Part shown: one piece after another, positions 1 through 64,000 of the stretch
How the letters are laid out: every line of letters begins with the position of its first letter
Position numbering within the stretch: position 1 is the first letter of the stretch
NCBI GenBank assembly: GCA_964345975.1
Contig: CAYFSS010000003.1
Coordinates: 25,392-89,391 of the forward strand
Direction of reading: 5' to 3'
Origin: an uncultured Oscillospiraceae bacterium
Lineage (GTDB): Bacteria > Bacillota > Clostridia > Saccharofermentanales > Fastidiosipilaceae
DNA: 64,000 nucleotides
Program-made: the position numbers and the translations under genes
The notes under the pieces: model-generated
What the model was told of the DNA's origin: nothing
Databases searched by the model: none
What the model saw: the letters and a program-made list of their open reading frames with translations, nothing else

Positions 1-533
1 AAGCTCTTTCACTTGTCGTCCTCAGAGATGGGGAGGAAATTGAACTTGAATCAAAGCCTACAGTGGTCACACAATCCCCATCCCTGGGTGTTTATTTGGA
101 AACCAATCACGACTTCGCTAAGGTGCCGGGTTATTCGTTCCATTACGGTAAGTCGGTCATCGTTTCGACAGCGCAGCTCTTAGGACAGGTATTTACCGGG
201 GGACTACAGATTAAAGATGCATTTAGCGGTCCGGTCGGAATTGTAAGCATGTATTCCGGGATCGTCGCCGGGCAAGGCATCAATTGGGGACTGAAGATCC
301 TACAATGGCTCTCCCTGACCTTCATGATCTCGCTCGCTCTGGGCTTCGGTAATCTCTTGCCGATCCCACCGCTGGATGGTGGCATGTTGGTCTTGGTCGG
401 CATCGAGAAAATTCTGGGACGCCCTATCAATCCACGGATTCAGAATATTCTTCAAATGATTGGCCTTGGGCTATTCCTCTTGCTGGCTATCTATGTTTTA
501 GGCATCGATATCTGGAGGTTGTTGCCGCGATGA
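1..533 (+). CDS. rseP: RseP-type site-2 (M50) zinc metalloprotease, C-terminal part; the 5' end lies upstream of the window
   Basis: The frame is open from base 3 (ALSLVVLRDGEEIELESKPT...) into ORF 63..533. It contains the S2P motif GNLLPIPPLDGG and a terminal TM helix, and sits upstream of ispG-polC. Confidence 0.85.
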   Translation, partial: ALSLVVLRDGEEIELESKPTVVTQSPSLGVYLETNHDFAKVPGYSFHYGKSVIVSTAQLLGQVFTGGLQIKDAFSGPVGIVSMYSGIVAGQGINWGLKILQWLSLTFMISLALGFGNLLPIPPLDGGMLVLVGIEKILGRPINPRIQNILQMIGLGLFLLLAIYVLGIDIWRLLPR

Positions 534-1675
534 CCTGCGGAAACTCTCAGTGGAGTGCAAAGTCTAGGCGACCTTCTCGTAGCCTGAGCTTAGGTGACCT
601 GAGGATTGGCGGAGATGCTCCCGTGGTCGTCCAATCCATGAATACGACAGATACGAGGGACGTTGCTGCAACGGTGGAGCAGATCAAGGAATTGGTGCTT
701 GCCGGTTGTGAATTAACCCGAGTTGCTGTGCCAGATATGGTGGCGGCCGAAGCCCTCGATCAAATCGTTTCTCATTCTCCCATCCCAATTGCCGCAGACA
801 TCCATTTTGATGGAAATCTTGCCCTAAGAGCAATCGATGCAGGGGTCAAGAAGATACGTATCAACCCGGGGAATATGCGCAATAAAGAACTTTTACGAGA
901 GATTGCTCGTCGAAGTCGTTCTGAAGGTGTGTTGATCCGAGTTGGTCTCAATAGTGGATCTGTCCATCGCAGCATGTTGGAGAAGTGCCAAGGAGATCGC
1001 GTCCGAGCGCTTGTTTTATCGTGTTTAGAAGCTCGCGAACTCATGCATTCTGTTGGAGCTCACGATCTGGTCTTATCGGTCAAATCCTCCGATCCTTGGG
1101 AAACCATCGAAGCCTATCGTCAACTGGCGAAAGCCTGCGACGATCCTCTCCATATTGGTGTGACGGAAGCGGGTACAAGCTTCGCCGGAACGATTCGCTC
1201 CGCAGTCGGCTTGGGGACGCTATTGGCGGAAGGCATAGGCGATACCTTGCGAGTATCATTAACGGGGGATCCGGTGGCTGAAATTCCTGTGGCCATTGAG
1301 ATTTTAAGGAGTCTAGGGCTTCGGGTGGGCCCGACATTCATTGCTTGTCCGACGTGTGGCCGAAGCGAAGTCAATCTTGAACCGATCGCAAGAGCTGTGG
1401 AAGATGCCTTGAGACAATTGGATGCCCCCATCACGGTGGCCGTCATGGGTTGCCCGGTGAATGGCCCCGGGGAAGCCCGTCATGCCGACTATGGCCTCGC
1501 CGGTGGTAAGGATCGGTTTATCCTCTTTCGTCGTGGTCGAGTCATTGACCAAGTGCCCGAAGATCACGCCGTTGAGCGCTTACTCAAGTTGATTACGGAT
1601 GATCTATCCACGGACACAAACCTGGATACAACAGATCCTGCATTGGATGCAGCGGAATGGGAGGGTCTTCTTTGA
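530..1675 (+). CDS. ispG: 4-hydroxy-3-methylbut-2-enyl diphosphate synthase (IspG/GcpE)
   Basis: 381-aa ORF with an ATGA stop/start overlap with rseP. Motifs are RIGGDAPVVVQSMNTTDT, plus cluster cysteines in IACPTCGRSE and MGCPVNGPGEA. Confidence 0.95.
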   Translation: MTCGNSQWSAKSRRPSRSLSLGDLRIGGDAPVVVQSMNTTDTRDVAATVEQIKELVLAGCELTRVAVPDMVAAEALDQIVSHSPIPIAADIHFDGNLALRAIDAGVKKIRINPGNMRNKELLREIARRSRSEGVLIRVGLNSGSVHRSMLEKCQGDRVRALVLSCLEARELMHSVGAHDLVLSVKSSDPWETIEAYRQLAKACDDPLHIGVTEAGTSFAGTIRSAVGLGTLLAEGIGDTLRVSLTGDPVAEIPVAIEILRSLGLRVGPTFIACPTCGRSEVNLEPIARAVEDALRQLDAPITVAVMGCPVNGPGEARHADYGLAGGKDRFILFRRGRVIDQVPEDHAVERLLKLITDDLSTDTNLDTTDPALDAAEWEGLL

Positions 1676-4600
1676 GGCAGAGCTATGAGCTCATGGAGTT
1701 TGCTCGCACTTGGTTACATCGTCTGGGAGTCGATGTCGAGACTTGGCATCAAAGCCTTGGCAGGACGAAACAACGCTTTGAAGAAGCTGCACCGGAAGTC
1801 CTTTATACCAAGGTACTCCATCGAAGCAGTAACTTAAGAATTCTCTGTCTCGTTCTCCGTGACGAGCGCACATTAAGTCCGGCTAGCCTTCGAACCTTTG
1901 AGCAAAGTTTTGATTCTTACGTCCCGGGTCTCTACGTTCGAGTTAGCCTTAGTGATGGTGACGATGAAGCGCTTGAATTGGATCGTCAGCGAGAGCTCAT
2001 ACCTTGGATTCAAGAGAGTATTGGAGAACAACTTGATCCGGTCTGTGCTTGTTTCTGGAAGTCATCAGAGCTTGAACGTAAACCTGAAGGATGGTCCGTC
2101 AATCTCCCGCTCGATACGCACGATGTTTGCATCGATCAAATCCGGGAGGTAGCGGCACAAGTCGTCTACGAATTGCTTCAAGACCAAACGCCCTTTAGCA
2201 TAACGATCGATCGCCCGGCCGAGGTAAGTAAGCTCCCGGGTCGCGAGGAACGCTTGAGCGAACTCATGAACGAGACGCTCCCCGAACCTCTTAAACCATT
2301 GCCTGTAGGGCATACAAACAACAATGAAAAGCCCACCCGACGTTCCTACCATAAGGTAGGGCAGGACGGTGTCCTCTGGGGCAGGTTTCCTAAAGACATC
2401 AAAACAATCAAGATTCGTGATTTCGATCTCGAACTTCGCGATGCGATGCTTGAAGGTGAGGTCGCTAACTTAGAGACAAGGGTGGTTCGCCAAGGAGATT
2501 CTCTTCTGGTTAAGTTTTCATTATATAGTCGTGAAGGTTCTATCGATGCGCAATTTTTCATGAAAGTGGATAGAGCTAACGAGATCGAACTCCTCGATAA
2601 GTTTCAAAATGGCGATTTCGTCAAAGTCTTTGCTGAGCCGAAGATCAATTCATTTTCCTTTCGCCAAGAGCTCATGGCAGATGTCAAGGGGATGATGATC
2701 TTACCCCAGCCGGAGCGACGTCGTGATGATGCTCCTAAGAAACGTGTCGAACTCCATTGCCATACCAGTTACAGCCAAAGAGATGCTATGAGCAAGCCCG
2801 CTTCTCTCGTAAGATTAGCGCATGAATTTGGTCATCCTGCCATCGCTATAACTGATCATGGAGTAGTCCAGGCTTTTCCTGAGCTCATCGCCGAACATGA
2901 TCGCTTAAGGCGGTCAGGCGAACCGGTCCCTAAGCTGATCTACGGTATGGAAGGTTATCTTGTAAACGACGGGCCCACGTTTATCTTCGGTAAGGATGAA
3001 GGGTGGGACCTGGGTGATTCCTTTGTTGCCTTCGACCTTGAAACCTCGGGTTTGGATAGTGCTAAGGACCGCATTATTGAAGTCGGTGCGGTCCGATATG
3101 AACGAAATGAAGCAGGACATTTCCGAGAAACCGAAAGTTTCCATGAACTCTGTGATCCGGGATTTACTCCGGAGCCGATCATCTTTGAGCTTACGGGTTT
3201 AAGTGAAATGGATCTCGTGGGAAAGAGAACACCCCATGAGGTCATTCGCGATTTCAAGGATTTCTTGGGCGAAGATCCCATCGTTGCCCATAACGGTCTA
3301 TTTGATTTGGGTTTCCTCCGCCATGAGGGGTTCCGTGTGGATGAGCAGAACGAAGCCCCCATCAAGTTTAACCCCGTTCTCATCGACACGCTTGAGTGGG
3401 CGCGTCTAGCACTTCCCAACGCCGGACGACATCGCCTCCAAGATGTTGCTGAGCATTTCGGTATCCAACAGGATGTCAAACATCGAGCGGTCGAAGATGC
3501 CCGAACCGCAGCCGAGGTCATGTTAGAACTCTGGCGTAATGAGAACGGGCTGGAAGTCCAAGCCATTGAAACCAAATACGGACACCTTCCGCTAAGTGAA
3601 GTCAATTCACAACGAGCCAGATCCTTTCATATCGTTCACTTGGCGAAAACGCGTCTAGGCTTGTATCACCTCTATCATTTGGTTTCCCTGTCTCATATAA
3701 AGTCGTTCTATCATCGCCCGAGAATCTCACGCTCGGACTTGCGTTACTATCAAGCCGGTCTCATCATCGGTGCGGCATGTGAAGCGGGTGAAGTCTTCCG
3801 TGCTGTTTTGTCAGCGTGGCAGAAGCATCAGGGAAATGCTGCACTCGTTGAGCAAAGTTTCAATCATAGAGATTGGTTCGAGCTCCTTAAGCTGTACGAT
3901 TACCTCGAAATTCAGCCAACCATTAACAATCACTTTTTACTGCGCCAAGCGGGAAATTATGTTGATCGGGAAGAAGACCTTGAAGAACTCAATCGCTTGA
4001 TCGTGAAATTGGCAAAGCGATATAAGAAACTCGTGGTTGCGACTTGCGATGCTCATTTTATGCATGCGGAGGATGAAATCTATCGTCGGATGATGTTGAT
4101 CCATCTGGATTTCAGCGATGCCCATCATGAGTTGCCGCTTTACTTTAGAACAACGGAAGAAATGCTCGATGCTTTTGCATACCTCGGGACGGAAACAGCC
4201 TATGAAGTGGTCGTTGAGGCAACCAATAAAATTGCCGATATGGTCGAGCCTGATCTTCGCCCATTTCCGGAAGGTCATTTCCCGCCGATCATTGCATCAG
4301 CACCCGACTCTGTCCGTCGGCTTGTCGAAGAAACCGCCATCGCTGCGTACGGACGAAATTCCGCTGATGACGGACCCGGAGATCAATTGCCCGGCCTCGT
4401 GGCAGATCGAATCGATCGTGAGCTAACATCCATCATCGAGAACGGCTTCGCCATCATGTACTACATCGCACATTTACTGGTGAAGAAATCGAATGAAGAT
4501 GGCTATATCGTAGGGTCCAGAGGTTCTGTCGGATCATCATTGATCGCAACGTTTTGTGGAATCACCGAAGTCAACCCTTTGCCACCGCATTACCGCTGTC

Positions 4601-6204
4601 CCACATGTCATTGGAGTCATTTCGATGAGTCGGGAACCTACGGCTCCGGTTTTGATTTGCCGAGGAAAGCATGTCCAAAATGTGGAGCAGAACTCTTACG
4701 AGACGGCCAAGACATCCCGTTTGAAACTTTCTTGGGGTTCTCAGGTGACAAGCAACCCGACATTGACCTCAATTTCTCCGGTGAATATCAAGCCATTGCT
4801 CATGCCTACACGCGTGAACTCTTCGGCGTTGACTTCACGTATCGAGCCGGAACCATCACAACCTATGCTGAGAAGAACGCCTTGGGGATCGTTCGTTCAT
4901 ACTTGGAGAAGGAGGGTCGGATCGAACGGTTTGCAGAGCAACGTCGACTGGCTGCCGGCATCGATGGTGTGAAGAATTCAACGGGTCAGCACCCCGGAGG
5001 GATTGTCGTCATCCCGGATAACCGTGAAATCTTTGACTTCACGCCTATCCAATATCCTGCCAACGACCAGACAGCTTCCATGTATACGACGCATTTCGAC
5101 TTCCATGCTCTGGAAGAAACGATCCTTAAACTCGACATCTTGGGTCACATTGACCCTACGATGTTGAAAGTGCTGAGCGACTATACCGGCGTCGATGTCA
5201 TGAACATACCGATCCCCGATGAGAAGGTCATGAGTCTCTTTACATCGACTGAGGCTCTCGGCATTCCGGACGGCACTGCGCCGTGGAACACTTCTACCCT
5301 AGGGATTCCTGAATTAGGGACGTTCATGGCCCGTGGCATGGTTGATGAAACGAAGCCCACCAGGTTCTATGATCTAGTCCAGTTGATGGGTTTGTCTCAC
5401 GGGACGGACGTATGGCGTGGGAATGCTCAAGAACTCATTAAAGATGGGACGTGCACGATCGATGAGGTCATCGGTTGCCGAGACTCGATCATGACAAATC
5501 TCATTTACCAAGGTCTGCCCAGTAAGGCTGCCTTCGATATCATGGAACACGTTCGAAAGGGCAAGGGACTCACGGAAGATGAAGAAGCCCTGATGGTCCA
5601 CCACGGCGTCCCGGAGTGGTATATCGAATCTTGTAAGAAAATCAAATACATGTTTCCAAAAGCCCACGCAGCTGCCTATGTTATCTCAAGCCTGCGGATC
5701 GCCTGGTTTAAGGTCTATCACCCGGTATCTTATTACGCAGCTTACTTCACGGTGAGAGCGCGCGAATTCGATGCCGTGAGCATGCTTCAATCCTCCGATC
5801 AGGTGATGGCGGAACTTCGACGCTTACATCAGAACCGAGGACAACTCAAGGATCGGGACCTCAAGGTCTACTATATTTTGGAGTTAGTTGCTGAAATGCA
5901 ACTTCGTGGCATCGAATTCTTGCCGATCGACATCGAACATTCCGATGCTTATTACTTCAGGCCTGAAGGGGAAAATAAAATACGACCTCCGTTTGACTGC
6001 ATCACCGGATTCTCCGGCAATATGGCTCAAGCCTTGGTCGAGGCCCGAGCTCAGGGGGCTTTCCGCAGTAAGTCGGAGCTGGCTGAACGTGCCGGACTGG
6101 GGCAATCATCCATCGACCTTCTCGATGCTTTCCATGTCTTGGACGGCCTGCCGGATTCCCCGCAAATTGACCTGTTTGAATTTCTCGGCGAAGGAGCAGA
6201 GTAA
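1657..6204 (+). CDS. polC: DNA polymerase III alpha subunit, PolC type
   Basis: 1515-aa ORF. It has the PHP motif VELHCHTSYS and exonuclease motifs FVAFDLETSGLD, HNGLFDLGFL and HRAVEDA. It also has the Zn module CPTCHW...CPKCG and the pol core PDIDLNFSG. An alternative in-frame ATG at 1693 lies just after the ispG stop. Confidence 0.97.
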   Translation: MGGSSLRQSYELMEFARTWLHRLGVDVETWHQSLGRTKQRFEEAAPEVLYTKVLHRSSNLRILCLVLRDERTLSPASLRTFEQSFDSYVPGLYVRVSLSDGDDEALELDRQRELIPWIQESIGEQLDPVCACFWKSSELERKPEGWSVNLPLDTHDVCIDQIREVAAQVVYELLQDQTPFSITIDRPAEVSKLPGREERLSELMNETLPEPLKPLPVGHTNNNEKPTRRSYHKVGQDGVLWGRFPKDIKTIKIRDFDLELRDAMLEGEVANLETRVVRQGDSLLVKFSLYSREGSIDAQFFMKVDRANEIELLDKFQNGDFVKVFAEPKINSFSFRQELMADVKGMMILPQPERRRDDAPKKRVELHCHTSYSQRDAMSKPASLVRLAHEFGHPAIAITDHGVVQAFPELIAEHDRLRRSGEPVPKLIYGMEGYLVNDGPTFIFGKDEGWDLGDSFVAFDLETSGLDSAKDRIIEVGAVRYERNEAGHFRETESFHELCDPGFTPEPIIFELTGLSEMDLVGKRTPHEVIRDFKDFLGEDPIVAHNGLFDLGFLRHEGFRVDEQNEAPIKFNPVLIDTLEWARLALPNAGRHRLQDVAEHFGIQQDVKHRAVEDARTAAEVMLELWRNENGLEVQAIETKYGHLPLSEVNSQRARSFHIVHLAKTRLGLYHLYHLVSLSHIKSFYHRPRISRSDLRYYQAGLIIGAACEAGEVFRAVLSAWQKHQGNAALVEQSFNHRDWFELLKLYDYLEIQPTINNHFLLRQAGNYVDREEDLEELNRLIVKLAKRYKKLVVATCDAHFMHAEDEIYRRMMLIHLDFSDAHHELPLYFRTTEEMLDAFAYLGTETAYEVVVEATNKIADMVEPDLRPFPEGHFPPIIASAPDSVRRLVEETAIAAYGRNSADDGPGDQLPGLVADRIDRELTSIIENGFAIMYYIAHLLVKKSNEDGYIVGSRGSVGSSLIATFCGITEVNPLPPHYRCPTCHWSHFDESGTYGSGFDLPRKACPKCGAELLRDGQDIPFETFLGFSGDKQPDIDLNFSGEYQAIAHAYTRELFGVDFTYRAGTITTYAEKNALGIVRSYLEKEGRIERFAEQRRLAAGIDGVKNSTGQHPGGIVVIPDNREIFDFTPIQYPANDQTASMYTTHFDFHALEETILKLDILGHIDPTMLKVLSDYTGVDVMNIPIPDEKVMSLFTSTEALGIPDGTAPWNTSTLGIPELGTFMARGMVDETKPTRFYDLVQLMGLSHGTDVWRGNAQELIKDGTCTIDEVIGCRDSIMTNLIYQGLPSKAAFDIMEHVRKGKGLTEDEEALMVHHGVPEWYIESCKKIKYMFPKAHAAAYVISSLRIAWFKVYHPVSYYAAYFTVRAREFDAVSMLQSSDQVMAELRRLHQNRGQLKDRDLKVYYILELVAEMQLRGIEFLPIDIEHSDAYYFRPEGENKIRPPFDCITGFSGNMAQALVEARAQGAFRSKSELAERAGLGQSSIDLLDAFHVLDGLPDSPQIDLFEFLGEGAE

Positions 6205-8474
6205 TGTCTGCGTATGTTCGGGTTGCTTTACGCAAAAGCACTCCGGCCTTTGACCGTCTCTATACCTATATCGATCCTTTTCATTGTGAGATCGGTCAGA
6301 GAGTGATCCTACCGTTTGGTCGGGGCAACAGAGAAGAACAGGCTTTTGTGGTTGAACGAATGGATGAACCTTGGCTTGCCAATAGCTTGGAACCTCCTGT
6401 GACGCCGGATCCTACAAAGGTAAAAGCATTGAGCGGTAGGATAGAAGACACGGTATGGTTACAGCAGGAACAACTGCAACTCGCAGCTCAGATTAGGCTT
6501 CGTTACAACTGCACCTGGTCTCAAGCCATAGCCCTCATGTTGCCGCCCATGGATTTACCGCAAACGACCCGTGAACAGTACTACTATTTAGTGGATCAGG
6601 ACATGGCCTCTCAATCCCTGGAGGAAGATGAGATCACTAGTGTTGAGCAAATGGCCGTTGTTTCAGTCCTCCAAGACTATGAAGGCGCTCTGCAACGTTC
6701 TGAATTGATGGCTGCTGCGAATGTCAGCGACTCACCGCTTCGCACTTTGAAGTCCAAAGGAATCGTAGCGTCTTGTGGGAAGAACCAATTGCCGAAACAC
6801 CTCAAAACGTTAGTGATAGAAGATCAAAACAAACTTCCCACATGGGATGAAATTCCTGAGATCTATAAAGAACGCAAGGTCTTAAACCGGGAACAAGAGG
6901 CTGCCTTGGAGACGATCTTGGCTTCCGAGGGAGAATACCTCTTACATGGTGTTACCGGTTCGGGTAAGACGGAAGTTTATCTTGCCTATGCAGAGGAAGT
7001 CATCGCCCGAGGTGGAAGACTCATCGTGTTAGTCCCGGAGATTGCTCTTACGTCTCAGATGATTCAACGCTTTGTCGCTCATTTTGGACAGCGAATCGCG
7101 CTTTGGCATTCACGACTCAATCCGCGTGAAAGACAAACGGAGTGGGGAAGAATCCGGAGCGGAGAGGTCGACATCGTCTTAGGCGCTCGCTCAGCCGTCT
7201 TCATGCCGGTACCCAACCTGCAAGCGATCATCTTGGATGAAGCGCATGAACCGGCATTCGCTTCGGAACAAACGCCGCGTTATCATGCTGCTTCGATTGC
7301 TCGACTACGGCTAAAGCAAGGAACAGTAATTTTAGGATCCGCAACGCCCTCGGCAGAAGACTATGCCCGGAGTTTGACCGGTAAGAGTCAGCGCTTAATC
7401 TTGGAGGAAAGAGCAGGCGGCGCTACCGGACCCATGATTAGGACAATCGATCTAAAGCGCTATATCCCGAACATCTATGCGGATTTTATAAGCCCTCCGT
7501 TACTCAGCGCGCTTCAGGCTTGTTTTGAGCGTGGCGAGCAGGCCATGCTCTTTCTCAATCGCAGGGGGTATGCATCCGCATATCTGTGTGAGTCTTGCGG
7601 TGAGCAAATAAGTTGCCCGCGTTGTAGCGTCCACTTAAATTACCATCGCTCTGAACAGCGCATGGTCTGCCATTATTGTGGCTTGATGCTTCATCCACCA
7701 CAGGAGTGTCCCTCCTGTGGTGAGCCATCGTTGCGTCTGATGGGATACGGGACCCAACAAATCTATGAGCGCTGTAGAGAACTGTTCCCTGAGATTACCA
7801 TCGCGCGGATGGATCAGGACTCGACACGTCATCGCAAAGCCCACGAAGAAATCTTGCATGCCTTTCGGAACGAAGAGATTAGACTCCTAATTGGTACCCA
7901 GATGATCGCGAAAGGTCATGACTTCCCTAAGCTCACCGTCGTAGGGATCCTCGGGGTGGATCAGATGTTGAATTTGGGGACCTTTAGAGCTGAAGAAAGA
8001 GCTTATCAGCTCATTATGCAGGCGGCAGGACGGGCCGGTCGAGCGGATCGTCCGGGGGAGGTTTTTGTTCAAGCTTATGATATTGGGCATCCTGTTGTTC
8101 AAGAAGCAGCGCAAGGATCGTTTGAGCAGTTTATGGCGAAAGAGCTTGCTTGGCGGGAAATGATGCAGTATCCGCCCTATGGTGCAATTGGTCGAGTTCA
8201 CTTAAGTGGTCTTCAGGAAAGCCCCGTCGCTCAAGCTGCGAGATCGATCTACCATTTATGGAAGTCCATCAAATTACCGGATGAGTATGCAGGGCAGGCT
8301 CCTGTTTTGATGGAACCCGGACCGGCACCTATCACCATGATCAAACATCGCTATCGCTATTTATTGACGCTCAAGGCACCCGGTGAATATCTGGTGGCTC
8401 GATTCTTGAAGCTCGCAATCCAGACACATCAAGACCATGATGTTCGTCTTACCGTGGAACTTGACCCGGCGTAG
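6204..8474 (+). CDS. priA: Primosomal replication-restart helicase PriA
   Basis: 756-aa ORF with a TAATG overlap with polC. It has Walker A GVTGSGKTEVY, the DEAH box LDEAHE, and the Cys-rich Zn region CESCGEQISCPRCS...CHYCG...CPSCG. Confidence 0.95.
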   Translation: MSAYVRVALRKSTPAFDRLYTYIDPFHCEIGQRVILPFGRGNREEQAFVVERMDEPWLANSLEPPVTPDPTKVKALSGRIEDTVWLQQEQLQLAAQIRLRYNCTWSQAIALMLPPMDLPQTTREQYYYLVDQDMASQSLEEDEITSVEQMAVVSVLQDYEGALQRSELMAAANVSDSPLRTLKSKGIVASCGKNQLPKHLKTLVIEDQNKLPTWDEIPEIYKERKVLNREQEAALETILASEGEYLLHGVTGSGKTEVYLAYAEEVIARGGRLIVLVPEIALTSQMIQRFVAHFGQRIALWHSRLNPRERQTEWGRIRSGEVDIVLGARSAVFMPVPNLQAIILDEAHEPAFASEQTPRYHAASIARLRLKQGTVILGSATPSAEDYARSLTGKSQRLILEERAGGATGPMIRTIDLKRYIPNIYADFISPPLLSALQACFERGEQAMLFLNRRGYASAYLCESCGEQISCPRCSVHLNYHRSEQRMVCHYCGLMLHPPQECPSCGEPSLRLMGYGTQQIYERCRELFPEITIARMDQDSTRHRKAHEEILHAFRNEEIRLLIGTQMIAKGHDFPKLTVVGILGVDQMLNLGTFRAEERAYQLIMQAAGRAGRADRPGEVFVQAYDIGHPVVQEAAQGSFEQFMAKELAWREMMQYPPYGAIGRVHLSGLQESPVAQAARSIYHLWKSIKLPDEYAGQAPVLMEPGPAPITMIKHRYRYLLTLKAPGEYLVARFLKLAIQTHQDHDVRLTVELDPA

Positions 8475-8581
8475 TTCCTCAGCAAGCTGAGCTTGATTGC
8501 TGCGAATTCAGTTATTGTTAAAGCCGTGAAGGCCAAAATGCGCTAAACTCATTCATTCAGACCTTTAGAAAGGACGATTGT

Positions 8582-9070
8582 ATGGCTATTAGAAACATCA
8601 TTAAAGATGGTGATCCTCGTCTGCGTAAAGTCGCACGTGAGGTGACAGATTTCGGCGAACGAACCCAGATGATCGTCGATGATCTTATCGATACACTCTA
8701 CGAAAACGGCAACGGTATTGGCTTGGCAGCCAATCAGATCGGTGTTTTGCGCCGCATCTTTGTCATCGATTTGCAAGATGAAGACGGACTAAGAGTTTTC
8801 ATAAATCCTGAGATCTACGAGCGAAGCGGTGAGCAAATTGGGCAAGAAGGATGCCTTAGTATCCCTGAGTACTGGGGCTTCGTTGAGCGCCCTGAGATGC
8901 TCAAAGTCCGAGCGCAAGATAGAGATGGTAAGACCTTTGAGCTCGAAGCTGAGGATCTTCTGGCAGTATGTATCTGCCATGAGAACGATCATCTCGATGG
9001 TGTGTTGTTCAAGGATAGAGTGATCCCGGAAGAAGAATTGCCGGAGGAGTTTCGTGAAGATGAAGCCTAG
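8582..9070 (+). CDS. def: Peptide deformylase
   Basis: The three PDF motifs GIGLAANQIG, EGCLSIP and HENDHLDG are present. RBS GAAAGGA lies upstream. Confidence 0.97.
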   Translation: MAIRNIIKDGDPRLRKVAREVTDFGERTQMIVDDLIDTLYENGNGIGLAANQIGVLRRIFVIDLQDEDGLRVFINPEIYERSGEQIGQEGCLSIPEYWGFVERPEMLKVRAQDRDGKTFELEAEDLLAVCICHENDHLDGVLFKDRVIPEEELPEEFREDEA

Positions 9071-10028
9071 ACCAAGGCGCATCATCTATATGGGGACCCC
9101 TGATTTTGCTGTCCCTCCGCTTGAAGCCCTCATCCATTCCTCAAGGTATCGCCCGCTAGCAGTCGTTACACGAAAAGATAAAGCGTCAGGTCGTGGTCAC
9201 AAGCTCCAAAAGCCCCCCGTCAAACTCACAGCTGAGCAAGCCAACATCCCTGTTCTCCAGCCGATCGCCTTGAAACGCGGCAAGCTGGCATCGCTCTTAG
9301 CATCCTATGAACCTGAACTGATCATTACTGCAGCGTACGGACGTATTCTTCCGGACGATGTGCTGGATCTACCGGGCTATGGTTGCATCAACATCCATGC
9401 ATCCCTCTTACCGAAGTACCGAGGCGCAAGTCCCATCCATGCAGCTATTTTGGAAGGTGATGATACGGCCGGTGTGACGTTTATGCAGATGAGTCAGGGC
9501 ATGGACGAAGGAGATATCCTGGAACAAGTTCATGTTCCCTTAACGCCGAAACACACTGCCGAACAACTTTTTAATGAGCTCAGTGAATTGTCTGCAATGG
9601 CTCTCATCCCTTTCTTAGATAGATTCTTTGCAGGGGAGATTACGCCTGTCCCGCAAGACCATCAAGCAGCAACGTATGTCACAACGTTGACGAGAGATGA
9701 TGGCGCATTGAATTTTGCCATGACAACCGATGAGGTCGATCGCCAGGTTCGAGGCCTTTATTCATGGCCGGGTGCCTTTGCCTTCTACAAAGGAAAGAGG
9801 CTAAAAGTACTGAGTGGCGAACCCCTTGGAACGGATGAAATCTCCGACTTCTACGAAGCTAAACCCGGTGCCATCGTCATGAACAAAGGGCGATTTGTTG
9901 TCAAAACAGGGGACGGTTTCTATGAAATTCTACGCTATCAGCCCGCCGGATCCAGGATCCTTGAGGCGGCAGAAGGTGCCCATAATCTGGAATTAAGTGA
10001 GATATTGAGAGAAAGTCCTGAAGCATGA
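9054..10028 (+). CDS. fmt: Methionyl-tRNA formyltransferase
   Basis: N-terminus IIYMGTPDFAVPPL and motif HASLLPKYRGASPI. The start is GTG 9054 or ATG 9060, after GGAGGAG at 9043-9049. It overlaps the def stop. Confidence 0.95.
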   Translation: MKMKPRPRRIIYMGTPDFAVPPLEALIHSSRYRPLAVVTRKDKASGRGHKLQKPPVKLTAEQANIPVLQPIALKRGKLASLLASYEPELIITAAYGRILPDDVLDLPGYGCINIHASLLPKYRGASPIHAAILEGDDTAGVTFMQMSQGMDEGDILEQVHVPLTPKHTAEQLFNELSELSAMALIPFLDRFFAGEITPVPQDHQAATYVTTLTRDDGALNFAMTTDEVDRQVRGLYSWPGAFAFYKGKRLKVLSGEPLGTDEISDFYEAKPGAIVMNKGRFVVKTGDGFYEILRYQPAGSRILEAAEGAHNLELSEILRESPEA

Positions 10029-11389
10029 GTTATGACCCTGCTTTGAGCAAAGAAGCGAGGGCGGCGCTCGATCTCATGAAAAACCAAGCCGAGAAGACTC
10101 TGCGCCCTCATCGCCCAGTACCACGGAATGCACGAGAAATTGCCCTCCGTGGTATCTTGCGTGTCCTCTACGAAGGAGCTTATTCTCAACTTGCCCTCCA
10201 TGGTCTTTTGGATAAGATCGAGGACCCGGGGACCAGATCCCAAGCGACGCGCCTCTTTTATGGCTGTTTAGAATATGTCTGGCAATTGGACGCTGAACTT
10301 AGACGTTTTGCGAAGCAGAAACCGGAGCGTTACGATCCGGAAGTTTTAGGTGTTCTGCGATTAGGGCTCTACGAATTAAGACATATGGATACGGAACCGG
10401 CTTTTGTGGTGCATTCTGCCGTAGAACTCGTCAAGCGATGGGGTTTTACGTCAGCTGCGGGTTTAGTCAATGGAATCTTGCGTCGAGCTGCTAATGAACG
10501 TGCTCCACTACCGAAACAATTATGGCTTGAAGTGAGTGTCCATCCGCAGTTAGTGCTTGATCTTGGTAGGGAGATCGAGGCGGAGCGTTTGCGGGATTAC
10601 TTTCTTGCTACGCTTGAAACTCAAGCCTTAAGTGTGAGACTGAGAGCTGCCGGCTTAGAAGATTTGAAAGCTGTTACATTGAGTCCCTACCTAGAGGATT
10701 TCGCAGTCTATGACCCTCAACTTGGTGGTCCCATCCATCGGCACCCTGATTTCTTAGACGGTAAGATGACAGCGCAAGGCGTCGCTGCAGGGATGGCCGT
10801 CCGGTATCTTGATCCACTAGGGAATGACCTGGTCTTTGATGCCTGTGCTGCCCCGGGGAATAAAACGCTTCAAATCTTAGATCGCGGCGCCAGCGTCATC
10901 GCTCAAGACGTCCACATCCAAAGGATCCACTTGATCCGCGATCTCTGGCTTCGAGCCAACAAACCTTCGACTTTGTCCTTGCGTCTCAATGATGCTGCTG
11001 CTAGGAGCGAAATTCCTGTCTTGATGCGGGGCCGATGCGATAAAGTTCTTGTCGATGCTCCCTGTTCCGGCTTAGGAATGATGCAGGGAAAGCCGGAGCT
11101 AAGGATCTTCTATAATGCCGAGAAAATTCAAGAATTGGCGCAATTACAATTGAGAATTTTGACGCAAGCCTTTCAAGCGTTGAAGCCGAACGGTAAGCTC
11201 TTGTATAGTACTTGTACTCTTATGCGAGCAGAAAACAGCGAAGTCATACAGGCTTTTGTGTCGCAACATACTGATGCAGAGCAGGTATCGCTCGGGCATG
11301 GGAGAGAAGAAGTCGAGGCACTAGTCCTAGCACCGGAGCTGCCGGGTGAAGGTTTTTATTATGCAGCATTGAAGAGGAGCACAATTTGA
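10025..11389 (+). CDS. rsmB: 16S rRNA m5C967 methyltransferase (RsmB/Sun family)
   Basis: An N-terminal NusB-like region is followed by the SAM motif DACAAPGNKT and catalytic motifs DAPCSGLG and YSTCTL. Position after fmt matches B. subtilis. Confidence 0.9.
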   Translation: MSYDPALSKEARAALDLMKNQAEKTLRPHRPVPRNAREIALRGILRVLYEGAYSQLALHGLLDKIEDPGTRSQATRLFYGCLEYVWQLDAELRRFAKQKPERYDPEVLGVLRLGLYELRHMDTEPAFVVHSAVELVKRWGFTSAAGLVNGILRRAANERAPLPKQLWLEVSVHPQLVLDLGREIEAERLRDYFLATLETQALSVRLRAAGLEDLKAVTLSPYLEDFAVYDPQLGGPIHRHPDFLDGKMTAQGVAAGMAVRYLDPLGNDLVFDACAAPGNKTLQILDRGASVIAQDVHIQRIHLIRDLWLRANKPSTLSLRLNDAAARSEIPVLMRGRCDKVLVDAPCSGLGMMQGKPELRIFYNAEKIQELAQLQLRILTQAFQALKPNGKLLYSTCTLMRAENSEVIQAFVSQHTDAEQVSLGHGREEVEALVLAPELPGEGFYYAALKRSTI

Positions 11390-12411
11390 CTTGGATCTAT
11401 GATCTAACACCCGCAGAAATGGAAGAATGGATCGTAGCCCAAGGCTATCCCAAGTTTCGCGCATCTCAAGTCCAGGGCTGGCTCACCAAGGGAGTGCACG
11501 TCCCGGAAGACATGCGAAATCTGCCAAAGAACCTCAAACAAGACTTAGCAGAATCTTATGATGCCGAGCATCTTCGGATTGAACAAGTACAGATTTCTGA
11601 AAGCGATGGAAGCATGAAATACCTCATCCGTTGCGGGGAGGATTATGTTGAAGCGGTCATCATGCGTTATTCGTATGGAAATACGCTTTGTCTTTCATCG
11701 CAAATAGGATGCAAGATGGGCTGCACGTTTTGTGCCTCAACCGGAGCCGGTTTCGTGCGCAATATGACAGCCGGCGAAATGCTCGCGACCTATGCCATCT
11801 TGGCTCGTGACGCAGGGATTGACTTGGAACGTGTTGTCATCATGGGGATAGGCGAACCGCTTGAGAACTTGGCAGAGGTCTTGAGTTTTGTGCGTCGTCT
11901 CAATGCTGAATATGACATCAGTAAACGACGCATCACGATCTCGACGTGCGGCCTCGTGCCTCAGATGGCTGAATTGGCAAAGACAAAGGAACCTATCACC
12001 CTTGCAATCTCTCTTCACAGTGCTATCCAGACTAAGCGCGAGGAAATCATGCCGATTGCTAAACGTTATCCTCTGGATGAACTTCTTGCTGCAAGTAAAT
12101 CGTATTTTGAACAGACAGGTCGCCGCATCAGCTATGAGTATCTGATGATCAAGGACTTCAACGATGGAGATGATGACCTCACTGCTTTAGTTAGAGCGGT
12201 AAAGAAAGCTCCCGGGCATGTAAATCTCATCCCGCTCAACGATTATCCCGGCATGACATTAAGACCCGGCTCGGAAGAGAGAATGTCTCAGTTCATGCAG
12301 GTTCTGGAGCGTGAGAATATCCCTGTCAGTCGCCGCCGATCGCTTGGTTCGGATATCGCAGCATCTTGTGGGCAACTCCGACGGCAGCATGGTGAGGTTA
12401 GCCTCAGGTGA
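11386..12411 (+). CDS. rlmN: 23S rRNA/tRNA A2503 C2-methyltransferase, radical SAM (RlmN)
   Basis: CxxxCxxC motif CKMGCTFC, plus GIGEPL and ISTCG. TTG start after GAGGAG. Confidence 0.95.
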   Translation: MTWIYDLTPAEMEEWIVAQGYPKFRASQVQGWLTKGVHVPEDMRNLPKNLKQDLAESYDAEHLRIEQVQISESDGSMKYLIRCGEDYVEAVIMRYSYGNTLCLSSQIGCKMGCTFCASTGAGFVRNMTAGEMLATYAILARDAGIDLERVVIMGIGEPLENLAEVLSFVRRLNAEYDISKRRITISTCGLVPQMAELAKTKEPITLAISLHSAIQTKREEIMPIAKRYPLDELLAASKSYFEQTGRRISYEYLMIKDFNDGDDDLTALVRAVKKAPGHVNLIPLNDYPGMTLRPGSEERMSQFMQVLERENIPVSRRRSLGSDIAASCGQLRRQHGEVSLR

Positions 12412-13172
12412 ATAAAACCTATCAGGCGGCGGGTTATAGTGAGATCGGAAACGGTCGTCGCCTGAATGAAGACAGTATCGGTCTCAGTGATATGGCTGAA
12501 GGGCGCTACGGCATCTTCCTACTTTGTGATGGCATGGGAGGTCACAAGCGAGGTGACCTCGCAAGTGAGCTAACCGTTCGCTATACACGTCGTTATATTC
12601 TGGACCGCTTGGAACCCGAACTGGATGCAAGAGAGCTTAGGGCATTGTTATATTATGCCTTGCGGGATGCAAATCGCAGGGTGTATCAGTTTGCTGAACG
12701 ATCGGATCGATTTTCCGGAATGGGTACGACGATCGTTGCCGGCATCTTGCGGTATGATGGACTGCTGGTCTATGGGCATGCCGGTGATAGCCGACTCTAT
12801 AGTCTACTTGACGGAATTCAACGCTTGACAACGGATCATAGCGTTGCGCAGGCTTTTATTGAATGTGGGCTGTTGCGGGAAGAGGATATTGCAACGTTTC
12901 CTCGCCGCAATGAGATAACCAGCTGTATAGGTATGGGTGAGGATATGGAAGCAACGCTCGGTGCACGTCAATTAAACTCGGGAGAGCGCCTTCTGTTCTG
13001 TTCCGATGGATTGCACGGTGTATGTTCAGATCCGGTTATCGCAGGAACGATGAAATTACATGATGATCCAACGGACACATGTCATGCTTTGATACGTCTA
13101 GCGCTCGATCATCAAAGCCGCGATAACATCAGTTGTATCGTTGTGGATTACTACGGATCAACTCCGGTTTGA
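12408..13172 (+). CDS. PP2C-family Ser/Thr protein phosphatase (PrpC/Stp)
   Basis: Motifs LLCDGMGGH, FCSDGL and RDNIS. It lies directly upstream of the PASTA kinase, as prpC-prkC does. GTG start. Confidence 0.9.
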   Translation: MNKTYQAAGYSEIGNGRRLNEDSIGLSDMAEGRYGIFLLCDGMGGHKRGDLASELTVRYTRRYILDRLEPELDARELRALLYYALRDANRRVYQFAERSDRFSGMGTTIVAGILRYDGLLVYGHAGDSRLYSLLDGIQRLTTDHSVAQAFIECGLLREEDIATFPRRNEITSCIGMGEDMEATLGARQLNSGERLLFCSDGLHGVCSDPVIAGTMKLHDDPTDTCHALIRLALDHQSRDNISCIVVDYYGSTPV

Positions 13173-13183
13173 AGAGTTTGATC

Positions 13184-13192
13184 TGCTATAAT
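13184..13192 (+). promoter_or_regulatory. Candidate extended -10 promoter element (TGcTATAAT) in the phosphatase-kinase gap
   Basis: TG at 13184-13185, one nt, then a perfect TATAAT at 13187-13192. I found no good -35 element. Confidence 0.4.
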
Positions 13193-13221
13193 TGAGCAAC
13201 CGCAGACAGTGACTGCTCAAT
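13191..13221. promoter_or_regulatory. Perfect 8-bp inverted repeat ATTGAGCA-N15-TGCTCAAT overlapping the -10 element
   Basis: Arms at 13191-13198 and 13214-13221 are exact reverse complements. The kinase RBS AAGGAG follows immediately. Confidence 0.4.
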
Positions 13222-13235
13222 CTTAAGGAGTAAGG

Positions 13236-15161
13236 ATGTCGATTGAAAGTGGAACGGTCCTCAGTGAGAGGTATCGTATCAGGCGCCTACTGGGTTCCGG
13301 AGGTATGGCACATGTCTACCTTGCCGAAGACATGCGCAACGGTAAGGCCGTGGCTATCAAGGTACTCAAACGTGAGCTCAATGATGACCAAGAGTTTGTG
13401 CGTCGTTTTGAAACTGAGGCACGTGCCGCGTCAAGTCTTTCCCATGAAAATATAGTTAAAGTCTTAGGTGTCGGTGAGGCACAAGGCTACCGATATATGG
13501 TGCAAGAATATGTCGACGGCATATCTTTGAAGGACATGATTCGTCACTATGGACGTCTCGATTGGCGCATCGCTGTCCCGATGTTTATTCAGATCGCCAT
13601 GGCCCTTGCGAATGCTCATGATGGCGGGATCATCCATAGAGATATCAAGCCTCACAACATCATGATCACGCGTGATCATAAGGCGATGGTGACGGACTTC
13701 GGAATTGCGCGTGCAACCACTTCCAATACGATCACGCAAACCGGAAGCAGCACGTTAGGCTCTGTCCATTATTTTTCGCCCGAACAAGCCCGGGGAGGAC
13801 AAGTGAGCGCGAAGAGTGATATCTATTCACTTGGAACTCTCATGTTTGAGACTTTGACCGGCATCTTACCCTTCGATGGTGATACCTCTGTCAGTATTGC
13901 CATCAAGCACCTCCAAGAGACGCCGCAAGAACCTATTATCTTGGAGCCAACCATCCCCCAAGGACTATCGGATATCGTCATGCGTTGTTTGAGAAAGAAC
14001 CCAAGCGAACGGTATCGTGATGCCAGGGATCTGGTGCGTGAACTCGATGCTTTCATGATTAACCCGCAAGCTGTATACGGTACAGGAAGACAGCAGGATG
14101 CTTTTGAAACCACGGACGGGACCGGTTTCATCGAGATGGATGAGCCCGGAGCTTCCTATGAGAAGATCCGCGACTTTGAACAAGTTGTCATGGATCGTCG
14201 TTCATCACGTCGCCGTGAAAGTGGCGTCGTCATTGCGCTCATCCTCTTAGCAATAGCTCTTGTCGTCGGTGGTGTCGTCTACTTCATCCAGTTAATGAAT
14301 AATGAAATGAATCCAAGCGGTGAGAACCGGATTCTTATCACGATGACGAACTTCATCGGTGACACGTATGAATCCGCTAAGGCTTTGCTCGATGAACACG
14401 ATATTCCCCATCAAGTGGAACGAGCTCCAAGTGATCAATATGCCGCAGGCATCGTCATCAATCAGAGTATTCTGGAGGGTGAGGACTTCTTCATCGACCC
14501 GCGAAGGCCCTTGGTCTTGACGGTAAGCTCAGGACCCACGCAGGAAAATCGAGCCTCCTATGAGATGCCCAATGGTGCAGGCTATGAATATGAAGAGTTG
14601 CGCAAAATACTTGCGGACCAAGGCTTGGTTGTTAAGAAAGTCGATGAAGACCAGTCAACCACTTATGGCGCAGGCCTTGTCACGCGCCATATTCCAAGAG
14701 CAGGTTCTACTGTGTACGAGGGAGACGAGGTTACGCTTTATGTTGCACCTCAGCCCAAGTCGCTCACCATTCCTCAAGTTTGGGGTGTAGCGGAGGATGA
14801 ATTTGTCGCTCAGATGGTCGACGCAGGGTTCACCATCGATGCGGTTGTTGTCCCTGCGGGGGATGTCGCACCTTACTATGGTCGCTGGGTAGAAGATACC
14901 AATGGCAACATTCTGTACGCCGGGAATATCATCGATTCCAATGTTAAAGTGAAAGTCGTTGTCGGAGATGCCAATACCCTTTGGGGTACGCAGCAACAAA
15001 ATCCAGATCCGGCACCCGCTCCGGATCCTGCGCCTGTGCCTACAACGGATCCAACGCCGGCGCCTGAAACGACTCCTGCACCTATACCTGATCCCGCCCC
15101 CAGTCCCGCGCCGGATCCTGTCCCGAATCCGGATCCTGTCGATCCTGCAGTGGAAGGTTAA
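13236..15161 (+). CDS. prkC: Ser/Thr protein kinase with extracellular PASTA repeats (PrkC/StkP type)
   Basis: Hanks motifs GGMAHVY, VAIKVLK, HRDIKPHN, DFGIA and SPEQARG. One TM helix (VVIALILLAIALVVGGVVYF) is followed by about three PASTA-like units and a Pro-rich tail. Confidence 0.93.
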   Translation: MSIESGTVLSERYRIRRLLGSGGMAHVYLAEDMRNGKAVAIKVLKRELNDDQEFVRRFETEARAASSLSHENIVKVLGVGEAQGYRYMVQEYVDGISLKDMIRHYGRLDWRIAVPMFIQIAMALANAHDGGIIHRDIKPHNIMITRDHKAMVTDFGIARATTSNTITQTGSSTLGSVHYFSPEQARGGQVSAKSDIYSLGTLMFETLTGILPFDGDTSVSIAIKHLQETPQEPIILEPTIPQGLSDIVMRCLRKNPSERYRDARDLVRELDAFMINPQAVYGTGRQQDAFETTDGTGFIEMDEPGASYEKIRDFEQVVMDRRSSRRRESGVVIALILLAIALVVGGVVYFIQLMNNEMNPSGENRILITMTNFIGDTYESAKALLDEHDIPHQVERAPSDQYAAGIVINQSILEGEDFFIDPRRPLVLTVSSGPTQENRASYEMPNGAGYEYEELRKILADQGLVVKKVDEDQSTTYGAGLVTRHIPRAGSTVYEGDEVTLYVAPQPKSLTIPQVWGVAEDEFVAQMVDAGFTIDAVVVPAGDVAPYYGRWVEDTNGNILYAGNIIDSNVKVKVVVGDANTLWGTQQQNPDPAPAPDPAPVPTTDPTPAPETTPAPIPDPAPSPAPDPVPNPDPVDPAVEG

Positions 15162-15163
15162 TC

Positions 15164-16084
15164 GTGGAGAATATTTTAGAAGGACGTATTCTCAAAGGCG
15201 TTGGCGGTAACTATTGGGTTAGTGACGGACATCACGAGGGGATGGCAAGTGCCAGAGGCATTTTCCGGCTCCGAAGTGAAAGACCCGCTGCCGGGGATTT
15301 GATTTCGTTTGAAGCAACCAAAGATCCTGTTTTTCCTTATCGAATTCTTGAAATTCATCCAAGGCACAATGCTCTACCAAGGCCGCAGGTCGTAAATGTT
15401 GAGCAGTTGCTTCTTGTGTTTGCCATCAAATCGCCTGATCCGGACTTTCTCCTGCTCGACAAGTTAGCCGCAATTGCAGCTTGCCAAGATATCGATATCC
15501 TCTTGGTGTTTACGAAGTTGGATCTTGTAGAAGACAAGAGGGTCGCGATCGAAACAATCCGGGAAAGATACGGTGAGACCAAGTGGCCACTGTTTTTTTC
15601 TACAGGTTCCGAAACGGAAGTCGCCGGGGAACACAGCCTCGATAAACATGTCCTGGAAGAACTTCGTCCGTTATTGGCAAATAAGTTGACAGCTTTGGCA
15701 GGACCTTCCGGTTCCGGAAAATCAACGCTCCTCAATCATCTTGCGGAGGAAGAACATATGGAAACGGGCGGCATAAGTGAACGCTTAGGTCGCGGTCGTC
15801 ATACGACAAGACATGCTGAGCTCTTTGCTTTTGAAGAGGGTTTCATCGTCGACACCCCGGGATTCTCCATGCTGGACATCACGGAGGCCGGTGTAGAGCC
15901 TGAAGATCTTCCGTTAGGCTTTCCTGAAATGTATCCCTCAGCCTTCGAATGCCGTTTTAGCAGCTGTCACCACTTAAACGAACCCGGCTGTGCTGTAAGA
16001 GAGAATGATGTCATTCATCCGGCAAGGTATGAGAATTATATCCAGTTGCGAGAAGCTCTGGATCAATTCGATCCTTACACTTGA
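15164..16084 (+). CDS. rsgA: Ribosome small-subunit-dependent GTPase A
   Basis: Circularly permuted GTPase with TKLDL preceding GPSGSGKSTLLN. C-terminal Zn motif CRFSSCHHLNEPGC. GTG start after GGAAGG. Confidence 0.9.
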   Translation: MENILEGRILKGVGGNYWVSDGHHEGMASARGIFRLRSERPAAGDLISFEATKDPVFPYRILEIHPRHNALPRPQVVNVEQLLLVFAIKSPDPDFLLLDKLAAIAACQDIDILLVFTKLDLVEDKRVAIETIRERYGETKWPLFFSTGSETEVAGEHSLDKHVLEELRPLLANKLTALAGPSGSGKSTLLNHLAEEEHMETGGISERLGRGRHTTRHAELFAFEEGFIVDTPGFSMLDITEAGVEPEDLPLGFPEMYPSAFECRFSSCHHLNEPGCAVRENDVIHPARYENYIQLREALDQFDPYT

Positions 16085-16113
16085 AAAAAGATTGAGACGA
16101 GAAAGAAGGAATT

Positions 16114-16755
16114 ATGACACTTATCAGCGCCTCGGTCCTTTCGGCAGATTTCATGCGGCTGGCAGATGACCTGCACGATATGGAAGCTCATTGTGATGCC
16201 TTCCACCTGGATATTATGGACGGCCACTATGTACCAAACATAACCTTTGGTCCTGATATCGTTCGCCAGATACGTCGCTCAACGGATAAATTCCTCGATA
16301 CCCATCTCATGATTGAGCATCCGGAGGAATATCTAACAGCATTCTTGGATGCAGGAACCGATGCTCTCACCCTTCACTTGGAAACTTCTAATGATGTTGC
16401 AGACCTACTTCACCGAATCAAAGCGCGAGGAGTCATGCCGGGGATTTCGCTCAATCCTGAAACGGATCTCGACCTCCTTAAGCCATATCTTTCCCGGGTT
16501 GAACTGATCTTGGTGATGTCGGTACGTCCCGGATTCGGCGGTCAATCTTATATGCCCGGATCTTCCGAGCGCATTGCTCAACTTGCTGCTTGGCGCGAGG
16601 AACATTCCTACAACTACAAGATATCGGTTGATGGTGGAATCCAAGCTAAAACTGCTCGTGAAGCTACAAAAGCCGGTGCCGACATCCTCGTCTCAGGATC
16701 GTATCTCTTTGGCGCTTCCGATCGATCTCAAGCCGCTAATTCCCTTAGAGGCTGA
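16114..16755 (+). CDS. rpe: Ribulose-phosphate 3-epimerase
   Basis: Motifs HLDIMDGHYVPN, MSVRPGFGGQ and VDGG. Confidence 0.95.
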   Translation: MTLISASVLSADFMRLADDLHDMEAHCDAFHLDIMDGHYVPNITFGPDIVRQIRRSTDKFLDTHLMIEHPEEYLTAFLDAGTDALTLHLETSNDVADLLHRIKARGVMPGISLNPETDLDLLKPYLSRVELILVMSVRPGFGGQSYMPGSSERIAQLAAWREEHSYNYKISVDGGIQAKTAREATKAGADILVSGSYLFGASDRSQAANSLRG

Positions 16756-16757
16756 GT

Positions 16758-17471
16758 ATGCATAAAGATCTGGTCGATCGCATAGATCAAAGCACGAAAT
16801 ATGGCGAACTACCCAAGCCAAAGGGCGGCATAGCTGTCTTGGTTCTCAATGGTGCGGTCTTTGATACTGAGCTAAGCCGAAGTCTCTTGGCTGCCGCCGA
16901 CTTTGTTCTTGCTGTGGATGCAGGGTATGACCGCTGCATGGTTTTAGGCGTCGTGCCGGACCTTCTGATGGGTGATTTAGATTCCATCGCGGCACAAGCT
17001 GTGGATGTGCCGGTTGTGGCTTTTGACCCGGACAAGAATGCAACGGATGGAGAGCATGCCATCAACTTCCTGGCTGCCTATGATTTCTCGCGCATTGTTC
17101 TGCTTGGCGGTTTGGGTCCCGGACGCTTGGATCATGTGAGTTACCACTTGGAAGCTCTCCTCGGAGCTGCCAGGGAGCATGAATCCATGGCCATCACGGA
17201 TGGGAAGTTATGGATCGAGGCATTTGTGGGACCCGTCGATAGGCAAGTGCACCTCGGCAAATATTTTCCTGAGAGCATGGTGGTGTCCTTGATGCCTAGA
17301 AAAGCCATCAAGCAATTAACCCTCGATGGCTTGGAATGGGGGATTGATCGCCGGGATCTTCACGTACCAACGTCTCTTACGGTGAGTAATCAAACAAATC
17401 CCAAGCGTGAATGCTTCAAGCTGTCGTTTGAAGCAGGGGAATTATTGCTCTTTTTAAATACAGATAGTTAG
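16758..17471 (+). CDS. thiN: Thiamine pyrophosphokinase
   Basis: Motifs GDLDS and DKNATDGEHA. Position after rpe matches B. subtilis yloS/thiN. Confidence 0.8.
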   Translation: MHKDLVDRIDQSTKYGELPKPKGGIAVLVLNGAVFDTELSRSLLAAADFVLAVDAGYDRCMVLGVVPDLLMGDLDSIAAQAVDVPVVAFDPDKNATDGEHAINFLAAYDFSRIVLLGGLGPGRLDHVSYHLEALLGAAREHESMAITDGKLWIEAFVGPVDRQVHLGKYFPESMVVSLMPRKAIKQLTLDGLEWGIDRRDLHVPTSLTVSNQTNPKRECFKLSFEAGELLLFLNTDS

Positions 17472-18664
17472 TCAGCTAATTCAGGCCACCGTTCGACCAA
17501 CTTCTCTTTGACTTGCTTGAAAGCAGGCCTAGAACGCTCGATCATTTCATCACTAACACAATACGCAAAGCGAAGGAAACCCGGCGCACCGAAGCCGGTA
17601 CCGTTGACCGCTAAGATTCCTTGCTCTTTGAGGGCTTCGAGTGCATAGATGCCGGCTTCTGCTGTCTTTTCAGGCAATTGAGGGAAGAGATAAAAGGCTC
17701 CTTGCGGAGTATCTTCTACCTTAAGCCCTGCAAGTTCCAGATTATGCATGAGCGCATCTCGACGCTTTAAATAGGTATTGACATCCGTGGGAGTGTCGAT
17801 GGCTCGGTCTACCACTCTTTGCCAGATGGATGGCGCGTTGACAAAACCGCGCACTCGATTCTGTAGAACGAGTGCTTGCATTAAGATATCGAAGTCCGTG
17901 CAAGCCTCCGCAACTCCGACATATCCGATTCTCTCGCCTGCCAGCGAGAAGCTCTTACTCCAGCTATAACAGATCATTGTATTGGGATAGAGACCGGCCA
18001 GGCCTGTGACGACCGCGCCATCATAGATGATCTCGCGATAGGGTTCGTCGGAAATGAGATAGATGGTTTGTTCTTGTTGTTTGAGGATATTGCATAAGGT
18101 CTCAAGGTCTTCTTGTGGATACACAGCTCCGGAAGGATTGTTCGGAGAGTTGATGATCATGGCTTTGGTTCTAGGTGTAATTGCTCGTTCCAGACGCTCG
18201 AGATCCATTTGACCGGAGCTCAGAGAAGGCACAACGATGACTTGCCCTTGGTAATTTCTGATATAGGAGAGATATTCCGGGAAGTATGGGCTCAAGACAA
18301 TGACTTCATCGCCGGTATCGAGAATGCCGGCAAGCGCGATGTTTAAGGCAGCTGCAGCGCCACAGGTCATGACAATACCTTGCTCGGTGAACGTCGTATG
18401 GTTTCGCTGCGTTTCCAGAGATGCGATTTTGCTCCGGGTCTTAGGGAAGCCGGCATTCGCCATATAACCATGATCGAGATCTGCAAGAACCAAATCCTTG
18501 AGTGCACTTGAAACAGGCTCAGGCGTTGGGGTATCGGGGTTGCCTAGACTAAAATCAAAGACGTTTTCAGCCCCGCGGATGGTGCGAAGACGCAGACCTT
18601 CTTCAAACATCTTCCGTATTTCAGAACTACGCCCTAGCTGCTCTTTGACATCTCTTGCAATCAT
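17468..18664 (-). CDS. Class I/II PLP-dependent aminotransferase (aspartate/alanine type)
   Basis: Motifs NSPNNPSG and the PLP-lysine motif SWSKSFSLAGERIGY. The ORF is open to 18688, but the ATG at 18664 follows AAGGGGG and gives the usual N-terminus. Confidence 0.85.
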   Translation of the reverse strand: MIARDVKEQLGRSSEIRKMFEEGLRLRTIRGAENVFDFSLGNPDTPTPEPVSSALKDLVLADLDHGYMANAGFPKTRSKIASLETQRNHTTFTEQGIVMTCGAAAALNIALAGILDTGDEVIVLSPYFPEYLSYIRNYQGQVIVVPSLSSGQMDLERLERAITPRTKAMIINSPNNPSGAVYPQEDLETLCNILKQQEQTIYLISDEPYREIIYDGAVVTGLAGLYPNTMICYSWSKSFSLAGERIGYVGVAEACTDFDILMQALVLQNRVRGFVNAPSIWQRVVDRAIDTPTDVNTYLKRRDALMHNLELAGLKVEDTPQGAFYLFPQLPEKTAEAGIYALEALKEQGILAVNGTGFGAPGFLRFAYCVSDEMIERSRPAFKQVKEKLVERWPELAD

Positions 18665-18784
18665 GAGAGCCCCCTTCTTTGTACTCATATAAACTTCTTA
18701 GTAGAATTAGCTAGCCATATTAACAACTTTAAGTCTATGCTGAAGAAGAAAATACACATTTTCAAGAAGAAAAGAGGTTATCAC

Positions 18785-19444
18785 ATGTCTCTACTATTAA
18801 ACGAAGAGCGTCAACTCGTCGCCGATTACGGTCGTCAATTACTGGCTGACGGACTCACCCGGGGCAGTTCAGGGAACATCAGTATCTATCGCCCGGACAA
18901 AGGACTCTTTGCCATTTCTCCCACCGGTGTCCCCTATAAGGATGTAAGGGCAGAGGATGTCGTAATCTTGGATCTCGAAGGGCATATCGTCGATGGACAT
19001 TTAAAACCTTCCAGTGAACATGAGTTGCATCGCATCTTCTATCGGGAACGTGATGATATTCAAGCAGTTGTCCATACCCATAGTCCGGCCTGCGCCGCAT
19101 ATTCTTGTCTGCGGAAAACGTTACCGCCATTCCATTACATGATTGCCGTTGCCGGTCCTGATGTTCGGTGCTCTGAATATGCAAGTTATGGCACTCCTGA
19201 ATTAGCACAGAATGCGTTTGAAGCAATGAAGGATCGTAAAGCTGTACTGCTTGCGAATCATGGATTAGTTGCAGGTGGGGCTTCGATAGCGGAAGCCTAT
19301 AACGTGGCAGCCGAGATCGAGTATATGTGCATGATCTATTCCATCTCAAAGACGTACGAAGCGGAGCCTGTCATCTTGAATAAAACTGAGATGGCTGCCA
19401 TGGCAGAGCGCTTTAAAACGTACGGTCAGCCCCAGAAACTATAA
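18785..19444 (+). CDS. Class II aldolase/adducin-family protein (fuculose-phosphate aldolase / MtnB-like)
   Basis: Motif AVVHTHSPACAAY and metal-binding His residues. The ATG at 18785 follows AAGAGG; the ORF is open from 18737. Confidence 0.8.
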   Translation: MSLLLNEERQLVADYGRQLLADGLTRGSSGNISIYRPDKGLFAISPTGVPYKDVRAEDVVILDLEGHIVDGHLKPSSEHELHRIFYRERDDIQAVVHTHSPACAAYSCLRKTLPPFHYMIAVAGPDVRCSEYASYGTPELAQNAFEAMKDRKAVLLANHGLVAGGASIAEAYNVAAEIEYMCMIYSISKTYEAEPVILNKTEMAAMAERFKTYGQPQKL

Positions 19445-19445
19445 A

Positions 19446-19519
19446 GAGCCCTGAAAGACTTCAGAGCTCTATGCCGGTTTTAGTCCTTCCGAATCAATGG
19501 ATGGTTCGGAGGGGCTTTT
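19446..19519. terminator. Convergent terminator region with two hairpins
   Basis: Hairpin A at 19446-19469 is GAGCcCTGAA-AGAC-TTCAGaGCTC, T-rich on the minus-strand side. Hairpin B at 19485-19513 is CCTTCCGAA-N11-TTCGGAGGG, followed by CTTTT on the + strand. Confidence 0.45.
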
Positions 19520-20261
19520 AATTATTAAGGGTAATAGATTTTACTGCTTCCGTATCAATTAGCTGGTAGCGTTCTTCGGAAGGGAAGAGCATGCCGCCAA
19601 AGTAAATGGAGCGATTATTCGTCGAAGAACGATCGTATTGGGGTTCATAGAAGGCAACATGCATTTCTTCGACACCGGTTGATGCTTGAATACGCGCAGC
19701 ATTCTTCGGTGTGATGCCGCAACCGGGCATGACAATCAAGCGTCCATCTGCATAGTCGACCATCTCACGAACGGTATCCATGCCATGGAAGACATCGGGT
19801 TCTTGACCGGATGTCAGGATGCGACGCACGCCGAGATCTGCTAGTTGATCAATGGCCACACGCCAATCCAATACAACGTCGATTGCACGATGGAAGGTGC
19901 AATCTTTATCGCCGATAATTTCCAAGATCTTGGCGCATCTTTCCGTATCGATGGTGCCGTCTTCGTGGAGAAAACCAAAGACCAGGCCGTCAGCTCCGGC
20001 ATCCAGAAGTGCATGAGCGTCATCCAGCGCAGTCTCGAACTCGTAGTCCGTATAGTGGAAACCACCTTCGCGAGGTCTAATCATGCAATTGATTGGGATA
20101 GAAGAATGGCGTTTTGCGGTCTTCAACATGCCTACGGTAGGGGTTAAGCCACCTTGGAAAAGGTTCGAACAAAGTTCAGCTCGATTGGCACCCCCTGCTT
20201 CACTGCGAAGGACATCTTCAGCAAAGCCGCAGCAAGTTTCGATGAGAATATTCTTGGTCAT
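19518..20261 (-). CDS. cutC: CutC-family protein (copper homeostasis / TIM-barrel protein of uncertain function)
   Basis: The N-terminus ILIETCCGFAEDVLRSEAGGANRAELCSNLFQGGLTP parallels E. coli CutC. The ATG at 20261 is preceded by AGGAG; the ORF is open to 20279. Confidence 0.85.
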   Translation of the reverse strand: MTKNILIETCCGFAEDVLRSEAGGANRAELCSNLFQGGLTPTVGMLKTAKRHSSIPINCMIRPREGGFHYTDYEFETALDDAHALLDAGADGLVFGFLHEDGTIDTERCAKILEIIGDKDCTFHRAIDVVLDWRVAIDQLADLGVRRILTSGQEPDVFHGMDTVREMVDYADGRLIVMPGCGITPKNAARIQASTGVEEMHVAFYEPQYDRSSTNNRSIYFGGMLFPSEERYQLIDTEAVKSITLNN

Positions 20262-20430
20262 AAGAACTCCTATTTTCATGGTAACGATTCTTATAAATTT
20301 AGTTCATTCTATCCTCCTAAACGAAGGGTCTCAACTCGGTGGTGTTTGAGGTATTCTCTAGGTTGCGAAGAACCTGACGATCTATGCATGAAAATATAAA
20401 ATGTTTGATGGATCACAAGAGGAGCAGAAA

Positions 20431-22812
20431 ATGCACATAGTAGAAAATTCAACCTTGCATGACTTTATTCGTCTACATATCCAAGATCGTGATCGTGCGA
20501 GTTTTGGTGAAACTGAAATTGCCGCTCATATAGCAGGATTAAAACGCATCTTGGAGGTCGTGGGAATCCCGGAGCCATTTACGCTAGATGATTGGTTGCA
20601 TTACGTTGCTTCTCCGAGAATCAATAACGAGGTGCTTACACCGTGGATGTCTGATTTTCAAACGTGGCTTTGGGAGGATGTCCAGAATATGGACATGGAG
20701 TCGAAGATCCTGAGGGTCAATGAGCTTGCTGCCCGTGAGGTCACTTACAGGAGTTCCAATGCTCGGACCTTACCGCCCCCTGCGTTAAAACGCGCTATCT
20801 ATGGACGATGCGGTGAAGAATCAACGTTTGTCACAGCAGCCCTTCGGTCCGTAGGCATTCCGGCTCGTCAAGTGTATGCACCTTTATGGAATCATAGCGA
20901 CGACAATCATGCCTGGGTGGAGGCTTTTGATGGTAAGAATTGGCGCTTTCTAGGCGCTTGTGAACCGGAAGCCGTCTTGGATGTGGGATGGTTTAATTTG
21001 GCAGCTTCCAGAGCGCCGTTGGTCGTGTCTCGAACTCATGTCGCAGGTTTAAGGAAATCCCGCTTTGATCTAGGTGTGAATGCAGCCGGTCAATGCTTGA
21101 GAAATGAGAGTCTTCGCTATCGAGAAGGTGCCTGGGTGAGATTCTCTATACCTACCGAAGATGAAGGTGTTTTCACGATTCACCTTTTAAACTATTCAAC
21201 GCCGGCGCCATTACTTCAAGTGGCTATGGATAGCCTCAATGAGTATGAAATTAACCTCGGTGCCGGGACCTATCTCGTGAGTTATATGACGACACACGAG
21301 CGCTATGCAGCTAATCTGGATTTAATGTCGTTAACTGATCAAACATTAGTACTTCATGCTGAATCATGGGAGATGAGTCTGCGGAATTTACCAAGGTATT
21401 GGCATGCATCCGGTGTGAGTAGGCGACCGTCTGCTATCTCAGAAGAAGCCAGAGAACGGGGTCTAGCGATAAGAACTGATGCTGCTGCGATGAGGCAAGC
21501 AAAGGAAGATGCACAAATTGCATTTGCTGAAACATTAGCTTCAGGTCGTAGTGAGATTGAAAGAGAAATTCTACTGCGTAGTGGAGGGAATAGCACTGAG
21601 GTTGAAAAGTTACTTGATCTTACAGGGGGAGACGAGTCGGTTCAACAGCTCCTCTTATATATACCGCAGAAAGATCTCTATGAACTCAAGGCGGAGGAAT
21701 ACATCCGGGAGATTCGTACGGTCATGCACTGCGCTGACGATCTTGATCCAAAAGTCAGAGCTGAAACGCTTCTTAATCCCCGAATTCATGCGGAAGTCTT
21801 TAGTCTCTTTAGAAGTGAGTTGCGGATCAAGACTAGGACACCTGATGAAATCCTGGATTGGATGATTGAACAATACCCTTTAACGCAGAAAGATATGGAG
21901 CCTTATGAACCTCTGACAGTTCTAGCCAAACAAACTGAGTTGTCCCTACGAGATTTCACCAAACTGCTTTGCGGATATCTCCGAGCTCATGGCTATCCGG
22001 CGATCTATAGAAGTACAGGTTTAGTCGAAGTTTATGATAAAGAGTGGAAAATGCTCACAGTCGTTGAATATTCAGGTTTGAGATTGAATTCTCAGAATAG
22101 AGAATATGTCTGGCGCGTCGGTCAAAATTATCAGCTTATCAACTTTGATGTTGAGCCGCTCCCGGTGCACACAGGTCATGGAACTTGGAGTGGTGCTTCT
22201 GAAGTAATTCATGTGATTGGTAGGCAGTTTGCTGTTATAACAACTGTTCGCTTACCTAACGGAGATCAACGATCTGAGATCTTCTTTGTAAATGCAGTAC
22301 CCGGCGAAGTTACGGACATTGAAATAGACTTGCCACACGTTACGTCAAATGAGCTCTTGATCGATGCTCCTTTACCATCAGAGGCAATTGTTCAAGCGTT
22401 GAACCTGAGCGATGCTGAGACCGGTTTTGCTATCTTAGCCCGAGGGGGTCATGAACCGACGGAACATGCTTTCGAAGAACTGGCACTGCTTTGGGATGGA
22501 TTGAGGAGTAGGATCGATCATTTCACAGTGTACTACGATGATATGAGGGAAGGAGCGCGTGAAGCTCTGGATAGATCCCCTCGTTTCAATGCCTTGCTTG
22601 ATAAGGGTCTAAATGCTGATCTTAAACCGTTAAATTATGCTGCACACTTAGAGTCCTTAGGTCGTGGTCTCTTTGTTGAACCTGAAATGCTGCCCTTAAT
22701 CCTTCTTTACGAAAGTAGAGAAAATACAATTCGTGTTCGATTTGCATTTGCAGGCTATGCCGTAGGCTTAGGAGAGACAATTCTTAATAGTCTTGAAGAG
22801 ATCTTACGTTGA
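20431..22812 (+). CDS. Large cytoplasmic transglutaminase/PNGase-fold protein, function unknown
   Basis: 793 aa from the ATG at 20431, with RBS GAGGAG. Transglutaminase-core Cys and His lie in YGRCGEESTFVTAALRSVGIPARQVY...DDNHAWVEAFDGKNWRF. No signal peptide or TM segment is seen. Confidence 0.7.
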   Translation: MHIVENSTLHDFIRLHIQDRDRASFGETEIAAHIAGLKRILEVVGIPEPFTLDDWLHYVASPRINNEVLTPWMSDFQTWLWEDVQNMDMESKILRVNELAAREVTYRSSNARTLPPPALKRAIYGRCGEESTFVTAALRSVGIPARQVYAPLWNHSDDNHAWVEAFDGKNWRFLGACEPEAVLDVGWFNLAASRAPLVVSRTHVAGLRKSRFDLGVNAAGQCLRNESLRYREGAWVRFSIPTEDEGVFTIHLLNYSTPAPLLQVAMDSLNEYEINLGAGTYLVSYMTTHERYAANLDLMSLTDQTLVLHAESWEMSLRNLPRYWHASGVSRRPSAISEEARERGLAIRTDAAAMRQAKEDAQIAFAETLASGRSEIEREILLRSGGNSTEVEKLLDLTGGDESVQQLLLYIPQKDLYELKAEEYIREIRTVMHCADDLDPKVRAETLLNPRIHAEVFSLFRSELRIKTRTPDEILDWMIEQYPLTQKDMEPYEPLTVLAKQTELSLRDFTKLLCGYLRAHGYPAIYRSTGLVEVYDKEWKMLTVVEYSGLRLNSQNREYVWRVGQNYQLINFDVEPLPVHTGHGTWSGASEVIHVIGRQFAVITTVRLPNGDQRSEIFFVNAVPGEVTDIEIDLPHVTSNELLIDAPLPSEAIVQALNLSDAETGFAILARGGHEPTEHAFEELALLWDGLRSRIDHFTVYYDDMREGAREALDRSPRFNALLDKGLNADLKPLNYAAHLESLGRGLFVEPEMLPLILLYESRENTIRVRFAFAGYAVGLGETILNSLEEILR

Positions 22813-22974
22813 TTACAAGTTATCTCTGTCAATTCCGTTAAGAAACAAGACGAATGATTATTAAAAGCAACTAAAAATTCATTTGTTCTTTTCGTGAACG
22901 TGTTAGTTGCACTATACTAGTACGAAGTGTTATACACGATTTCAAAGGATACTTTGTAAGGATGGAGGCAATTA

Positions 22975-24948
22975 ATGAAGAAGCTACTAGCTAGCGTACT
23001 GGTGATGGCGATGCTCGTTTCGTTTGGAATGGGTGCAGCTACTCTGGTCGCAGAAGAACTAACGTCAGCCTCAAATACGCTGACGCTCGCGTCTGCTGCG
23101 ACAGTTGAAACCATGGACTATGTCCTTTCAGCTAAGACCAGCGACCACGAAATCAATGCAAACCTCGTAGACGGATTGCTTGAGCATGATTCGTACGGCC
23201 ACCTGGTCGGCGCACTCGCTGAGAGTTGGGAACCGAATGAAGATGCAACGGTATGGACATTCCACCTCAAAGAAGATATTTGGTGGATGAACTCCAACCG
23301 TGAACCTTATGACACAGTTAAGGCTGATGACTTTGTAACAGGTCTTCGTCATGGTGCTGAGTTTGGTTCAGAGACTTCATGGCTCCTCATGGGTGTCGTT
23401 GAAGGTTATTCAGAGTATCTCGCAAGTGATTTCTCCGATGAAGCTTTCGAGTCTGTCGGTGTCAAAGCTATTGATGACCTAACCCTCGAGTACACACTCG
23501 AAGTACCGGTTCCTTATTTTGATACGATGACGACTTATACAGTCCTTTATCCGATCAACCGTGAGTTCCTCGAAGGTCGCGGCGAAGGTTGTGTCCTCGG
23601 TTCTCCTGATCAAGAAAACTGCGCATTCGGAAACCTTGAGTTCGATAACATCCTCTACAACGGTGGTTTCTATCTCACGAAGAACGACGATAAGTCCGTT
23701 ATCGAATGGGAAAAGAACGAAGACTATTGGGATGCTGAGAATGTTTACTTTGACACTGTTACCTACATCTATGATGACGGTGCAGATCCTTACTCACTCA
23801 TCAATGGTTTTGAATCCGGCACATATCCTCAGGCTGCTCTAAGAACAACTTGGGAAGATTATGACAGCTACCTCGAGAAGTACGCCGATAACGCTTACTT
23901 CCAGCTTCCTAACAACACGGTATTCGGTGTTGTGTTTAACTTCAATCGTCAGTCGTTCAATGAAACAAACTACGCTGAAGACGAAACACTCCGTCAAAAT
24001 ACTCGTGACGCTGTTCTAAATGAAAACTTCCGTAAGGCACTCCGTGCTTCATATGACATCGTTGCTGCCCTTGCCGTTTCCGCTCCGGAAGAACTGGCAG
24101 AGCAATCAACCCGCCATATCAATAACTTCCCCGGTGCCGGTACAACCTCAGACGGTCGCCTCTATCATGACCTTGTCAACGCTGCTTACACAGAGATGAC
24201 AGGTGAAGAAGTTGACCTCAATGATGGTGGTTCAGTCTGGCTCAGCAAAGAAGATGCTCTTGCGTACATCGAAGCTGCAAAGGAAGACGGAATTGAATTC
24301 CCTGTTCACCTCGATATGCTCGTCCCCGAAACTTCTGACAGTCTCGTAAAGCGTGCACAGTCCATGAAGAAGTCTATTGAAGACAACACGGATGGTCAGA
24401 TCGTCCTCGAACTCGTCATGCGTAGCATGGATACCGTTCAGAACATCGCTTACCGTGAAACCGATCCTGCAAAGATGGATTACGATATTTCAACCTTCAC
24501 CGGTTGGGGTCCTGACTATGGTGATCCTAAGTCCTTTGTTGATATCTGGTCAGCTACCACCGGTTACTACATGGCTTCTTCCGGTCTCGGTACCACGCTC
24601 GTCGATGCAGATGGTGAAGAAGTCATCGTCGATGAAGAAATCAAAGAGATCGTCGGTCTCATGGAGTACGAACAGTTCTACCGTGAAGCTGATGCAATCA
24701 CCGATGATATGGATCTTCGCTATGAAACCTTCGCCAAGGCTGATGCTAAGCTGATCGAGAAAGCATTCTATATCCCGACAAGCCAGCAGACCCGTGGTCA
24801 GGTTGTTTCCTACTATGTTCCGTTCTCTAACATCTATGCCGACTACGGTGTTTCAGATCTTAAGTTCAAGGGTATCCGTCTCCAAGAAGAGATCGTAACT
24901 GTTGAGCAAAGAGATGCAGCAACCGAAGATTGGTACAGTAAGCGCTAA
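22975..24948 (+). CDS. oppA: ABC peptide/oligopeptide substrate-binding protein (family 5)
   Basis: 657 aa. N-terminal signal peptide MKKLLASVLVMAMLVSFGMGAATLVA has no Cys. It heads the oppBCDF genes. RBS GGAGG. Confidence 0.85.
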   Translation: MKKLLASVLVMAMLVSFGMGAATLVAEELTSASNTLTLASAATVETMDYVLSAKTSDHEINANLVDGLLEHDSYGHLVGALAESWEPNEDATVWTFHLKEDIWWMNSNREPYDTVKADDFVTGLRHGAEFGSETSWLLMGVVEGYSEYLASDFSDEAFESVGVKAIDDLTLEYTLEVPVPYFDTMTTYTVLYPINREFLEGRGEGCVLGSPDQENCAFGNLEFDNILYNGGFYLTKNDDKSVIEWEKNEDYWDAENVYFDTVTYIYDDGADPYSLINGFESGTYPQAALRTTWEDYDSYLEKYADNAYFQLPNNTVFGVVFNFNRQSFNETNYAEDETLRQNTRDAVLNENFRKALRASYDIVAALAVSAPEELAEQSTRHINNFPGAGTTSDGRLYHDLVNAAYTEMTGEEVDLNDGGSVWLSKEDALAYIEAAKEDGIEFPVHLDMLVPETSDSLVKRAQSMKKSIEDNTDGQIVLELVMRSMDTVQNIAYRETDPAKMDYDISTFTGWGPDYGDPKSFVDIWSATTGYYMASSGLGTTLVDADGEEVIVDEEIKEIVGLMEYEQFYREADAITDDMDLRYETFAKADAKLIEKAFYIPTSQQTRGQVVSYYVPFSNIYADYGVSDLKFKGIRLQEEIVTVEQRDAATEDWYSKR

Positions 24949-24983
24949 TTTCGTTGTAAAAACTTAGCGCGGATTTCAAAAAG

Positions 24984-25013
24984 CGGGGTTGGCGTTTCGC
25001 CAGCCCCGTTTCT
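24984..25013 (+). terminator. Rho-independent terminator/attenuator after oppA
   Basis: An 11-bp GC-rich stem, CGGGGTTGGCG-TTT-CGCCAGCCCCG, is followed by TTTCT. Confidence 0.7.
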
Positions 25014-25085
25014 ATGGTATTTTAGATAGTGATTCTTTCTTCTAGCTCTATTTTATCCGCGTTGTAGTTGAGGAGTGTTTAGTCT

Positions 25086-26576
25086 ATGGGCAGGTATATT
25101 CTTGTAAGAATACTGAAATCGCTTTTGTCCATCGCAATCGTCGTATCGGTGGTTGTCGTTATGGTGTACAAATTAGTTCCTACGTCGAAAGTTTTTGAGA
25201 ATGACGAGGGATATCGTAAACTCAAAGCGAATCAGAAATACGTTTATAGTTTGAGTAAACTCGAGAATCTCGGCTATCTCGACTACCTTACTGCAGGTGA
25301 GATGTTTGCGAATGAGTCCGAAGCTTCATTTCAAGATCACAGACCCGGTGATGAAGAATACGATCGTGTTCTCCAGGTATACCGTGATAAAGGCTACACA
25401 GTCGAAGAATTGACGCAGAACGATGATCTCCGCGGTACTTGGATTGCCTATCGTTATTACAATGTCTTTGAGCTCATCGGAGGCTTTTTCTCGCGACTCA
25501 TCGTTATTGATAACCCCAACGCCATTCAGGACCCAAATAATCCCGATATGGAGAGAGGTTATAGTTGGGAGAAAGATCATAACGGTAATTACGCACTTAC
25601 CTGTGAAGGTTGCACGAACCTGTACCAGATCTATTTCAACAATAAATTCCCTTTCATTCACCAGAATGCTGTAAAGCTGTACTTCGGTGAATCTTATCCG
25701 ACGCATTCCGGTGTCCATACCATGGACGTCATCAGTCGCGGACAAGGGCGTACAGTACGCGTCGAACAAACGTTCCCAACCGGCGAAGTACTGGAAATTC
25801 CTATTGATCAGCACACGCGACAATACAAGTTCCAACCGGATCGTTTGGATGTCAATAAGTATGGTGATAGCCATTATGCAACGACAGGAAGTTTCTACGA
25901 ATCACCCTCAATGATCGGGACCTCGTATATCTTCGGCATTCTGTCATTGATCTTAGCGTATTTGTTCGCTTTGCCGGCAGGTCTAGCCATGGCGCGTAAG
26001 AAGGGTTTGTGGGTCGATAAGATTGGTATTGCATACATCAACTTGATCTTGGCGTTGCCATCGCTGGCACTCATCTTCTTCATTAAATATGCAGGCTTTG
26101 GTTTCGGACTTCCTGATAAGTTCCCTGAATTGGGTTTCAATAATATCAAGTCTTATATCATGCCCCTATTGGCTTTAACGATCATGAATACCCCAGGAAT
26201 TATGATGTGGATCCGTCGCTATATGGTTGACCAAGAAAGTGCGGACTACGTCAAGTTTGCAAGATCTAAGGGCTTGACCGATAAAGAGATTTCAAAGCGT
26301 CATATCCTGAAGAATGCCATTATTCCGATCATTAATGGTCTACCGTCATCGGTCATTCTGGCTATTAGTGGAGCTATCGTCACGGAGTCAATGTTTGCCG
26401 TTCCGGGCATGGGTAAGATGTTGCCTGATGCGATCAATGGAGCCAATAACAATATGGTCATTACCCTGACCTTCATCTTTACGTCGCTAGCGGTCTTCTC
26501 TGTATTCCTTGGTGACCTACTCATGACCGTCGTCGATCCTCGAATCTCGCTTGATATCAAGGAAGGAGTACGCTAA
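25086..26576 (+). CDS. oppB: Oligopeptide ABC permease OppB with an enlarged first external loop
   Basis: 496 aa. TM1 is followed by about 245 aa of hydrophilic sequence, then the canonical permease core with the EAA-type loop VKFARSKGLTDKEISKRHILKNAIIPIING. Confidence 0.85.
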   Translation: MGRYILVRILKSLLSIAIVVSVVVVMVYKLVPTSKVFENDEGYRKLKANQKYVYSLSKLENLGYLDYLTAGEMFANESEASFQDHRPGDEEYDRVLQVYRDKGYTVEELTQNDDLRGTWIAYRYYNVFELIGGFFSRLIVIDNPNAIQDPNNPDMERGYSWEKDHNGNYALTCEGCTNLYQIYFNNKFPFIHQNAVKLYFGESYPTHSGVHTMDVISRGQGRTVRVEQTFPTGEVLEIPIDQHTRQYKFQPDRLDVNKYGDSHYATTGSFYESPSMIGTSYIFGILSLILAYLFALPAGLAMARKKGLWVDKIGIAYINLILALPSLALIFFIKYAGFGFGLPDKFPELGFNNIKSYIMPLLALTIMNTPGIMMWIRRYMVDQESADYVKFARSKGLTDKEISKRHILKNAIIPIINGLPSSVILAISGAIVTESMFAVPGMGKMLPDAINGANNNMVITLTFIFTSLAVFSVFLGDLLMTVVDPRISLDIKEGVR

Positions 26577-26578
26577 AC

Positions 26579-27598
26579 ATGACAAATACGAATTATCCAG
26601 GACCTGTGGGGATGCAAGGTGAACCTAAAGGTATCGTCAAACATGACCCGGCTAATGTCCCTGAAATAGATCCGGCAATCGAAAAAGAAATGTTTGAAGC
26701 TGCGGAATTTGATGCTACTGCTTCAGAGCATATATCGACTCCCGTGTATTCTTATTGGCAGAGCGTCAGACGCCGCTTCTTCCAGTCTAAAATTGCTATC
26801 CTCATGTTGATTGTCTTTGCGGTCATTGTCTTAATGTCGCTCATCCATCCTGAGATCTCGGGCTATGATCACATGAATGCGGAACACATTAACGATAAGT
26901 CTCAGTGGTTCTTGCGTCCTTCCGTTGACCATCCTTTCGGGACGGACGATATTGGCCGAGACATGTTCTCACTCGTATGGGCAGGAGCTCGCACCAGTCT
27001 CTTTATTTCCTTCACGGCTACGATCATCACCGTCGTAATCGGTGTTTTGGTAGGTATGTGGTGGGGCTTTTCTAAGCGAGTCGACGCCATCATGATCGAG
27101 GTCTACAACGTTGTTTCCAACATACCGTTCACCTTAATCGTCATGATCTTGAGCTTTGCCCTTGGAGGCGGTGTTTGGCAATTGATCTTTGCCCTATCGT
27201 GTACGTCATGGGTAGGAACAGCCTACTTTGTCCGAGTCCAGGTTATGATCCGTCGCGATCGAGAGTACAACCTAGCTTCGAAGTGTCTTGGATCTTCAAA
27301 CTGGACAATTATCAAGAACAATATTTTCCCTTATCTTATCTCCGTCCTTGTCACCGTTATTTCTCGTAATGTCCCGTCCTTTATCTCGTATGAGGTCTTC
27401 CTAAGTTTCATCGGTGTTGGACTTTCCGAGAGAATTGCTTCCTTGGGTCGCGTGGTTCAAACGAGCTCCAAGCACATGCAGTCTGCGCCATACCTCTTCA
27501 TCATCCCGCTCACGGTAACTGCGCTTATTTCAATCTCGCTCTACTTGATTGGTCAGACACTCGCCGATGCAAGTGATCCGCGCAATCACATGCTGTAG
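26579..27598 (+). CDS. oppC: Oligopeptide ABC permease OppC
   Basis: Motif HPFGTDDIGRDMFSLVWAGARTSL and EAA-type loop ASKCLGSSNWTIIKNNIFPYL. Confidence 0.9.
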   Translation: MTNTNYPGPVGMQGEPKGIVKHDPANVPEIDPAIEKEMFEAAEFDATASEHISTPVYSYWQSVRRRFFQSKIAILMLIVFAVIVLMSLIHPEISGYDHMNAEHINDKSQWFLRPSVDHPFGTDDIGRDMFSLVWAGARTSLFISFTATIITVVIGVLVGMWWGFSKRVDAIMIEVYNVVSNIPFTLIVMILSFALGGGVWQLIFALSCTSWVGTAYFVRVQVMIRRDREYNLASKCLGSSNWTIIKNNIFPYLISVLVTVISRNVPSFISYEVFLSFIGVGLSERIASLGRVVQTSSKHMQSAPYLFIIPLTVTALISISLYLIGQTLADASDPRNHML

Positions 27599-27609
27599 GG
27601 AGGACTTCT

Positions 27610-28689
27610 ATGACACAACTCAATCAAGATAAATATATTCTTCAAGTTAAAGACCTCGAGGTTAAATTCCAGGTCCGAGACAGGGAGCTTACAGCTATTC
27701 GCAATGTTTCCATGGACTTCGAACGCAACAAGGTTGTTGCTATTGTCGGTGAATCCGGCTCCGGTAAATCAGTCTTTACAAAGACCTTCTCCGGTATGCT
27801 CGATAACAATGGTCGAGTATCAAACGGTGAAATCTGGTTTGAAGGTCAGAACTTAGCTAATCTGAAGCGTAACAAAGATTGGTTACCCATCCGTGGTAAG
27901 AAAATTGCAACCATTTTCCAGGACCCGCTGACTTCACTGAATCCTGTACGCACCATCGGTTATCAGATATCTGAAGTTATCGTGAAGCACCAAGGCAAGA
28001 GCAAGGGTGAAGCGAAAGAAATGGCGATCGACCTCATGCGTCGTGTCGGCCTAAGCAAGCCTGAACAACGTTACAATGAGTATCCCTTCCAATATTCCGG
28101 CGGTATGCGCCAACGTATTGTCATCGCCATCGCCTTGGCTTGTCGTCCTAAGATCCTTATTTGTGACGAGCCCACGACTGCGCTTGATGTAACAACGCAG
28201 GCTCAAATCATTGCCCTTATCAAGGAACTCGGTGAAGAGTACGGCTTCACAACGATCTACATCACGCATGACTTGGGAGTTGTTGCGAATGTCGCCGATA
28301 TTGTAGCCGTCATGTACGGTGGTCAGATCATCGAATACGGGACCGTTGAAGAGATCTTCTATGACCCACGACATCCTTATACATGGGGGCTCCTCTCGTC
28401 GTTACCTCAACTTGGTAATCCTCACGAGCCGCTGTATGCAATTCCGGGTACGCCACCATCTCTGTTTGAGAAGATCTCAGGTGACAGCTTCGCACCCCGA
28501 AGTGAGCATGCTTTGAAGATTGACTTCGAAGAGGAACCGCCAATGTTCCAAGTCTCCGACACACACTTTGCAAAGACTTGGCTCTTGGATCCGCGTGCAC
28601 CGAAGGTTGAGAAGCCTGTTATCATCCGTGATCTCCACGAGAAGTTAAAATATCTGAGTTCGCAGGGAGGAGTTTATAGTGATATCTAA
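27610..28689 (+). CDS. oppD: Oligopeptide ABC ATP-binding protein OppD
   Basis: Walker A GESGSGKS, signature YSGGMRQR, Walker [13 protein letters not shown]-loop ITHDL and oligo C-terminal motif HPYTWGLL. Confidence 0.93.
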
Positions 28690-29656
28690 GAATGAAGAAC
28701 GCGAGGTCCTCCTCGAAGTCAATAATCTCAACGTCACGTTTGAAGCCGGCAAGAAGATTGTCGAAGCCGTCAAAGATGCCAGCTTCAAGATCTACCGTGG
28801 TGAAACGTTCGCCCTCGTCGGTGAATCAGGCTCCGGTAAGACAACGATTGGGCGGTCGATCATTCGTCTGAATTCAACGCAAGGTGGAGATATCATCTTC
28901 AAGGGTAAGAAGATCAACAAGAATCTTTCCAAATCTGAAGCTCGCCAACTCGTGCGTGAGGTGCAAATGATATTCCAAGATCCTGCTGCTTCACTCAACG
29001 AGCGTGTTACGGTTGACCACTGTGTCGCTGAGGGTATCGATAATTTCCATCTCTATGAAAACAAGGAGGATCGTGCAAGGAAGGTCGATGAGACCTTGGA
29101 GGCAGTGGGTCTTCTCCCGGAGCATAAGTCTCGTTATCCTCACGAGTTCTCCGGGGGTCAGCGTCAGCGTATCGGGATCGCTAGGGCGATTATCATGGAA
29201 CCGGAATTTATCATCGCTGATGAGCCTATTTCCGCACTTGATGTTTCCATTCGCGCCCAGGTCATGAACCTCTTGAATACGTTCAAAGAAGAGCGTGGCT
29301 TGACCTATCTCTTCATCGCCCATGACCTTTCCGTCGTGCGTTATTTCTCCGATCGGATCGCTGTTATTCGTGAAGGTGAGATTGTTGAGGTCGCTGAGAC
29401 CGATGAACTCTTTGCCCATCCACTCCATCCTTATACGCTCTCACTCTTGCAGTCAGTCCCGGTTCCGGATCCTCAGATTGAGAAGTCTAAGAGTCTCATT
29501 ACCTATGAACCGAAGGTCTACGGTCCGAATGAGACATTAGAACTACAGGAAGTCGTCCCGGGTCATTATGTTTATTGCACGAAGGACGAGCTCACTCACT
29601 ATCATGAGCGCTACGAACGTCTCCAACAATCTCGTATTTCTAACCCCATCTATTAG
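28679..29656 (+). CDS. oppF: Oligopeptide ABC ATP-binding protein OppF
   Basis: Walker [10 protein letters not shown], signature FSGGQRQR, Walker [13 protein letters not shown]-loop IAHDL and [11 protein letters not shown] start after GGGAGGAG. Confidence 0.93.
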
Positions 29657-29697
29657 TCTCAAAAAGCCCACACAGGTTTAACCCTTTAAGGCAGAAG

Positions 29698-29734
29698 AAA
29701 GCTCGTATGCACTGCAGTGCATACGAGCTTTTGT
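29698..29734. terminator. Bidirectional rho-independent terminator shared by oppF (+) and the thioredoxin-like gene (-)
   Basis: Perfect 12-bp stem GCTCGTATGCAC-TGCA-GTGCATACGAGC at 29701-29728. It is flanked by an A-run upstream and TTTT downstream. Confidence 0.9.
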
Positions 29735-29752
29735 TAACGAAGGCTGGATTAA

Positions 29753-30238
29753 TTAGCGATTAAGCCCCAACCAGGCTTCTATTCTATTTTGCGAATAGGG
29801 GCTTTGAACTTTGATATGCTCAAAACCATCTTCGTTTGCTCGTAGTACGGCAGGAATCGTCTCCATATCATGCTCGTCGATAAAATCATTTAGATCCTTG
29901 TCATCTGCATATGCATAGTAGTCGAGATAGACAACGGATAAATCATGCTTATCGATAATCGGGTTAAAGTCTTTCACGAAAGCCCTACAGTACTCGCACG
30001 TCTCGCCACCGATGTAGAGATAAAACTCATCACCCGCTGCTTGCTTATCCTTTGCTTCAGTCAACGTGACCGGTTCCAGGTTTGCGATATCATCACGATA
30101 GGCTTTGATTTCAGCAGAGACGTTTTCGTCTCCGGCTTTTGAATTACTCGCTTCACCTTGTTGCGGGGCACAAGCCGAAATGAGCAGGGTGAAAACTATG
30201 AGGAGGGCTAGGAGTCCATAGGAAGTATGTCTACGCAT
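29753..30238 (-). CDS. Thioredoxin-fold lipoprotein with a CxxC motif
   Basis: Signal peptide plus lipobox LLISAC from the ATG at 30238. Redox motif GGETCEYCRAF. The ORF is open to 30274. Confidence 0.7.
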   Translation of the reverse strand: MRRHTSYGLLALLIVFTLLISACAPQQGEASNSKAGDENVSAEIKAYRDDIANLEPVTLTEAKDKQAAGDEFYLYIGGETCEYCRAFVKDFNPIIDKHDLSVVYLDYYAYADDKDLNDFIDEHDMETIPAVLRANEDGFEHIKVQSPYSQNRIEAWLGLNR

Positions 30239-30359
30239 ATATAATCCTTTCTTTCCGAAGGGCTTAATGATCAACTCAGTGTAGCACTAGGTTTTAAAGT
30301 GCGAAGTTACTTTGACCGACGTTTAAGCGATCTAGGCAAGAGTCGAAGCTAAGGATCTA

Positions 30360-30932
30360 TTACATCAAGCCTGCAGCAATATCGTCTTGTATCATTTCTA
30401 TGGTGCGGAACGTTCTAGTCTTGCTAGAGTCGTATCGATTCCAATGGATTGCTTCATCGGTATACCAGCTATGAGCCACCGGAACTCTTGCGGGATAACC
30501 AAATTCGATGAATACCAGGGGTTGTACATCAGGTGGGATGGCAAGTATCTCCCGAAATTGTTCTTCATCGTAAGAGGCAATGCAGACGGAGCCCAGCCCC
30601 ATTTCTACTGCTTGGAGCATCATGTTCTGTGCCGCCATACCACAATCGATAGACCAGCCTCCGCCTTCCCAAGGGATGTGGTGATAGACGCCGCAAATGA
30701 CAATCGCTAGCTGAGCATTGTATTGTCCCTGAGATGTCGTTGCTTTCACACGTTCTAGGACCGCCGGGTCATCGACCACAATATAAGTCCATGGTTGAAG
30801 ATTGCAGGCTGATGGCGCAGCCATAGCAGCTCTCAGAAGCACCTCGACCTTCTCCGGCTCAATGGGTTGCTCGAGAAAATGCCGGACGCTGCGTCTTGCA
30901 AGAATCGTTTCAAATACAGGCAGATCTTTCAT
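30360..30932 (-). CDS. Nitroreductase-family flavoprotein
   Basis: 190 aa with the N-terminal motif ILARRSVRHF and a typical nitroreductase length. RBS AGGAG lies 8 nt upstream. Confidence 0.85.
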   Translation of the reverse strand: MKDLPVFETILARRSVRHFLEQPIEPEKVEVLLRAAMAAPSACNLQPWTYIVVDDPAVLERVKATTSQGQYNAQLAIVICGVYHHIPWEGGGWSIDCGMAAQNMMLQAVEMGLGSVCIASYDEEQFREILAIPPDVQPLVFIEFGYPARVPVAHSWYTDEAIHWNRYDSSKTRTFRTIEMIQDDIAAGLM

Positions 30933-31070
30933 GGGGTTACTCCTATATTTACTGACAAATTATCTTAAGAATAGTTCACCATCATTCGTCTTCATCATGT
31001 GAGTTTAGAGACGTCCTGTAAATATTCTCTTGTCGTCATAATTCCATTGGTCTCACAAAGTTTTAGCTAG

Positions 31071-31106
31071 AAAAAACAAAACCCATCGTTCATAAAAACG
31101 ATGGGT
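31071..31106 (-). terminator. Rho-independent terminator downstream of tRNA-Trp
   Basis: On the minus strand, ACCCATCGT-loop-ACGATGGGT forms a 9-bp stem followed by TTTGTTTTTT. Confidence 0.8.
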
Positions 31107-31113
31107 CATACTT

Positions 31114-31189
<76 letters not shown>

Positions 31190-31319
31190 AAATCATTGAC
31201 CGAATAATTTTCGACTCGGTTCAAAGACTCATGAAGTGTAGACCAGCTAAGCTCGTCCTGTCAAGTTATCGGCGTGTCTATGCTATTATTAGAGACTGTA
31301 ATTCTAGTGAGGAGAGTCC

Positions 31320-31799
31320 ATGTCAGAAAACACAAATGAGCTTGAACTTACGACAAACGAAGATCGTCTCGACCTCTACACGGATGGGGCATGTTCCGGA
31401 AATCCGGGTGCCGGAGGCTGGGGCGCTATCCTCGTTTATCGCGGCGTTGAGAAGGAAATGTCCGGTGGAGAAGCTCATACGACAAATAATCGCATGGAAC
31501 TCATGGCTGTCATTGAAGGCTTGAAAGCTGTCAATCGCCCTCTGCCAATTACGGTCCATACAGATAGTAATTACATTGTTCAAGCGTATACAGATGGTTG
31601 GATTAAGAATTGGAAGCGCAATGGTTGGCTCAATGCTGCCAAGAAACCTGTCAGCAATCGTGATCTTTGGGAAGAACTGGATGCTCTCGTCAACCGTCAA
31701 CCGCTGAAGTGGATCAAAGTGAAAGGTCATAGCGGTCATCACTTTAACGAACGGGTCGACGCACTAGCCGTTGCGGAAGCTGCAAAGAGAAAGGTCTAG
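31320..31799 (+). CDS. rnhA: Ribonuclease HI
   Basis: Motifs YTDGACSGNPGAGGWG, TNNRMEL, HTDSNY and KGHSGHHFNERVDALA. RBS GAGGAG. Confidence 0.9.
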   Translation: MSENTNELELTTNEDRLDLYTDGACSGNPGAGGWGAILVYRGVEKEMSGGEAHTTNNRMELMAVIEGLKAVNRPLPITVHTDSNYIVQAYTDGWIKNWKRNGWLNAAKKPVSNRDLWEELDALVNRQPLKWIKVKGHSGHHFNERVDALAVAEAAKRKV

Positions 31800-31806
31800 G
31801 CTTACG

Positions 31807-32388
31807 ATGGTTCACGATGTCCATGGGGAAGATATCCCTGAAACTTTACGCGAAGACATGATCCTTGAAGAGACAATCTATGACGGCCGTGTCATTGAGA
31901 TTAAGCAGCGTTTAATTCGCCAGCACGATGCACGCTTCCAATTAAGAGAAGTCGTGAAGCATAACGGCGGGGTTGGAATTCTAGCAATCACGCCCGATGA
32001 TGAAGTCTTTATGGTTCGTCAATATCGTACGGCTGCGAATGCCGCCTTGTTAGAGATCCCGGCCGGCAAATTGGAGGTAGGAGAAGATCCTGCAGAATGC
32101 GCCGGACGTGAGCTTGAAGAAGAATGTGCAATTAAGGCTAAATCACTTCATTTGCTTGGTGCTTTCTATCCGACACCCGGATATAGCAGCGAAATGATCC
32201 ATCTATATTGGACAAATGATTATGTCCAAGGGGAACAAAACTTAGACGATGGAGAAGAATTGGAACTCTATCGTATCCCTATCCAAGAGGTTATCGACAT
32301 GATTCATGAAGGTCAAATTCAAGACGGCAAGACTCAAGTAGCAATCCTTAAATACGTGCAGATGCACTCGAGGATCAACCATGAGTAA
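31807..32388 (+). CDS. nudF: ADP-ribose pyrophosphatase (Nudix hydrolase)
   Basis: Nudix box [22 protein letters not shown]. The ATG at 31807 avoids overlap with rnhA; the ORF is open from 31771. Confidence 0.85.
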
Positions 32389-35266
32389 GTCGCGCGAGCT
32401 ACGCCAGAGTCGCGAACTCCTCGGCATGATAGGGGTTCTCATCGCCGTTGTCCTTAGCTTGGCTTTGTATTCGAAGCCGGGTACAGCCGGTGTCCTCGGC
32501 GATGCGATCCGGCAAGTTTGCTTAGGGCTCTGGGGACCTCTCGTCTATGGTCTTCCGGTTATTCCACTCATGACAGGACTGATCCTCCTTTTAGGGAGAG
32601 AGCATCGGTCACCCCGTCAACGGATCGTCCATGCCGTCCTTGTTTTCTCAATAGCTGCGGGTCTATGGCATCTGCTAAATTTCAGTCTTGAAGACACACG
32701 CGCTCTCTTACAGCTCCTACGAAGCCAGCATAGTACGCTGGATCCGACCGCACCCTTGCCGGCGTCCCTCAGCTTTGAGCTCTTTTGGAGTGCCAGCGTT
32801 GAGCCGCAAGTTTATTTAGCGGATAAGAGTTTAGGTCCCGGCGGTATCATAGGGGGAATCATGGCAACGTCCCTCGAGACGTTGCTGGGCTTTTATGGGG
32901 CATTAGCTGTCATGATTCTCATGCTCCTAGCCGAACTCTTTATTCTCTTTAATTTCTCTATCTCCTATTTCTTCCAACGCTTGAAAGATCAACGGCAAGA
33001 GAGTGGTGGACAAGTTCGTGCGCTGGTTGATTTGGCTCTGGAGCGCTCTCAAACCAGGTACATGGAAGATCAGATGCCGCTGGAGGAAGACCCTATCCCC
33101 ATGAACGAACCCCGAGGTCTAACGTTAGCTCAGTGGAATGAACAATTTCGTGATACTTGGCTGCAAGAAGAAGCGGATGAAGTTGGCGGTGAGTTCCCGA
33201 TCGAGGAAACCATTGAGCACGAGCCCATCGAAGAGGTTCCCACCCAAAAGCCCAAACAGGCCAGCCCATGGTTTACCGAGTTCTTTCAGGAAGCTCCAAA
33301 GCCAAATCATGAGCGTGAGGTCACCGCTAAGATTCTTGATGATATAGAAATTGAGAGTTTTGAAGATGAGGCTATTTTGATCGGCACAAATACCGAAACA
33401 CAAATGAGAGAGCCTGATCCTGAAGTATTTTCTGATGCCCCTACCTCTGATGTCCCTTCCTTTGATGCCTCTTCCGGGGAGGTAGTTGAGCCCTTAGATT
33501 CCCACGAGATTGAAGCTGAAATTGCAGATGTTGAGATTGAAACTGCAGCGGCGGAAGAAGAGACAGATTCTCAAGCCGAATTTGCAGAAGATGACTTATT
33601 CGAAGCTGAAACTACAGAAGATGATGTGACGGACGTTCCAATGGAAGTCCCCGGACCCGAAATCAAACAAGATCAAGAACCTCGGGTCATTCGTCCTTAT
33701 ATCCTGCCACCTTTATCTCTCCTGAAAGAGGAGAAGAAACAAACGAACGCCGGATCCAGAGAGCGTGTCCAAAGATTGGCCAAGCGACTCATTGAAACGC
33801 TCAAGAGCTTCGGGGTCGAAGCTAAGCTGGAACACATCACGACGGGTCCTACCATCACTCGATTTGAGCTTTCACCGGGACCGGGAGTTAAGGTGTCTCG
33901 GATCGTTGGTTTAAGTGATGATATTGCCCTTAATCTGGCAGCTACCGGTGTCCGTATAGAAGCACCGATTCCGGGGAAATCTGCCATTGGTATTGAGATA
34001 CCCAATGAAGAGAAGAGGGTCGTGGAGCTCCGATCGCTCTTGGAGAGTCAGGCCTGGCGCGAAACCGAGGAAAACTTGATCGTGCCTTTGGGGAGAGATA
34101 TCCCGGGTGCCCCTATCATCTGCGATATCAAGCGCATGCCTCACCTCTTGATTGCCGGTGCTACGGGTTCCGGCAAATCCATCTGCATCAATACCATCCT
34201 CATCAGCATTTTGTACCGTGCAACGCCCAAAGATGTTCGCCTCCTCATGATTGACCCCAAGGTCGTTGAATTATCGGTTTACAATGGGATACCACATCTT
34301 CTTGCTCCGGTCGTCACGGACCCGAAGAAAGCTGCAAATACTCTGAACTGGGCAGTCGATGAGATGACAAGAAGGTATGCACTCTTTGCCCAATTTGGAG
34401 TACGAAATGCAGAAGCTTACAATGAATTAATCGTCGAGCGAAGAGAATCGATTCGCCGTGCACGAGCTGAAGGCGAACATGAAGTATTGCTGCAATATCA
34501 AGATGAAGATGAGAGACGCCGGAAACGAGCGGAAGCACAGAACATGAATGTCCGTGAGTCCAGTATTTTCCCCGCAGATGAAGAGCTCCCGCATATTCTG
34601 GTCGTCATCGATGAATTGAGCGATTTGATGCAAACCTCGCCGAAAGAAGTCGAGGACTCTATTGCAAGGCTCACAGCTATGGCACGAGCAGCAGGCATTC
34701 ACCTCATCATTGCAACCCAAAGACCTTCCGTCGATGTTATTACAGGAGTTATCAAGGCGAACATTCCTTCGCGTGTGGCGTTTGCCGTATCTTCCCAAAT
34801 TGACTCGAGGACCATTCTGGATCAAGCCGGCGCCGAGAAACTCTTGGGCAAAGGGGACTTGCTCTATAGTCCGCAGGATCGGTCGAAGCCGGTGAGAGGG
34901 CAGGGGGCTTTTGTGAGTAGTGTGGAAGTTGAACGCGTGCTTGACTTCATCCGCGATCAGCAACATGAGACAACGGATCCTGAGATAGCTGCCGAGATCA
35001 TGGCAACAGGATCGACGGCCGTGGAGCTTGATTCCGATGAAGAACGGGATGAACTCTATGAAGAAGCGATGGATGTTCTCTTGGATGTTGGATACGCTTC
35101 CGTTTCGATTCTGCAAAGGCGTTTGAATGTAGGCTATCCTAGAGCAGCAAGACTTATCGATACGTTGGAACAAGACGGTCTCATCGGACCGTTTGAAGGA
35201 AGTAAGCCTCGTGTGATCCTCGTCGATCGAACCGCGTGGGAAGCTTTGAAAGCCAGCCAGAACTAA
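32381..35266 (+). CDS. ftsK: DNA translocase FtsK/SpoIIIE
   Basis: N-terminal TM helices and an acidic linker of about 250 aa. The motor has Walker A GATGSGKS and Walker [10 protein letters not shown]. The gamma winged helix is [21 protein letters not shown]. Confidence 0.95.
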
Positions 35267-35281
35267 GAATGGAAGTATGTT

Positions 35282-36166
35282 ATGCACCAAAATGAGCGCC
35301 CAAGCAACGGAATATTGTCAGGCAAGAAAGTAGCTGACGAGATCTATGCAAATTTAAAGCAGAAACTCGACAATCGTGGTGATGTGCGTGCGCCGGGACT
35401 TGCCGTAATCTTGGTGGGTGAAGATCCTGCCTCTATGACTTATACGTCGAGCAAGGCCAAGAATGCCGAGAAATTAGGGATTCATTCTCAGATTCTGCGG
35501 TTTGCGGAAGACCTCAGTGAAGCAGAACTCTTAGGCGAGATCGAAACCTTGAACCGCGATGAAACGATCGATGGGATTCTTGTCCAGTTGCCGTTGCCTC
35601 CCCATATCGATACAGCAAAGGTGCAGCGGGCGATTAAGTCTGAGAAGGATGTCGATGGGTTTCATCCCACGAATTTAGGCCTTCTCCTGCAAAATGAGCC
35701 GGGGCTTCGGCCTTGTACGCCTCAGGGCATTATGAGACTCCTCGAGTACTATGATATCCCGCTTGCAGGAGCTGAAGCCGTTGTCTTAGGTCGAAGCAAT
35801 ATCGTCGGGAAGCCTATGGCTCAGCTGCTTCTCCAAGCGGATGCCACGGTGAGCCAACTGCATTCCAAGTCACGGGATCGGGCTAAACATTTAGCGGAAG
35901 CCGATCTTGTTGTCGTCGCGATAGGTCAGCCTGAGCAGGTGAAGATCGATGAACTTCGCCCGGGATCGGTTGTCATCGACGTCGGGATTCATCGAACGTC
36001 AACAAAGAAATTGGTGGGCGATGTGGAACACGGTGTCGAGGAGAAAGTTCTCGTGACGCCGGTTCCGGGGGGTGTAGGTCCATTGACCGTCGCCCAGTTG
36101 ATGGATAATTGTGTGCGGGCCTGGGAAGTTAATACAGGTCAGAACGGAGCGTGCGATGAACGCTGA
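35282..36166 (+). CDS. folD: Bifunctional methylenetetrahydrofolate dehydrogenase/cyclohydrolase
   Basis: Motifs ILVQLPLP and TPVPGGVGPLT, with typical length. Confidence 0.95.
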   Translation: MHQNERPSNGILSGKKVADEIYANLKQKLDNRGDVRAPGLAVILVGEDPASMTYTSSKAKNAEKLGIHSQILRFAEDLSEAELLGEIETLNRDETIDGILVQLPLPPHIDTAKVQRAIKSEKDVDGFHPTNLGLLLQNEPGLRPCTPQGIMRLLEYYDIPLAGAEAVVLGRSNIVGKPMAQLLLQADATVSQLHSKSRDRAKHLAEADLVVVAIGQPEQVKIDELRPGSVVIDVGIHRTSTKKLVGDVEHGVEEKVLVTPVPGGVGPLTVAQLMDNCVRAWEVNTGQNGACDER

Positions 36167-37460
36167 TAGAGCGATCGAAAGTGTAGAGATTCTCTGCGTC
36201 GGGACAGAACTCCTGATGGGGCAGATCGTCAACACAAATGCATCAAACCTGGCGAAGAAACTGGCAGATCTAGGGCTATACAGCTATTACCAAACCGTTG
36301 TCGGTGACCATCCGGGACGTATGGCTGAGGCCATGCGCCTAGGGCTTGAACGTTCCGATGCTGTGATCATCACGGGGGGCTTGGGGCCAACCGATGATGA
36401 TATTTGTATGGAAATCGCTGCTGAGGTTGCAGGCGAGGCGTTAGTCTTCGATGAAGCTGCGTGGGAGACGATTTCGCAGTACTTCGATCGTCAAGGACGA
36501 GAAGCAACTGAGAATAATCGGAAGCAGGCTTTTAGACCCAAGAATGCAATTTCCATCCCCAATAATAACGGCACTGCACCGGGCGCCATTGTCCCGGTTG
36601 AGGTTCGGGAGAAAACGAGCTATTTGATCTTGCTTCCCGGCCCCCCGCGTGAAAATGCTCCGATGTTTGATGACTTTGTAGCACCGTTCTTAACGGCTCA
36701 TAGGCAGCATGATCTGCGAACGGTCTTTGTCCATTTTGTGGAAATCGGTGAATCCAATCTTGTTACTATTCTCAAAGATTTAATCGCCGAACAAACGAAC
36801 CCCACGATTGCTCCCTATGCATCAGAGGGGAAAGTGACGCTTCGCCTGACGCAGTCGGTTGATGACGGGAATGAAGAAGACCTCATCGCACCCGTCCTAG
36901 ATGTCATTGATGATCGTTTAGGGCGATACATCTTTGAAATTGGGGATCGTGATGTATACCAAGTCCTGCTCGATCATATGACGGAAACAGGCGATACGCT
37001 GTCGATCGTTGAAAGCTGTTCAGGGGGGCGCTTGCTTTCGTCATTCATTCAACATTCGGGAGCTTCGGAGGTGATTGAGGGTGGGCTCGTGACCTATTCC
37101 AATCGTTCGAAGAACGAGCAGTTGGGCATTTCGATGGACTTCATTGAGACGCACGGTGCGGTCAGTGAAAAGGTCGCCCGTGCGATGGCAGAGGCTTGTC
37201 GAGATTGTTTTGGCACAACCTATGCACTGTCAACGACAGGGATAGCCGGTCCTGACGGTGGCACCAACGAAAAGCCCGTAGGAACTACCTACCTTGCTCT
37301 GGCCGGTCCCCGGGGCACATCGGTTATTCATCGCGTGTTCCGAGGCAACAGAGATAAGAATCGTCGTCTAGCTGCAATCAATGCAGCGACGATGCTGTGG
37401 CGTCATTTCCAAGAAGAGGGCAAGATTACCTTCGGGAAGGAGCTACGCTTTGAAGAATAG
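36156..37460 (+). CDS. cinA: CinA-family competence/damage-inducible protein (PncC-type nicotinamide-nucleotide amidase domain)
   Basis: N-terminus ILCVGTELLMGQIVNTN and C-terminal domain SIVESCSGG...TTGIAGPDGG. The ATG at 36156 follows ACGGAG; the ORF is open from 36111. Confidence 0.9.
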   Translation: MNADRAIESVEILCVGTELLMGQIVNTNASNLAKKLADLGLYSYYQTVVGDHPGRMAEAMRLGLERSDAVIITGGLGPTDDDICMEIAAEVAGEALVFDEAAWETISQYFDRQGREATENNRKQAFRPKNAISIPNNNGTAPGAIVPVEVREKTSYLILLPGPPRENAPMFDDFVAPFLTAHRQHDLRTVFVHFVEIGESNLVTILKDLIAEQTNPTIAPYASEGKVTLRLTQSVDDGNEEDLIAPVLDVIDDRLGRYIFEIGDRDVYQVLLDHMTETGDTLSIVESCSGGRLLSSFIQHSGASEVIEGGLVTYSNRSKNEQLGISMDFIETHGAVSEKVARAMAEACRDCFGTTYALSTTGIAGPDGGTNEKPVGTTYLALAGPRGTSVIHRVFRGNRDKNRRLAAINAATMLWRHFQEEGKITFGKELRFEE

Positions 37461-37464
37461 ACCG

Positions 37465-40170
37465 GTGGAATCACGGATCAGAGGATTGCGTTTGCCCGGA
37501 GGCCCGGCCAATAGACCGGATCGAGATCAAGTCAGAGAAATGTTTGCTCGAGGCGAAGGTCTCGACCCTCGCGAACTGACAATTTATAAGGACTCTGAAT
37601 CTCTCTTGAATGATATTCAAGAGAAACGTGTCTTTATGCCAACGGATGGCGGTACAGATTTAGAAGAATCCTTGAAAGAACTAGATGCTGCGCTTGAAGA
37701 AGCTGCTCGTTCGAGAAGAGCTGATGCTCGGCCGGAAATGAACGCTTATCCGGAACCTCAGGTCATGACCGAAGAACCCCAACAGAAAACAAAGACGCCT
37801 TTGTGGAAAAGGATCATTAAATCTGACCTTGCGCCTGTTTCAGAATCTGTAGAATATCCCGATGAAACGACAAGAGACGAAGAGGATGTGTTCCTCGACG
37901 AAACGGTTCAGACGCAACATGATGCTCTGACACACGCTCAATCTCCGGAGTCTAGATCTGATGTCTCGATCGACGGAGGTGATGAAACAGAGAATTCACT
38001 GAATCAGGATGATTCAATGCCTCGGGATGCCATAAGAGTTCCGATTCGAGAAGGTGCCGGCCAGTTCGATGCTTCTCAATCATCGCTTCATGATAGCGCT
38101 CGTGTCGATGCACGTGATAGCGGTCGTGACGATGTGCGCGCTGTTGGTCGTGTCGATATACGTGATAGCGGTCGTGTCGATGTCCGCGATATTAGTCCAA
38201 TAGAGGCTCAAGATAAAGATCAGGCCAGAACACAAGACAGCGCTCGATTTACTACCCATGAGATCGCGCGGGTCTATACTGAGGATCAAAGCCAAAATCA
38301 AAAGCCAGCCATTCGACGGATTGAAGCTGAACGTAAAGAACCACCGGAACCTAGTGATCGGGCAGTGGAGGAAGGAACGGCGGTTTTCTTATCCCTTGCA
38401 GCATCGCAAAGCGACTCCATCAGTGGTACGGTAACTGCTCCTATGGCGGAGCCTGCGGTCACAATGGCTACTTCGCGTTTGCCCAAGATTACAAAGGAGC
38501 ATTTAGATGGAACAAACTCGGACGGCAACGATCACAACAAAGTGACTAATACAGGCGAAGAGGTCCATGAACGAACGGAAGAGAATGGCAACAGAGCCTC
38601 TCGTTTGGACCACCTAACAAGGTCGACGCTCATCCTCATCGTAGGACTCATCTTAAGTAAGCTTACCGGGCAGATACGCCAAGTCTTGTACCCCCATGTT
38701 TTTGTCCAGAAACATTTAACAGACGCTTACGTTCAGGGATTCCTCATTCCGGATTTTATCTATGAACTCTTAGTCGGCGGTTCAATCCAAGCTGCGATTG
38801 TCCCAACGCTTGCCTCCGCCCTGGGAACCAAAGAAGAGCGGAAGACATGGCATTCCGTATCGATCTTCATTTCCTTTGTTTCCGTCATCATGCTCCTAAC
38901 CCTAGTCATAGCGGAAGTCTTCACACCTCAACTCTTGGCACCCTTCGTTAAGATTGAGAATTTAGAGCTAACGGCAAGAATGGCCAGAGTGCTCTTCCCA
39001 CAAACCTTCTTCATGATGGGTGCTGCCTTGAGCATCGGAATTATCAATGCATATAGTAATTTCATAAAGACAAGTTTCGGACCTGCTATCTACAATTCAC
39101 TCTTTGCTGCAAGCCTCCTCATTTTGGGAACTTCAAGTGAACAAGGTTTGATTCATGTCGGCATCGGAGTGAGCCTAAGTGCTCTAGCTTACTTCTTATT
39201 CCAAATCTTTCTCGGCCGCAAAGAAATCTCACCTTATCGTTTCCGTCTGGATTTAAAGGATAGAGGCTTTAGATTGTTGCTGCTCCTGGCAGTTCCTATT
39301 TTATTTTCCTCTTCGATTGCCCATTTAAATACGATGGTCCTCCATGGCTTCACGAAATCGATGGAAGCCGGGGCTGCGACGGCGCTGAATCAGGCAAACT
39401 CGGTTTGGCTCTTGCCTTACGGTGTCTTTACCGTTGCCATCGGACAAGCCATGTTACCTACCCTTTCAACCTTGATTGGTCGCGAGAAGGACGAGGCTGC
39501 TTCGTCCTTGTTATCCGCTTCGATAAGACGGATGCTATTTTTTGCAATTCCGTCAGCCATCACATTCTTCATCCTCAGGGAAGACTTGATGCTGGGCATC
39601 TTTATATGGCGATTTGATGGCTATGATGCTCAAATTGAAGTTACCCGATTAGCGGCTAGACTCTTACAGTGGTATTGCATTTCCATCGTTGTCCAAGGGT
39701 TCATCTATCTCTATAACTATGCTTTCTATGCAATGAAAGTCACGTATTTACCCCTAATTAACGGTATTTTATCACTTGCGTTGACCTTGGCGGTTGGAAG
39801 TTACATAACTCAACCTAATGTATTGGGGGCCGAGGGTCTATCCGTTTCCTATGCCCTTTCAGGTACCATAACAGCCCTGATTCTTGGCATCCTCTTCAAG
39901 TTGCGATTTAGAAAACTTGCCCCGCGCTTCTTAACACGAGCATGGGGGATCTTCTTTGTGAAAATGATCCCAATGACCGTGGTGATGGTCGGGGCGCTAT
40001 ACTTGATGGAAACCTACTTTACCCCGGCTGCCGTGGGCGGCAAGATCCAACAAATCGTTTGGCTTGGACTACGATTCGGCGTCGCCTTTGGAATCTGGTT
40101 CATCGGTGGAAAGCTGTTGAAGCTCGACCTTAAAGTCGAGCCGCAAACACCAAAGAAGGCCGCTTTATAA
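37465..40170 (+). CDS. murJ: MurJ/MviN-like lipid II flippase (MOP superfamily) with a 360-385-aa low-complexity N-terminal extension
   Basis: The frame is continuously open from 37381. Candidate starts are GTG 37465 and ATG 37540. The polytopic core of about 515 aa begins near 38617 and carries MurJ-like segments GGSIQAAIVPTL and ALNQANSVWLLPYGVFTVAIGQAMLPTLS. Confidence 0.7.
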   Translation: MESRIRGLRLPGGPANRPDRDQVREMFARGEGLDPRELTIYKDSESLLNDIQEKRVFMPTDGGTDLEESLKELDAALEEAARSRRADARPEMNAYPEPQVMTEEPQQKTKTPLWKRIIKSDLAPVSESVEYPDETTRDEEDVFLDETVQTQHDALTHAQSPESRSDVSIDGGDETENSLNQDDSMPRDAIRVPIREGAGQFDASQSSLHDSARVDARDSGRDDVRAVGRVDIRDSGRVDVRDISPIEAQDKDQARTQDSARFTTHEIARVYTEDQSQNQKPAIRRIEAERKEPPEPSDRAVEEGTAVFLSLAASQSDSISGTVTAPMAEPAVTMATSRLPKITKEHLDGTNSDGNDHNKVTNTGEEVHERTEENGNRASRLDHLTRSTLILIVGLILSKLTGQIRQVLYPHVFVQKHLTDAYVQGFLIPDFIYELLVGGSIQAAIVPTLASALGTKEERKTWHSVSIFISFVSVIMLLTLVIAEVFTPQLLAPFVKIENLELTARMARVLFPQTFFMMGAALSIGIINAYSNFIKTSFGPAIYNSLFAASLLILGTSSEQGLIHVGIGVSLSALAYFLFQIFLGRKEISPYRFRLDLKDRGFRLLLLLAVPILFSSSIAHLNTMVLHGFTKSMEAGAATALNQANSVWLLPYGVFTVAIGQAMLPTLSTLIGREKDEAASSLLSASIRRMLFFAIPSAITFFILREDLMLGIFIWRFDGYDAQIEVTRLAARLLQWYCISIVVQGFIYLYNYAFYAMKVTYLPLINGILSLALTLAVGSYITQPNVLGAEGLSVSYALSGTITALILGILFKLRFRKLAPRFLTRAWGIFFVKMIPMTVVMVGALYLMETYFTPAAVGGKIQQIVWLGLRFGVAFGIWFIGGKLLKLDLKVEPQTPKKAAL
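38092..38187 (+). repeat. In-frame 4 x 24-nt imperfect tandem repeat (consensus GATAGCGGTCGTGTCGATGTNCGY, encoding D-S-G-R-V-D-V-R)
   Basis: The four units are DSARVDAR, DSGRDDVR, AVGRVDIR and DSGRVDVR, read directly from 38092-38115, 38116-38139, 38140-38163 and 38164-38187. Confidence 0.9.
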
Positions 40171-40348
40171 CCCAAAAGTCCACAAAGCTTACAAAGCTTT
40201 CACAGCTAAAAACCCTTAACTCCTTGCCTCTAACTAGGGGCAAGTCTATACTTATCGATACGAATCTACTTGCTTCTACGCTAACTCAAGCACGATCTAA
40301 ATGAATCTGCTGAGCCGGCGTTCCCTATAAATATTGAAGGAGGTCTTC

Positions 40349-41479
40349 ATGGCCAGTAAGAAGAAAACAGAGACAATGCCCAGCTCGGAAGCCGAGCGTG
40401 GTAAGGCACTGGAAGCTGCAATTAAGAAGATTGAGAAGGACTTCGGCAAAGGTGCAATCATGCGCATGGGCGATGACGGAAATGCCAATGTGGCAGTCAT
40501 CCCTTCCGGAATCTTGACCTTAGATATCGCTCTTGGGATCGGGGGTGTGCCTCGTGGCCGCGTCCTTGAAATCTATGGACCTGAGTCTTCAGGTAAAACG
40601 ACCGTAGCGCTCCATATGGTTGCTGCTGCCCAACAAAATGGTGGCAATGCCGCCTTTGTCGATGCTGAGCATGCTCTTGATCCAAGTTATGCTGAACGTC
40701 TTGGAGTCGATATTGATAATCTCTTGGTTTCCCAACCGGATAACGGCGAACAAGGCTTGGAGATCACTGAAGCTTTGGTGCGCAGTGGAGCTGTTGATAT
40801 CGTTGTCGTCGACTCAGTCGCAGCCTTGACTCCTAGGGCAGAAATCGATGGTGAAATGGGTGATAGCGTCATGGGTTTGCAAGCCAGGCTCATGAGTCAA
40901 GCTTTGCGTAAACTCACATCGATCATCTCTAAAAGTCGTACAACCGTCATCTTTATCAACCAATTACGTGAGAAGATCGGGGTCATGTTTGGTAGCCCTG
41001 AAACTACCCCTGGTGGTCGAGCCATGAAGTTTTATTCTTCGATTCGTCTCGATGTCCGTCGCGGTGAACGCATTATGGCTGAAGGCGAGCAGATCGGGAA
41101 TGCGACGCGTGTCAAAGTTGTCAAGAACAAGTTGGCTCCACCCTTTAAAGAAGCACGCTTTGATCTTATCTACGGTAAAGGAGCATCCAATCTTGGCTGT
41201 GTCTTAGACGTTGCAGCAGATCTCGATATCGTTCAGAAGGCGGGAGCTTGGTATAGCTATGGTGATGATCGCCTAGGCCAAGGCCGTGATAATTCAATTG
41301 CTTTCTTAGAAGAGAATCCTGCCTTAGTGCGAGAAATCGAGAACAAGGTCCGTGAACATTACGGTCTGGATAGCACAGCAACTATTGTGCCCGAGGTCGT
41401 CGAGCAGGTTGAAGAACCTGAAGAAGATGTCCCGGATCTCTTAGAAGATCTCCTAGGTCTAGACGAACTCGATGATTGA
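40349..41479 (+). CDS. recA: Recombinase RecA
   Basis: The ATG at 40349 follows GAAGGAGG. Walker A is GPESSGKTT and Walker B is VVVDSVAAL. Full-length RecA similarity is evident, with an acidic C-terminal tail. Confidence 0.98.
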
Positions 41480-42020
41480 TCTTGAGAATATCCTCAAAGA
41501 TAAGCCGTCGATTCTTCCCAACCAAGAAACCCTTGTCGCTCGCGAGCTTGCAATCTCTTATATTCGATTTAGCGGATCTAAGAGCAGTGGTCAAGTGATA
41601 AAACACTTGCGATCTAAAGGCGTCGCAGAAGAACTCATAAAGTCGACGGCGATTTCGCTTCAATCGGATGCATGGATCAATGACCATCATCTTGCAAGGA
41701 GAATCGTTGAGGAACGGCGAGGTCGTAAGATCGAAGGTGAACCTGCCCTGCGGCACCGAATGGTTCGGCGGGGCATTCCTCGTGATGTCATCGATGAGGT
41801 CATGGCAGAGAGGGAGACGGACGAAGTTGCTGACGTCAAAACCTTCCTTGGTCAACGCTGTGCAGATGAAATTCATGCCTTAGAATCCTTGGAACTTTCT
41901 TTTGAGGAGCATCGTAAATTGACTCAGAGAATCTTGCGCCGGGCTCAAGGTCGAGGCTTCTCATTAGGTGTATGCCTTCAAGTATTAAGTGAGATGGGAC
42001 TTTCTTTCCATGACGATTAA
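41472..42020 (+). CDS. recX: RecA regulator RecX
   Basis: 182 aa with repeated helical units typical of RecX ([13 protein letters not shown]..., [17 protein letters not shown]). It overlaps the recA stop. Confidence 0.8.
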
Positions 42021-43377
42021 TTTACGTGAAAACTATCCGGTTTATTTGCTGAGCCTTGGGTGTTCTAAGAACTTGGTCGACGCTGAGTTCCTTTCCGGTT
42101 CTCTTGACAATGCAGGATACCCCTTAGTGAAGGAGCCTAAGGATGCTCGCATCATCATTGTCAATACCTGTGGTTTCATTCAATCTGCCAAAGAAGAAGC
42201 TATTGATGCCGTCCTGGAAATGGCAGATTACAAGGCGGACCACTGTGAACTGCTTGTCATGGCCGGTTGTTTGGCTGAAAGATACAGTGATGAGATTGTA
42301 AAGAGCCTGCCGGAGCTTGACCTCGTCGTCGGTGTTAAATCCTATTATGAAGTTCTTCATGCACTGGATGCCGCTCTCTTTGAAGCGGAATCGAAGAAAG
42401 TCTATAAATCTTCCGAGGCCAAGGATGCGTTAAAACATTTGCGGGGGAAGAGGAATCCTTCAACCGATGTCTACGCCTACTTGAAAATTGCTGAAGGATG
42501 CTATCACAGCTGTGCATACTGTGCGATTCCGCTCATCCGCGGCAAGCACATCTCACGCCCTATGGAAGATCTCATCGACGAAGCTAAGAGCCTGGTTGCC
42601 GGTGGATTTCAAGAACTCGTCACGGTGGCACAAGACTTGTCTGCCTATGGTCTAGATCTCTATGGTGAAAGGAAGTTAAATGACCTGCTTCGGGAACTCC
42701 TAGCAATTCCCGGCCTTCGCAGGCTGCGCACACTGTATCTCTACTGCGATGCTATCAACGATGAGTTTATTGAACTCATGGCAAACCATCCTAATTTCAT
42801 GCCGTACATCGACTTGCCAATCCAACATGCATCGAGTCGTATTCTCAAGAGAATGCGGCGACGCGAGACTCAAGAGATGTTGCGAGCAACATTTCAACGT
42901 CTGCGAGACGCCATTCCCAATGTAGCTCTGAGGACCACGGTCATGCTTGGCTTTCCGGGTGAAACAGAAGAAGACTTTATGGAGCTTCTTAACTTTATTG
43001 AGGAAATCCGTTTCGACCATCTAGGTTGTTTCGTCTTTTCACCGGAAGAAGGGACTCTCGCTGCAACCTTCGAGGATCAGATTGATAGGGACGTGGCAGA
43101 AGATCGTTATCACCAAGTCATGGAGCTTCAACGGAGAATCTCGGAGGAGAAGCTGTCTGCCTTGGTGGGACAACAAGTCGAAGTGCTTCTGGAGGCTGTA
43201 TCGGACGACGGACTCTATTATATCGGCCGCACCGAAAGACAAGCTCCGGAAGTTGATGGCTATGTAAATGTATTAGCACCCAATTATCCGCTCGAGATGG
43301 GTCAGCGCGTACTTGTTGAACTCCTTGAAGCAGAGTCTTACGATTTTATTGGACAGGAAATTACTGTGCTAGAATGA
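42010..43377 (+). CDS. rimO: Ribosomal protein S12 methylthiotransferase RimO (MiaB-family radical SAM)
   Basis: N-terminal UPF0004 domain YLLSLGCSKNLVDAE, radical SAM motif CYHSCAYC and a C-terminal TRAM domain. It lies upstream of pgsA, as in many Firmicutes. The ORF is open from 41989. Confidence 0.88.
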   Translation: MTINLRENYPVYLLSLGCSKNLVDAEFLSGSLDNAGYPLVKEPKDARIIIVNTCGFIQSAKEEAIDAVLEMADYKADHCELLVMAGCLAERYSDEIVKSLPELDLVVGVKSYYEVLHALDAALFEAESKKVYKSSEAKDALKHLRGKRNPSTDVYAYLKIAEGCYHSCAYCAIPLIRGKHISRPMEDLIDEAKSLVAGGFQELVTVAQDLSAYGLDLYGERKLNDLLRELLAIPGLRRLRTLYLYCDAINDEFIELMANHPNFMPYIDLPIQHASSRILKRMRRRETQEMLRATFQRLRDAIPNVALRTTVMLGFPGETEEDFMELLNFIEEIRFDHLGCFVFSPEEGTLAATFEDQIDRDVAEDRYHQVMELQRRISEEKLSALVGQQVEVLLEAVSDDGLYYIGRTERQAPEVDGYVNVLAPNYPLEMGQRVLVELLEAESYDFIGQEITVLE

Positions 43378-43404
43378 GTTGAATTCACTGTTAGGGGGCG
43401 GCCG

Positions 43405-44019
43405 ATGCAGCGAGCGACCATCTTGAATACACCGAATAAACTGAGTCTTCTGAGAATTTTGCTTTCGCCGATTATCTTGCTCTTTATGGTGCCTTTGCGC
43501 GGCATTGAGGGCTTAGCTCCTTGGAATGAATTTGTCGCCCAATGGGGCATTTTCATTGCAGCTGCACTCTTCATTTTTGCCAGCTATACGGACTATCTCG
43601 ATGGTCACCTGGCTCGAAAGAATAGTCAAATCTCCGTCTTCGGACAGTTTATCGATCCTATCGGCGACAAATTATTAGTTCTTACCGTGTTCATTGCCTG
43701 GGTCGAGTTGGGACGGATCACTTCGTTTGTACCCGTCGTTGTTTTACTCCGAGAGTTTATGGTCACCGGTTTAAGACTCTTGGCGATGGGCAAGGGGAAA
43801 GTCATTGCAGCCAGTCCGTTTGGCAAAGCTAAAACCGTCAGCCAATTCGTAGCTCTATATATCTTATTCGTTGAATACTTCTTGCTTCGTTTCTTCGATC
43901 TTGCAGTTTTACAAGATGTTGCCTTCTACGTATCAAATATCGCAATTTTTATCTCCGTTATCCTCACGCTATTGTCGGGCTTGGATTACATGATGAAGAA
44001 CAAGGATGCTTTTTATTGA
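43405..44019 (+). CDS. pgsA: CDP-diacylglycerol--glycerol-3-phosphate 3-phosphatidyltransferase
   Basis: CDP-alcohol phosphatidyltransferase motif DYLDGHLARKNSQISVFGQFIDPIGDKLL, with multiple TM helices. Confidence 0.93.
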   Translation: MQRATILNTPNKLSLLRILLSPIILLFMVPLRGIEGLAPWNEFVAQWGIFIAAALFIFASYTDYLDGHLARKNSQISVFGQFIDPIGDKLLVLTVFIAWVELGRITSFVPVVVLLREFMVTGLRLLAMGKGKVIAASPFGKAKTVSQFVALYILFVEYFLLRFFDLAVLQDVAFYVSNIAIFISVILTLLSGLDYMMKNKDAFY

Positions 44020-44039
44020 AGACATGACGCTGGGTTCAC

Positions 44040-44099
44040 TTGACAGAGTCATGAAACCTACAGCAGAATACCGTATCGATCCGTGAGACGTGATAGAAT
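44040..44099 (+). promoter_or_regulatory. Candidate acpP promoters
   Basis: One candidate is TTGACA (44040-44045), an 18-nt spacer, then CAGAAT (44064-44069). A second is the extended -10 TGaTAGAAT at 44091-44099. Confidence 0.4.
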
Positions 44100-44134
44100 A
44101 GTCCGCAACTTAGTAAAGACTAATAAGCTTATGA

Positions 44135-44149
44135 TGACCATGATGGTCA
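44135..44149. promoter_or_regulatory. Perfect 15-bp palindrome TGACCAT-G-ATGGTCA between the candidate promoters and the acpP RBS (candidate operator)
   Basis: The 7-bp arms are exact reverse complements with a 1-nt centre. That centre is too small for an RNA hairpin, which favours a dimeric DNA-binding site. Confidence 0.45.
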
Positions 44150-44168
44150 ATATACTGGAGGTTTACTT

Positions 44169-44408
44169 ATGACGAATCAAGAAATTCTCGATCGTATGGC
44201 TGAGATCCTCGTTGATCAGCTTGGGGTTGATGAAGACGAAGTGACAATGGATGCTAATTTCATTGAAGATCTCAATGCCGACTCGCTTGATATTGTCGAA
44301 CTTGTGATGAATCTAGAACAAGAATTCGACCTTATGATCCCCGATGAAGAAGCAGAGAATATCAGGACAGTCGGAGACGCTGTTAACTTCATCCAAGAGA
44401 ATCTTTAA
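44169..44408 (+). CDS. acpP: Acyl carrier protein
   Basis: 79 aa with the phosphopantetheine attachment motif [21 protein letters not shown]. Confidence 0.95.
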
Positions 44409-44434
44409 GCTACATTATTTAGATATTTGAGAAG

Positions 44435-44470
44435 CGCAAGACTGATCCATCGAGAGGTCTTGCGTTTTTT
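44435..44470 (+). terminator. Rho-independent terminator after acpP
   Basis: CGCAAGAC-N14-GTCTTGCG followed by TTTTTT at 44465-44470. Confidence 0.8.
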
Positions 44471-44534
44471 ATGCTTGACTGCGGTAAAATAGAGGATAGT
44501 TATAGGCTTACTCGTTACCTGTTGGAGGTGTACG

Positions 44535-46058
44535 ATGTCGAAAAAACTGCCTGACAAGAAAAACAAAGGCAATGTAAGTGATGACGGACTACAAGCGTTG
44601 GACGTTCACCGTGTAAGTTCAGTAGATGATTCTACCGAGTCGGAGTTCTTGGAAGAAGATATGTCTGACGATGAAGCGTTCAAGCCTACGGATCGGGTTG
44701 AAATTAGAACCATTGAAGCGGACGAGGTTGCGGGAGCAAACGATGAGTCCGAATCTGAGATAGAGACTATAGATGAGCAAATCGATGAGTCCGACAACGG
44801 TCAGACCCTTGATGATGTTGAAGAACCTGATTCATTAAGCGCCGTGAATATAGAATCTGCGATTGAGTCGAGTGAGGATTCTCTCTCAGCTATGACGCAA
44901 GAAGATGAAGAATCTGAGGGGATGACCACGATCGAATCCACAGAAGTCATCTATCAGGAAGGTGATCAAGTCATCAAAGAGTCTGTGGACGTTGTCACTG
45001 TGGCATCGGTTGATGAAATACCGCAGGAAAGCGAACAAGAGGATCTGACAGCATCCGATGATATAGGGGTTGTACACGACGCCGAGTATACGGAGAACGA
45101 AGAAGCCGTCTCTGAAGAAGAGGCCTCGGACATTGAAGATGATGTAGCAGAGGATGGGGTGCAAGTTATTGCAAAGTATCCCTATGGTCTTACATCAAAA
45201 CCTCGCGTAACCGCGGGTCTTCGCAATGTTCTCTTAGTCTTATTTGTTCTTTGGATTGGGTTTGTGTTTGTAGCGCCCTTTATCTTACCCCAAGGCCTGG
45301 ATACCCCCAACTTAGACCTCCTAACAGGTGAGCATTTACTTGGCACTGACAGTGTCGGTAGAGACGTTTTGTCGACGACTTTGAAGGCGGGTAGGACTTC
45401 GCTGATTTATGCTCTAATCCCGACCCTTATCGGTTTGTTTGGAATTCTTTTGACTTATAGGAATTGGAGTGATCCATCTTCCACATATTCAAGAGCCTAC
45501 CTCATGCGCCCAATGCCATTCACGGTTATTAGCATCATCGCCTCATTTGCAATGGGCTTATTCTTGCCTCGCACATGGGTTTATTTCATCATCGTAGCTT
45601 TCTTATCACTTGTCTTGTGGTTGCGTGAGGCATTTGCTGTTGCTCATTATATAAAAGCCTATAGACAGGCTCGTCCTAATCAATTTAGTTACTATTTGGG
45701 AGCTCGAGAGTTAGATAACATTCGCTATACCTATGGGCAAGAAGTGCGTGCAGCTTTCTTAAACGGAGTTCTCAATGTCTTCTTAAGGGCTTATCTCATC
45801 ATTAGTGTTTTACCCTTTACCGATAACAGTCTATCGGTGCCACAGCGTGCGGATTGGGCCAGTCATATCATCTTGCCTCTGCGACAAGGGGTAAGCATCT
45901 TAGATCCAAATGTGCTGCCACATTTTATTGGTTGGGCGATACCATTGGTTTTGGTCATTCTTATCATTCTCCTAAATCTCAGAGTAGCTAGGCGACAGAA
46001 GGTTCTATCGACCATGCGAATGCGAGCTAATCACTGGCGCGCCGGAGATGAGGTCTAA
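44535..46058 (+). CDS. Divergent OppC/DppC-like ABC permease-fold membrane protein with a roughly 215-aa polyacidic N-terminal extension; function unknown
   Basis: Strong RBS GGAGGTG. Residues 1-215 are rich in D, E and S. TM1 is LLVLFVLWIGFVFVAPFIL, followed by the OppC hallmark HLLGTDSVGRDVLSTTLKAGRTSL. Compare OppC in this window, HPFGTDDIGRDMFSLVWAGARTSL. Five or so further hydrophobic segments and a degenerate EAA-type loop follow. Confidence 0.75.
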   Translation: MSKKLPDKKNKGNVSDDGLQALDVHRVSSVDDSTESEFLEEDMSDDEAFKPTDRVEIRTIEADEVAGANDESESEIETIDEQIDESDNGQTLDDVEEPDSLSAVNIESAIESSEDSLSAMTQEDEESEGMTTIESTEVIYQEGDQVIKESVDVVTVASVDEIPQESEQEDLTASDDIGVVHDAEYTENEEAVSEEEASDIEDDVAEDGVQVIAKYPYGLTSKPRVTAGLRNVLLVLFVLWIGFVFVAPFILPQGLDTPNLDLLTGEHLLGTDSVGRDVLSTTLKAGRTSLIYALIPTLIGLFGILLTYRNWSDPSSTYSRAYLMRPMPFTVISIIASFAMGLFLPRTWVYFIIVAFLSLVLWLREAFAVAHYIKAYRQARPNQFSYYLGARELDNIRYTYGQEVRAAFLNGVLNVFLRAYLIISVLPFTDNSLSVPQRADWASHIILPLRQGVSILDPNVLPHFIGWAIPLVLVILIILLNLRVARRQKVLSTMRMRANHWRAGDEV

Positions 46059-47594
46059 ATGGCAAAATTTAAGTATGAGGATTTCATTCTTCGATTTACC
46101 AATCTAAAGTATGAGTCACATGACCCTGACGTTACCGGATTAGCGGATTTCTTTTTAGGCATTCGCTACGGTGAGTCTTTAGGCCTAACGTCGGAAACCA
46201 ATTCCGGCAGTGATACAGTCCGTGACATGCTCTTTGGCACTATAAAAGCCGACCAAGGACAGATCATGTACTACGGGCGCAGCATCGATGAAGTTGCTCC
46301 CATTTATATGCGTGAGAATTACCGTAATTTGCGTCGTGAACGCAACCGCTTAGGTCGTATTCAGGAAAAAAGAAACCGGTTGGAAGCAGAATTGCAGGCG
46401 GCCGGGAATAATGTAAGCGATGATCTCCGGCAAGCCGTGGAAAATGCCAGAGGGGCTTTTTTAGCACAATATTTCAATTTTGTGCAATTGCAAGGTGGCT
46501 TTGTTCAACTCGATGAACCCGATATTTTAGCGCCTTATTACAGCAAACGATACGACTTAGCCCTCGAATATAGGGACGTCGTAGCTGAGATTGAAGAGGC
46601 GGACGCGCTCTATCGAGATCTCCAAGCCGAGCGAACGGAGCAAGAGGATAATCCGCGCTTGGATCAGCGTATGTTTGAATTATCCGAGGAAATGGATGAA
46701 CTGCAATCTGAGCTTGTCGAGATCCAGTGGGAGCTTGAGGAAATCCTGGGCCTTATTCATAGCTGGAAGGAGCCATATCTTCATTCAGAAGAATTCTTGC
46801 GTCATGAACGTGAACTCGATGAGTCGATAAGTTTATTTCGTTTGACGCATGAAGAAAGAAGACATCTTTTCAGAGATCTACAGTATGTGCCTTCTTTCAG
46901 CCCCGATTTGTTTGACCCGGATCAGACCTTCGAAGAAGTACTTCAGGCCGGTTTGGTTTATCAAGGCCTGTTCAAAGCAGGGAAAGCATCGACTAAAGCG
47001 TATTTGCAGCAGATCCTTCAGATGCTCGATATGAAGGCTGAAGACTTGCAAAGACCTATAACGACTGCAACGAATTATGAAGCTTTCCGTTTATTGCTTG
47101 GGAGAAGTTTAGCCCTTCACCCGAAGCTCATTTATCTCGATGAACCGCTTCGTCATCTTTCGGAAGCCGATCGGGAAGCTGCCTATGAATTAATTTTGGA
47201 TCTTAGAGAAAATCGTGATTTGACCTTAATCATTGCTTCACAAGATGTGAAGACGCTTGCCGTCCTTACGGATCGTTGCGCTGTGCTATGCGAAGGGCAT
47301 CTTGTAGAGCTCTACAATACTCAATCGCTCATTGCGGCACCCTTTCATCCTTATACCGCTGCGCTGCTTGCCTCACACCCTGAGATGAACGGTCAAGAAG
47401 CGTGGACGAAGTTCCGTTTGAAGACCGATGAGGGTGACGGTTTGGATTTCCTATCGGAGGCTTGTCCTTTCAGTCCTCGCTGCCTCTATAGAGGGGAACT
47501 TTGTGTGCGAAATCCAGAACTCACGATGGCCGGGAGCGGTCATTTCTATGCCTGCCATTACCCGCTGTATGGACAAGGCCCGCAACGCGTCTAG
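46059..47594 (+). CDS. Degenerate OppD/F-like ABC nucleotide-binding-domain protein (predicted pseudo-ATPase) with a charged helical insertion and a C-terminal 4-Cys motif
   Basis: The ATG abuts the upstream TAA (46056-46061). It aligns by eye with OppF in this window: ILRFTNL...YGESLGLTSETNSGSDTV against LLEVNNL...[18 protein letters not shown]. Walker B is retained (KLIYLDEP). The signature is replaced (ATNYE) and the H-loop is ASQD. The C-terminus has PFHPYTAALL and CPFSPRCLYRGELC...YAC. Confidence 0.8.
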   Translation: MAKFKYEDFILRFTNLKYESHDPDVTGLADFFLGIRYGESLGLTSETNSGSDTVRDMLFGTIKADQGQIMYYGRSIDEVAPIYMRENYRNLRRERNRLGRIQEKRNRLEAELQAAGNNVSDDLRQAVENARGAFLAQYFNFVQLQGGFVQLDEPDILAPYYSKRYDLALEYRDVVAEIEEADALYRDLQAERTEQEDNPRLDQRMFELSEEMDELQSELVEIQWELEEILGLIHSWKEPYLHSEEFLRHERELDESISLFRLTHEERRHLFRDLQYVPSFSPDLFDPDQTFEEVLQAGLVYQGLFKAGKASTKAYLQQILQMLDMKAEDLQRPITTATNYEAFRLLLGRSLALHPKLIYLDEPLRHLSEADREAAYELILDLRENRDLTLIIASQDVKTLAVLTDRCAVLCEGHLVELYNTQSLIAAPFHPYTAALLASHPEMNGQEAWTKFRLKTDEGDGLDFLSEACPFSPRCLYRGELCVRNPELTMAGSGHFYACHYPLYGQGPQRV

Positions 47595-47608
47595 GGTTTA
47601 ATACGCAT

Positions 47609-47655
47609 CTATATTGTGTTTCACTTGGCTTAGGCGAGTGGAATATAGTTATTTT
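47609..47655 (+). terminator. Weak candidate terminator after the ABC-like pair
   Basis: AT-rich stem CTATATT...AATATAG with inner CACT/AGTG, followed by TTATTTT. Confidence 0.35.
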
Positions 47656-47803
47656 GCGCTCTTGTGATATGTTGATCATGAAGTCATTGGAATTTCGGTC
47701 TGACGTCGTCTGACGCTTGTTTGCTTTAGTATGACTTCGTCTGATGGTAACCCTCCTGCCTTATCTGCTTATTAGTTTATTGATACCCAAGAAAGGTGAA
47801 TTG

Positions 47804-48532
47804 ATGCAAAGAACGTTGCCCGAACAAATCCTGGCACCTCATTATGTCTTTCGTGATCTGTCGTTACTGCAAGAAGCACTGACGCATAGTTCTTGGGCTA
47901 ATGAACACCCGCCGACCCGTGACAATGAACGCTTGGAATTTTTGGGGGACGCCATTCTACAATTTCTTGCAACGGAAGCGCTTTATCTTGCTGATAATCA
48001 ATCTTCTGAAGGGCAAATGACAAGCCTCCGACAACTGATTGTGCGTGAAGAAGCTTTAGCTGCGGCAGCGGTGCGCTTGAATCTCGGCTCTCATCTATAC
48101 CTTGGTCAAGGTGAAATTGCCGGAGGAGGCTCGGCTAAGAGTTCTAATCTTGCAGATGCTTTTGAAGCCTTGCTTGCAGCGGTGTTTCTCGATGCGGAGA
48201 CAGCAGATGGAGCAGGTTTAGCTGCGGCTCGCCTGATCGCAAAACTTAGCTTAAAGCAAACCCTGGATGATGCTAGAGCAGGGAAGATTGTTGCAAATTA
48301 CAAATCTCAGTTTCTCGAATGGGTTCAAGAATTTCCTGACCGCAAACCTGTCACGTATAAGCTCGTTAAGCGAGAAGGTCCGGCGCATGAACCGATCTTC
48401 CATATGGTTCTTGAGATTGGGGACTATGTTGTAGCAAGGGCTCAGGCTTCGAGCAAGAAGCAAGCAGAACAAGCATTGAGTGAAATTGCTTGGAAGAAGC
48501 GAGCCGAGCTTGAGGAGGTTATCAAAGCGTGA
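47804..48532 (+). CDS. rnc: Ribonuclease III
   Basis: RNase III signature ERLEFLGDAIL and a C-terminal dsRBD (KSQFLEWVQ...GPAHEPIF). The ATG at 47804 follows GAAAGGTG; the ORF is open from 47744. Confidence 0.93.
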   Translation: MQRTLPEQILAPHYVFRDLSLLQEALTHSSWANEHPPTRDNERLEFLGDAILQFLATEALYLADNQSSEGQMTSLRQLIVREEALAAAAVRLNLGSHLYLGQGEIAGGGSAKSSNLADAFEALLAAVFLDAETADGAGLAAARLIAKLSLKQTLDDARAGKIVANYKSQFLEWVQEFPDRKPVTYKLVKREGPAHEPIFHMVLEIGDYVVARAQASSKKQAEQALSEIAWKKRAELEEVIKA

Positions 48533-51500
48533 GACTTGTATCGCTGGAGCTACAAGGGTTTAAATCCTTCGCCGATCGTTTAAAACTGGATTTTCACTCA
48601 GGGATCACGGGGATCGTGGGTCCTAATGGGTCGGGTAAATCCAATATCTCCGACGCTATCCGCTGGGTTCTGGGTGAGCAAAGTGCCAAGACTCTACGTG
48701 GCGGTAAGATGGAGGATGTCATCTTCTCGGGCACTGCCATGCGACGAGCGTTGAGTTATGCAGAAGTCATCCTCACATTGGATAACTCGGATGGCAGTAT
48801 CAATACTCCCTTTGAAATGATAGAAGTTCGCCGCAGGCTCTACCGCTCCGGAGAAAGTGAGTATCTACTCAATAAGAAGAAGTGTCGCCTCAGAGACATC
48901 GCTGAGTTGTTCATGGATTCAGGTCTTGCTCGTGACGGTTATAGCATCGTAGGACAAGGGCGCGTCGACGAGATTCTTAGTCACCGTTCAGAAGATAGGC
49001 GCGAAATCTTTGATGAAGCCGGCGGCATTACAAAATACAGAGCAAGACGTAGCGAAGCGCTGCGAAAACTTGAGACGGTTGAACAGAATATTTTGCGGAT
49101 CGAAGATATTCGACTGGAAATTGAGAGACGGAGGAAACCGCTCAGTAAGCAGGCGGAAGCAGCTCAAAGATACTTGGATTTAGACCGAGAATTTAGATCG
49201 CTCGACTTGGCTCGCTTGACTCATGAGGTTAAGCGACTGAAAGAAGAACAATCAGAGCTGACGATGGTCCTTGAGAACGCTAGGGCTGAGCTCTCCAAGA
49301 AGACAAGGGAGCGGGATGCTTTTTTGTTACAAAATGAAGAAGCTGAAGCGAAGCTTCAAACTCTGAGGAATCGAGCTAAAGAGAAAGAACTAGAGTATCG
49401 TGAGGCAGACGATGCACTCCGTGCGATCCAAAGACAAGCCGATCGTATGGAGCAAGAGGAAGCTGAAGCAAAACGTTTCCTGACCGACCGTGAACGTCGG
49501 GTCGAAGAAGATATAGCCCTTGCAAAGCGTTTCGATCAAGAGATTGAAGTCCTTGAGAAAGAGGTTCTTGCTAAGACACAAGACCATTCGAAGGCTCATG
49601 GATTAACGGTTAAATCTCGTGAAGCTTACTCCAAAGGTCAGGCAAATCTAAATGAAGAGCAAGGTAAATTATCAGCGATAGAGCAAGAGCTTCAAGCAGA
49701 ACGATTGCGTCGTCTTGATTATCAAATTGAAGCGCAGGATAGAAGTTCCAAACTTCACCTATCCAAGAACTTAGCGGAGCAGGAAGAACGCTTACTGGAA
49801 CGCGCCGAAGAAATTCTAGACGAGAGAGAAGAAGAGCTTCGCAAGAGCCAAGGGGATATTGAACGCGTGCTAAAGAAGAAGCAGGAAGCAGAGGAACAAC
49901 TCGTGGCTTACAAAACTGCTTATGAGACTTCTGCCCAAGCGCTTGAGATGGCTCGCAACAAGTTAAGAGAAGCTCGTGAATCCGAGGATGTGTTACAAAG
50001 AAGAATTCGCAACCTTGAACATATGATTGAAGGTCACGAGGGATATCAGAATTCTGTCCGTCGTCTCATGAAGGATTTGCCCCAAATCCATCGTGTGGTG
50101 GCTTCTGATGTATTAGGTCCCTTTGGTTCGCTTATAACCGTCTCTAAAGAATTGCAACCGGCGATCGATCAAGCGCTGGGAGCCGCAATTCAGAATCTTG
50201 TGGTTACGGATGAGCAGGTAGCGAATGTGCTCATCAAGTACCTAAGACAACAAGGGATCGGCCGAGCAGTTTTCTTGCCGCTGGCTCAACTAAGAGTTAA
50301 TCCCCTGAGAACATCGGATATAAGAGATCTGCGTGGTCCCGGTTTCTTAGGTATAGCATCGGAACTGGTTGAGTACATTGATCTAGCCAAACCTGCCATA
50401 GATTATCGCTTAGGACGTACGCTTGTCGCTAGGACGTTGGATGATGCTTTGGACCTTCATCGGCAGAGTCATCGTCGCTTTCAGTGGGTTACCTTAGACG
50501 GCGACAGCATTTATCCCGGAGGCGCAATCTCAGGCGGACAAGCCCAGCGCCGTAGTCAGGGCTTAGGAATTCTGGAGCGACAAGGCGATCTTCAGGCGGC
50601 TCTTCTGGAAAGAGATATGCTCGTTCACACGATCGAGCAGTTCACCCATGAATTTGAGCTTATCAAGACAGAAGAACGTAGATCTTCCAAACAATTGTTG
50701 GAACTCGAAGAAGTCTTGGAGCAGTGTTTGCAGGACGAAAGAGTCTTGCGTGAGAGTGTGAAGCATATTGAAGGTTCTCTTCGTGATGCACAGAAGGAAC
50801 GAGATCACCACGCCAAAGCCTTGATCGACTTTCGGCAATCTATTGAAGCGGAAGAAGCTAACTTGGCACACAGTAATTCGGCCAAACCGGATGAAGCTCG
50901 CGAAGAAGTGCTTCAATCAAGACGTGAAGAGCTTGCTTCGTTCGTTCAAGATCTGCAAATCGAAGTAGAGGCTTTGCGTGAAACAAGACATGCAGCAGAA
51001 GTCGATGAACACCGCTTGCATGAAGCTTTGCAAGCAGATAAACGTCTCTTGGAACGTTATCTTGAAGATCGTCGCACCCGGGCGGCAAGACAAGCGCTGG
51101 AATCAGCGGAAGCAGATAACTACCGTTTGCATTTGGTGAAATTACAAGAAGAGGCAAAGACCATCCAAAGTAAACTGCGTGAACTCCAAGATCAAAGCGA
51201 TATCAAGCAAGAAGAGCGAGACGAAGCGCAGACCCTCGTTGCAGAAGCTGAGAGCTCGATGCAGGGATTCTTGAAGAAGCTTACGGTAATAGGAGAAGAA
51301 CGTGAGCTCTTGCAGCGCGAGCAGCTCCGTTTGGATCACAGGCTGGAACGACTGCTTTCACGGCTCGATGATGCCTTGAATCAACTGTGGGAGAATTACG
51401 AAGTGACCTATGATGATCATCCAAAGATCACAGTCCCGTATGAAGGCCGTTCGAGCGATAAGAGATTGACTGAGCTCCGCAACGAGATGAAGAATCTGGG

Positions 51501-52095
51501 CCAGGTGAACCTACAAGCAATTGAAGAATTTACTGAACTTGAAGAACGATTCCAATTCATTGAGACTCAGAAGGAAGATATGGTTGAAGCGCGGCAAGAC
51601 TTGGATGCCTTAGTTTCGGAGATCAATCAAGCGATGGAAGAAAAATTCCGTGAGAGCTTTGATGCAATTCGCACGAATTTTTCTGAGACCTTTCGCGAGT
51701 TGTTTGGCGGTGGTGAGGCGGAAGTCCGTCTGGCTAATGAAGAAGACTTGCTCGAATCTGAAATTGAGATCAGAGTTTCTCCTCCCGGCAAGAGAATGCA
51801 AAATTTACTGTTGCTGTCCGGTGGTGAACGTACCCTTGCGGCAATTGCCCTCTTATTTTCAATTCAGCGTCTGAAGCCGACGGCATTCTGTCTGCTCGAT
51901 GAGGTGGAAGCAGCGCTCGATGAGTCGAATATCTTTCGTTTTACGGACTATATTCGACGTTATTCCCATGAAACCCAGTACATCCTCGTAACCCATCGAA
52001 AAGCAACGATGGAAGTCTGTGATCGCCTGTATGGTGTCACTATGCAAGAACATGGAATTTCTAAGGTTCTTTCACTCAAGCTGCAAGATGTTTAA
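48529..52095 (+). CDS. smc: Chromosome partition protein Smc
   Basis: 1188 aa. Walker A GPNGSGKSN, long coiled coils with a central hinge, signature LSGGERTLAA and Walker B LLDEVEAALD. GTG start. Confidence 0.97.
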   Translation: MRLVSLELQGFKSFADRLKLDFHSGITGIVGPNGSGKSNISDAIRWVLGEQSAKTLRGGKMEDVIFSGTAMRRALSYAEVILTLDNSDGSINTPFEMIEVRRRLYRSGESEYLLNKKKCRLRDIAELFMDSGLARDGYSIVGQGRVDEILSHRSEDRREIFDEAGGITKYRARRSEALRKLETVEQNILRIEDIRLEIERRRKPLSKQAEAAQRYLDLDREFRSLDLARLTHEVKRLKEEQSELTMVLENARAELSKKTRERDAFLLQNEEAEAKLQTLRNRAKEKELEYREADDALRAIQRQADRMEQEEAEAKRFLTDRERRVEEDIALAKRFDQEIEVLEKEVLAKTQDHSKAHGLTVKSREAYSKGQANLNEEQGKLSAIEQELQAERLRRLDYQIEAQDRSSKLHLSKNLAEQEERLLERAEEILDEREEELRKSQGDIERVLKKKQEAEEQLVAYKTAYETSAQALEMARNKLREARESEDVLQRRIRNLEHMIEGHEGYQNSVRRLMKDLPQIHRVVASDVLGPFGSLITVSKELQPAIDQALGAAIQNLVVTDEQVANVLIKYLRQQGIGRAVFLPLAQLRVNPLRTSDIRDLRGPGFLGIASELVEYIDLAKPAIDYRLGRTLVARTLDDALDLHRQSHRRFQWVTLDGDSIYPGGAISGGQAQRRSQGLGILERQGDLQAALLERDMLVHTIEQFTHEFELIKTEERRSSKQLLELEEVLEQCLQDERVLRESVKHIEGSLRDAQKERDHHAKALIDFRQSIEAEEANLAHSNSAKPDEAREEVLQSRREELASFVQDLQIEVEALRETRHAAEVDEHRLHEALQADKRLLERYLEDRRTRAARQALESAEADNYRLHLVKLQEEAKTIQSKLRELQDQSDIKQEERDEAQTLVAEAESSMQGFLKKLTVIGEERELLQREQLRLDHRLERLLSRLDDALNQLWENYEVTYDDHPKITVPYEGRSSDKRLTELRNEMKNLGQVNLQAIEEFTELEERFQFIETQKEDMVEARQDLDALVSEINQAMEEKFRESFDAIRTNFSETFRELFGGGEAEVRLANEEDLLESEIEIRVSPPGKRMQNLLLLSGGERTLAAIALLFSIQRLKPTAFCLLDEVEAALDESNIFRFTDYIRRYSHETQYILVTHRKATMEVCDRLYGVTMQEHGISKVLSLKLQDV

Positions 52096-52132
52096 TGCAA
52101 CGGTTTTAGAATGAACAAAGCATTTGAAGTTT

Positions 52133-52202
52133 ATGGTTTAAGCCCACCGGTTTAAGTCTTACGATTTAAGCCCAATGATTTAAGCCTAATGGTTATAAGA
52201 TG
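52133..52202 (+). repeat. Five tandem 14-nt units (consensus AYGRTTTAAGCCYA) in the smc-ftsY spacer
   Basis: The units are ATGGTTTAAGCCCA, CCGGTTTAAGTCTT, ACGATTTAAGCCCA, ATGATTTAAGCCTA and ATGGTTATAAGATG. TTTAAG cores start at 52137, 52151, 52165 and 52179, with the variant unit at 52193, giving an exact 14-nt period. A further GTTTAAG abuts the ftsY ATG at 52233-52239. Confidence 0.9.
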
Positions 52203-52239
52203 AACGCACGATAATGCATAGATAAGTGAGGAGTTTAAG

Positions 52240-53157
52240 ATGGCTTTATTCGATAAATTTAGAGATGGCTTAGCGAAGACGAGGGATTTCTTGACACGAG
52301 GCGTCGAGCGTATGGCCATGGGTCTCGGCTTCTTCGATGAAGAACAAATTGATGACCTCGAAGTAGCCTTGATCCAGACAGATATGGGGTTTGATATCGT
52401 CGAAGAGGTCATGACAGGTCTGCGGGAAGAAATTCAACGTACAGGGAATAATCGCAGTGACTTTGTGCACGATTATCTTGCAAAAGCCTTCAAGAACAAA
52501 CTAGGTGATGCAGAAACGTTGGAGCTCAAGAGTCACGGACTGAATGTCCTCTTGATGGTTGGTGTCAATGGGACCGGCAAGACAACCTCCGCCGGCAAAA
52601 TAGCGAATCGTTTCAAGCGCCAGGGTAAAACCGTGATGATGGCTGCAGCCGACACGTTCCGTGCTGCGGCGATAGAACAACTTGAGCACTGGGCAAAGGC
52701 TGTCGGTTGCCGCCTCATTGCGCATAAAGAGGGAAGTGACCCGGCTGCCGTCGTATACGATGCCATGGATGCTGCTCTTTCGACGAACACCGATCTCCTC
52801 ATCGTCGATACTGCAGGAAGACTCCATAATAAGAAGAACCTTATGGAAGAATTGGCGAAGATTCATCGCATTATCGAAAGACGCGGTGAAGGTAAGGCTC
52901 ATGTTCAATCTCTCCTGGTTCTCGATGCTACCAATGGCCAAAATGCAGTCTTACAAGCCCAAGCCTTCAATGAAGTGACGGAACTTGACGGCATTATCCT
53001 GACAAAACTTGATGGCAGTGCAAAAGGCGGCGTAGCCCTGGCGGTCAATAGCGCAAGTAAACTACCGATCCTCTTGGCCGGCCTTGGTGAAGGCATAGAT
53101 GACCTGGTCGACTTTGACCCGGACTCCTATGTAGAGGCTCTCTTACCTCGTAATTAG
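52240..53157 (+). CDS. ftsY: Signal recognition particle receptor FtsY
   Basis: NG domain motifs GVNGTGKTT, DTAGR and TKLDGSAKGG. RBS GAGGAG. Confidence 0.95.
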   Translation: MALFDKFRDGLAKTRDFLTRGVERMAMGLGFFDEEQIDDLEVALIQTDMGFDIVEEVMTGLREEIQRTGNNRSDFVHDYLAKAFKNKLGDAETLELKSHGLNVLLMVGVNGTGKTTSAGKIANRFKRQGKTVMMAAADTFRAAAIEQLEHWAKAVGCRLIAHKEGSDPAAVVYDAMDAALSTNTDLLIVDTAGRLHNKKNLMEELAKIHRIIERRGEGKAHVQSLLVLDATNGQNAVLQAQAFNEVTELDGIILTKLDGSAKGGVALAVNSASKLPILLAGLGEGIDDLVDFDPDSYVEALLPRN

Positions 53158-53206
53158 GATCAGAAGAATCATTTATCTGCCGGGGCAAGCTTGTCAAATA
53201 AAATGA

Positions 53207-53235
53207 TTGACAGAGATAATGACCTTCGCTATCAT
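53207..53235 (+). promoter_or_regulatory. Near-consensus sigma-A-type promoter for ylxM-ffh
   Basis: TTGACA (53207-53212), a 17-nt spacer, then TATCAT (53230-53235). AGGAGG at 53249-53254 and the GTG start at 53260 follow. Confidence 0.65.
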
Positions 53236-53259
53236 GGCGAAGTTCCATAGGAGGTCGGC

Positions 53260-53613
53260 GTGGAAGATGCAACCTTAATTGATTTTGAACGCGCCAATGT
53301 TCTCTTAGATCATCTAGGAGGTCTACTGGATCCTCAGCGACGTGAGACAATGCGCCTCTATTATGCTGAAGACATGAGCTTGGCAGAGATTGCAGAAGAA
53401 CTTGCGATTTCACGGCAAGCTGTCCATGCCAGGATTCGACAGGACCTACATTTCTTGGAGACTGCCGATGAAGCCATTCACCTCATCGGTATGCGTCAAG
53501 AGATTTTGGACTTGACGCAGCAACTAGCGCAAACCATGACACCTACAGATGAGCAAGCTGAACTGATTCAAGCTTTGGAACAACTAGCGCTCCCCGGAGC
53601 CTTGAACGATTAA
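53260..53613 (+). CDS. ylxM: YlxM/UPF0122 helix-turn-helix protein (SRP operon)
   Basis: Sigma-70 region-4-like HTH YYAEDMSLAEIAEELAISRQAV. Position between ftsY and ffh is conserved. GTG start. Confidence 0.85.
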   Translation: MEDATLIDFERANVLLDHLGGLLDPQRRETMRLYYAEDMSLAEIAEELAISRQAVHARIRQDLHFLETADEAIHLIGMRQEILDLTQQLAQTMTPTDEQAELIQALEQLALPGALND

Positions 53614-53629
53614 GGAAAGGACGTGAACG

Positions 53630-55000
53630 GTGGCTGTCTTTGAAGGCCTATCGGAACGCTTACAGGGTATTACCGAAGATATTGGTCAGAAGTCACGTGT
53701 GACCGAGAGTGATATCAAACAAATGATGCGCGAGATTCGTCTTGCGCTCCTCGAAGCCGATGTTAATTACACGGTTGTCAAAGACTTGATCGATAAGATT
53801 GCTGATCAAGCTTATGGCGAAGCTGTTATGACCAGCCTCACACCCGGCCAGCAAATCATCAAGATCGTCCGCGATGAGCTGGTAGAAGTCCTGGGTGGTG
53901 CTGAAGCCAAACTGACGTTTGCCAAGAATGACTTCACGGTGCTCATGCTCTTTGGTCTCCAAGGTGCGGGTAAAACAACCACGGCAGCCAAACTGGCAAG
54001 GCTTCTTAAGAAAGACGGCAAGAAACCTCTCCTAGCATCCGTCGATACACACCGTCCTGCAGCCCAAGAACAGCTTGCAATCTTGGCGGAAAGCATCGAT
54101 GTTCCTTGTTTCATCCAGCCGGAAGAGAAGTCAGCTGCGAAGATTGCAGAGCGTGCTATGGAACGCGCAAAGTATCTTATGGCCAACGTCCTCATCGTCG
54201 ATACCGCAGGTCGTACGACTCTAAATGACGAACTGATGGATGAGCTGAAAGATATAACCAGCGCTGTTACCCCTCATGAGAAGCTTCTCGTTGTCGACGG
54301 CATGATTGGTCAGGAAGCCGTCAATGTTGCTCAGACCTTTGAAGAAGAGATCGGTCTCGATGGCTTTATTATGACGAAGATGGATGGCGATGCCCGTGGT
54401 GGGGCTGCTCTTTCTATCTATGCTATGACGCAGAAGCCGATCAAGTTTATCGCTACGGGTGAGAAGGTCGATGCTCTGGAAGTTTTCCATCCGGATCGCA
54501 TGGCTTCGCGAATTCTCGGCATGGGTGATGTCTTGTCTCTCATCGATAAGGTATCGGCCACGGTCGATGAGGAGAGAGCTGAGCAGATGCTCAGAAATAT
54601 TGAGCAAAATCGCTTCACCATGGACGACATGCTGAATCAGTTCGAACAGATTCAGAATATGGGTCCATTGAAGGATATCTTAGGCATGCTCCCTCAGATG
54701 AAGGGCGTAAATCTTGCCGATGCAAACGTCGATGACGGCATGGTTAACCAGAACATGGCGATCATCCGTTCAATGACAAAGGCTGAACGCAAGGATGTAA
54801 AGCTCCTTAACGCAAGTCGTAGGAAGCGCATAGCAGCCGGTTCAGGCACTACAGTGCAAAATGTTAATCAACTGGTTCGTCAGTATCATGAAATGGTTAA
54901 GATGATGAATCAGATGGGTTTAGGTGGTAAGAAGGGCAAGCGAGGGAATAAGCGTAGACGCCGAAACCCTTTCGGGAATCTACCCTTCAACATTGGTTAA
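53630..55000 (+). CDS. ffh: Signal recognition particle protein Ffh
   Basis: N-terminus AVFEGLSERLQ, G domain GLQGAGKTT, DTAGR and TKMDGDARGGAALS, plus a Met-rich M domain. GTG start. Confidence 0.97.
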   Translation: MAVFEGLSERLQGITEDIGQKSRVTESDIKQMMREIRLALLEADVNYTVVKDLIDKIADQAYGEAVMTSLTPGQQIIKIVRDELVEVLGGAEAKLTFAKNDFTVLMLFGLQGAGKTTTAAKLARLLKKDGKKPLLASVDTHRPAAQEQLAILAESIDVPCFIQPEEKSAAKIAERAMERAKYLMANVLIVDTAGRTTLNDELMDELKDITSAVTPHEKLLVVDGMIGQEAVNVAQTFEEEIGLDGFIMTKMDGDARGGAALSIYAMTQKPIKFIATGEKVDALEVFHPDRMASRILGMGDVLSLIDKVSATVDEERAEQMLRNIEQNRFTMDDMLNQFEQIQNMGPLKDILGMLPQMKGVNLADANVDDGMVNQNMAIIRSMTKAERKDVKLLNASRRKRIAAGSGTTVQNVNQLVRQYHEMVKMMNQMGLGGKKGKRGNKRRRRNPFGNLPFNIG

Positions 55001-55030
55001 GAATTTCAACATAGCGGAGGAAATTAGAAG

Positions 55031-55549
55031 ATGTCAGTAAAGATTCGTTTAAAACGCATTGGTATGAAGCGCGCACCTCATTATCGTATCGTAGTATCGG
55101 ATGCACGCTCCCCGAGAGATGGCCGATTCATCGAAGAGTTAGGTATTTATAACCCTAAGGACACACCCATTAAGCTTAAAATCGATCTTGAGCGTGCTGA
55201 AGAGTGGATTGCTAACGGAGCACAGCCAACAGACACGGTTCGTAGACTAATGAAGCGCTTTTCAGAAATGTCTGATGAAGAACGTGAAGCCAGTTCCGGT
55301 TTATCGAAGCCTGCATCTTCCAAACCTGTGACGCTTGAGTCAAAGAAGAATGCTAAGCCTGTTAAAATTAAAGAAGCTACAACTAAAGAAGAGTCTAAAG
55401 TTACCCCTGAGGTAGAGGTAACAGAGGAAGCTGTTGAAGACGTTGTGGCAGAGCCTGAAGTGGAAGCTGAGGCACCATCTGCTGAAGAAGCTCCCGCTGA
55501 GGAAGTAACCGCTGATACTACTGAAAAAGAAACAGAGGAGCCCGCATGA
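55031..55549 (+). CDS. rpsP: 30S ribosomal protein S16 with a roughly 85-aa K/E/A-rich C-terminal extension
   Basis: N-terminus [42 protein letters not shown]. Total length is 172 aa. Confidence 0.95.
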
Positions 55550-56004
55550 GTACTGAGATTAACAAGGAACAGGGCATTCGCGAGATGAAAGAATTGCTCG
55601 AGGTTATGTCTCGAGCCCTTGTGGATGAGCCGGATCGCGTCGAAGTAAACCCCATTGATACAGGTGAGCGTATTGTTCTCGAACTTCGCGTCGCTGACGA
55701 AGATATGGGACGCGTCATTGGTAAGGGCGGACGAAGAGCACAGGCTATGCGTTCGATCATCAAGGCCAAGGCTACTCGTGTCGGTCTTCGTTCAGCCGTC
55801 GATATCATCGACCGTGAAGAGGATCAAGCTAAGTCTGACTATGTAGAGACCTCTGAAGATGAGTACGAAGATTCGTATGATGAAGAATTCGAAGAGTATG
55901 AAGAAGACGATGACTTCGATTACGACGATGATGACGAAGACGATTATGAGTATTCCGATGACGAAGACTTTGACTACGTCGACGACGATGAAGACTTCGC
56001 TTAA
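55546..56004 (+). CDS. khpA: KH-domain RNA-binding protein (KhpA/YlqC) with a D/E/Y-rich C-terminal tail
   Basis: KH GXXG motif [15 protein letters not shown], at the conserved position after rpsP. Total length is 152 aa, of which about 70 aa is polyacidic tail. Confidence 0.85.
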
Positions 56005-56093
56005 TTCGTTTGGAATCTAGTTTGAATGAGGGGATTGCCAATAGGTGATCCCTTCTTTATCTTCACCCCTGTTTAGAAGAAAGGTCAGAGTTT

Positions 56094-56657
56094 ATGGAAA
56101 TATCCAATAAGCATCAGGTGACCGATGAGTTTTACATCGCAACCATCCGGCGCCCTCATGGGGTGCGTGGGGATTTTCGTGTCTACTTACTTTCAGGTGA
56201 TCCCGAGCGCTTAAAGCGAATTGAAGAATTTATGTTGGTGAATCCGGAAAATGAAGCGGACAGGCTCCCTATGCGTTTGCGTCATCCCGAGTCAAACGTC
56301 GACTCGCTTATCTTGTCCGCTGAACCTTGGACGAGTCCGGAAGAAGTTAAGAAGTATGCCGGTTGGTATATGGCAGTACCAAGGCACTTTGGCCAAGCAT
56401 TGAACCCTAACGAGTATTATTTGGCAGACCTCGTAGGGCTTCGGGTGGAGACGATTCTTGGTCAAACATTAGGCTATGTCGAAGAAGTTCTGTTGGATCG
56501 ATCGCAACCGTTGTTTTACATTCGCTCCCGTGGAGAAGAGGATATATATATCCCGGCTTTACCCGAATTTGTCGCGTCCGTCGATATAGAGGGCGGAAAA
56601 CTTGTCCTAGACCCACCCCAGGGCTTAATCGAAATCTATCGCGAGGAGGAGCTTTAG
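56094..56657 (+). CDS. rimM: 16S rRNA processing protein RimM
   Basis: N-terminus RRPHGVRGDFRV and a C-terminal PRC-barrel region. Position before trmD. Confidence 0.9.
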   Translation: MEISNKHQVTDEFYIATIRRPHGVRGDFRVYLLSGDPERLKRIEEFMLVNPENEADRLPMRLRHPESNVDSLILSAEPWTSPEEVKKYAGWYMAVPRHFGQALNPNEYYLADLVGLRVETILGQTLGYVEEVLLDRSQPLFYIRSRGEEDIYIPALPEFVASVDIEGGKLVLDPPQGLIEIYREEEL

Positions 56658-57403
56658 TGGGTTGGCACGCTGAAATAATCACTCTCTTCCCTGAGATGAT
56701 TCAACAGGTCCTCCAAACAAGTATTACCGGGAGAGCTTTGGAAGCTGAGAGATTCTCCTTTTATTGTCGTGACCTCCGCTCTTATGGCGAGGGCAGTTAC
56801 CTCAAAACGGATGATAGACTCTTTGGAGGCGGTACCGGAATGCTCATGATGGCAGAGCCGATCTATCGTGCGTGGCTCGATGCCGGAGGAGAGGGGACCA
56901 AGACGATCTATCTTTCACCCAAGGGCAAGGTTTTTGATCAGGCGATGGCCTGTGATTTTGCGAGGGAAGAACGATTGATCTTCCTTTGTGGTCATTACGA
57001 AGGGATTGATGATCGTGCGTTAAAACGTATCGGAGCTGAGGAAGTGTCGCTCGGAGATTTTGTGCTGACCGGTGGGGAGATTGCTGTTGCCGCAATGATC
57101 GACGCGACAGTGCGTCTGCTACCCGGGGTGCTTGCAAGTGAGGAGTCTTATGAAAATGAATCCCATTATCATGGCGTCCTAGAGAGTAGACACTACACGC
57201 AACCGGCTTCTTGGCGTGGTCATGATGTGCCTGATGTTTTAATGTCCGGTCATCACGTGAAGATTGAAACTTGGCGTAAGCTCGATGCATTGCGGGAGAC
57301 TATAATAAAAAGACCAGATCTTCTGGAATCCTATGAATGGACCCAAGAGGAGTATGAGCTCCTGGCAGAATTGGATTTTACGCCGGTCAGAGACGATGGT
57401 TGA
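56657..57403 (+). CDS. trmD: tRNA (guanine37-N1)-methyltransferase
   Basis: Motifs DDRLFGGGTGMLM, CGHYEGIDDR and LGDFVLTGGE. GTG start. Confidence 0.95.
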   Translation: MGWHAEIITLFPEMIQQVLQTSITGRALEAERFSFYCRDLRSYGEGSYLKTDDRLFGGGTGMLMMAEPIYRAWLDAGGEGTKTIYLSPKGKVFDQAMACDFAREERLIFLCGHYEGIDDRALKRIGAEEVSLGDFVLTGGEIAVAAMIDATVRLLPGVLASEESYENESHYHGVLESRHYTQPASWRGHDVPDVLMSGHHVKIETWRKLDALRETIIKRPDLLESYEWTQEEYELLAELDFTPVRDDG

Positions 57404-57462
57404 TTCGGAAGGGCTTTTGAGTGTTAAGGGCCTATAGATGTGATGAATCCCAAGACTTAGGA

Positions 57463-57491
57463 TTGCGGCGATATTATGCTTGTGGTAAGAT
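57463..57491 (+). promoter_or_regulatory. Candidate rplS promoter
   Basis: TTGCGG (57463-57468), a 17-nt spacer, then TAAGAT (57486-57491) preceded by TGg as an extended -10. Confidence 0.45.
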
Positions 57492-57569
57492 TTCGTAGTT
57501 TCGCGTTAAGGGATGGTCCGCTGCCGTTGCGTGCAAGAACATCCAAAGTAACTGAAGGAGGAACGCAAT

Positions 57570-57923
57570 ATGCATCAGTTAGTGAAGGCTGTTGAAGACA
57601 GTCAGAAGAAGGAAGAAATACCGAACATTTTGATCGGTGATCGTGTGAGAGTTCACTTGAGGATTCGTGAAGGCCAGCGCCAACGTATCCAGGTTTTCGA
57701 AGGCAACGTCATTGCTCGTAAAGGGCACGGTGTGACGGAAACCATCACGGTTCGACGTGTTTCGTACGGCGTAGGCGTTGAGCGTGTTTTCATGCTCCAT
57801 TCTCCGCTCGTTGAAACACTTGAAGTTGTCAGCCATGGTAAAGTTCGTCGCGCTAAACTCTATTATCTTAGAGGTCGTACCGGCCGTAGCGCAAGGATCC
57901 GCGAACGTCTCGACAGGAACTAA
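57570..57923 (+). CDS. rplS: 50S ribosomal protein L19
   Basis: 117 aa, [41 protein letters not shown]. Confidence 0.97.
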
Positions 57924-57950
57924 GCCAAGCAGCATTGATAAGGTAGTTAG

Positions 57951-57982
57951 AGGCCTCGGAGTAAGTTTCCGAGGCCTTTTTT
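57951..57982 (+). terminator. Rho-independent terminator after rplS
   Basis: AGGCCTCGGA-GTAAGTT-TCCGAGGCCT forms a 10-bp stem followed by TTTTTT. Confidence 0.9.
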
Positions 57983-57996
57983 CAAAGGAGTGATTT

Positions 57997-58866
57997 ATGT
58001 CCGCATCATGGTTTCCGGGTCATATGGCCAAGGGTCTCCGCCAAATGGAAGAGTACATGCCATATGTCGATGTCCTCATCGAGACGGTGGATGCAAGAAT
58101 TCCTGCGAGCGGTAGAAGTTCCGAGTTAGCCTCCTTTCAAGAGCGTAGACCTAGCATGATTGTCTTAAATAAGCGAGATCTTGCAGATCCGGTGTTGCTG
58201 GATCGTTGGTTGGATGTTTACAACAAGGCGGGTCTTCCCGGCATCGCTGTCGATGCACAAAATCGTAGGGACATAGAACGGATGGAGGATTTGGCTTTTG
58301 AGCTGGGACAAGAGAAGCTCGATAAGGCTGAAGCTAAGGGACGAGAGGGGCGACCCTTGAGAGTTCTCGTGCTGGGTGTGCCCAACTCAGGCAAGTCAAC
58401 CTTGATCAACAGGATGAGTGGCAGAAAAGCCAGACCTGCCGAGAATCGTGCCGGAGTAACTCGGGCCGTATTTTGGGTGCGAAGCCCTCACAAGGGGATC
58501 GAGCTCCTGGATAGTCCGGGTGTCCTATGGCCGGATGCCAACAACCCGGACGTATTGAGGAAGCTTGCAGCTTGTTCAGCTTTGCCGGATAACGTTATTG
58601 ATCGAGAAACGGTGGCTTACCAAACGTTTCTTATGATGGCCGAACATTATCCTGAAGTATTGGAAGAAACGTACGGTCTCGAAGGTCCATGGACCCTGGA
58701 TCCGAGTCTCGATTATCCTCTTTACGAACAAGGGGCTCTGGCACGCGGTTGTGTCATGAGCGGAGGCCGACCTAATTTAAGTCGATTTGCAGACCTGTTC
58801 ATGAGGGACTTAAGAACAGGCAAATTAGGTGGCGTCTGCTGGGATAGAGAGCCTCATTCCCTATGA
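57997..58866 (+). CDS. rbgA: Ribosome biogenesis GTPase A (YlqF/RbgA)
   Basis: N-terminus WFPGHMAKG. Circularly permuted G motifs, with NKRDL before GVPNSGKSTLIN. Confidence 0.93.
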   Translation: MSASWFPGHMAKGLRQMEEYMPYVDVLIETVDARIPASGRSSELASFQERRPSMIVLNKRDLADPVLLDRWLDVYNKAGLPGIAVDAQNRRDIERMEDLAFELGQEKLDKAEAKGREGRPLRVLVLGVPNSGKSTLINRMSGRKARPAENRAGVTRAVFWVRSPHKGIELLDSPGVLWPDANNPDVLRKLAACSALPDNVIDRETVAYQTFLMMAEHYPEVLEETYGLEGPWTLDPSLDYPLYEQGALARGCVMSGGRPNLSRFADLFMRDLRTGKLGGVCWDREPHSL

Positions 58867-59483
58867 GTTTGTTAACGCTCTATCCTGAGACAAGTTTATT
58901 TGAACGTACGCTTCATGATTTGGGTTTCATGCATGTAGCGGGGATGGATGAGGTCGGTAGGGGACCGCTTGCAGGTCCTGTCTATGCTTGTGCATTGATC
59001 TTGCCATCCGGTGAACTACCACAGGGAATTAAGGATTCGAAACGGATCAGTGAGAAGAAACGCGAGAAAATCGCGCAAGAGCTGATGCTCATTTCATGCT
59101 ATGGCATAGGTGTCGCGGATGCTGAGACCATAGACCGGATTAATATTTTAGAGGCGACCAAACTGGCGATGAGACGAGCCTTGGAAGCCCTTGACGGCGA
59201 AGCCGATTATGTGTTGATTGATGCCTTGGAGCTGCCTGACCTGATGCTTCCGCAACGCTCGGTCGTGAGGGGAGATCAACTGTCAGTCAGCATAGCAGCT
59301 GCATCCATTGTCGCAAAATATGCGAGAGATGAATTGATGAGAGGGTACGACGAGCAGTATCCAGGTTACGGTTTTGCCCAGAATAAAGGTTATGGCACTC
59401 AGGCTCACCGCGAAGCGATCCTGTCCATGGGTCCTACACCGATTCATCGTCGTTCATTCTTATCCAGGATCTTGGAGGTGTAA
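58863..59483 (+). CDS. rnhB: Ribonuclease HII
   Basis: Motif AGMDEVGRGPLAGPV and the conserved DSK and IAAASI.AK segments. Confidence 0.93.
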   Translation: MSLLTLYPETSLFERTLHDLGFMHVAGMDEVGRGPLAGPVYACALILPSGELPQGIKDSKRISEKKREKIAQELMLISCYGIGVADAETIDRINILEATKLAMRRALEALDGEADYVLIDALELPDLMLPQRSVVRGDQLSVSIAAASIVAKYARDELMRGYDEQYPGYGFAQNKGYGTQAHREAILSMGPTPIHRRSFLSRILEV

Positions 59484-59486
59484 TGC

Positions 59487-59921
59487 GTGCTTAGTGATTC
59501 CTTGCTTGAACCCATGTTTGAATCAGACCGGGAATTCATAGAGCCGGCATCGCAGTGGAAAATGCCGGATCATTCGGAACTTGGTTCTCAAGCGGAACGA
59601 TTCATCCTTAACTTGCTAATGGACATGTCCTTCGAATTCGTTGCGATAAATCATCGTGAGCGCCCCTTTGGTGAAGTCGATCTTATCGTGAAGAAGAATG
59701 CCATGCATTACTTCATTGAAGTAAAGGCTAGACGATCTTCATTGAGCGAGGAACTCCTTGAAGGAATCGTTCATCCAAGGCAATATGTGCGTCTTTTTCA
59801 TGCTGCAGAACTCTATAGCGCTAGGAATGATGTTTCCGTTCAAATTTGTTTAGCCCTTTTATCAATACAAGACGAGGGTATGAAGACTCGCTTATCTTTG
59901 CGGTTCTTACCTCTTTCGTGA
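59487..59921 (+). CDS. yraN: YraN-family (UPF0102) endonuclease-like protein
   Basis: Motif GEVDLIV...YFIEVKARR at the conserved position after rnhB. GTG start after GGAGGTG. Confidence 0.8.
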   Translation: MLSDSLLEPMFESDREFIEPASQWKMPDHSELGSQAERFILNLLMDMSFEFVAINHRERPFGEVDLIVKKNAMHYFIEVKARRSSLSEELLEGIVHPRQYVRLFHAAELYSARNDVSVQICLALLSIQDEGMKTRLSLRFLPLS

Positions 59922-59959
59922 AGTATACTAAGGAATAATATTGATCTTGAGGTGATGAT

Positions 59960-61252
59960 ATGAAAACAGCTTATCCGAAGATGACGATGAACGAGCGACA
60001 GGCTGAATACGCCCGGTTGAAGGAAGCTTATCAAGGCTATGTTGACCGAAAACTTAATCTCAATATGGCTCGCGGTAAGCCTTCGCCGGAACAGCTGGAT
60101 GAGACCAGCAAATTGATCGAGACTCTGCGATCGGATGATTATAAGAGTCGCGATGGTCGCGATTTAAGAAACTATAGTGGTTTAGAGAGTATCCCGGAGA
60201 TCAATGACGTTTTCGCCGAGCTATTACATGTCGACCCAAAGGAGGTCATCGTTTATAGCAATAGCAGTTTGGGTTTGATGTACAGTGTCTTTTTATCGGC
60301 CTGCCTTTTTGCACTGCCCGGTGCAGATGAGGGGTGGTACAAGGCCTGTGGCGGAGCTGAAAATGTCAAGGTATTGTGTCCTAGTCCGGGCTACGATAGA
60401 CACTTTGCAATCTCTGAAAAATTAGGCTGCGACCTTATTGCGACGACAATGACTCCTGGTGGTCCGGATATGGATGAGATCGAAGCATTATGCCAAGATC
60501 CAAATGTCAAAGCACTTTGGCTTGTCCCGATCTATGCTAATCCGACAGGGTCAGTCTGCGCACCCGAAGTTTATGAGCGCTTAGCCAAGATGAAGGCGGC
60601 CCCTGATTTCCGTATCTTTATCGATCATGCTTACGGTGTACATCATCTCACGGATTGGGAGCCGGAGATCCCTGAACTCCTGAAGATGGCCGATGAGGCA
60701 GGAAATCCCAATCGCTTCATTCTCTTTGCATCGACCTCAAAGATTAGTTTTGCTTCCGCCGGAATCGCCGGCTTAGCGGCATCCAAAGCGGACTATCAAT
60801 GGTTCATCGATCAGTTGACGATTCAATCCATAGGAGCTGACAAGATCCAGCAGTTACGTCACGTGCGCTTCTTTGAAGCCATGGGCGGAATTAAGGCAAT
60901 TATGGCAAAGCACCGTGCTATTCTAGCGCCTAAGTTTGAAGCCGTTCTTTCGGAACTTGAAGCACAATTATCCGGTTTAGGTATTGCTGAATGGAGTGAG
61001 CCTAAAGGAGGATATTTCGTCAGTGTTGATCTTTATGATGGCTGTGCATCCAGAGCATGGCAGCTATGTAAGGAAGCCGGCGTAACCTTGACCGGTTCCG
61101 GTGCGACGTATCCCTATGGCAAAGATCCTCACGATTCGAACATTCGCTTGGCTCCAAGTTTCCCACCGCTTGAAGAACTTGAAACTGCGATTGAAGTTTT
61201 CTGTGTTGCTTCAAGGATGGCGGCACTTGAGAAAATAGGTGTCGAATCTTGA
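59960..61252 (+). CDS. Class I/II PLP-dependent aminotransferase, specificity unknown
   Basis: 430 aa. N-terminal LNLNMARGKPSPEQLD and PLP-lysine context FASTSKISFASAGIAG. RBS GAGGTG. Confidence 0.75.
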   Translation: MKTAYPKMTMNERQAEYARLKEAYQGYVDRKLNLNMARGKPSPEQLDETSKLIETLRSDDYKSRDGRDLRNYSGLESIPEINDVFAELLHVDPKEVIVYSNSSLGLMYSVFLSACLFALPGADEGWYKACGGAENVKVLCPSPGYDRHFAISEKLGCDLIATTMTPGGPDMDEIEALCQDPNVKALWLVPIYANPTGSVCAPEVYERLAKMKAAPDFRIFIDHAYGVHHLTDWEPEIPELLKMADEAGNPNRFILFASTSKISFASAGIAGLAASKADYQWFIDQLTIQSIGADKIQQLRHVRFFEAMGGIKAIMAKHRAILAPKFEAVLSELEAQLSGLGIAEWSEPKGGYFVSVDLYDGCASRAWQLCKEAGVTLTGSGATYPYGKDPHDSNIRLAPSFPPLEELETAIEVFCVASRMAALEKIGVES

Positions 61253-62385
61253 TCTACTTCGATCATGCAGCTTCCTCGCCGGAATTCCCGGAAGTTACCG
61301 AACGAGTTTCAGAACTTGCTCAAACGCTTTATTGGAATCCTGCAGCCAGACATAGCGGTGGGCTGGAAGCACAACAATCCATTCAGGCATCATTGCGAGT
61401 CCTTGCCGATGATTTAGGTTGTAGACCGGAACAACTCGTGGTGACTTCTTCAGCGACGGAATCCATCAATACAGCATTCTTTAACCTCGGGATGGCGAAA
61501 CGAAGACCAAAGGTTCTCTATTCGAAGGTCAATCATGCTGCTGTGCTTCAAGCCGGACGTCGTACGATGCATTGGGGTTTCGAACCCATAGAATTGCCGG
61601 TTGATGTTATGACCCATGGCATTAAGGATTTGTCGGGGTCTCTGTCGGATGACGTGGCTTTTGTATCTCTTCTTGCGGTGAATAATGTCACAGGAGCTAT
61701 TGCTGACCTTAAGGCGCAGGTAAACCTTATACGGCACAGAGCCCCCCAAGCCTTGATCCATGTCGACATGGTGCAGATGTGGCAAAAGAGTCCCATAGAT
61801 TTCAGTTCGCTTGATGTGGACTTTGCCAGTTTCTCAGGGCATAAGATCCGAGCTCCCAAAGGGGTAGGCTTGCTCTATGTAAAGAAGCCGAACACCTTCC
61901 ATCCGCTCCTCGTTGGTGGTGGACAGCAAGCAGGAATGCGTTCCGGTACGGAAAATCCAATCCTTCTTGGCGGAATGGCAGAAGCTATCACATCATGGGG
62001 CAAACGAGGTGATTTCGAAACTAGAAGCTTAGGCTATGAAACTTTAAAGAGTACACTCTTTAGTGAGCTGGATCGCAGGAGCTTAGCTTATGTGAAGCAT
62101 GAAGCTGAGACTTCGTCTCCTGCTATCGTCAACTTTGCGCTCGAAGGAACACGAGGTGAAACCCTCGTAAACTTCTTGGGAACGTATGGGATCTATGTCT
62201 CGAATAGCAGCGCATGCAGTGCCGGCACGAAGGATGGAAGCTATGTGCTCAAGGCTTTAGGCATTCCTCAACACCGGCAGTTAGCGAGTTTGAGAGTTAG
62301 TTTTGATCTTATGAATACGCGCGAAGAAGTTGTGGAATTCGTTTCGGCTCTAGCTGAAGCCATGAAATATTTCAGGTTAGCTTAA
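61249..62385 (+). CDS. Cysteine desulfurase (NifS/NifZ/IscS class V aminotransferase)
   Basis: N-terminus IYFDHAASSP, PLP lysine in SFSGHKIRAPKGVG and active-site loop SSACSAG. TTG start. Confidence 0.88.
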   Translation: MIYFDHAASSPEFPEVTERVSELAQTLYWNPAARHSGGLEAQQSIQASLRVLADDLGCRPEQLVVTSSATESINTAFFNLGMAKRRPKVLYSKVNHAAVLQAGRRTMHWGFEPIELPVDVMTHGIKDLSGSLSDDVAFVSLLAVNNVTGAIADLKAQVNLIRHRAPQALIHVDMVQMWQKSPIDFSSLDVDFASFSGHKIRAPKGVGLLYVKKPNTFHPLLVGGGQQAGMRSGTENPILLGGMAEAITSWGKRGDFETRSLGYETLKSTLFSELDRRSLAYVKHEAETSSPAIVNFALEGTRGETLVNFLGTYGIYVSNSSACSAGTKDGSYVLKALGIPQHRQLASLRVSFDLMNTREEVVEFVSALAEAMKYFRLA

Positions 62386-62440
62386 TGGGTTAATGTTGAC
62401 TCGTTAAGTGTTATCTTGAAACAAAATCAAGGAGGTTGAT

Positions 62441-63739
62441 TTGCTCGATAATGTACAGCCTATGGTGCTGGCACGATACGGTGAGATTAGTCTTAAAGGA
62501 CAAAATCGTCGCGTCTTTGAACAACAGATTATTAAGAACTTAGCGTATCGCTTGAAGGAGATAGGGCATTACAAAGTATATATGCAGATGTCCCGTATCT
62601 GGATAGAGGTTGGCGATGAACTTACAGGTCCTGAGTTGGAACGTGCGATGCGAGCTGCCCTTGACGTAGCAACGACGACGTTTGGTCTCGTCTCAGCTAG
62701 TCCCGTTTATCGATTCCCGGGTGACTTTGAGAAGATTGTCGAAGTGTCCAAGATGGTTGTAGGTGAACGCCTAGCCTCAGCCACAGCCTCCAAGCCTATG
62801 CGTTTTAAGGTTGAAACAAGACGTGGCAACAAACAGTTCCCTATGGATTCACCTGAAATCTCACGGGAGTTGGGTCATGAGCTGCTAGTTCATTTTGGTG
62901 ACAGACTCACCGTCGATGTCCAGCATCCCGACTTTATCCTCTATGTCGAAGTGCGTGAAGAAAATTCAGTCTATGTAGATATCATTCCGGCATACAAAGG
63001 TTTGCCGACCGGAACGGGAGGGAAGGCCCTCATGCTCCTTTCCGGTGGCATCGATTCGCCGGTAGCTCTCTTTCGTTTGGCATCTCGAGGTGTGACCTTC
63101 GAGGCGATCTATTTCCACACCTTTCCTTATACCTCTGATCAAGCGAAGCAGAAAGTCTTGGACCTGGCTTCGATCTTGAGTAAGAGTTGTGGCCGTATTC
63201 TCCTTCACGTCGTAGATTTCACCGATATCCAGTTGGACATCAATCAGGCAGCACCGCCTGAAATGCTGACCATCGTCATGCGACGTTTCATGATGCGGAT
63301 TGCAGAAGCAGTTGCAGAGGAAAGAGACATTCAAGTGCTAGCCACCGGGGAGAGCCTGGGTCAAGTCGCAAGCCAAACGATGCACGGTCTTAGTGAAAGT
63401 TCGGCAGTTGTGGATCGCCCAATCCTGCGTCCTTTGATCGCCATGGATAAGAATGAAACGATCGATCTAGCGCGAAAGATCGGAACCTTTGAAATAAGCA
63501 CGTTGCCCTATGATGACTGCTGCACAGTCTTTGTTGCAAAGCATCCCAAGACACGTCCAACGGCGGAGGATTCCCGTCAAGCTGAATCCGGTTTAGATAT
63601 CGAAGGACTTACGCAACAGGGTTTGGAGCGGATCGAGACTTTTGATGTGCGGCCTGAAGCTCAACATAGTCTCGGAAATTTTCTCTCCCGTCGACGCGCC
63701 CTTGTAAAGGAAGCCGGCGAGGTTGAGAAGATGGAGTAA
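62441..63739 (+). CDS. thiI: tRNA 4-thiouridine synthase / sulfur carrier ThiI (no rhodanese domain)
   Basis: THUMP-type N-terminal half and PP-loop LLSGGIDSPVA. TTG start after AGGAGG. Adjacent to a cysteine desulfurase, like B. subtilis nifZ-thiI. Confidence 0.9.
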   Translation: MLDNVQPMVLARYGEISLKGQNRRVFEQQIIKNLAYRLKEIGHYKVYMQMSRIWIEVGDELTGPELERAMRAALDVATTTFGLVSASPVYRFPGDFEKIVEVSKMVVGERLASATASKPMRFKVETRRGNKQFPMDSPEISRELGHELLVHFGDRLTVDVQHPDFILYVEVREENSVYVDIIPAYKGLPTGTGGKALMLLSGGIDSPVALFRLASRGVTFEAIYFHTFPYTSDQAKQKVLDLASILSKSCGRILLHVVDFTDIQLDINQAAPPEMLTIVMRRFMMRIAEAVAEERDIQVLATGESLGQVASQTMHGLSESSAVVDRPILRPLIAMDKNETIDLARKIGTFEISTLPYDDCCTVFVAKHPKTRPTAEDSRQAESGLDIEGLTQQGLERIETFDVRPEAQHSLGNFLSRRRALVKEAGEVEKME

Positions 63740-63743
63740 GATG

Positions 63744-63784
63744 CATCTGTGGTGAATTATCCGCAGTGAAACATCTGTGGTGAA
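63744..63784 (+). repeat. Direct repeat CATCTGTGGTGAA x2, 28 nt apart, directly after the thiI stop
   Basis: Identical 13-mers at 63744-63756 and 63772-63784. Confidence 0.85.
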
Positions 63785-63786
63785 GC

Positions 63787-63815
63787 ATCTTCGATTGATT
63801 CGAAGATTTGATTTT
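63787..63815 (+). terminator. Candidate terminator after thiI
   Basis: ATCTTCGA-TTGAT-TCGAAGAT forms an 8-bp stem followed by TTGATTTT. Confidence 0.45.
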
Positions 63816-63896
63816 AGTATTCAATAGAGAAGATCTGATCGAACGAGAATCTCATACGAAGATCTTGTTACCGGGTTATTCGGGAAAGGAAGAACC

Positions 63897-64000
63897 ATGC
63901 GATATGAACACTTGAGAGCTCAAGATGCTGATGTCTTTGAGGCTATTAGCAAGGAATCTCAACGTCAGCAAGAACATATTGAGCTCATCGCTTCTGAGAA
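63897..64000 (+). CDS. glyA: Serine hydroxymethyltransferase, N-terminal 34 codons; continues past the window end
   Basis: My own translation gives MRYEHLRAQDADVFEAISKESQRQQEHIELIASE, ending in the SHMT hallmark IELIASE(N). Confidence 0.85.
   Translation, partial: MRYEHLRAQDADVFEAISKESQRQQEHIELIASE

What the first reader, a model, noticed from the sequence alone, without database searches (positions are those of the whole stretch)
37465..38616. The MurJ-like flippase carries a 360-385-aa low-complexity cytoplasmic N-terminal extension
The frame is open without a stop from 37381 to 40170. The MurJ-like polytopic core only begins near 38617. The preceding region is acidic and rich in S, T, R and Q. 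It has no TM segment and contains an internal octapeptide repeat. Staying open for more than 400 codons at this base composition is very unlikely by chance, so the region is most likely translated as one protein. In Actinobacteria MviN/MurJ is regulated through an appended domain and Ser/Thr phosphorylation. Here a PASTA kinase and PP2C pair is encoded in the same window, so the S/T-rich extension could be a comparable regulatory handle arranged differently.
Basis: partly seen in the sequence, partly recalled or inferred. Interest (0 to 1): 0.6.

Follow-up and report, generated by a model that had tools for sequence, protein, structure and literature searches.

The report
MurJ flippase with disordered N-terminal arm
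The only cell-wall precursor flippase (MurJ) of this uncultured Clostridia bacterium really is made with an extra 385-390-residue, mostly disordered, acidic arm on its cytoplasmic N-terminus; the arm has no relatives outside one small clade and contains a 43-residue peptide conserved better than the flippase itself, so it probably docks a partner or regulates the flippase, but what it does is unknown.

Summary
Observation confirmed; interpretation partly supported.

**The gene.** The frame 37381-40170 is open. The real start is most likely TTG 37450, behind the Shine-Dalgarno GGAAGGAG and overlapping the cinA stop. That gives 906 aa: about 384 aa of extension plus a 14-helix MurJ core.

**Translation.** Three orthologues from independent assemblies carry the same extension with the same start and synteny. 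Substitutions fall on third codon positions, so the arm is translated.

**Architecture.** It is a mosaic, not uniform low complexity:
- a helical N-module
- a PLWKRIIK motif
- a fast-evolving acidic spacer with a 24-nt x 4.2 repeat
- block C
- block D, 43 aa, 91% invariant against 86% for the core, with 12 invariant Ser/Thr
- a linker of constant length but variable sequence

AlphaFold2 gives pLDDT below 50 for residues 94-371.

**Distribution.** No homologue turned up in Pfam, PDB sequences or 1.84 billion representative proteins. A sister clade has an unrelated 180-294-aa extension where cinA is missing. That suggests independent gains.

**Kinase idea.** Untested. The PP2C/PASTA pair lies 22 kb away in the gene order I recall for the B. 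subtilis prpC-prkC operon.

The scan's earlier first-reader notes report disordered N-terminal MurJ extensions in other genomes too. I rate this a new variant of a known kind, of moderate interest.

The parts
37435..37442 (+). Shine-Dalgarno sequence GGAAGGAG, 7 nt upstream of the murJ start and inside the 3' end of cinA
   Evidence: Sequence read. The equivalent GGAAGGAG or GGAGAGGAG stands before the start in all four orthologues.
37450..40170 (+). Full murJ CDS (906 aa plus stop), starting at TTG 37450. It overlaps the cinA stop (TAG 37458-37460) by 11 nt.
   Evidence: Orthologue gene calls start at the same codon. L014 has an in-frame stop 7 codons upstream.
37450..37734 (+). N-module (residues 1-95). 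It contains the conserved stretch RGLRLPGxP..DRD.VRE.FARGEGLDPR.LTI.KD.ESL and three predicted helices (25-33, 49-58, 69-92).
   Evidence: In residues 4-67, 39 of 64 residues are invariant and 30 of those differ synonymously. AF2 pLDDT reaches 87 in helix 69-92, but there is no confident globular fold: pTM is 0.22 when the module is folded alone.
37792..37833 (+). Block B (residues 115-128): short motif K.PLWKRI.K.D.A
   Evidence: 10 of 14 residues are invariant and 9 of those differ synonymously. There is a short helix at 119-122.
37834..38235 (+). Variable acidic spacer (residues 129-262). Length and sequence differ between orthologues.
   Evidence: dN is 0.74-0.80, against 0.07 in the core. 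Only 8 of 68 alignable codons are invariant. pLDDT is about 30.
38091..38191 (+). In-frame tandem repeat, 24 nt x 4.2 copies (octapeptide DSGRVDVR-like)
   Evidence: TRF result. The 96%-identical orthologue P0001 is 8 residues shorter, with the gap in this region. P0002 has a QDTGxIRA-type array in the same place.
38245..38334 (+). Block C (residues 266-295): RF.T.EIAR.YT.D....Q.P.IRRI.A.R, with a short helix at 270-277
   Evidence: 18 of 30 residues are invariant and 15 of those differ synonymously. Helix.
38365..38493 (+). Block D (residues 306-348): VEEGTAVFLSLAASQSDSISGTVTAPMAEPAVTMATSRLPKIT. It is the most conserved segment of the whole protein and holds 12 invariant Ser/Thr.
   Evidence: 39 of 43 residues are invariant (91%, against 86% for the MurJ core). 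34 of those codons differ synonymously. Variable sites by codon position are 3, 1 and 38.
38494..38601 (+). Linker between block D and TM1 (residues 349-384): variable in sequence, nearly constant in length
   Evidence: 4 of 35 aligned residues are invariant. By my count on the alignment, the stretch from the end of block D to the invariant LT.ST motif is 43-44 residues in all orthologues.
38602..40167 (+). MurJ (MOP superfamily) 14-helix flippase core
   Evidence: Pfam PF03023 scores 175 bits against a cut-off of 27.4. AF2 pLDDT is above 90. Foldseek best matches are solved MurJ structures: 7waw at TM 0.91 (target-normalised), plus 6cc4, 6nc6 and 5t77.
36111..37460 (+). cinA, the upstream gene whose 3' end holds the murJ ribosome-binding site and start
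   Evidence: Pfam CinA, MoCF_biosynth and CinA_KH. The order ftsK-folD-cinA-murJ-recA-recX-miaB is kept in the orthologue contigs.
12408..15161 (+). PP2C phosphatase (12408-13172) and PASTA Ser/Thr kinase (13236-15161). These are context only and are not shown to act on MurJ.
   Evidence: Pfam PP2C_2, Pkinase and PASTA. Flanking genes are rsmB, rlmN and rsgA.

Best explanation
**What it is.** This is the genome's single MurJ lipid II flippase. It is translated from TTG 37450 as one 906-residue protein. The first ~384 residues form a lineage-specific cytoplasmic arm that is largely intrinsically disordered.

**How the arm is built.**
- a conserved helical N-module (residues 1-95)
- a short PLWKRIIK motif
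- a fast-evolving acidic spacer containing octapeptide repeats
- two conserved membrane-proximal blocks, C and D
- a linker of fixed length but free sequence leading into TM1

**Shown here.** The arm is translated, it is under block-wise purifying selection, it is predicted to be disordered, it has no known domain, and its phyletic range is narrow.

**Inferred.** The arm works as a tethered docking or regulatory arm. Its conserved short motifs, above all block D held about 36 residues from the membrane, would bind a partner at the cytoplasmic face of the membrane or the flippase itself. This would couple or gate lipid II export. The spacer would serve mainly as a flexible, negatively charged tether.
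For: **Open frame.** Chance of staying open is 1.5e-9.

**Orthologues.** Three orthologues from independent assemblies share the start, frame and synteny.

**Selection.**
- dN values: block A 0.35-0.40, blocks C-D 0.19-0.20, spacer 0.74-0.80, core 0.07-0.08, with dS saturated.
- Block D is 91% invariant and its changes are almost all at third codon positions.
- Between strains the length differs by 8 residues (906 vs 898 aa), the size of one repeat unit, so the frame is kept.

**Structure.** AF2 gives the core pLDDT above 90 and residues 94-371 below 50, with isolated helices only. There is no TM segment and the net charge is -29. The core matches solved MurJ structures.

**Copy number.** Only one strong MurJ is found in the 92%-complete genome: 177.6 bits. 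A second MOP-type frame scores 38 bits.

**Topology.** The MurJ N-terminus is cytoplasmic by established topology (own knowledge of E. coli and T. africanus MurJ).
Against: - No function was tested, and no partner, phosphorylation or in-cis contact was observed.
- AF2 does not dock any block onto the core, although the alignment over the arm is only four sequences deep.
- For the closest pair, dN/dS over the extension is 0.47 against 0.055 for the core, so much of the arm is weakly constrained.
- The genome has many other long disordered tails on membrane proteins. Part of the arm may therefore reflect a lineage-wide tendency rather than a MurJ-specific function.
Confidence: 0.6

Rival explanations
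1. Phospho-handle. The arm, mainly the Ser/Thr-dense block D or the D-S/T-G repeats, is phosphorylated by the PASTA kinase and dephosphorylated by the PP2C. The phospho-Thr is then read by the FHA domain fused to the SEDS (FtsW/RodA) polymerase, linking flippase to polymerase. This would be a functional analogue of mycobacterial PknB-MviN-FhaA.
For: - Block D has 12 invariant Ser/Thr in 43 residues.
- The repeats carry a D-S/T-G core in the window sequence, P0001 and P0002.
- The genome encodes a PASTA kinase and a PP2C.
- Its only FHA domain sits in a 777-aa TM-FHA-SEDS fusion.
[quoted passage not shown] 2012).
- Phosphorylated disordered regions are used in PrkC signalling and in FtsZ (abstracts of bioRxiv 10.1101/2025.11.01.686061 and PMC12747378, listed).
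Against: - Nothing here shows phosphorylation.
- The kinase and phosphatase lie in the gene order I recall for the B. subtilis housekeeping operon, 22 kb away.
- FHA-SEDS-sized frames occur in nearly all 30 relatives, whether or not their MurJ is extended.
- By my reading of the sequence, the FHA domain has Ala where the canonical phosphate-binding Ser stands (VAKRHC against the usual vSrrHa).
- Ser/Thr richness also fits beta-strand or hydrogen-bonded peptide binding.
Confidence: 0.2
2. In-cis gate. Block D is a tethered peptide that binds the cytoplasmic face or the inward-open cavity of its own MurJ core and gates lipid II entry. The rest of the arm modulates that binding.
For: - Block D is more conserved than the core.
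- It is joined to TM1 by a linker whose sequence is free but whose length is constant at 43-44 residues (my count), as expected for a tether of fixed reach.
Against: - AF2 does not place block D on the core. pLDDT there is about 30.
- No covariation test is possible with four sequences.
- A fixed tether length fits a membrane-proximal partner in trans equally well.
Confidence: 0.15
3. Largely neutral accretion. The lineage tolerates and accumulates disordered tails on membrane proteins. The MurJ arm is one of many and has no MurJ-specific role. The conserved blocks reflect a generic need such as folding, insertion or stability.
For: - 49 of 1209 ORFs of 200 aa or more have a low-hydrophobicity stretch of 120 aa or more. 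By my reading of their sequences these include tails on LCP-, carboxypeptidase-, CPBP-, OppC-like and FHA-SEDS proteins.
- A sister clade gained an unrelated MurJ extension.
- The spacer evolves almost freely.
- Frames for the FHA-SEDS protein are also longest in three of the genomes with long MurJ frames.
Against: - Block D is 91% invariant with third-position-only change, and blocks A-C are conserved at 60-71%. This is not what neutral sequence looks like at saturated dS.
Confidence: 0.15
4. The upstream region is not translated, or only a short isoform starting near TM1 is made. The long open frame would then be an accident or an assembly artefact.
For: - In-frame ATG codons exist at 38443 and 38467.
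- There are no expression data.
Against: - The chance of an open frame this long is 1.5e-9.
- The same continuous ORF appears in this genome assembly and in contigs from three other sequencing runs.
- Substitutions show codon-position periodicity right from the 5' end.
- The first internal Met is Ile or Val in two orthologues. No GGAG stands before the second in L014 or L015.
Confidence: 0.03

Closest known systems
Canonical MurJ lipid II flippase (solved structures matched: 7waw, 7wax, 7wag, 6cc4, 6nc6-9, 5t77)
   Same: - The core (residues 385-906) matches Pfam PF03023.
- It has 14 predicted helices.
- It superposes on solved MurJ structures, with target-normalised TM-scores up to 0.91.
- It is the only strong MurJ in the genome.
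   Different: - Canonical MurJ is about 470-540 aa and starts a few residues before TM1.
- In 72 other sampled Clostridia genomes the open frames are 518-671 aa.
- Here about 384 extra cytoplasmic residues precede TM1.
Mycobacterial MviN (Rv3910), a MurJ with an appended pseudokinase domain that is phosphorylated by PknB and bound by FhaA (PMC11898655, citing Gee et al. 2012)
   Same: - A MurJ core carrying an extra cytoplasmic region.
- That region could regulate flipping through Ser/Thr phosphorylation and an FHA reader.
   Different: - The appendage there is C-terminal and is a folded pseudokinase followed by an extracellular domain (own knowledge).
- Here it is N-terminal, disordered, has no kinase-like domain and shows no sequence similarity.
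- No stand-alone FHA protein was found. The only FHA domain is fused to a SEDS protein.
- It may work in a similar way, but it is not a member of that family.
Extended MurJ of sister genera in the same family (P0009 819 aa, P0010 720, P0011 725, P0012 703; genomes G011, G005, G018)
   Same: - Their MurJ cores are the next closest after the window's own clade, at 46-49% identity.
- They fall in the same fully supported 13-member clade.
- They also carry 180-294-aa hydrophilic N-terminal extensions with no Pfam hit beyond MurJ and MatE.
   Different: - The extensions are not homologous to this one: hhalign probability is 0.1 and the profile search found nothing.
- Their composition differs (R/S-rich or N/K-rich).
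- They have their own YYLDF-type motif.
- They occupy the folD-murJ interval where cinA is missing.
Disordered cytoplasmic tails of other Gram-positive cell-wall proteins that serve as docking or phospho-regulated sites (PBP tails bound by GpsB, own knowledge; PrkC juxtamembrane region, bioRxiv 10.1101/2025.11.01.686061; FtsZ C-terminal tail, PMC12747378)
   Same: - Short conserved motifs set in disordered, fast-evolving cytoplasmic segments of envelope-synthesis proteins.
   Different: - Those tails are mostly tens of residues long and sit on other proteins.
- My two literature searches found no such arm described for MurJ.
- No GpsB-type SRxxR(R/K) motif is evident at this N-terminus (my reading of the sequence).

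Membership tests
MurJ / MOP-superfamily lipid II flippase | Match to the family profile above the curated threshold | tested here: met
   PF03023 scores 175.2 bits against a cut-off of 27.4, E = 2.4e-51, covering profile positions 5-439 of 451.
MurJ / MOP-superfamily lipid II flippase | 14-helix MurJ fold | tested here: met
   The AF2 core has pLDDT above 90 and 14 long helices. The 15 best Foldseek matches are all MurJ structures, E from 9e-16 to 5e-10, with TM up to 0.91. MATE and Wzx proteins come after them.
MurJ / MOP-superfamily lipid II flippase | Conserved basic residues on TM1 lining the central cavity (E. coli R18 and R24, own knowledge) | tested here: inconclusive
   S403 and R410 are invariant and K404 nearly invariant among 58 homologues. 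By eye, the motif SK.TGQ.R corresponds to E. coli SRVLGFAR. No structural superposition of these residues was made.
MurJ / MOP-superfamily lipid II flippase | Lipid II flipping activity or essentiality | not testable with these tools
   The only indirect support is that it is the single strong MurJ in a 92%-complete genome.
MviN-type MurJ regulated through a pseudokinase domain and FhaA (Actinobacteria) | Kinase-like (pseudokinase) domain fused to MurJ | tested here: not met
   There is no Pkinase match or any other Pfam match outside the MurJ core, even at E up to 10. The protein ends 17 residues after the last predicted helix.
MviN-type MurJ regulated through a pseudokinase domain and FhaA (Actinobacteria) | Stand-alone FhaA-like FHA partner | tested here: not met
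   The genome has one FHA match, and it lies inside a TM-FHA-SEDS fusion protein.
MviN-type MurJ regulated through a pseudokinase domain and FhaA (Actinobacteria) | Phosphorylation of the appended region by a PASTA kinase | not testable with these tools
   A kinase and a phosphatase are present. No phosphorylation data are available.
Intrinsically disordered region with short linear motifs | No stable predicted fold, a biased hydrophilic composition, fast and indel-rich evolution, and islands of conservation | tested here: met
   - pLDDT is below 50 for residues 94-371, and pTM is 0.22 for residues 1-135 folded alone.
- D+E is 21% and the maximum hydropathy is 0.84.
- Spacer dN is 0.74-0.80 with length changes.
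- Blocks A-D are 60-91% invariant.

The most novel reading that the evidence does not exclude
Block D, a 43-residue Ser/Thr-dense peptide conserved better than the flippase core, sits on a tether of fixed length. It could be a switch that physically couples or gates lipid II export. One version: it plugs MurJ's own cytoplasmic entrance. The other: once phosphorylated by the PASTA kinase, it is captured by the FHA domain fused to the SEDS polymerase. The second version would amount to a direct, signal-controlled link between flippase and polymerase. A sister clade has gained an unrelated arm independently, which would point to recurrent selection for such tethered control of MurJ.
Probability: 0.12. 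Interest if true: 0.75.

Novelty: new variant of a known kind. Interest (0 to 1): 0.42.

Why it matters
How MurJ activity is timed and placed relative to the peptidoglycan polymerases is poorly understood outside mycobacteria. There, an appended domain and an FHA protein do this job.

This protein offers a compact test case. It is a natural MurJ carrying a cytoplasmic arm, and within that arm one 43-residue peptide is under stronger constraint than the transporter itself. Finding what that peptide binds would name a direct regulator or partner of a lipid II flippase in Firmicutes-type bacteria.

The finding also shows that long 'orphan' disordered extensions on essential membrane enzymes can be real and selected. 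They are not necessarily annotation artefacts, and they can arise more than once in related lineages.

The limits are plain. The organism is uncultured, the clade is tiny, and no function has been shown.

Tried and rejected
**Searches for relatives of the extension**
1. Homologues of the extension were sought in five ways, and only the clade itself turned up:
   - a word-indexed search of 5.8 billion proteins
   - a profile search of 1.84 billion representatives, which gave only weak matches to the repeat
   - PDB sequences
   - Pfam at E up to 10
   - a genome-contig scan, which gave one weak match (31% over 115 residues, E = 3e-6) in a Nitrospiraceae genome that I did not pursue
2. Paralogues of blocks A-D were sought in the organism's own genome with HMMs. 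There are none. The single hit, KTPLWKKII (E = 0.002), lies in what looks to me like a loop of a polytopic membrane transporter, and I take it as coincidence.
3. Homology between the two extension types was tested with hhalign. None was found.
4. CinA remnants were sought inside the sister-clade extension. None were found.

**Structure**
5. AF2 on the full-length protein and on residues 1-135 alone gave no confident fold for the arm. I therefore ran no fold search on it, because a low-confidence model gives meaningless matches.

**Expression signals**
6. Promoter and terminator scans showed nothing above the shuffled expectation. No terminator lies between cinA and murJ.

**Literature**
8. Two searches found no description of an N-terminal MurJ arm.

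**Rejected readings**
- ATG 37381 as the start: L014 has a stop in that stretch.
- Kinase co-location in the window as evidence for regulation: the pair lies in what I recall as the standard operon order, 22 kb away.
Full report
**1. The observation**

- The ORF 37381..40170 (+) is open for 929 codons. Pfam finds MurJ (PF03023, 175 bits) only from residue 441 onward, and nothing else except a weak MatE match inside the same core.
- From the region's base composition, the chance that the 384 codons before the core stay open is 1.5e-9. The other five frames hold 9-34 stops.
- The extension has no hydrophobic segment: the highest 19-residue hydropathy is 0.84, against TM peaks of up to 2.8 in the core.
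- It is acidic: D+E 21%, R 9.9%, net charge -29.
- A 24-nt repeat with 4.2 copies lies at 38091-38191.

The description therefore holds. 'Low complexity' is only partly apt. The 32-residue entropy is 3.1-3.9 bits, about the same as the core mean of 3.49.

**2. The start and the evidence for translation**

A search of 5.8 billion proteins restricted to the extension found three proteins. P0001 is 90% identical over the extension, P0002 is 45% and P0003 is 44%. All three are 858-929 aa and all carry MurJ.

Their contigs come from three different sequencing runs. They keep the order ftsK-folD-cinA-murJ-recA-recX-miaB.

All three gene calls begin at the codon equivalent to TTG 37450 (MKNR...).
- That codon is preceded at 7 nt by GGAAGGAG or GGAGAGGAG.
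- The start overlaps the end of cinA.
- In L014 an in-frame stop lies 7 codons upstream. This excludes the ATG at 37381 as the conserved start.

Nei-Gojobori estimates with saturated dS give the following dN values:

| Segment | dN |
|---|---|
| N-terminal block | 0.35-0.40 |
| Blocks C-D | 0.19-0.20 |
| Spacer | 0.74-0.80 |
| MurJ core | 0.07-0.08 |

In block D (residues 306-348), 39 of 43 residues are invariant and 34 of those codons differ synonymously. Variable sites by codon position are 3, 1 and 38. The core is 86% invariant, so block D is the best-conserved part of the protein.

The 96%-identical orthologue P0001 is 8 residues shorter, with the gap in the repeat region, so the frame is kept.

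The whole extension is therefore translated. The internal Met at 38443 lies inside block D, the most strongly conserved peptide, and is Ile or Val in two orthologues.

**3. Anatomy of the arm**

- **Residues 1-95, N-module.** Many residues are invariant (RGLRLPGxP, FARGEGLDPR, PTDG). Predicted helices lie at 25-33, 49-58 and 69-92.
- **Residues 115-128.** The motif PLWKRIIK.
- **Residues 129-262, spacer.** It is acidic, variable in length and carries the octapeptide repeats.
- **Residues 266-295, block C.** EIARVYT...PAIRRIEA.
- **Residues 306-348, block D.** VEEGTAVFLSLAASQSDSISGTVTAPMAEPAVTMATSRLPKIT, with 12 invariant Ser/Thr.
- **Residues 349-384, linker.** The sequence is free. The distance from block D to the invariant LT.ST motif is 43-44 residues in all orthologues.

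AlphaFold2 was run on a 58-sequence alignment. It gives the core pLDDT above 90 and residues 94-371 below 50. Residues 1-135 folded alone give pTM 0.22. The arm is thus a disordered region with conserved islands, though only four sequences inform that part of the model.

The core superposes on solved MurJ structures: 7waw at TM 0.91, plus 6cc4, 6nc6 and 5t77. The MurJ N-terminus is cytoplasmic (established topology, own knowledge). The arm has no export signal, so it should lie in the cytoplasm.

**4. Distribution and origin**

No homologue of the arm exists in any of these:
- 1.84 billion representative proteins, apart from its own cluster; only weak matches to the repeat appeared
- PDB sequences
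- Pfam
- the organism's own genome

Frame lengths elsewhere:
- In 72 other sampled Clostridia genomes, MurJ frames are 518-671 aa.
- Within the family, most are about 540-560 aa. Exceptions are G011, G018, G005 and G004, with frames of 689-826 aa.
- The corresponding proteins P0009-P0012 have 180-294-aa N-terminal extensions.

A maximum-likelihood tree of the cores puts all eight extended proteins, plus five unextended ones, into one fully supported 13-member clade. It needs two changes of state.

The two extension types are not homologous: hhalign probability is 0.1. In the three sister-clade loci I examined, cinA is missing and the extension fills the folD-murJ interval. No CinA remnant was detected. 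Here cinA is intact. Independent gains are the simpler reading, although one gain followed by loss and divergence is not excluded.

**5. Context bearing on function**

- The genome holds one strong MurJ and one weak MOP-type frame.
They lie in the order rsmB-rlmN-PP2C-kinase-rsgA, which I recall as the B. subtilis yloM-yloN-prpC-prkC-cpgA arrangement. They are 22 kb from murJ, so their presence is not specific evidence.
- The only FHA domain in the genome belongs to a 777-aa TM-FHA-SEDS (FtsW/RodA-type) fusion. Frames of about that size with an FHA match occur in nearly all relatives.
- Long hydrophilic tails are common in this genome. 49 of 1209 ORFs of 200 aa or more have a stretch of 120 aa or more, and several of these are envelope membrane proteins.

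**6. Reading**

Shown:
- a real, translated, clade-specific cytoplasmic arm on the sole MurJ
- a mosaic of strong and weak constraint along the arm

Inferred:
- The conserved motifs, above all block D on a tether of constant length, bind something at the cytoplasmic membrane face.
- That something could be a partner protein or the flippase itself, and the binding would regulate or localise lipid II export.

The phospho-handle idea remains a plausible sub-hypothesis. It rests on the Ser/Thr density, the kinase, the FHA-SEDS fusion and the MviN-FhaA precedent (PMC11898655). It is wholly untested. My reading of the FHA sequence suggests that the usual phosphate-binding Ser is replaced by Ala.

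A purely neutral origin fits the spacer but not block D.

**7. Comparison and novelty**

- The core is a member of the MurJ family.
- The arm is not a member of the MviN-pseudokinase type, because it has no kinase-like domain, no stand-alone FhaA and sits at the other end of the protein. It could still work in a similar way.
- Two literature searches found no description of an N-terminal arm on MurJ.
- Earlier first-reader notes of this scan report disordered N-terminal MurJ extensions in at least four other genomes. I did not check them, but the general phenomenon is probably recurrent.
- I class this as a new variant of a known kind, of moderate interest.

**8. Limits**

- Only four sequences of the arm exist.

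Noticed in passing
G000:C14:18737-21070 (L017 769-3102): The genome's only FHA domain lies in a 777-aa protein. Its parts are an N-terminal TM helix, a disordered stretch with PSGQTD x3, an FHA domain and a SEDS (FtsW/RodA-type) polymerase. FHA-bearing frames of about 600 aa occur in nearly all 30 relatives. They are longest in three genomes that also have long MurJ frames: G000 798, G018 756 and G011 727.
   Followed up: partly
G000 genome-wide, e.g. C13:28422-30398, C2:34355-35896, C5:61917-64187, C20:16876-18414; window 44535-46058: Many envelope membrane proteins in this genome carry long hydrophilic N-terminal tails of 150-450 aa. By my reading of their sequences they include LCP-like, DD-carboxypeptidase-like, CPBP-like, OppC-like proteins and an unknown 5-TM protein. 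In all, 49 of 1209 ORFs of 200 aa or more have a low-hydrophobicity stretch of 120 aa or more.
   Followed up: partly
window 38302-38322 (PAIRRIE); G000:C5:61917-64187 residues 101 and 191: The motif P-x-I-R-R-[IV] is invariant in MurJ block C. It also occurs twice in the disordered tail of the CPBP-like protein. Those are 3 of only 5 matches among all genome ORFs of 80 aa or more. It may be a shared short linear motif, or a post-hoc coincidence.
   Followed up: partly
P0009, P0010 and P0012 N-termini; G000:C5 residue 39; G000:C20 residue 44: An aromatic-aromatic-x-acidic-F/L-acidic motif (YYLDFD, YYLDLE, FFDDFE, FFHDFD) recurs near the N-termini of the sister-clade MurJ extensions. It also appears in two other tailed membrane proteins of this genome. 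It is absent from the window's own MurJ arm.
   Followed up: no
L002 (G011), L003 (G018), L004 (G005): In the sister genera with the other type of MurJ extension, cinA is missing from the otherwise conserved folD-cinA-murJ-recA locus. The extension occupies that interval. tblastn finds no CinA remnant.
   Followed up: yes
window 37450-37460: The murJ start (TTG) overlaps the last codons and the stop of cinA by 11 nt, and its Shine-Dalgarno sequence lies inside cinA. The overlap is kept in all four orthologues, which suggests translational coupling of cinA and murJ.
   Followed up: partly
G000:C33:5489-6151 (L019): A second, weak MOP/MurJ-like frame (651-aa open frame, 38 bits to PF03023). It is probably a different polysaccharide or spore-type flippase. 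I did not examine it.
   Followed up: no

What the first reader, a model, noticed from the sequence alone, without database searches (positions are those of the whole stretch)
44409..47803. An orphan two-gene ABC-derived unit is inserted at the normally invariant acpP|rnc junction
From acpP to rnhB the window otherwise follows the B. subtilis order acpA-rnc-smc-ftsY-ylxM-ffh-rpsP-ylqC-rimM-trmD-rplS-ylqF-rnhB, apart from the missing ylqD. In that order rnc directly follows acpA. Here 3060 nt carrying two ORFs (44535-46058 and 46059-47594) lie between them. A strong terminator follows acpP at 44435-44470. Gene 1 has a strong RBS (GGAGGTG), and the two ORFs are translationally coupled (TAA then ATG, no gap). 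A weak hairpin plus a 209-nt gap precedes rnc. The unit supplies only one OppC-type membrane domain and one OppD/F-type NBD. It has no OppB-type partner, no second NBD and no binding protein, and the NBD looks catalytically dead. That composition cannot form a canonical Opp/Dpp importer. I see three possibilities. It could be a repurposed ABC scaffold with a signalling, structural or mechanotransmission role, analogous in logic to FtsEX, which E. coli encodes next to ftsY. It could provide alternative or regulatory subunits that heteromerise with the bona fide Opp system at 22975-29656. Or it could be a decaying relic, although two long intact coupled ORFs argue against decay.
Basis: partly seen in the sequence, partly recalled or inferred. 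Interest (0 to 1): 0.85.

Follow-up and report, generated by a model that had tools for sequence, protein, structure and literature searches.

The report
Catalytically dead OppC–OppF gene pair
A small clade of uncultured Clostridia carries, wedged between the housekeeping genes acpP and rnc, a well-conserved gene pair that descends from one half (OppC permease plus OppF ATPase) of a peptide ABC importer. The pair has lost every ATP-hydrolysis motif, so it is probably a repurposed, non-pumping membrane complex of unknown role.

Summary
ORFs 44535-46058 (507 aa) and 46059-47594 (511 aa) abut as TAA|ATG between a strong acpP terminator and rnc.

Gene 1 has a ~220-aa polyacidic disordered tail followed by a six-TM OppC-type domain. 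Gene 2 is an OppF-type NBD. It has lost the Walker A lysine, Q-loop, LSGGQ signature, D-loop and H-loop. It keeps Walker B, the NBD fold and the [4Fe-4S] cysteine tetrad of DppF/OppD.

Its ~185-aa four-helix insertion is not new. Intact "long-OppF" proteins in ordinary oppABCDF operons carry the same insertion.

The pair occurs at the same locus in four further contigs. There gene 2 is 85-88% identical although synonymous sites are saturated, and its pN is no higher than that of rnc or smc. The nearest outgroups have acpP directly followed by rnc. No other member appeared among 1.8 billion cluster representatives or in pattern scans of the GTDB species genomes.

The pair is therefore a selected, lineage-specific insertion and not a relic. 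OppC and OppF are physical partners, so this is one cognate half-transporter turned pseudo-ATPase. Its function is untested, and the FtsEX analogy has no support. I class it as a new variant of a known kind, of moderate interest.

The parts
44428..44471 (+). Intrinsic terminator of acpP (16-bp interrupted stem plus U-run). It marks the upstream edge of the insertion.
   Evidence: RNA fold -23.8 kcal/mol, z = -5.3. The stem is conserved in L001 and the loop varies. The outgroups also have a terminator after acpP.
44472..44534 (+). Conserved leader of gene 1. It contains a TTGACT hexamer (44475-44480), the invariant block GCTTGACTGCGGTAAAATAG, and the RBS GGAGGTG (44525-44531).
   Evidence: The region aligned (44400-44540, which also takes in the acpP stop and terminator) is 90% identical between window and L001, although synonymous sites of the flanking genes are saturated. 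No canonical -10 lies at 16-18 nt, so the promoter assignment is unresolved.
44535..45197 (+). Gene 1, residues 1-221: a cytoplasmic, polyacidic, intrinsically disordered tail. Only a short N-terminal motif (MSxKxP...GN...VxRVxS) is conserved.
   Evidence: D+E is 32-38% and net charge -60 to -74 in all four homologues. AF2 pLDDT is mostly below 50 in this region (blocks of 33-57). pN is 0.40-0.45, so the sequence is free to vary while composition and length are kept.
45198..46058 (+). Gene 1, residues 222-507: a six-TM OppC-type membrane domain. It has the GTDxxGRD extracytoplasmic loop, an altered EAA/coupling loop with a 7-residue insert, and a basic C-terminal tail (MRMRxNxWRAGDE).
   Evidence: hhalign gives 98.6% probability, E 1.3e-15, to OppC over TM1 to the EAA loop. 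NCBIfam hits are all OppC/NikC/DppC types. Six hydrophobic segments follow the positive-inside rule. pN is 0.14-0.18. It matches E. coli OppC (8z21_B) by sequence.
46033..46061 (+). Translational-coupling junction, GCCGGAGAYGAGGNNTAAATG. The Shine-Dalgarno sequence for gene 2 lies inside the last codons of gene 1, and the stop and start codons abut.
   Evidence: The arrangement is the same in the window and in L001-L004.
46059..46289 (+). Gene 2, residues 1-77: the N-terminal beta-subdomain of the NBD, with a degenerate P-loop. SETNSGSD (residues 45-52, nt 46191-46214) replaces GESGSGKS/T.
   Evidence: Alignment with the resident OppD and OppF. This is among the best-conserved segments of the protein, with pN 0.063-0.077. 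The model has strands at 9-18, 28-36, 40-44 and 66-71.
46290..46844 (+). Gene 2, residues 78-262: a helical insertion between the beta-subdomain and the former Q-loop. It has four long helices (83-115, 121-146, 158-194, 199-241) and a conserved GG turn.
   Evidence: AF2 model with pLDDT about 90 in the helices. The insertion is absent from the resident OppD and OppF. It aligns end to end with intact long-OppF P0263. pN is 0.08-0.11.
46845..47300 (+). Gene 2, residues 263-414: the helical subdomain and RecA-like core. The Q-loop is lost (VPSFSP), the signature LSGGQ is replaced by ATNYE, Walker B LIYLDEP is kept, the D-loop changes from ALD to HLS, and the H-loop changes from H to Q.
   Evidence: Alignment. 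These residues are invariant among the four family members. pLDDT is 92-96.
47301..47594 (+). Gene 2, residues 415-511: the oligo_HPY C-terminal domain with the HPYT motif and the Cys tetrad C469/C475/C482/C499 (nt 47463-47555).
   Evidence: Pfam PF08352 scores 44 bits. The Cys spacing 6/7/17 is identical to the [4Fe-4S] ligands C293/C299/C306/C323 of E. coli DppF (PMC12136057). The cysteines align with those of the C-terminal domains of Mtb OppD and E. coli OppD, which the literature describes as cluster-binding. All four are invariant in the family.
47613..47649 (+). Hairpin followed by a partly U-rich tract after gene 2. It overlaps a promoter-like TTCACT-18-TATAGT. It is either a weak terminator or an element of the rnc leader.
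   Evidence: z = -3.1 for the 86-nt segment 47595-47680 that contains it. The hairpin itself is not conserved in the relatives, but a following motif GCGTTaTTGTGCGCTC is shared by L001, L003 and L004.
47804..48532 (+). rnc (RNase III), the downstream boundary gene. It is context only and not part of the unit.
   Evidence: Pfam Ribonuclease_3 plus dsrm. The conserved start was identified by comparison with L001-L003.

Best explanation
The two genes encode a lineage-specific pseudo-transporter. It consists of an OppC-derived six-TM protein and its cognate OppF-derived nucleotide-binding subunit, both descended from a 'long-OppF' type peptide importer. The pair was inserted between the acpP terminator and the rnc promoter in the ancestor of a narrow clade of uncultured Clostridia, and it has been inherited vertically since.

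Shown:
- The NBD has lost the Walker A Lys/Ser, the Q-loop Gln, the LSGGQ signature, the D-loop Asp and the H-loop His. It is nevertheless constrained as tightly as rnc or smc.
- The fold, Walker B, the helical insertion and the four [4Fe-4S] cysteines are kept.
- The two genes are always adjacent and translationally coupled.

Inferred:
- The two proteins still dock through the co-diverged EAA loop and NBD groove.
- They assemble into a membrane complex, most simply a (C'F')2 homodimer of halves. By analogy with DppBCDF, where the cluster is required for assembly and oxidation dissociates the complex, stability of this complex would depend on the Fe-S domain.
- The complex no longer hydrolyses ATP or pumps peptides. 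It acts instead as a structural, regulatory or sensing module.
- In that module the four-helix arm of the NBD and the ~220-residue polyanionic tail of the TMD are the working surfaces facing the cytoplasm.
- Redox or Fe-S status is the most plausible input. The output partner is unknown.
For: - Homology and architecture.
- Structure: the AF2 model of gene 2 has mean pLDDT 79, and its best Foldseek hits are E. coli OppF, DppF and OppD, with PhnK also high.
- Motif loss. The lost motifs are invariant within the family.
- Selection: gene 2 pN is 0.075-0.097 in every region, against 0.11-0.13 for rnc, 0.13 for smc and 0.09 for pgsA, with pS saturated. The gene 1 TMD has pN 0.14-0.18.
- Conserved synteny and junction in five loci.
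- Absence in the nearest outgroups, which have otherwise identical synteny.
- Host-like GC and codon use, and no flanking repeats.
- Origin from long-OppF: end-to-end alignment including the insertion (27% identity, 13 gaps). Intact long-OppF sits in a complete oppABCDF operon. An NJ tree on the NBD core places gene 2 on the OppF side.
- C pairs with F in solved translocators. Cys-to-Ser mutation or oxidation of the cluster dissociates DppBCDF (PMC12136057).
- The gene 2 Cys tetrad has the same spacing as in DppF, whereas the resident OppD and OppF of this genome lack those cysteines.
- Both sides of the predicted coupling interface have diverged from consensus yet are invariant within the family. 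In gene 1 the EAA loop carries a 7-aa insert. In gene 2 the segment DLQYVPSFSP replaces DLQIIFQDPY.
Against: - There is no experimental or expression evidence at all, and the organism is uncultured.
- No multimer model could be run, so neither C'-F' docking nor homodimerisation is demonstrated.
- The AF2 model of gene 1 is poor (pLDDT 48).
- PepT-family TMDs are, in all solved cases, B/C heterodimers and not C/C homodimers.
- Retention of the Walker B Asp-Glu is unexplained if nucleotide is never bound.
- The acidic tail may be a lineage habit and not a functional surface, because S16 and KhpA in the same clade also carry acidic tails.
- The family is known from only about five near-identical lineages, so conservation reflects a short evolutionary span.
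- Only 64 kb of the genome was visible, so partner genes elsewhere cannot be excluded.
Confidence: 0.45

Rival explanations
1. Alternative or regulatory half. The gene 1/gene 2 half replaces OppC/OppF next to the resident OppB/OppD (22975-29656), or next to the B/D half of another Opp system encoded outside the window. The resulting hybrid translocator has both composite ATP sites crippled. It would act as a dominant-negative brake, as a receptor for a binding protein, or as a signalling variant of the peptide importer.
For: - The pair supplies exactly the C and F subunits and lacks B, D and A.
- C-F and B-D are the physical halves in DppBCDF.
- A complete and apparently active Opp operon lies 15 kb upstream.
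- Solved PepT translocators are B/C heterodimers.
Against: - Gene 2 is only 19-25% identical to the resident OppD and OppF, and it derives from a different Opp subfamily that carries the insertion and the Fe-S cysteines. The resident NBDs have neither.
- The EAA loop and Q-loop regions of the pair have diverged together away from consensus, which suggests an exclusive partnership.
- In a hybrid, both ATP sites would contain a dead half. That gives only an inhibitor, which is an odd thing to keep under selection as strong as on housekeeping genes.
- There is no genetic linkage to the opp operon.
Confidence: 0.2
2. Still a transporter or channel. The OppC-like domain conducts a solute, either without ATP as a facilitator or gated pore, or with nucleotide bound in a non-canonical way. 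The NBD would act as a gate or regulator rather than a motor.
For: - The six-TM domain, the extracytoplasmic GTDxxGRD loop and Walker B Asp-Glu are conserved.
- The degenerate P-loop region is among the best-conserved parts of gene 2 (pN 0.06-0.08), which could mean that the pocket binds some ligand.
Against: - As far as I know, no P-loop ATPase works without the Walker A lysine. Here K is replaced by S and S/T by D, and the signature, Q-, D- and H-loops are lost as well.
- There is no binding-protein gene nearby.
- Similarity to OppC fades after the EAA loop, so the TM5-TM6 part of the pathway has been remodelled.
- I know of no precedent for a type I importer TMD acting as a passive channel.
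Confidence: 0.12
3. Decaying relic. These are remnants of a once complete opp operon, on their way to pseudogenisation.
For: - Catalytic motifs are lost and the B, D and A partners are absent.
- Phylogenetic distribution is very narrow.
Against: - Both ORFs are intact in every contig that covers them: gene 2 in all five loci and gene 1 in the three where it is complete. Synonymous sites are saturated (pS about 0.75) while gene 2 pN is 0.075-0.097, no higher than rnc or smc.
- The degenerate motifs themselves are invariant.
- The coupled TAA|ATG junction, the RBS and the leader are conserved.
Confidence: 0.03

Closest known systems
OppC-OppF / DppC-DppF half of PepT-family (Opp/Dpp/Nik) type I ABC importers, e.g. 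E. coli OppBCDF (PDB 8z21) and DppBCDF (8z1v-8z1y)
   Same: - OppC-type six-TM domain with the GTDxxGRD loop and an EAA-loop remnant.
- OppF-type NBD fold (target-normalised TM-score 0.80-0.86).
- oligo_HPY C-terminal domain with a Cys tetrad of identical spacing to the DppF [4Fe-4S] ligands.
- C and F are the physically paired subunits.
   Different: - No OppB, OppD or OppA.
- Walker A Lys/Ser, Q-loop, LSGGQ, D-loop and H-loop are all replaced.
- A ~220-aa polyacidic tail on the TMD and a ~185-aa helical insertion in the NBD.
- Scores lie far below every NCBIfam equivalog cutoff (for example 90 against 627 bits).
- Genomic position is inside a housekeeping cluster and not in a transport operon.
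'Long-OppF' subfamily: uncharacterised OppF proteins of 445-536 aa with a helical insertion after the YYGxxxxExAPxY motif. They are found in complete oppABCDF operons of Firmicute-type metagenomic genomes (P0263, P0264, P0291, P0336, P0359; one relative is annotated Lachnospiraceae).
   Same: - Same insertion at the same site, alignable end to end (27% identity over 478 aa with 13 gaps).
- Same GG turn.
- Same C-terminal Cys tetrad.
   Different: - Members have intact GESGxGKS, FSGGQ and SHD motifs and sit after oppA-B-C-D. A 66-73-aa tail-anchored membrane ORF follows them.
- The window protein has lost the motifs, follows an OppC-like gene directly, and has no small ORF after it.
- P0280 is a second degenerate member (Walker B E to Q, signature lost), but its contigs are too short to show context.
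PhnK/PhnL of the C-P lyase complex (PDB 7z15-7z19)
   Same: These are Opp-type NBDs that have left transport and dock on a non-transporter partner. PhnK is among the best structural matches (target-normalised TM-score 0.83-0.90).
   Different: - As I recall the literature, PhnK and PhnL keep functional ATP sites and bind a soluble enzyme core.
- They have no partner TMD, no helical insertion and no oligo_HPY/Fe-S domain.
- Here a TMD partner is retained and the ATP site is destroyed.
Degenerate nucleotide-binding sites of heterodimeric ABC transporters (e.g. TM287/288, reviewed in PMC7756269, which I listed but did not read)
   Same: Catalytic residues in an NBD are lost while the protein remains functional and under selection.
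   Different: - In those systems only one of the two composite sites is degenerate, it still binds ATP, and the other site drives transport (my own knowledge).
- In gene 2 both contributions, the Walker A side and the signature side, are degenerate. No competent site can form in a homodimer or with any partner.
FtsEX
   Same: An ABC-derived membrane complex used for something other than transport. In E. coli it is encoded next to ftsY.
   Different: - As I recall the literature, FtsE is an active ATPase with intact motifs.
- FtsX has a four-TM fold of the MacB/LolC type, unrelated to OppC.
- The pair here is separated from ftsY by rnc and smc, and no FtsE or FtsX family appeared in the displayed top NCBIfam hits (best 25 of 154 for gene 2).

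Membership tests
PepT-family (Opp/Dpp/Nik) ABC ATPase subunit, OppD/OppF type | ABC_tran (PF00005) domain followed by an oligo_HPY (PF08352) C-terminal domain | tested here: met
   PF00005 scores 35.3 bits (cutoff 25). PF08352 scores 44.3 bits (cutoff 27.1). TIGR01727 oligo_HPY scores 54 bits (cutoff 37.6).
PepT-family (Opp/Dpp/Nik) ABC ATPase subunit, OppD/OppF type | NBD three-dimensional fold matching solved OppD/OppF/DppF | tested here: met
   The AF2 model has pLDDT 79. Foldseek hits 8z21_D (OppF) at E 7.5e-19 with target-normalised TM-score 0.80, and 4fwi at 0.86.
PepT-family (Opp/Dpp/Nik) ABC ATPase subunit, OppD/OppF type | Catalytic motifs: Walker A GxxGxGK[ST], Q-loop Gln, signature LSGGQ, Walker B hhhhDE, D-loop SALD, H-loop His | tested here: not met
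   Walker A is SETNSGSD, the Q-loop is VPSFSP, the signature is ATNYE, the D-loop is HLS, and the H-loop is SQD. Only Walker B (LIYLDEP) is kept.
PepT-family (Opp/Dpp/Nik) ABC ATPase subunit, OppD/OppF type | Score above the cutoff of any NCBIfam equivalog (OppD, OppF, DppD, DppF, NikE, SapD ...) | tested here: not met
   The best hit is SapD at 90 bits against a cutoff of 627. OppF scores 70 against 540.
PepT-family (Opp/Dpp/Nik) ABC ATPase subunit, OppD/OppF type | [4Fe-4S]-binding Cys tetrad in the C-terminal domain (C-x5-C-x6-C-x16-C), present in many but not all members | tested here: met
   C469/C475/C482/C499 have spacing 6/7/17, identical to DppF C293/C299/C306/C323. They align with the cysteines of the C-terminal domains of Mtb OppD and E. 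coli OppD. Actual cluster binding is not testable with these tools.
OppC-type permease (BPD_transp_1 superfamily, OppC/DppC/NikC branch) | Pfam BPD_transp_1 (PF00528) and OppC_N (PF12911) above threshold | tested here: not met
   Neither family is reported at E <= 1 for gene 1. The resident OppC scores 76 and 40 bits.
OppC-type permease (BPD_transp_1 superfamily, OppC/DppC/NikC branch) | Detectable homology to OppC-type rather than OppB-type TMDs, including the GTDxxGRD loop | tested here: met
   hhalign gives 98.6%, E 1.3e-15, over 154 columns from TM1 to the EAA loop. All 12 NCBIfam hits are C-type permeases. BLASTP gives E 7e-5 to the L011 OppC and no match to the L011 OppB. H267, G270, T271, D272, G275, R276 and D277 are invariant.
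OppC-type permease (BPD_transp_1 superfamily, OppC/DppC/NikC branch) | Six TM helices, N-in/C-in, with an EAA coupling loop between TM4 and TM5 | tested here: inconclusive
   Six hydrophobic segments have a positive-inside charge distribution. The EAA loop keeps R377 and G389 but carries a 7-residue insert and lacks the HILPN tail. The AF2 model is too poor to confirm the fold (pLDDT 48).
Complete binding-protein-dependent ABC importer | Two TMDs, two ATP-competent NBDs and a substrate-binding protein encoded together | tested here: not met
   Only one TMD gene and one dead NBD gene lie between acpP and rnc in all five loci. Partners elsewhere in the genome cannot be excluded, because only the 64-kb window was visible.
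'Long-OppF' subfamily (helical insertion after the beta-subdomain) | An insertion of ~120-200 aa at the YYGxxxxExAPxY site, alignable with other members, with a GG turn | tested here: met
   Single-stretch profile matches cover positions 24-33 to 438-505 in P0263, P0264, P0280, P0291, P0336 and P0359. The end-to-end BLASTP alignment is and the motif comparison.
'Long-OppF' subfamily (helical insertion after the beta-subdomain) | Context as the last ATPase gene of an oppABCDF operon with intact motifs | tested here: not met
   L011 shows OppA-OppB-OppC-OppD-long OppF. The window pair has a different context and dead motifs.
FtsEX | FtsE ATPase with intact motifs plus FtsX four-TM permease (FtsX/MacB-type fold) | tested here: not met
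   No FtsE or FtsX family appears in the Pfam results or among the displayed NCBIfam top hits. The TMD is OppC-type and the motifs are dead.

The most novel reading that the evidence does not exclude
The pair is a true pseudo-ABC machine: an ATP-independent membrane scaffold or sensor that is assembled, or gated, through its [4Fe-4S] cluster. Its four-helix arm and tethered polyanionic tail recruit or sequester cytoplasmic partners at the membrane in response to redox or iron-sulfur status. Given the locus, the partners might be basic nucleic-acid-binding proteins of the neighbouring RNA-processing, chromosome or SRP functions. That would be the first case of a type I importer half turned wholly into a non-transport signalling device.
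Probability: 0.12. Interest if true: 0.75.

Novelty: new variant of a known kind. Interest (0 to 1): 0.45.

Why it matters
Fully dead NBDs held under strong purifying selection are rare in bacterial ABC importers. This case is clean and shows which parts of the machine are kept when the motor is discarded: the fold, Walker B, the Fe-S domain, the TMD partner and the helical arm. That makes it a useful natural experiment on what the Fe-S domain and the uncharacterised long-OppF insertion do independently of ATP hydrolysis.

It also shows that the conserved acpP-rnc-smc-ftsY cluster can accept and fix a foreign operon.

The importance is limited for three reasons. The family is confined to a handful of closely related uncultured Clostridia. 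Nothing links it functionally to its neighbours. No phenotype can yet be predicted.

Tried and rejected
- GTDB genome scans with gene 2 patterns (MAKFKYE, DFILRFTN) and gene 1 patterns (LMRPMPFT, WVYF[IV]IVA) found no relative. The taxon therefore had to be inferred from Ffh neighbours. Named hits are only 62-67% identical and are labelled Clostridia, Clostridiaceae, Eubacteriales or Fastidiosipilaceae MAGs.
- The JGI metagenome scan returned only ordinary Opp ATPases.
- The AF2 model of gene 1 built from a 10-sequence alignment was too poor to use (pLDDT 48), so I ran no fold search on it.
The window comes from an unnamed 112-kb NCBI contig.
- The contexts of P0263 and P0280 were too short to be informative.
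- Mobile-element origin: no flanking direct or inverted repeats beyond chance-size matches, no compositional anomaly, and host-like codon use.
- Defence-system origin: only weak generic ABC/SMC-like PADLOC hits.
- Riboswitch or known RNA in the leader or the rnc gap: the only Rfam hit in the window is one tRNA.
- A sigma-70 promoter for gene 1: the scan found none in the leader. A conserved TTGACT has no -10 at 16-18 nt.
- dN/dS proper could not be computed because dS is saturated, so I used pN compared with neighbouring housekeeping genes instead.
- Literature searches for OppF insertions or fully inactive ABC importer NBDs found nothing relevant.
- A proteome-wide acidic shift as the explanation for the tail was rejected. 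Orthologues have similar pI in the outgroup, and only S16, KhpA and gene 1 carry tails.

Full report

Yes. On the + strand, acpP (44169-44408) is followed by a strong intrinsic terminator. Its interrupted 16-bp stem and U-run fold at -23.8 kcal/mol, with z = -5.3 against shuffles.

A 63-nt leader follows and ends in the RBS GGAGGTG. Then come ORF 44535-46058 (507 aa) and ORF 46059-47594 (511 aa), whose stop and start codons abut as TAA|ATG.

After gene 2 there is a hairpin at 47613-47649 and a 209-nt gap before the conserved rnc start at 47804. GC content and codon usage match the surrounding genes. There are no flanking repeats.

**2. What are the two proteins?**

*Gene 1* has two parts.
- Residues 1-~221 are predicted to be disordered and are extremely acidic. 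D+E is 32% and net charge is -60 in the window protein. The three homologues have D+E of 37-38% and net charge of -69 to -74.
- Residues ~222-507 contain six hydrophobic segments with a positive-inside charge pattern.
- A profile of the family aligns with OppC-type permeases at 98.6% probability (E 1.3e-15), from TM1 through the invariant H-x2-GTD-x2-GRD extracytoplasmic loop to the EAA coupling loop.
- Every NCBIfam hit is a C-type permease (Opp4C, NikC, DppC, GsiD, OppC). It matches the OppC of a long-OppF operon but not that operon's OppB.
- Pfam's BPD_transp_1 model does not reach threshold. Similarity fades after the EAA loop, which itself carries a 7-residue insert.

*Gene 2* passes the Pfam thresholds for ABC_tran and oligo_HPY. 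Its AF2 model (pLDDT 79) superposes best on E. coli OppF, DppF and OppD, with PhnK also among the top hits.

Alignment with the resident, clearly active OppD and OppF of this window shows what has been lost:

| Motif | Canonical | Gene 2 |
|---|---|---|
| Walker A | GESGSGKS/T | SETNSGSD |
| Q-loop | IFQDP | VPSFSP |
| Signature | (Y/F)SGG(M/Q) in the resident OppD/OppF (consensus LSGGQ) | ATNYE |
| D-loop | ALD | HLS |
| H-loop | H | Q |
| Walker B | hhhhDE | LIYLDEP (kept) |

- About 185 residues (78-262) are inserted between the beta-subdomain and the former Q-loop. They are modelled as four long helices.
- The C-terminal domain keeps four cysteines (469, 475, 482, 499). Their 6/7/17 spacing is identical to the [4Fe-4S] ligands of E. 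coli DppF. They also align with the cysteines of the C-terminal domains of Mtb OppD and E. coli OppD, which the literature describes as cluster-binding.
- The resident OppD and OppF lack these cysteines.

**3. Distribution and selection**

- Among 5.8 billion clustered proteins only four clusters resemble each protein. For gene 2 they are 85-88% identical to the window protein. For gene 1 the other three clusters are 53-56% identical.
- An exhaustive HMMER search of 1.84 billion cluster representatives found, beyond the family's own representative, only one 136-aa fragment at family-level score.
- Two pattern scans of 185,579 GTDB species genomes and one scan of JGI metagenomes found no member.
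- In every contig that carries gene 2, the arrangement is (acpP)-gene 1-gene 2-rnc-smc, with the same GCCGGAGAYGAGGNNTAAATG junction.
- Ffh places the organism among uncultured Clostridia, and the nearest named relatives are only 62-67% identical.
- Three such outgroup contigs have the same recA-recX-miaB-pgsA-acpP-rnc-smc-ftsY-ylxM-ffh order, but acpP, its terminator and a TGnTACAAT promoter-like sequence are followed directly by rnc.
- The pair is therefore a clade-specific insertion between the acpP terminator and the rnc promoter.

Synonymous differences between the window and L001-L003 are saturated (pS about 0.75). The non-synonymous proportions (pN) are:

| Gene or region | pN |
|---|---|
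| Gene 2, all four regions including the dead P-loop and the insertion | 0.075-0.097 (individual regions 0.063-0.117) |
| rnc | 0.11-0.13 |
| smc | 0.13 |
| pgsA | 0.09 |
| Gene 1 membrane domain | 0.14-0.18 |
| Gene 1 acidic tail | 0.40-0.45 |

The acidic tail keeps its length and charge even though its sequence varies. These figures rule out a decaying relic.

**4. Where did it come from?**

The representative search also returned proteins of 445-536 aa that match the family profile in one stretch across the insertion. Most of them have intact GESGxGKS, FSGGQ and SHD motifs and the same Cys tetrad. They share the YYGxxxxExAPxY entry motif and the GG turn of the insertion.

Gene 2 aligns with one of them (P0263) end to end, at 27% identity over 478 residues with 13 gaps.

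One such protein (P0359) is the last gene of a complete oppA-oppB-oppC-oppD-oppF operon. Another (P0264) sits next to an SBP gene. An NJ tree built on the NBD core alone puts gene 2 on the OppF side of the tree, on a very long branch.

The helical insertion is thus an inherited feature of an uncharacterised "long-OppF" subfamily and not an invention of this pair. The pair is not a duplicate of the resident opp operon.

In the solved E. coli DppBCDF structure, DppB contacts DppD and DppC contacts DppF (PMC12136057). The window therefore encodes exactly one cognate TMD-NBD half.

**5. How it most likely works**

Shown:
- A cognate OppC'/OppF' pair is always co-encoded and translationally coupled.
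- The ATPase motifs are destroyed on both the Walker A side and the signature side.
- Purifying selection acts on the whole of gene 2 and on the membrane domain of gene 1.
- The Fe-S cysteines are retained.

Established for relatives:
- The [4Fe-4S] domains are required for assembly of DppBCDF and MtbOppABCD.
- Oxidation or Cys-to-Ser mutation dissociates the complex (PMC12136057).

Inferred:
- The two proteins still dock. Both sides of the coupling interface have diverged from consensus yet are invariant within the family.
- They form a membrane complex that cannot hydrolyse ATP, because no competent composite site can form with itself or with any partner.
- The complex has been retained for a non-pumping role, in which the helical arm and the tethered polyanion face the cytoplasm.
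- Its stability may report Fe-S or redox status.

I put about 0.45 on this self-contained pseudo-transporter reading.

Rivals:
- **Hybrid with the resident OppB/OppD half (0.2).** This is attractive because solved PepT translocators are B/C heterodimers. It is weakened by the different subfamily origin, the co-diverged interface and the lack of linkage to the opp operon.
- **Residual ATP-independent transport or gating (0.12).**
- **Relic (0.03).**

The remaining probability is "something else". None of these readings can be separated further without multimer modelling or biochemistry.

**6. Comparison with known systems**

The pair is homologous to OppC and OppF but fails the functional definition of an ABC importer subunit. 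The catalytic motifs are not met, NCBIfam equivalog cutoffs are missed by five-fold or more, and there is no B, D or A partner.

The nearest conceptual relatives are the following.
- **PhnK/PhnL.** These are Opp-type NBDs redeployed on C-P lyase, but as I recall the literature they are still ATP-competent.
- **Degenerate sites of heterodimeric exporters.** To my knowledge only one site is degenerate there, and it still binds ATP.
- **FtsEX.** The analogy does not hold in fold, in motif status or in gene adjacency.

**7. Verdict**

This is a new variant of a known kind. It is a tidy example of a bacterial pseudo-ATPase half-transporter, confined to a very narrow uncultured clade, with no functional clue beyond the Fe-S domain. 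I rate its interest at about 0.45.

Noticed in passing
window 55031-55549 and 55546-56004; L001 14368-14865 and 14862-15317: Ribosomal protein S16 (172 aa) and the KH protein KhpA/YlqC (152 aa) carry hyper-acidic C-terminal tails of ~90 and ~70 aa. The KhpA tail is almost pure D/E/Y. In the outgroup L005 the same proteins are 81 and 76 aa and basic. Together with the -60 tail of gene 1, this clade seems prone to appending polyacidic disordered tails. There is no general proteome-wide acidic shift.
   Followed up: partly
L008 1859-2080; L011 10589-10798; L012 2418-2618: Each intact long-OppF gene examined is followed immediately by a 66-73-aa ORF with a charged N-terminal half and a C-terminal TM helix. 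Two of them share EKGDVxALIIAA. This may be an unannotated accessory subunit of long-OppF transporters. No equivalent ORF follows gene 2 in the window.
   Followed up: partly
P0280 (L009 246-1583, L010 238-1575): A second degenerate long-OppF. Walker A is intact, but the Q-loop and signature are lost, Walker B changes from DE to DQ, the H-loop changes from H to D, and the protein is truncated before the Cys tetrad. It groups near gene 2 in a crude NJ tree, possibly through long-branch attraction. The contigs are too short to show neighbours.
   Followed up: partly
window 44472-44534 vs L001 3889-3951: The gene 1 leader is nearly invariant between lineages whose synonymous sites are saturated, including a 20-nt block GCTTGACTGCGGTAAAATAG. 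No canonical -10 lies at the right spacing and there is no Rfam match. It could be an unusual promoter or operator, or a small regulatory RNA element.
   Followed up: partly
window 47650-47665; L001 ~7075-7092; L003/L004 upstream of rnc: A motif GCGTT(A/C)TTGTGCGCTC (TTATTTTGCGCTC in the window), preceded by a hairpin, recurs upstream of rnc in the clade. It might be an rnc leader element, for example an RNase III autoregulatory stem.
   Followed up: no
window 47744-48532: The rnc open frame extends to an ATG at 47744 (262 aa, as some pipelines call it). The RBS AAAGGTGA and the relatives' starts support 47804 (242 aa).
   Followed up: yes
window 25086-26576 and 22975-24948: The resident OppB is 496 aa, and its BPD_transp_1 domain covers only residues 295-488, which is ~170 aa longer than usual. 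OppA is 657 aa. The resident OppD and OppF lack the Fe-S cysteine tetrad that gene 2 retains.
   Followed up: partly
L011 6027-7967: The OppC of the intact long-OppF operon is 646 aa and carries an RCC1/WD40-like beta-propeller insertion in its extracytoplasmic loop. That is an unusual decoration for an ABC permease.
   Followed up: no

What the first reader, a model, noticed from the sequence alone, without database searches (positions are those of the whole stretch)
46059..47594. The OppD/F homologue has degenerate catalytic motifs and is a predicted pseudo-ATPase
I aligned it by eye with OppF from this same window. Walker [10 protein letters not shown] is replaced by SETNSGSDT (nt 46182-46217), so the lysine becomes Ser and the Mg-binding Thr becomes Asp. 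The signature FSGGQ is replaced by ATNYE (about nt 47067-47081). The H-loop IAHD becomes IASQD. Only Walker B (KLIYLDEP, nt 47124-47147) and the overall fold-defining hydrophobic pattern survive. The Opp-specific C-terminal segment PFHPYTAALL is also kept. Losing the Walker lysine, the signature and the switch His while staying full length is typical of regulatory pseudo-enzymes, not pseudogenes.
Basis: seen in the sequence. Interest (0 to 1): 0.75.

Follow-up and report, generated by a model that had tools for sequence, protein, structure and literature searches.

The report
Catalytically dead OppF-like ABC protein
An uncultured Clostridia lineage keeps, under strong purifying selection, a peptide-transporter ATPase homologue that has lost every ATP-handling motif and sits beside an equally divergent permease homologue, so an ABC half-transporter seems to have been repurposed for a job that does not use ATP.

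Summary
ORF 46059-47594 (511 aa) is an Opp/Dpp-family ABC nucleotide-binding protein. Formal alignments place SETNSGSDT on Walker A (Lys to Ser, Ser/Thr to Asp) and ATNYE on the signature SGGQ. The Q-loop Gln becomes Ser, the D-loop SALD becomes RHLS and the H-loop His becomes Gln. Only Walker B (LIYLDEP) survives, and no alternative P-loop exists anywhere in the protein.

It is not a pseudogene. Four orthologous contigs give dN 0.07-0.10 with saturated dS, so it is as conserved as rnc, pgsA and smc.

- A roughly 180-aa four-helix insertion, shared with a catalytically intact OppF subfamily from which this protein derives.
- A translationally coupled upstream partner (44535-46058), a divergent OppC-type permease with a long acidic N-terminal tail.
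- Retention of the exact DppF [4Fe-4S] cysteine pattern (C-x5-C-x6-C-x16-C).
- The gene pair is a lineage-specific insertion between acpP and rnc, absent from the nearest relatives.

The best reading is a dedicated, ATP-independent OppC*/OppF* membrane complex. What it does is not known. I rate it a new variant of a known kind, of moderate interest.

The parts
44535..46058 (+). Partner gene: a divergent OppC/DppC-type permease homologue (OppC*), 507 aa. Its stop codon TAA (46056-46058) abuts the ATG of the pseudo-ATPase.
   Evidence: NCBIfam Opp4C E 2e-8, well below the curated cutoff. BLASTP to the window's OppC gives 29% identity over 136 aa, E 2e-8. hhalign against an OppC profile gives probability 98.6%, E 1.3e-15. 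Pfam BPD_transp_1 is not detected. The gene is found only in the lineages that carry the pseudo-ATPase and always lies directly upstream of it with no gap.
44535..44642 (+). Conserved N-terminal peptide of the partner (residues 1-36).
   Evidence: Invariant positions M1 S2 K4 P6 G12 N13 L19 V24 R26 V27 S29 S33 S36 across five sequences, although the region that follows is not conserved.
44643..45179 (+). Acidic, poorly conserved, length-variable linker of the partner (residues about 37-215).
   Evidence: Residues 1-215 hold 71 D/E against 11 K/R. The alignment across orthologues is gapped and weak. AF2 pLDDT is about 30.
45180..46055 (+). Conserved six-helix membrane core of the partner (residues about 216-507). 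It includes the family motif HLLGTDSVGRD (45333-45365) and the coupling-helix region RQARPNQFSYYLGARELDNIR (45663-45725).
   Evidence: Hydropathy segments at 223-256, 287-309, 326-371 (two helices), 406-429 and 458-488, with high conservation across orthologues. The alignment to OppC/DppC/NikC homologues keeps H267 G270 T271 D272 G275 R276 D277 and G389.
46059..47594 (+). OppF-derived pseudo-ATPase (OppF*), 511 aa.
   Evidence: A GGAG-containing ribosome-binding site lies 8-17 nt upstream, inside the partner gene.
46191..46217 (+). Degenerate Walker A: SETNSGSDT (residues 45-53) in place of GESGSGK[ST]T.
   Evidence: The orthologues show SETNSGADT, SELNSGSDT and SETNSGSDT.
46293..46838 (+). 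Insertion of about 180 residues (residues about 79-260) between the Walker A lobe and the Q-loop. It is predicted to form four long helices.
   Evidence: It is absent from the window's OppD and OppF and present at the same position in the OppF-like proteins P0128, P0131, P0219, P0265 and others. AF2 predicts helices 91-118, 121-150, 154-194 and 199-240 with pLDDT of 82-96. It has no Pfam or PDB sequence match.
46881..46907 (+). Degenerate Q-loop: QYVPSFSPD. The position of the Gln is S279.
47067..47081 (+). Degenerate signature: ATNYE (residues 337-341) in place of FSGGQ.
47124..47147 (+). Walker B retained: KLIYLDEP (D361, E362).
47151..47162 (+). Degenerate D-loop: RHLS in place of SALD.
47229..47249 (+). 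Degenerate H-loop: IIASQDV (His to Q395). It is invariant in all five lineages.
47304..47504 (+). Opp/Dpp-specific C-terminal domain (oligo_HPY, residues 416-482), including PFHPYTAALL.
   Evidence: Pfam 44.3 bits against a cutoff of 27.1. TIGR01727 54.2 bits against a cutoff of 37.6.
47463..47555 (+). Four-cysteine motif C469-x5-C475-x6-C482-x16-C499, a putative [4Fe-4S] site.
   Evidence: They are invariant in all orthologues, including the lineage at 63% identity. The spacing is the same as the E. coli DppF ligands C293/C299/C306/C323 (PMC12136057).

Best explanation
The two abutting genes encode a dedicated, non-catalytic complex, the 'C-F half' of an Opp/Dpp-type translocator. OppC* (44535-46058) is the membrane subunit and OppF* (46059-47594) is its cytoplasmic partner.

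OppF* arose from a catalytically normal OppF subfamily that already carried a roughly 180-aa helical insertion. After the pair was inserted between acpP and rnc in one Clostridia lineage, it diverged fast and lost Walker A, the Q-loop, the signature, the D-loop and the H-loop. It was then frozen by purifying selection.

It should not bind or hydrolyse ATP in the canonical way, so the complex should not pump peptides. What selection preserves are the parts needed to fold and assemble:
- the RecA-like and helical fold;
- the C-terminal Opp domain with its four [4Fe-4S] cysteines, which hold E. coli DppBCDF together;
- the insertion;
- on the permease side, the membrane core, the extracytoplasmic GTDxxGRD motif and a conserved N-terminal peptide on a long acidic tether.

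The most likely role is a membrane-anchored scaffold or sensor whose assembly may depend on the Fe-S cluster.

Shown: homology, motif loss, selection, gene coupling, lineage-specific gain and cysteine retention. Inferred: no ATP use, physical pairing of the two proteins, Fe-S binding, and a scaffold or sensor role.
For: Motif loss holds in three independent alignments, and no alternative P-loop exists.

The AF2 model is confident (pLDDT 86.3, pTM 0.83). It superposes on E. coli OppF, E. coli DppF and 4fwi with a TM-score normalised to the target of 0.80-0.86.

Purifying selection is strong. dN is 0.07-0.10 with saturated dS, and regional omega is 0.004-0.07 wherever dS is finite. The degenerate Walker A lobe is the slowest-evolving part (dN 0.03-0.09). 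Amino-acid identity of 85-88% is at least that of rnc, smc, pgsA and rimO on the same contigs.

The partner is an OppC homologue. It occurs only with OppF* and always abuts it stop-to-start. In E. coli DppBCDF the C subunit contacts the F subunit specifically (PMC12136057).

The origin lies in an insert-bearing OppF subfamily with intact motifs. HMMER aligns those proteins to the query in a single stretch across the insertion. They sit downstream of a canonical OppD in peptide-uptake loci.

The stem branch is long. Core identity to any catalytic member is 25-31%, against 45-63% among the catalytic members and 86-92% within the clade.

The gain is lineage-specific. The nearest relatives (Ffh 66-67% identical) have the same recA-recX-rimO-pgsA-acpP-rnc-smc-ftsY-ylxM-ffh order with nothing between acpP and rnc.

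The cysteine pattern is identical to the DppF [4Fe-4S] ligands and is invariant. The window's own OppD and OppF lack it.
Against: - There is no biochemical evidence of any kind.
- Physical interaction of the two proteins is inferred only from adjacency and from the C-F pairing in E. coli.
- A single permease gene and a single NBD gene would have to homodimerise, whereas Opp/Dpp translocators are normally B-C/D-F heterotetramers.
- The AF2 model of the partner is unusable (pLDDT 42.7), and Pfam does not recognise its permease domain.
- Retention of Walker B Asp-Glu is unexplained if nothing is bound in the pocket.
- The clade is known from only five metagenomic lineages. One of them is a 1-kb contig at 2.6-fold coverage with stop codons at its edge.
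Confidence: 0.55

Rival explanations
1. OppC* and OppF* are alternative subunits. They replace OppC and OppF in the organism's canonical OppBCDF (window 25086-29656) to give OppB-OppC*/OppD-OppF* complexes. These would dock the binding protein OppA but could not complete an ATPase cycle. They would act as a dominant-negative brake on peptide import or as a peptide or OppA receptor that signals through the insertion and the acidic tail.
For: A complete canonical oppABCDF operon lies 15 kb upstream in the same window. Opp/Dpp translocators are obligate B-C/D-F pseudo-heterodimers (PMC12136057), and the pseudo-pair supplies exactly one C-type and one F-type subunit. The extracytoplasmic GTDxxGRD motif of OppC is invariant in OppC*.
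Against: OppC* and OppF* share only 24-29% identity with the window's OppC and OppF. OppF* keeps an Fe-S domain that the window's OppD lacks, so the D-F interface is not obviously compatible. The pair is not linked to the opp operon. Both composite ATP sites of such a hybrid would be defective.
Confidence: 0.2
2. OppF* works away from its permease-like neighbour, as an accessory subunit of some other machine. Precedents are the Opp-related NBDs PhnK (C-P lyase) and SapD (Trk K+ uptake; the SapD role is from my own knowledge).
For: Foldseek places PhnK among the best structural matches. SapD is the top NCBIfam hit, though far below its cutoff. The conserved position is immediately upstream of rnc-smc-ftsY.
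Against: Strict stop-to-start abutment and co-occurrence with OppC* in every contig argue for a shared complex. Neighbourhood with rnc and smc is explained by a single insertion event into a conserved housekeeping array.
Confidence: 0.1
3. The protein still binds or hydrolyses a nucleotide, or another anionic ligand or metal, through a remodelled pocket, and the pair is still a transporter.
For: Walker B Asp-Glu is retained. The degenerate P-loop lobe is the most constrained part of the protein, which suggests the pocket still does something.
Against: Five of the six ATP-handling motifs are lost together. This includes the P-loop Lys, two of the three P-loop Gly residues, and an Asp in place of the Mg-ligand Ser/Thr. 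No ABC protein is known to be active with such a combination (my own knowledge).
Confidence: 0.07
4. It is a decaying pseudogene or an annotation artefact.
For: Catalytic motifs are lost. The phyletic range is narrow.
Against: An intact 511-codon ORF of identical length is present in four lineages whose synonymous sites are saturated. dN/dS is far below 0.1. The replacement residues themselves are conserved, and the AF2 fold is confident.
Confidence: 0.02

Closest known systems
Opp/Dpp-type ABC importer ATPases OppF/DppF (E. coli 8z21_D and 8z1v_D; T. tengcongensis 4fwi)
   Same: Same fold (TM-score normalised to the target 0.80-0.86). Same C-terminal oligo_HPY domain. Same C-x5-C-x6-C-x16-C cysteine pattern as the DppF [4Fe-4S] site. 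Adjacent to a C-type permease homologue, as DppF pairs with DppC.
   Different: Walker A, Q-loop, signature, D-loop and H-loop are all lost. It carries a roughly 180-aa helical insertion. There is no OppA, OppB or OppD in the operon. Core identity is only 24-31%.
Insert-bearing OppF subfamily (metagenomic P0128, P0131, P0219, P0265 and others). The NCBIfam Mollicutes OppD model (MMSYN1_0167) aligns with P0128 across the region that holds the insertion.
   Same: An insertion of similar length at the identical position, with shared landmarks (YYG..AP.Y before it, GG[FL] in the middle, and D[ES][GS]I.L.RL..E.R after it). HMMER aligns them to the query in a single stretch.
   Different: Those proteins keep GESG[SC][14 protein letters not shown] and SHD. 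They follow a canonical OppD in peptide-uptake loci.
Heterodimeric ABC transporters with one degenerate nucleotide-binding site (TM287/288, BmrCD, TAP1/2, CFTR; review PMC7756269)
   Same: Catalytic residues of an NBD are lost while the protein remains functional.
   Different: In those systems one consensus site remains. It uses Walker A/B and the H-loop of one NBD with the signature of the other, and the degenerate site still binds ATP. Here both the Walker A and the signature of the same NBD are gone, so neither composite site could be a consensus site.
Opp-family NBDs recruited to non-transport roles: PhnK/PhnL of C-P lyase (7z15-7z19); SapD supporting Trk K+ uptake (my own knowledge)
   Same: An Opp/Dpp-related NBD used outside peptide import. 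PhnK is among the best fold matches.
   Different: PhnK and SapD retain ATP-binding motifs and are not paired with a degenerate permease.
P0155, an independently degenerate insert-bearing OppF-like protein (metagenome)
   Same: Same insertion. Loss of the Q-loop Gln, the signature (TDEQ), the Walker B Glu (DQ) and the H-loop His.
   Different: It keeps an intact Walker A (GEAGSGKST), lacks the cysteine tail, and has a different sequence lineage (29% core identity).

Membership tests
ABC ATPase (PF00005 ABC_tran), as a catalytic member | Homology and fold of the ABC nucleotide-binding domain | tested here: met
   Pfam 35.3 bits against a cutoff of 25. Foldseek E 8e-18 to OppF 8z21_D.
ABC ATPase (PF00005 ABC_tran), as a catalytic member | Walker A GxxGxGK[ST] | tested here: not met
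   SETNSGSDT at the aligned position, and no P-loop anywhere in the protein.
ABC ATPase (PF00005 ABC_tran), as a catalytic member | Q-loop glutamine | tested here: not met
   IFQDP aligns with VPSFS, so Gln becomes S279.
ABC ATPase (PF00005 ABC_tran), as a catalytic member | Signature LSGGQ | tested here: not met
   ATNYE at the aligned position, and no SGG in the protein.
ABC ATPase (PF00005 ABC_tran), as a catalytic member | Walker B hhhhDE | tested here: met
   LIYLDE, with D361 and E362.
ABC ATPase (PF00005 ABC_tran), as a catalytic member | H-loop histidine and D-loop SALD | tested here: not met
   SQD (Q395) and RHLS.
ABC ATPase (PF00005 ABC_tran), as a catalytic member | ATP binding and hydrolysis | not testable with these tools
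   Needs purified protein.
Opp/Dpp/Nik-type NBD | C-terminal oligo_HPY domain | tested here: met
   PF08352 44.3 bits against 27.1. TIGR01727 54.2 bits against 37.6.
Opp/Dpp/Nik-type NBD | Four-Cys [4Fe-4S] ligand pattern of DppD/DppF/OppD | tested here: met
   C469/C475/C482/C499 have the same spacing as DppF C293/C299/C306/C323. This is the sequence pattern only; cluster binding was not tested.
Opp/Dpp/Nik-type NBD | Score above the curated cutoff of a named equivalog (OppD, OppF, DppD, DppF, NikE, SapD) | tested here: not met
   The best hit is SapD, 90 bits against 627. OppF gives 70 bits against 540.
Insert-bearing OppF subfamily | Helical insertion of about 135-200 aa between the YYG..AP.Y strand and the Q-loop | tested here: met
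OppC/DppC-type permease (the partner, 44535-46058) | Homology to the OppC membrane domain, including the GTDxxGRD motif | tested here: met
   hhalign probability 98.6%. The motif is invariant.
OppC/DppC-type permease (the partner, 44535-46058) | Pfam BPD_transp_1 or OppC_N above threshold | tested here: not met
   No hit. NCBIfam Opp4C gives 33.7 bits against 350.
OppC/DppC-type permease (the partner, 44535-46058) | Type I importer TMD fold | tested here: inconclusive
   AF2 pLDDT is 42.7. Six hydrophobic segments are consistent with the fold.
ABC transporters with one degenerate site | One consensus ATP site is retained | tested here: not met
   Walker A and the signature of the same NBD are both lost. 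A homodimer would have no functional site, and a hybrid with OppD would have none with a full motif set.
Pseudogene | Disrupted ORF or relaxed selection | tested here: not met
   Intact ORF in four lineages, with omega far below 0.1.
Anti-phage defence ABC/SMC-like ATPases | Significant match to a defence-system model and a defence-island context | tested here: not met
   Only weak generic hits (mad3 27.8 bits, LmuB 17 bits). The context is a housekeeping array.

The most novel reading that the evidence does not exclude
The pair is a 'fossil' half-translocator turned into a redox- or oxygen-sensitive membrane switch. OppF* has no nucleotide cycle, but its retained [4Fe-4S] domain controls whether it docks on OppC*. 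Oxidation of the cluster dissociates E. coli DppBCDF in the same way. The four-helix insertion and the tethered N-terminal peptide of OppC* would then recruit or release other proteins. This would be an ABC architecture that signals through cluster state instead of ATP.
Probability: 0.12. Interest if true: 0.8.

Novelty: new variant of a known kind. Interest (0 to 1): 0.55.

Why it matters
Degenerate ABC sites are well known, but always beside a working site. A bacterial ABC nucleotide-binding protein that has lost five of its six ATP-handling motifs, yet stays under strong selection with its own divergent permease, would show that the ABC importer scaffold can be kept for an ATP-independent purpose.

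It also offers a natural experiment on which parts of an Opp/Dpp NBD are needed for assembly rather than catalysis: the Fe-S domain, the coupling groove and the insertion. In addition, it draws attention to an uncharacterised roughly 180-aa insertion present in many catalytically intact OppF proteins.

The limits are a narrow distribution (a few uncultured Clostridia lineages) and no functional data.

Tried and rejected
- **Species-representative genomes.** The GTDB species-representative scan returned only ordinary Opp-like ATPases and no orthologue.
- **JGI metagenomes.** The scan with clade-specific patterns (IIASQDV, DRCAVLCE) found no orthologue.
- **Hits of 650-750 aa.** The long 'homologues' in the word-indexed search are ordinary tandem double-NBD proteins, not insert-bearing relatives.
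- **AF2 of the permease-like partner.** The model had pLDDT 42.7 and was not used for fold search.
- **The insertion alone.** Only chance coiled-coil hits against PDB sequences. No Pfam domain in the insertion of the parent family.
- **PADLOC.** Weak generic ABC/SMC-like matches, rejected as a defence system because of the context and the permease partner.
- **Rfam on the whole window.** Only a tRNA was found.
- **Promoter and terminator scan.** Not informative beyond chance. The hairpin after acpP was seen by eye.
- **Literature.** Searches for OppF insertions and ABC pseudo-ATPases found no description of such a protein.
- **Near-identical contigs.** L009 and L010 gave too few substitutions for an unsaturated dN/dS (4 synonymous to 1 non-synonymous).
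- **Exact-sequence look-up.** Taxonomy was inferred from Ffh relatives.
Full report

The ORF at 46059-47594 (+) encodes 511 residues with no internal stop. Pfam recognises the Opp/Dpp-specific C-terminal domain oligo_HPY (residues 416-482, 44.3 bits, cutoff 27.1). It also finds a split ABC_tran match (35.3 bits, cutoff 25).

Three independent alignments give one register. They are MAFFT with the window's own OppD (27610-28689) and OppF (28679-29656), phmmer against solved M. tuberculosis OppD, and MAFFT with 13 further relatives. In that register:
- Walker A GESGSGK[ST]T is SETNSGSDT (residues 45-53). Lys becomes Ser, the Mg-ligand Ser/Thr becomes Asp, and two of the three glycines are lost.
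- The Q-loop Gln is S279.
- The signature FSGGQ is ATNYE (residues 337-341).
- The D-loop SALD is RHLS.
- The H-loop His is Q395.
- Walker B LIYLDEP is intact.

No P-loop-like or SGG-like string exists elsewhere in the protein or in the other frames, so a register shift cannot restore the motifs. Of 242 of the nearest family members retrieved, only this clade lacks both Walker A and the signature.

**2. It is a functional gene, not a relic.**

Orthologues of identical length (511 aa, 85-88% identity) occur on four further metagenomic contig lineages. Nei-Gojobori estimates give dN of 0.07-0.10 while synonymous sites are saturated. Wherever dS is finite, omega is 0.004-0.07.

The protein is at least as conserved as rnc, smc, pgsA and rimO on the same contigs. 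The N-terminal lobe that carries the dead P-loop is the slowest-evolving part (dN 0.03-0.09). The helical subdomain around the former signature is the fastest (dN 0.10-0.16). The replacement residues are themselves conserved, for example IIASQDV in all lineages.

AlphaFold2 gives a confident model (pLDDT 86.3, pTM 0.83). It superposes on E. coli OppF, E. coli DppF and the T. tengcongensis DppD NBD, with a TM-score normalised to the target of 0.80-0.86.

**3.

(a) *An insertion.* Residues about 79-260 have no counterpart in the window's OppD or OppF. They are predicted to form four long helices: 91-118, 121-150, 154-194 and 199-240. An exhaustive HMMER search of 1.84 billion representative proteins shows that the best full-length, single-stretch relatives are OppF-like proteins of 445-536 aa with an insertion at exactly the same place. 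Examples are P0128, P0131, P0219 and P0265. They share landmarks: YYG..AP.Y before the insertion, GG[FL] in the middle, and D[ES][GS]I.L.RL..E.R after it. They also keep fully intact catalytic motifs. Two of them lie directly downstream of a canonical OppD in peptide-uptake loci. The NCBIfam model for Mollicutes OppD (MMSYN1_0167) aligns with P0128 across the region that holds the insertion. The insertion matches no Pfam family and no solved structure by sequence.

The pseudo-ATPase is therefore a degenerate offshoot of an insert-bearing, catalytically normal OppF subfamily. Over core columns the catalytic members are 45-63% identical to one another, while the pseudo-clade is only 25-31% identical to any of them. 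Within the pseudo-clade identity is 86-92%. That pattern indicates a long stem branch followed by constraint.

(b) *A partner.* The upstream ORF 44535-46058 (507 aa) ends with TAA immediately before the ATG at 46059. A GGAG ribosome-binding site sits inside its 3' end. This abutment is conserved in every contig that reaches far enough.

The protein has three regions:
- a conserved N-terminal peptide of 36 residues;
- an acidic linker of variable length. Residues 1-215, which include the 36-residue peptide, hold 71 D/E against 11 K/R;
- a well-conserved six-helix membrane core.

It is a remote OppC/DppC homologue, by BLASTP to the window's OppC (E 2e-8), NCBIfam Opp4C (E 2e-8) and hhalign (probability 98.6%). 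It keeps the family's HLLGTDxxGRD motif and the glycine of the coupling-helix region, but has QFS where other members have EAA. It is found only in the lineages that carry the pseudo-ATPase. In the E. coli DppBCDF structure the C subunit contacts the F subunit specifically (PMC12136057). The two genes therefore correspond to one cognate 'C-F half' of a translocator.

(c) *Fe-S ligands.* C469, C475, C482 and C499 are invariant, also in the lineage at 63% identity. Their spacing, C-x5-C-x6-C-x16-C, is that of the [4Fe-4S] ligands of E. coli DppF (C293/C299/C306/C323). Mutating those ligands or oxidising the cluster disassembles DppBCDF (PMC12136057). The window's canonical OppD and OppF lack these cysteines.

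(d) *A lineage-specific gain.* The window comes from an uncultured Clostridia (Bacillota) lineage. Its Ffh is 62-67% identical to those of named Clostridia, Clostridiaceae and Eubacteriales MAGs. The two nearest relatives examined share the order recA-recX-rimO-pgsA-acpP-rnc-smc-ftsY-ylxM-ffh but have nothing between acpP and rnc. All carriers have the pair exactly there. A more distant fragment at 63% identity also lies directly upstream of rnc. That fragment is on a 1-kb, low-coverage contig with stop codons at its edge, so it carries little weight. No orthologues were found in the GTDB species-representative genomes or in JGI metagenomes.

**4. Mechanism.**

*Shown:* homology to OppF and OppC, loss of five of the six ATP-handling motifs, purifying selection, conserved gene coupling, retention of the Fe-S cysteines and of the insertion, and lineage-specific acquisition.

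*Inferred from established ABC enzymology:* without the P-loop Lys, with Asp at the Mg-ligand position, and without the Q-loop Gln, the signature and the H-loop His, canonical ATP binding and hydrolysis are not expected. Walker A and the signature of the same NBD are both lost. Neither composite site could therefore be a consensus site, whether in a homodimer or in a hybrid with a normal OppD. This distinguishes the case from the well-known ABC transporters with a single degenerate site (PMC7756269).

*My best reading (confidence about 0.55):* a dedicated OppC*/OppF* membrane complex that no longer transports and serves as a scaffold or sensor. Its assembly possibly depends on the Fe-S cluster. 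The insertion and the tethered N-terminal peptide are candidate interaction surfaces.

*Rivals:*
- Subunit swapping into the canonical OppBCDF encoded 15 kb upstream (0.2).
- An OppF* role independent of OppC*, as for PhnK or SapD (0.1).
- A remodelled but still active pocket (0.07). This would explain the retained Walker B and the strong constraint on the P-loop lobe.
- A pseudogene (0.02), which effectively excludes.

**5. Comparison and novelty.**

By fold and domain content the protein belongs to the Opp/Dpp NBD family and to its insert-bearing OppF branch. It fails the defining catalytic features of an ABC ATPase and scores far below every curated equivalog cutoff. Partial degeneracy occurs sporadically in the family. 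P0155 is one example, SapD-like proteins have LSEGE in place of the signature, and P0137 has TQD in place of the H-loop. Complete loss together with a dedicated degenerate permease was not found elsewhere in my searches or in the literature searched. I class it as a new variant of a known kind.

Interest is moderate at 0.55. The case is clean, well supported and unusual for ABC biology. It is confined to a few uncultured lineages, and there is no evidence on what it does.

Noticed in passing
window 37381-40170 (+): A 929-aa ORF whose C-terminal part looks like a multi-pass membrane protein, possibly a MurJ-type flippase; I judged that by eye from the translation and did not test it. It carries a low-complexity N-terminal extension of about 400 aa with degenerate repeats of the type RVDxRDSGRxDVR. 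Together with the acidic tail of OppC* and the extended OppB, this suggests that long disordered N-terminal extensions on membrane proteins are a trait of this lineage.
   Followed up: no
window 25086-26576 (+): The canonical OppB-like permease is 496 aa, with BPD_transp_1 only at residues 295-488. It therefore carries a long N-terminal extension compared with typical OppB proteins of about 300 aa (that typical length is from my own knowledge).
   Followed up: no
window 27610-29656 (+): The window's canonical OppD and OppF lack the four-cysteine [4Fe-4S] motif found in E. coli DppD/DppF and M. tuberculosis OppD, whereas the pseudo-ATPase keeps it.
   Followed up: partly
window 44170-44470 (+): A small acpP gene (44170-44409, PP-binding in the orthologous contig) is followed by a GC-rich hairpin and a T-run (about 44436-44470). 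The OppC*/OppF* pair probably starts its own transcript.
   Followed up: partly
window 47744-48532 (+): The rnc ORF is 262 aa from the first ATG but 241-243 aa in orthologous contigs. The true start is probably the Met at 47804.
   Followed up: no
P0155 (loci L012-L014): An unrelated metagenomic insert-bearing OppF-like protein has independently lost the Q-loop Gln, the signature (TDEQ), the Walker B Glu (DQ), the H-loop His and the cysteine tail, but keeps Walker A. Degeneration of this subfamily has therefore happened more than once.
   Followed up: partly
Insert-bearing OppF subfamily (P0128, P0131, P0219, P0265; loci L011, L021): Many catalytically intact OppF proteins carry a helical insertion of about 135-200 aa between Walker A and the Q-loop. 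It has no Pfam domain and no solved structure, and my literature searches found no description of its role.
   Followed up: partly
window 31117-31189 (-): A single tRNA gene is the only Rfam match in the window.
   Followed up: no
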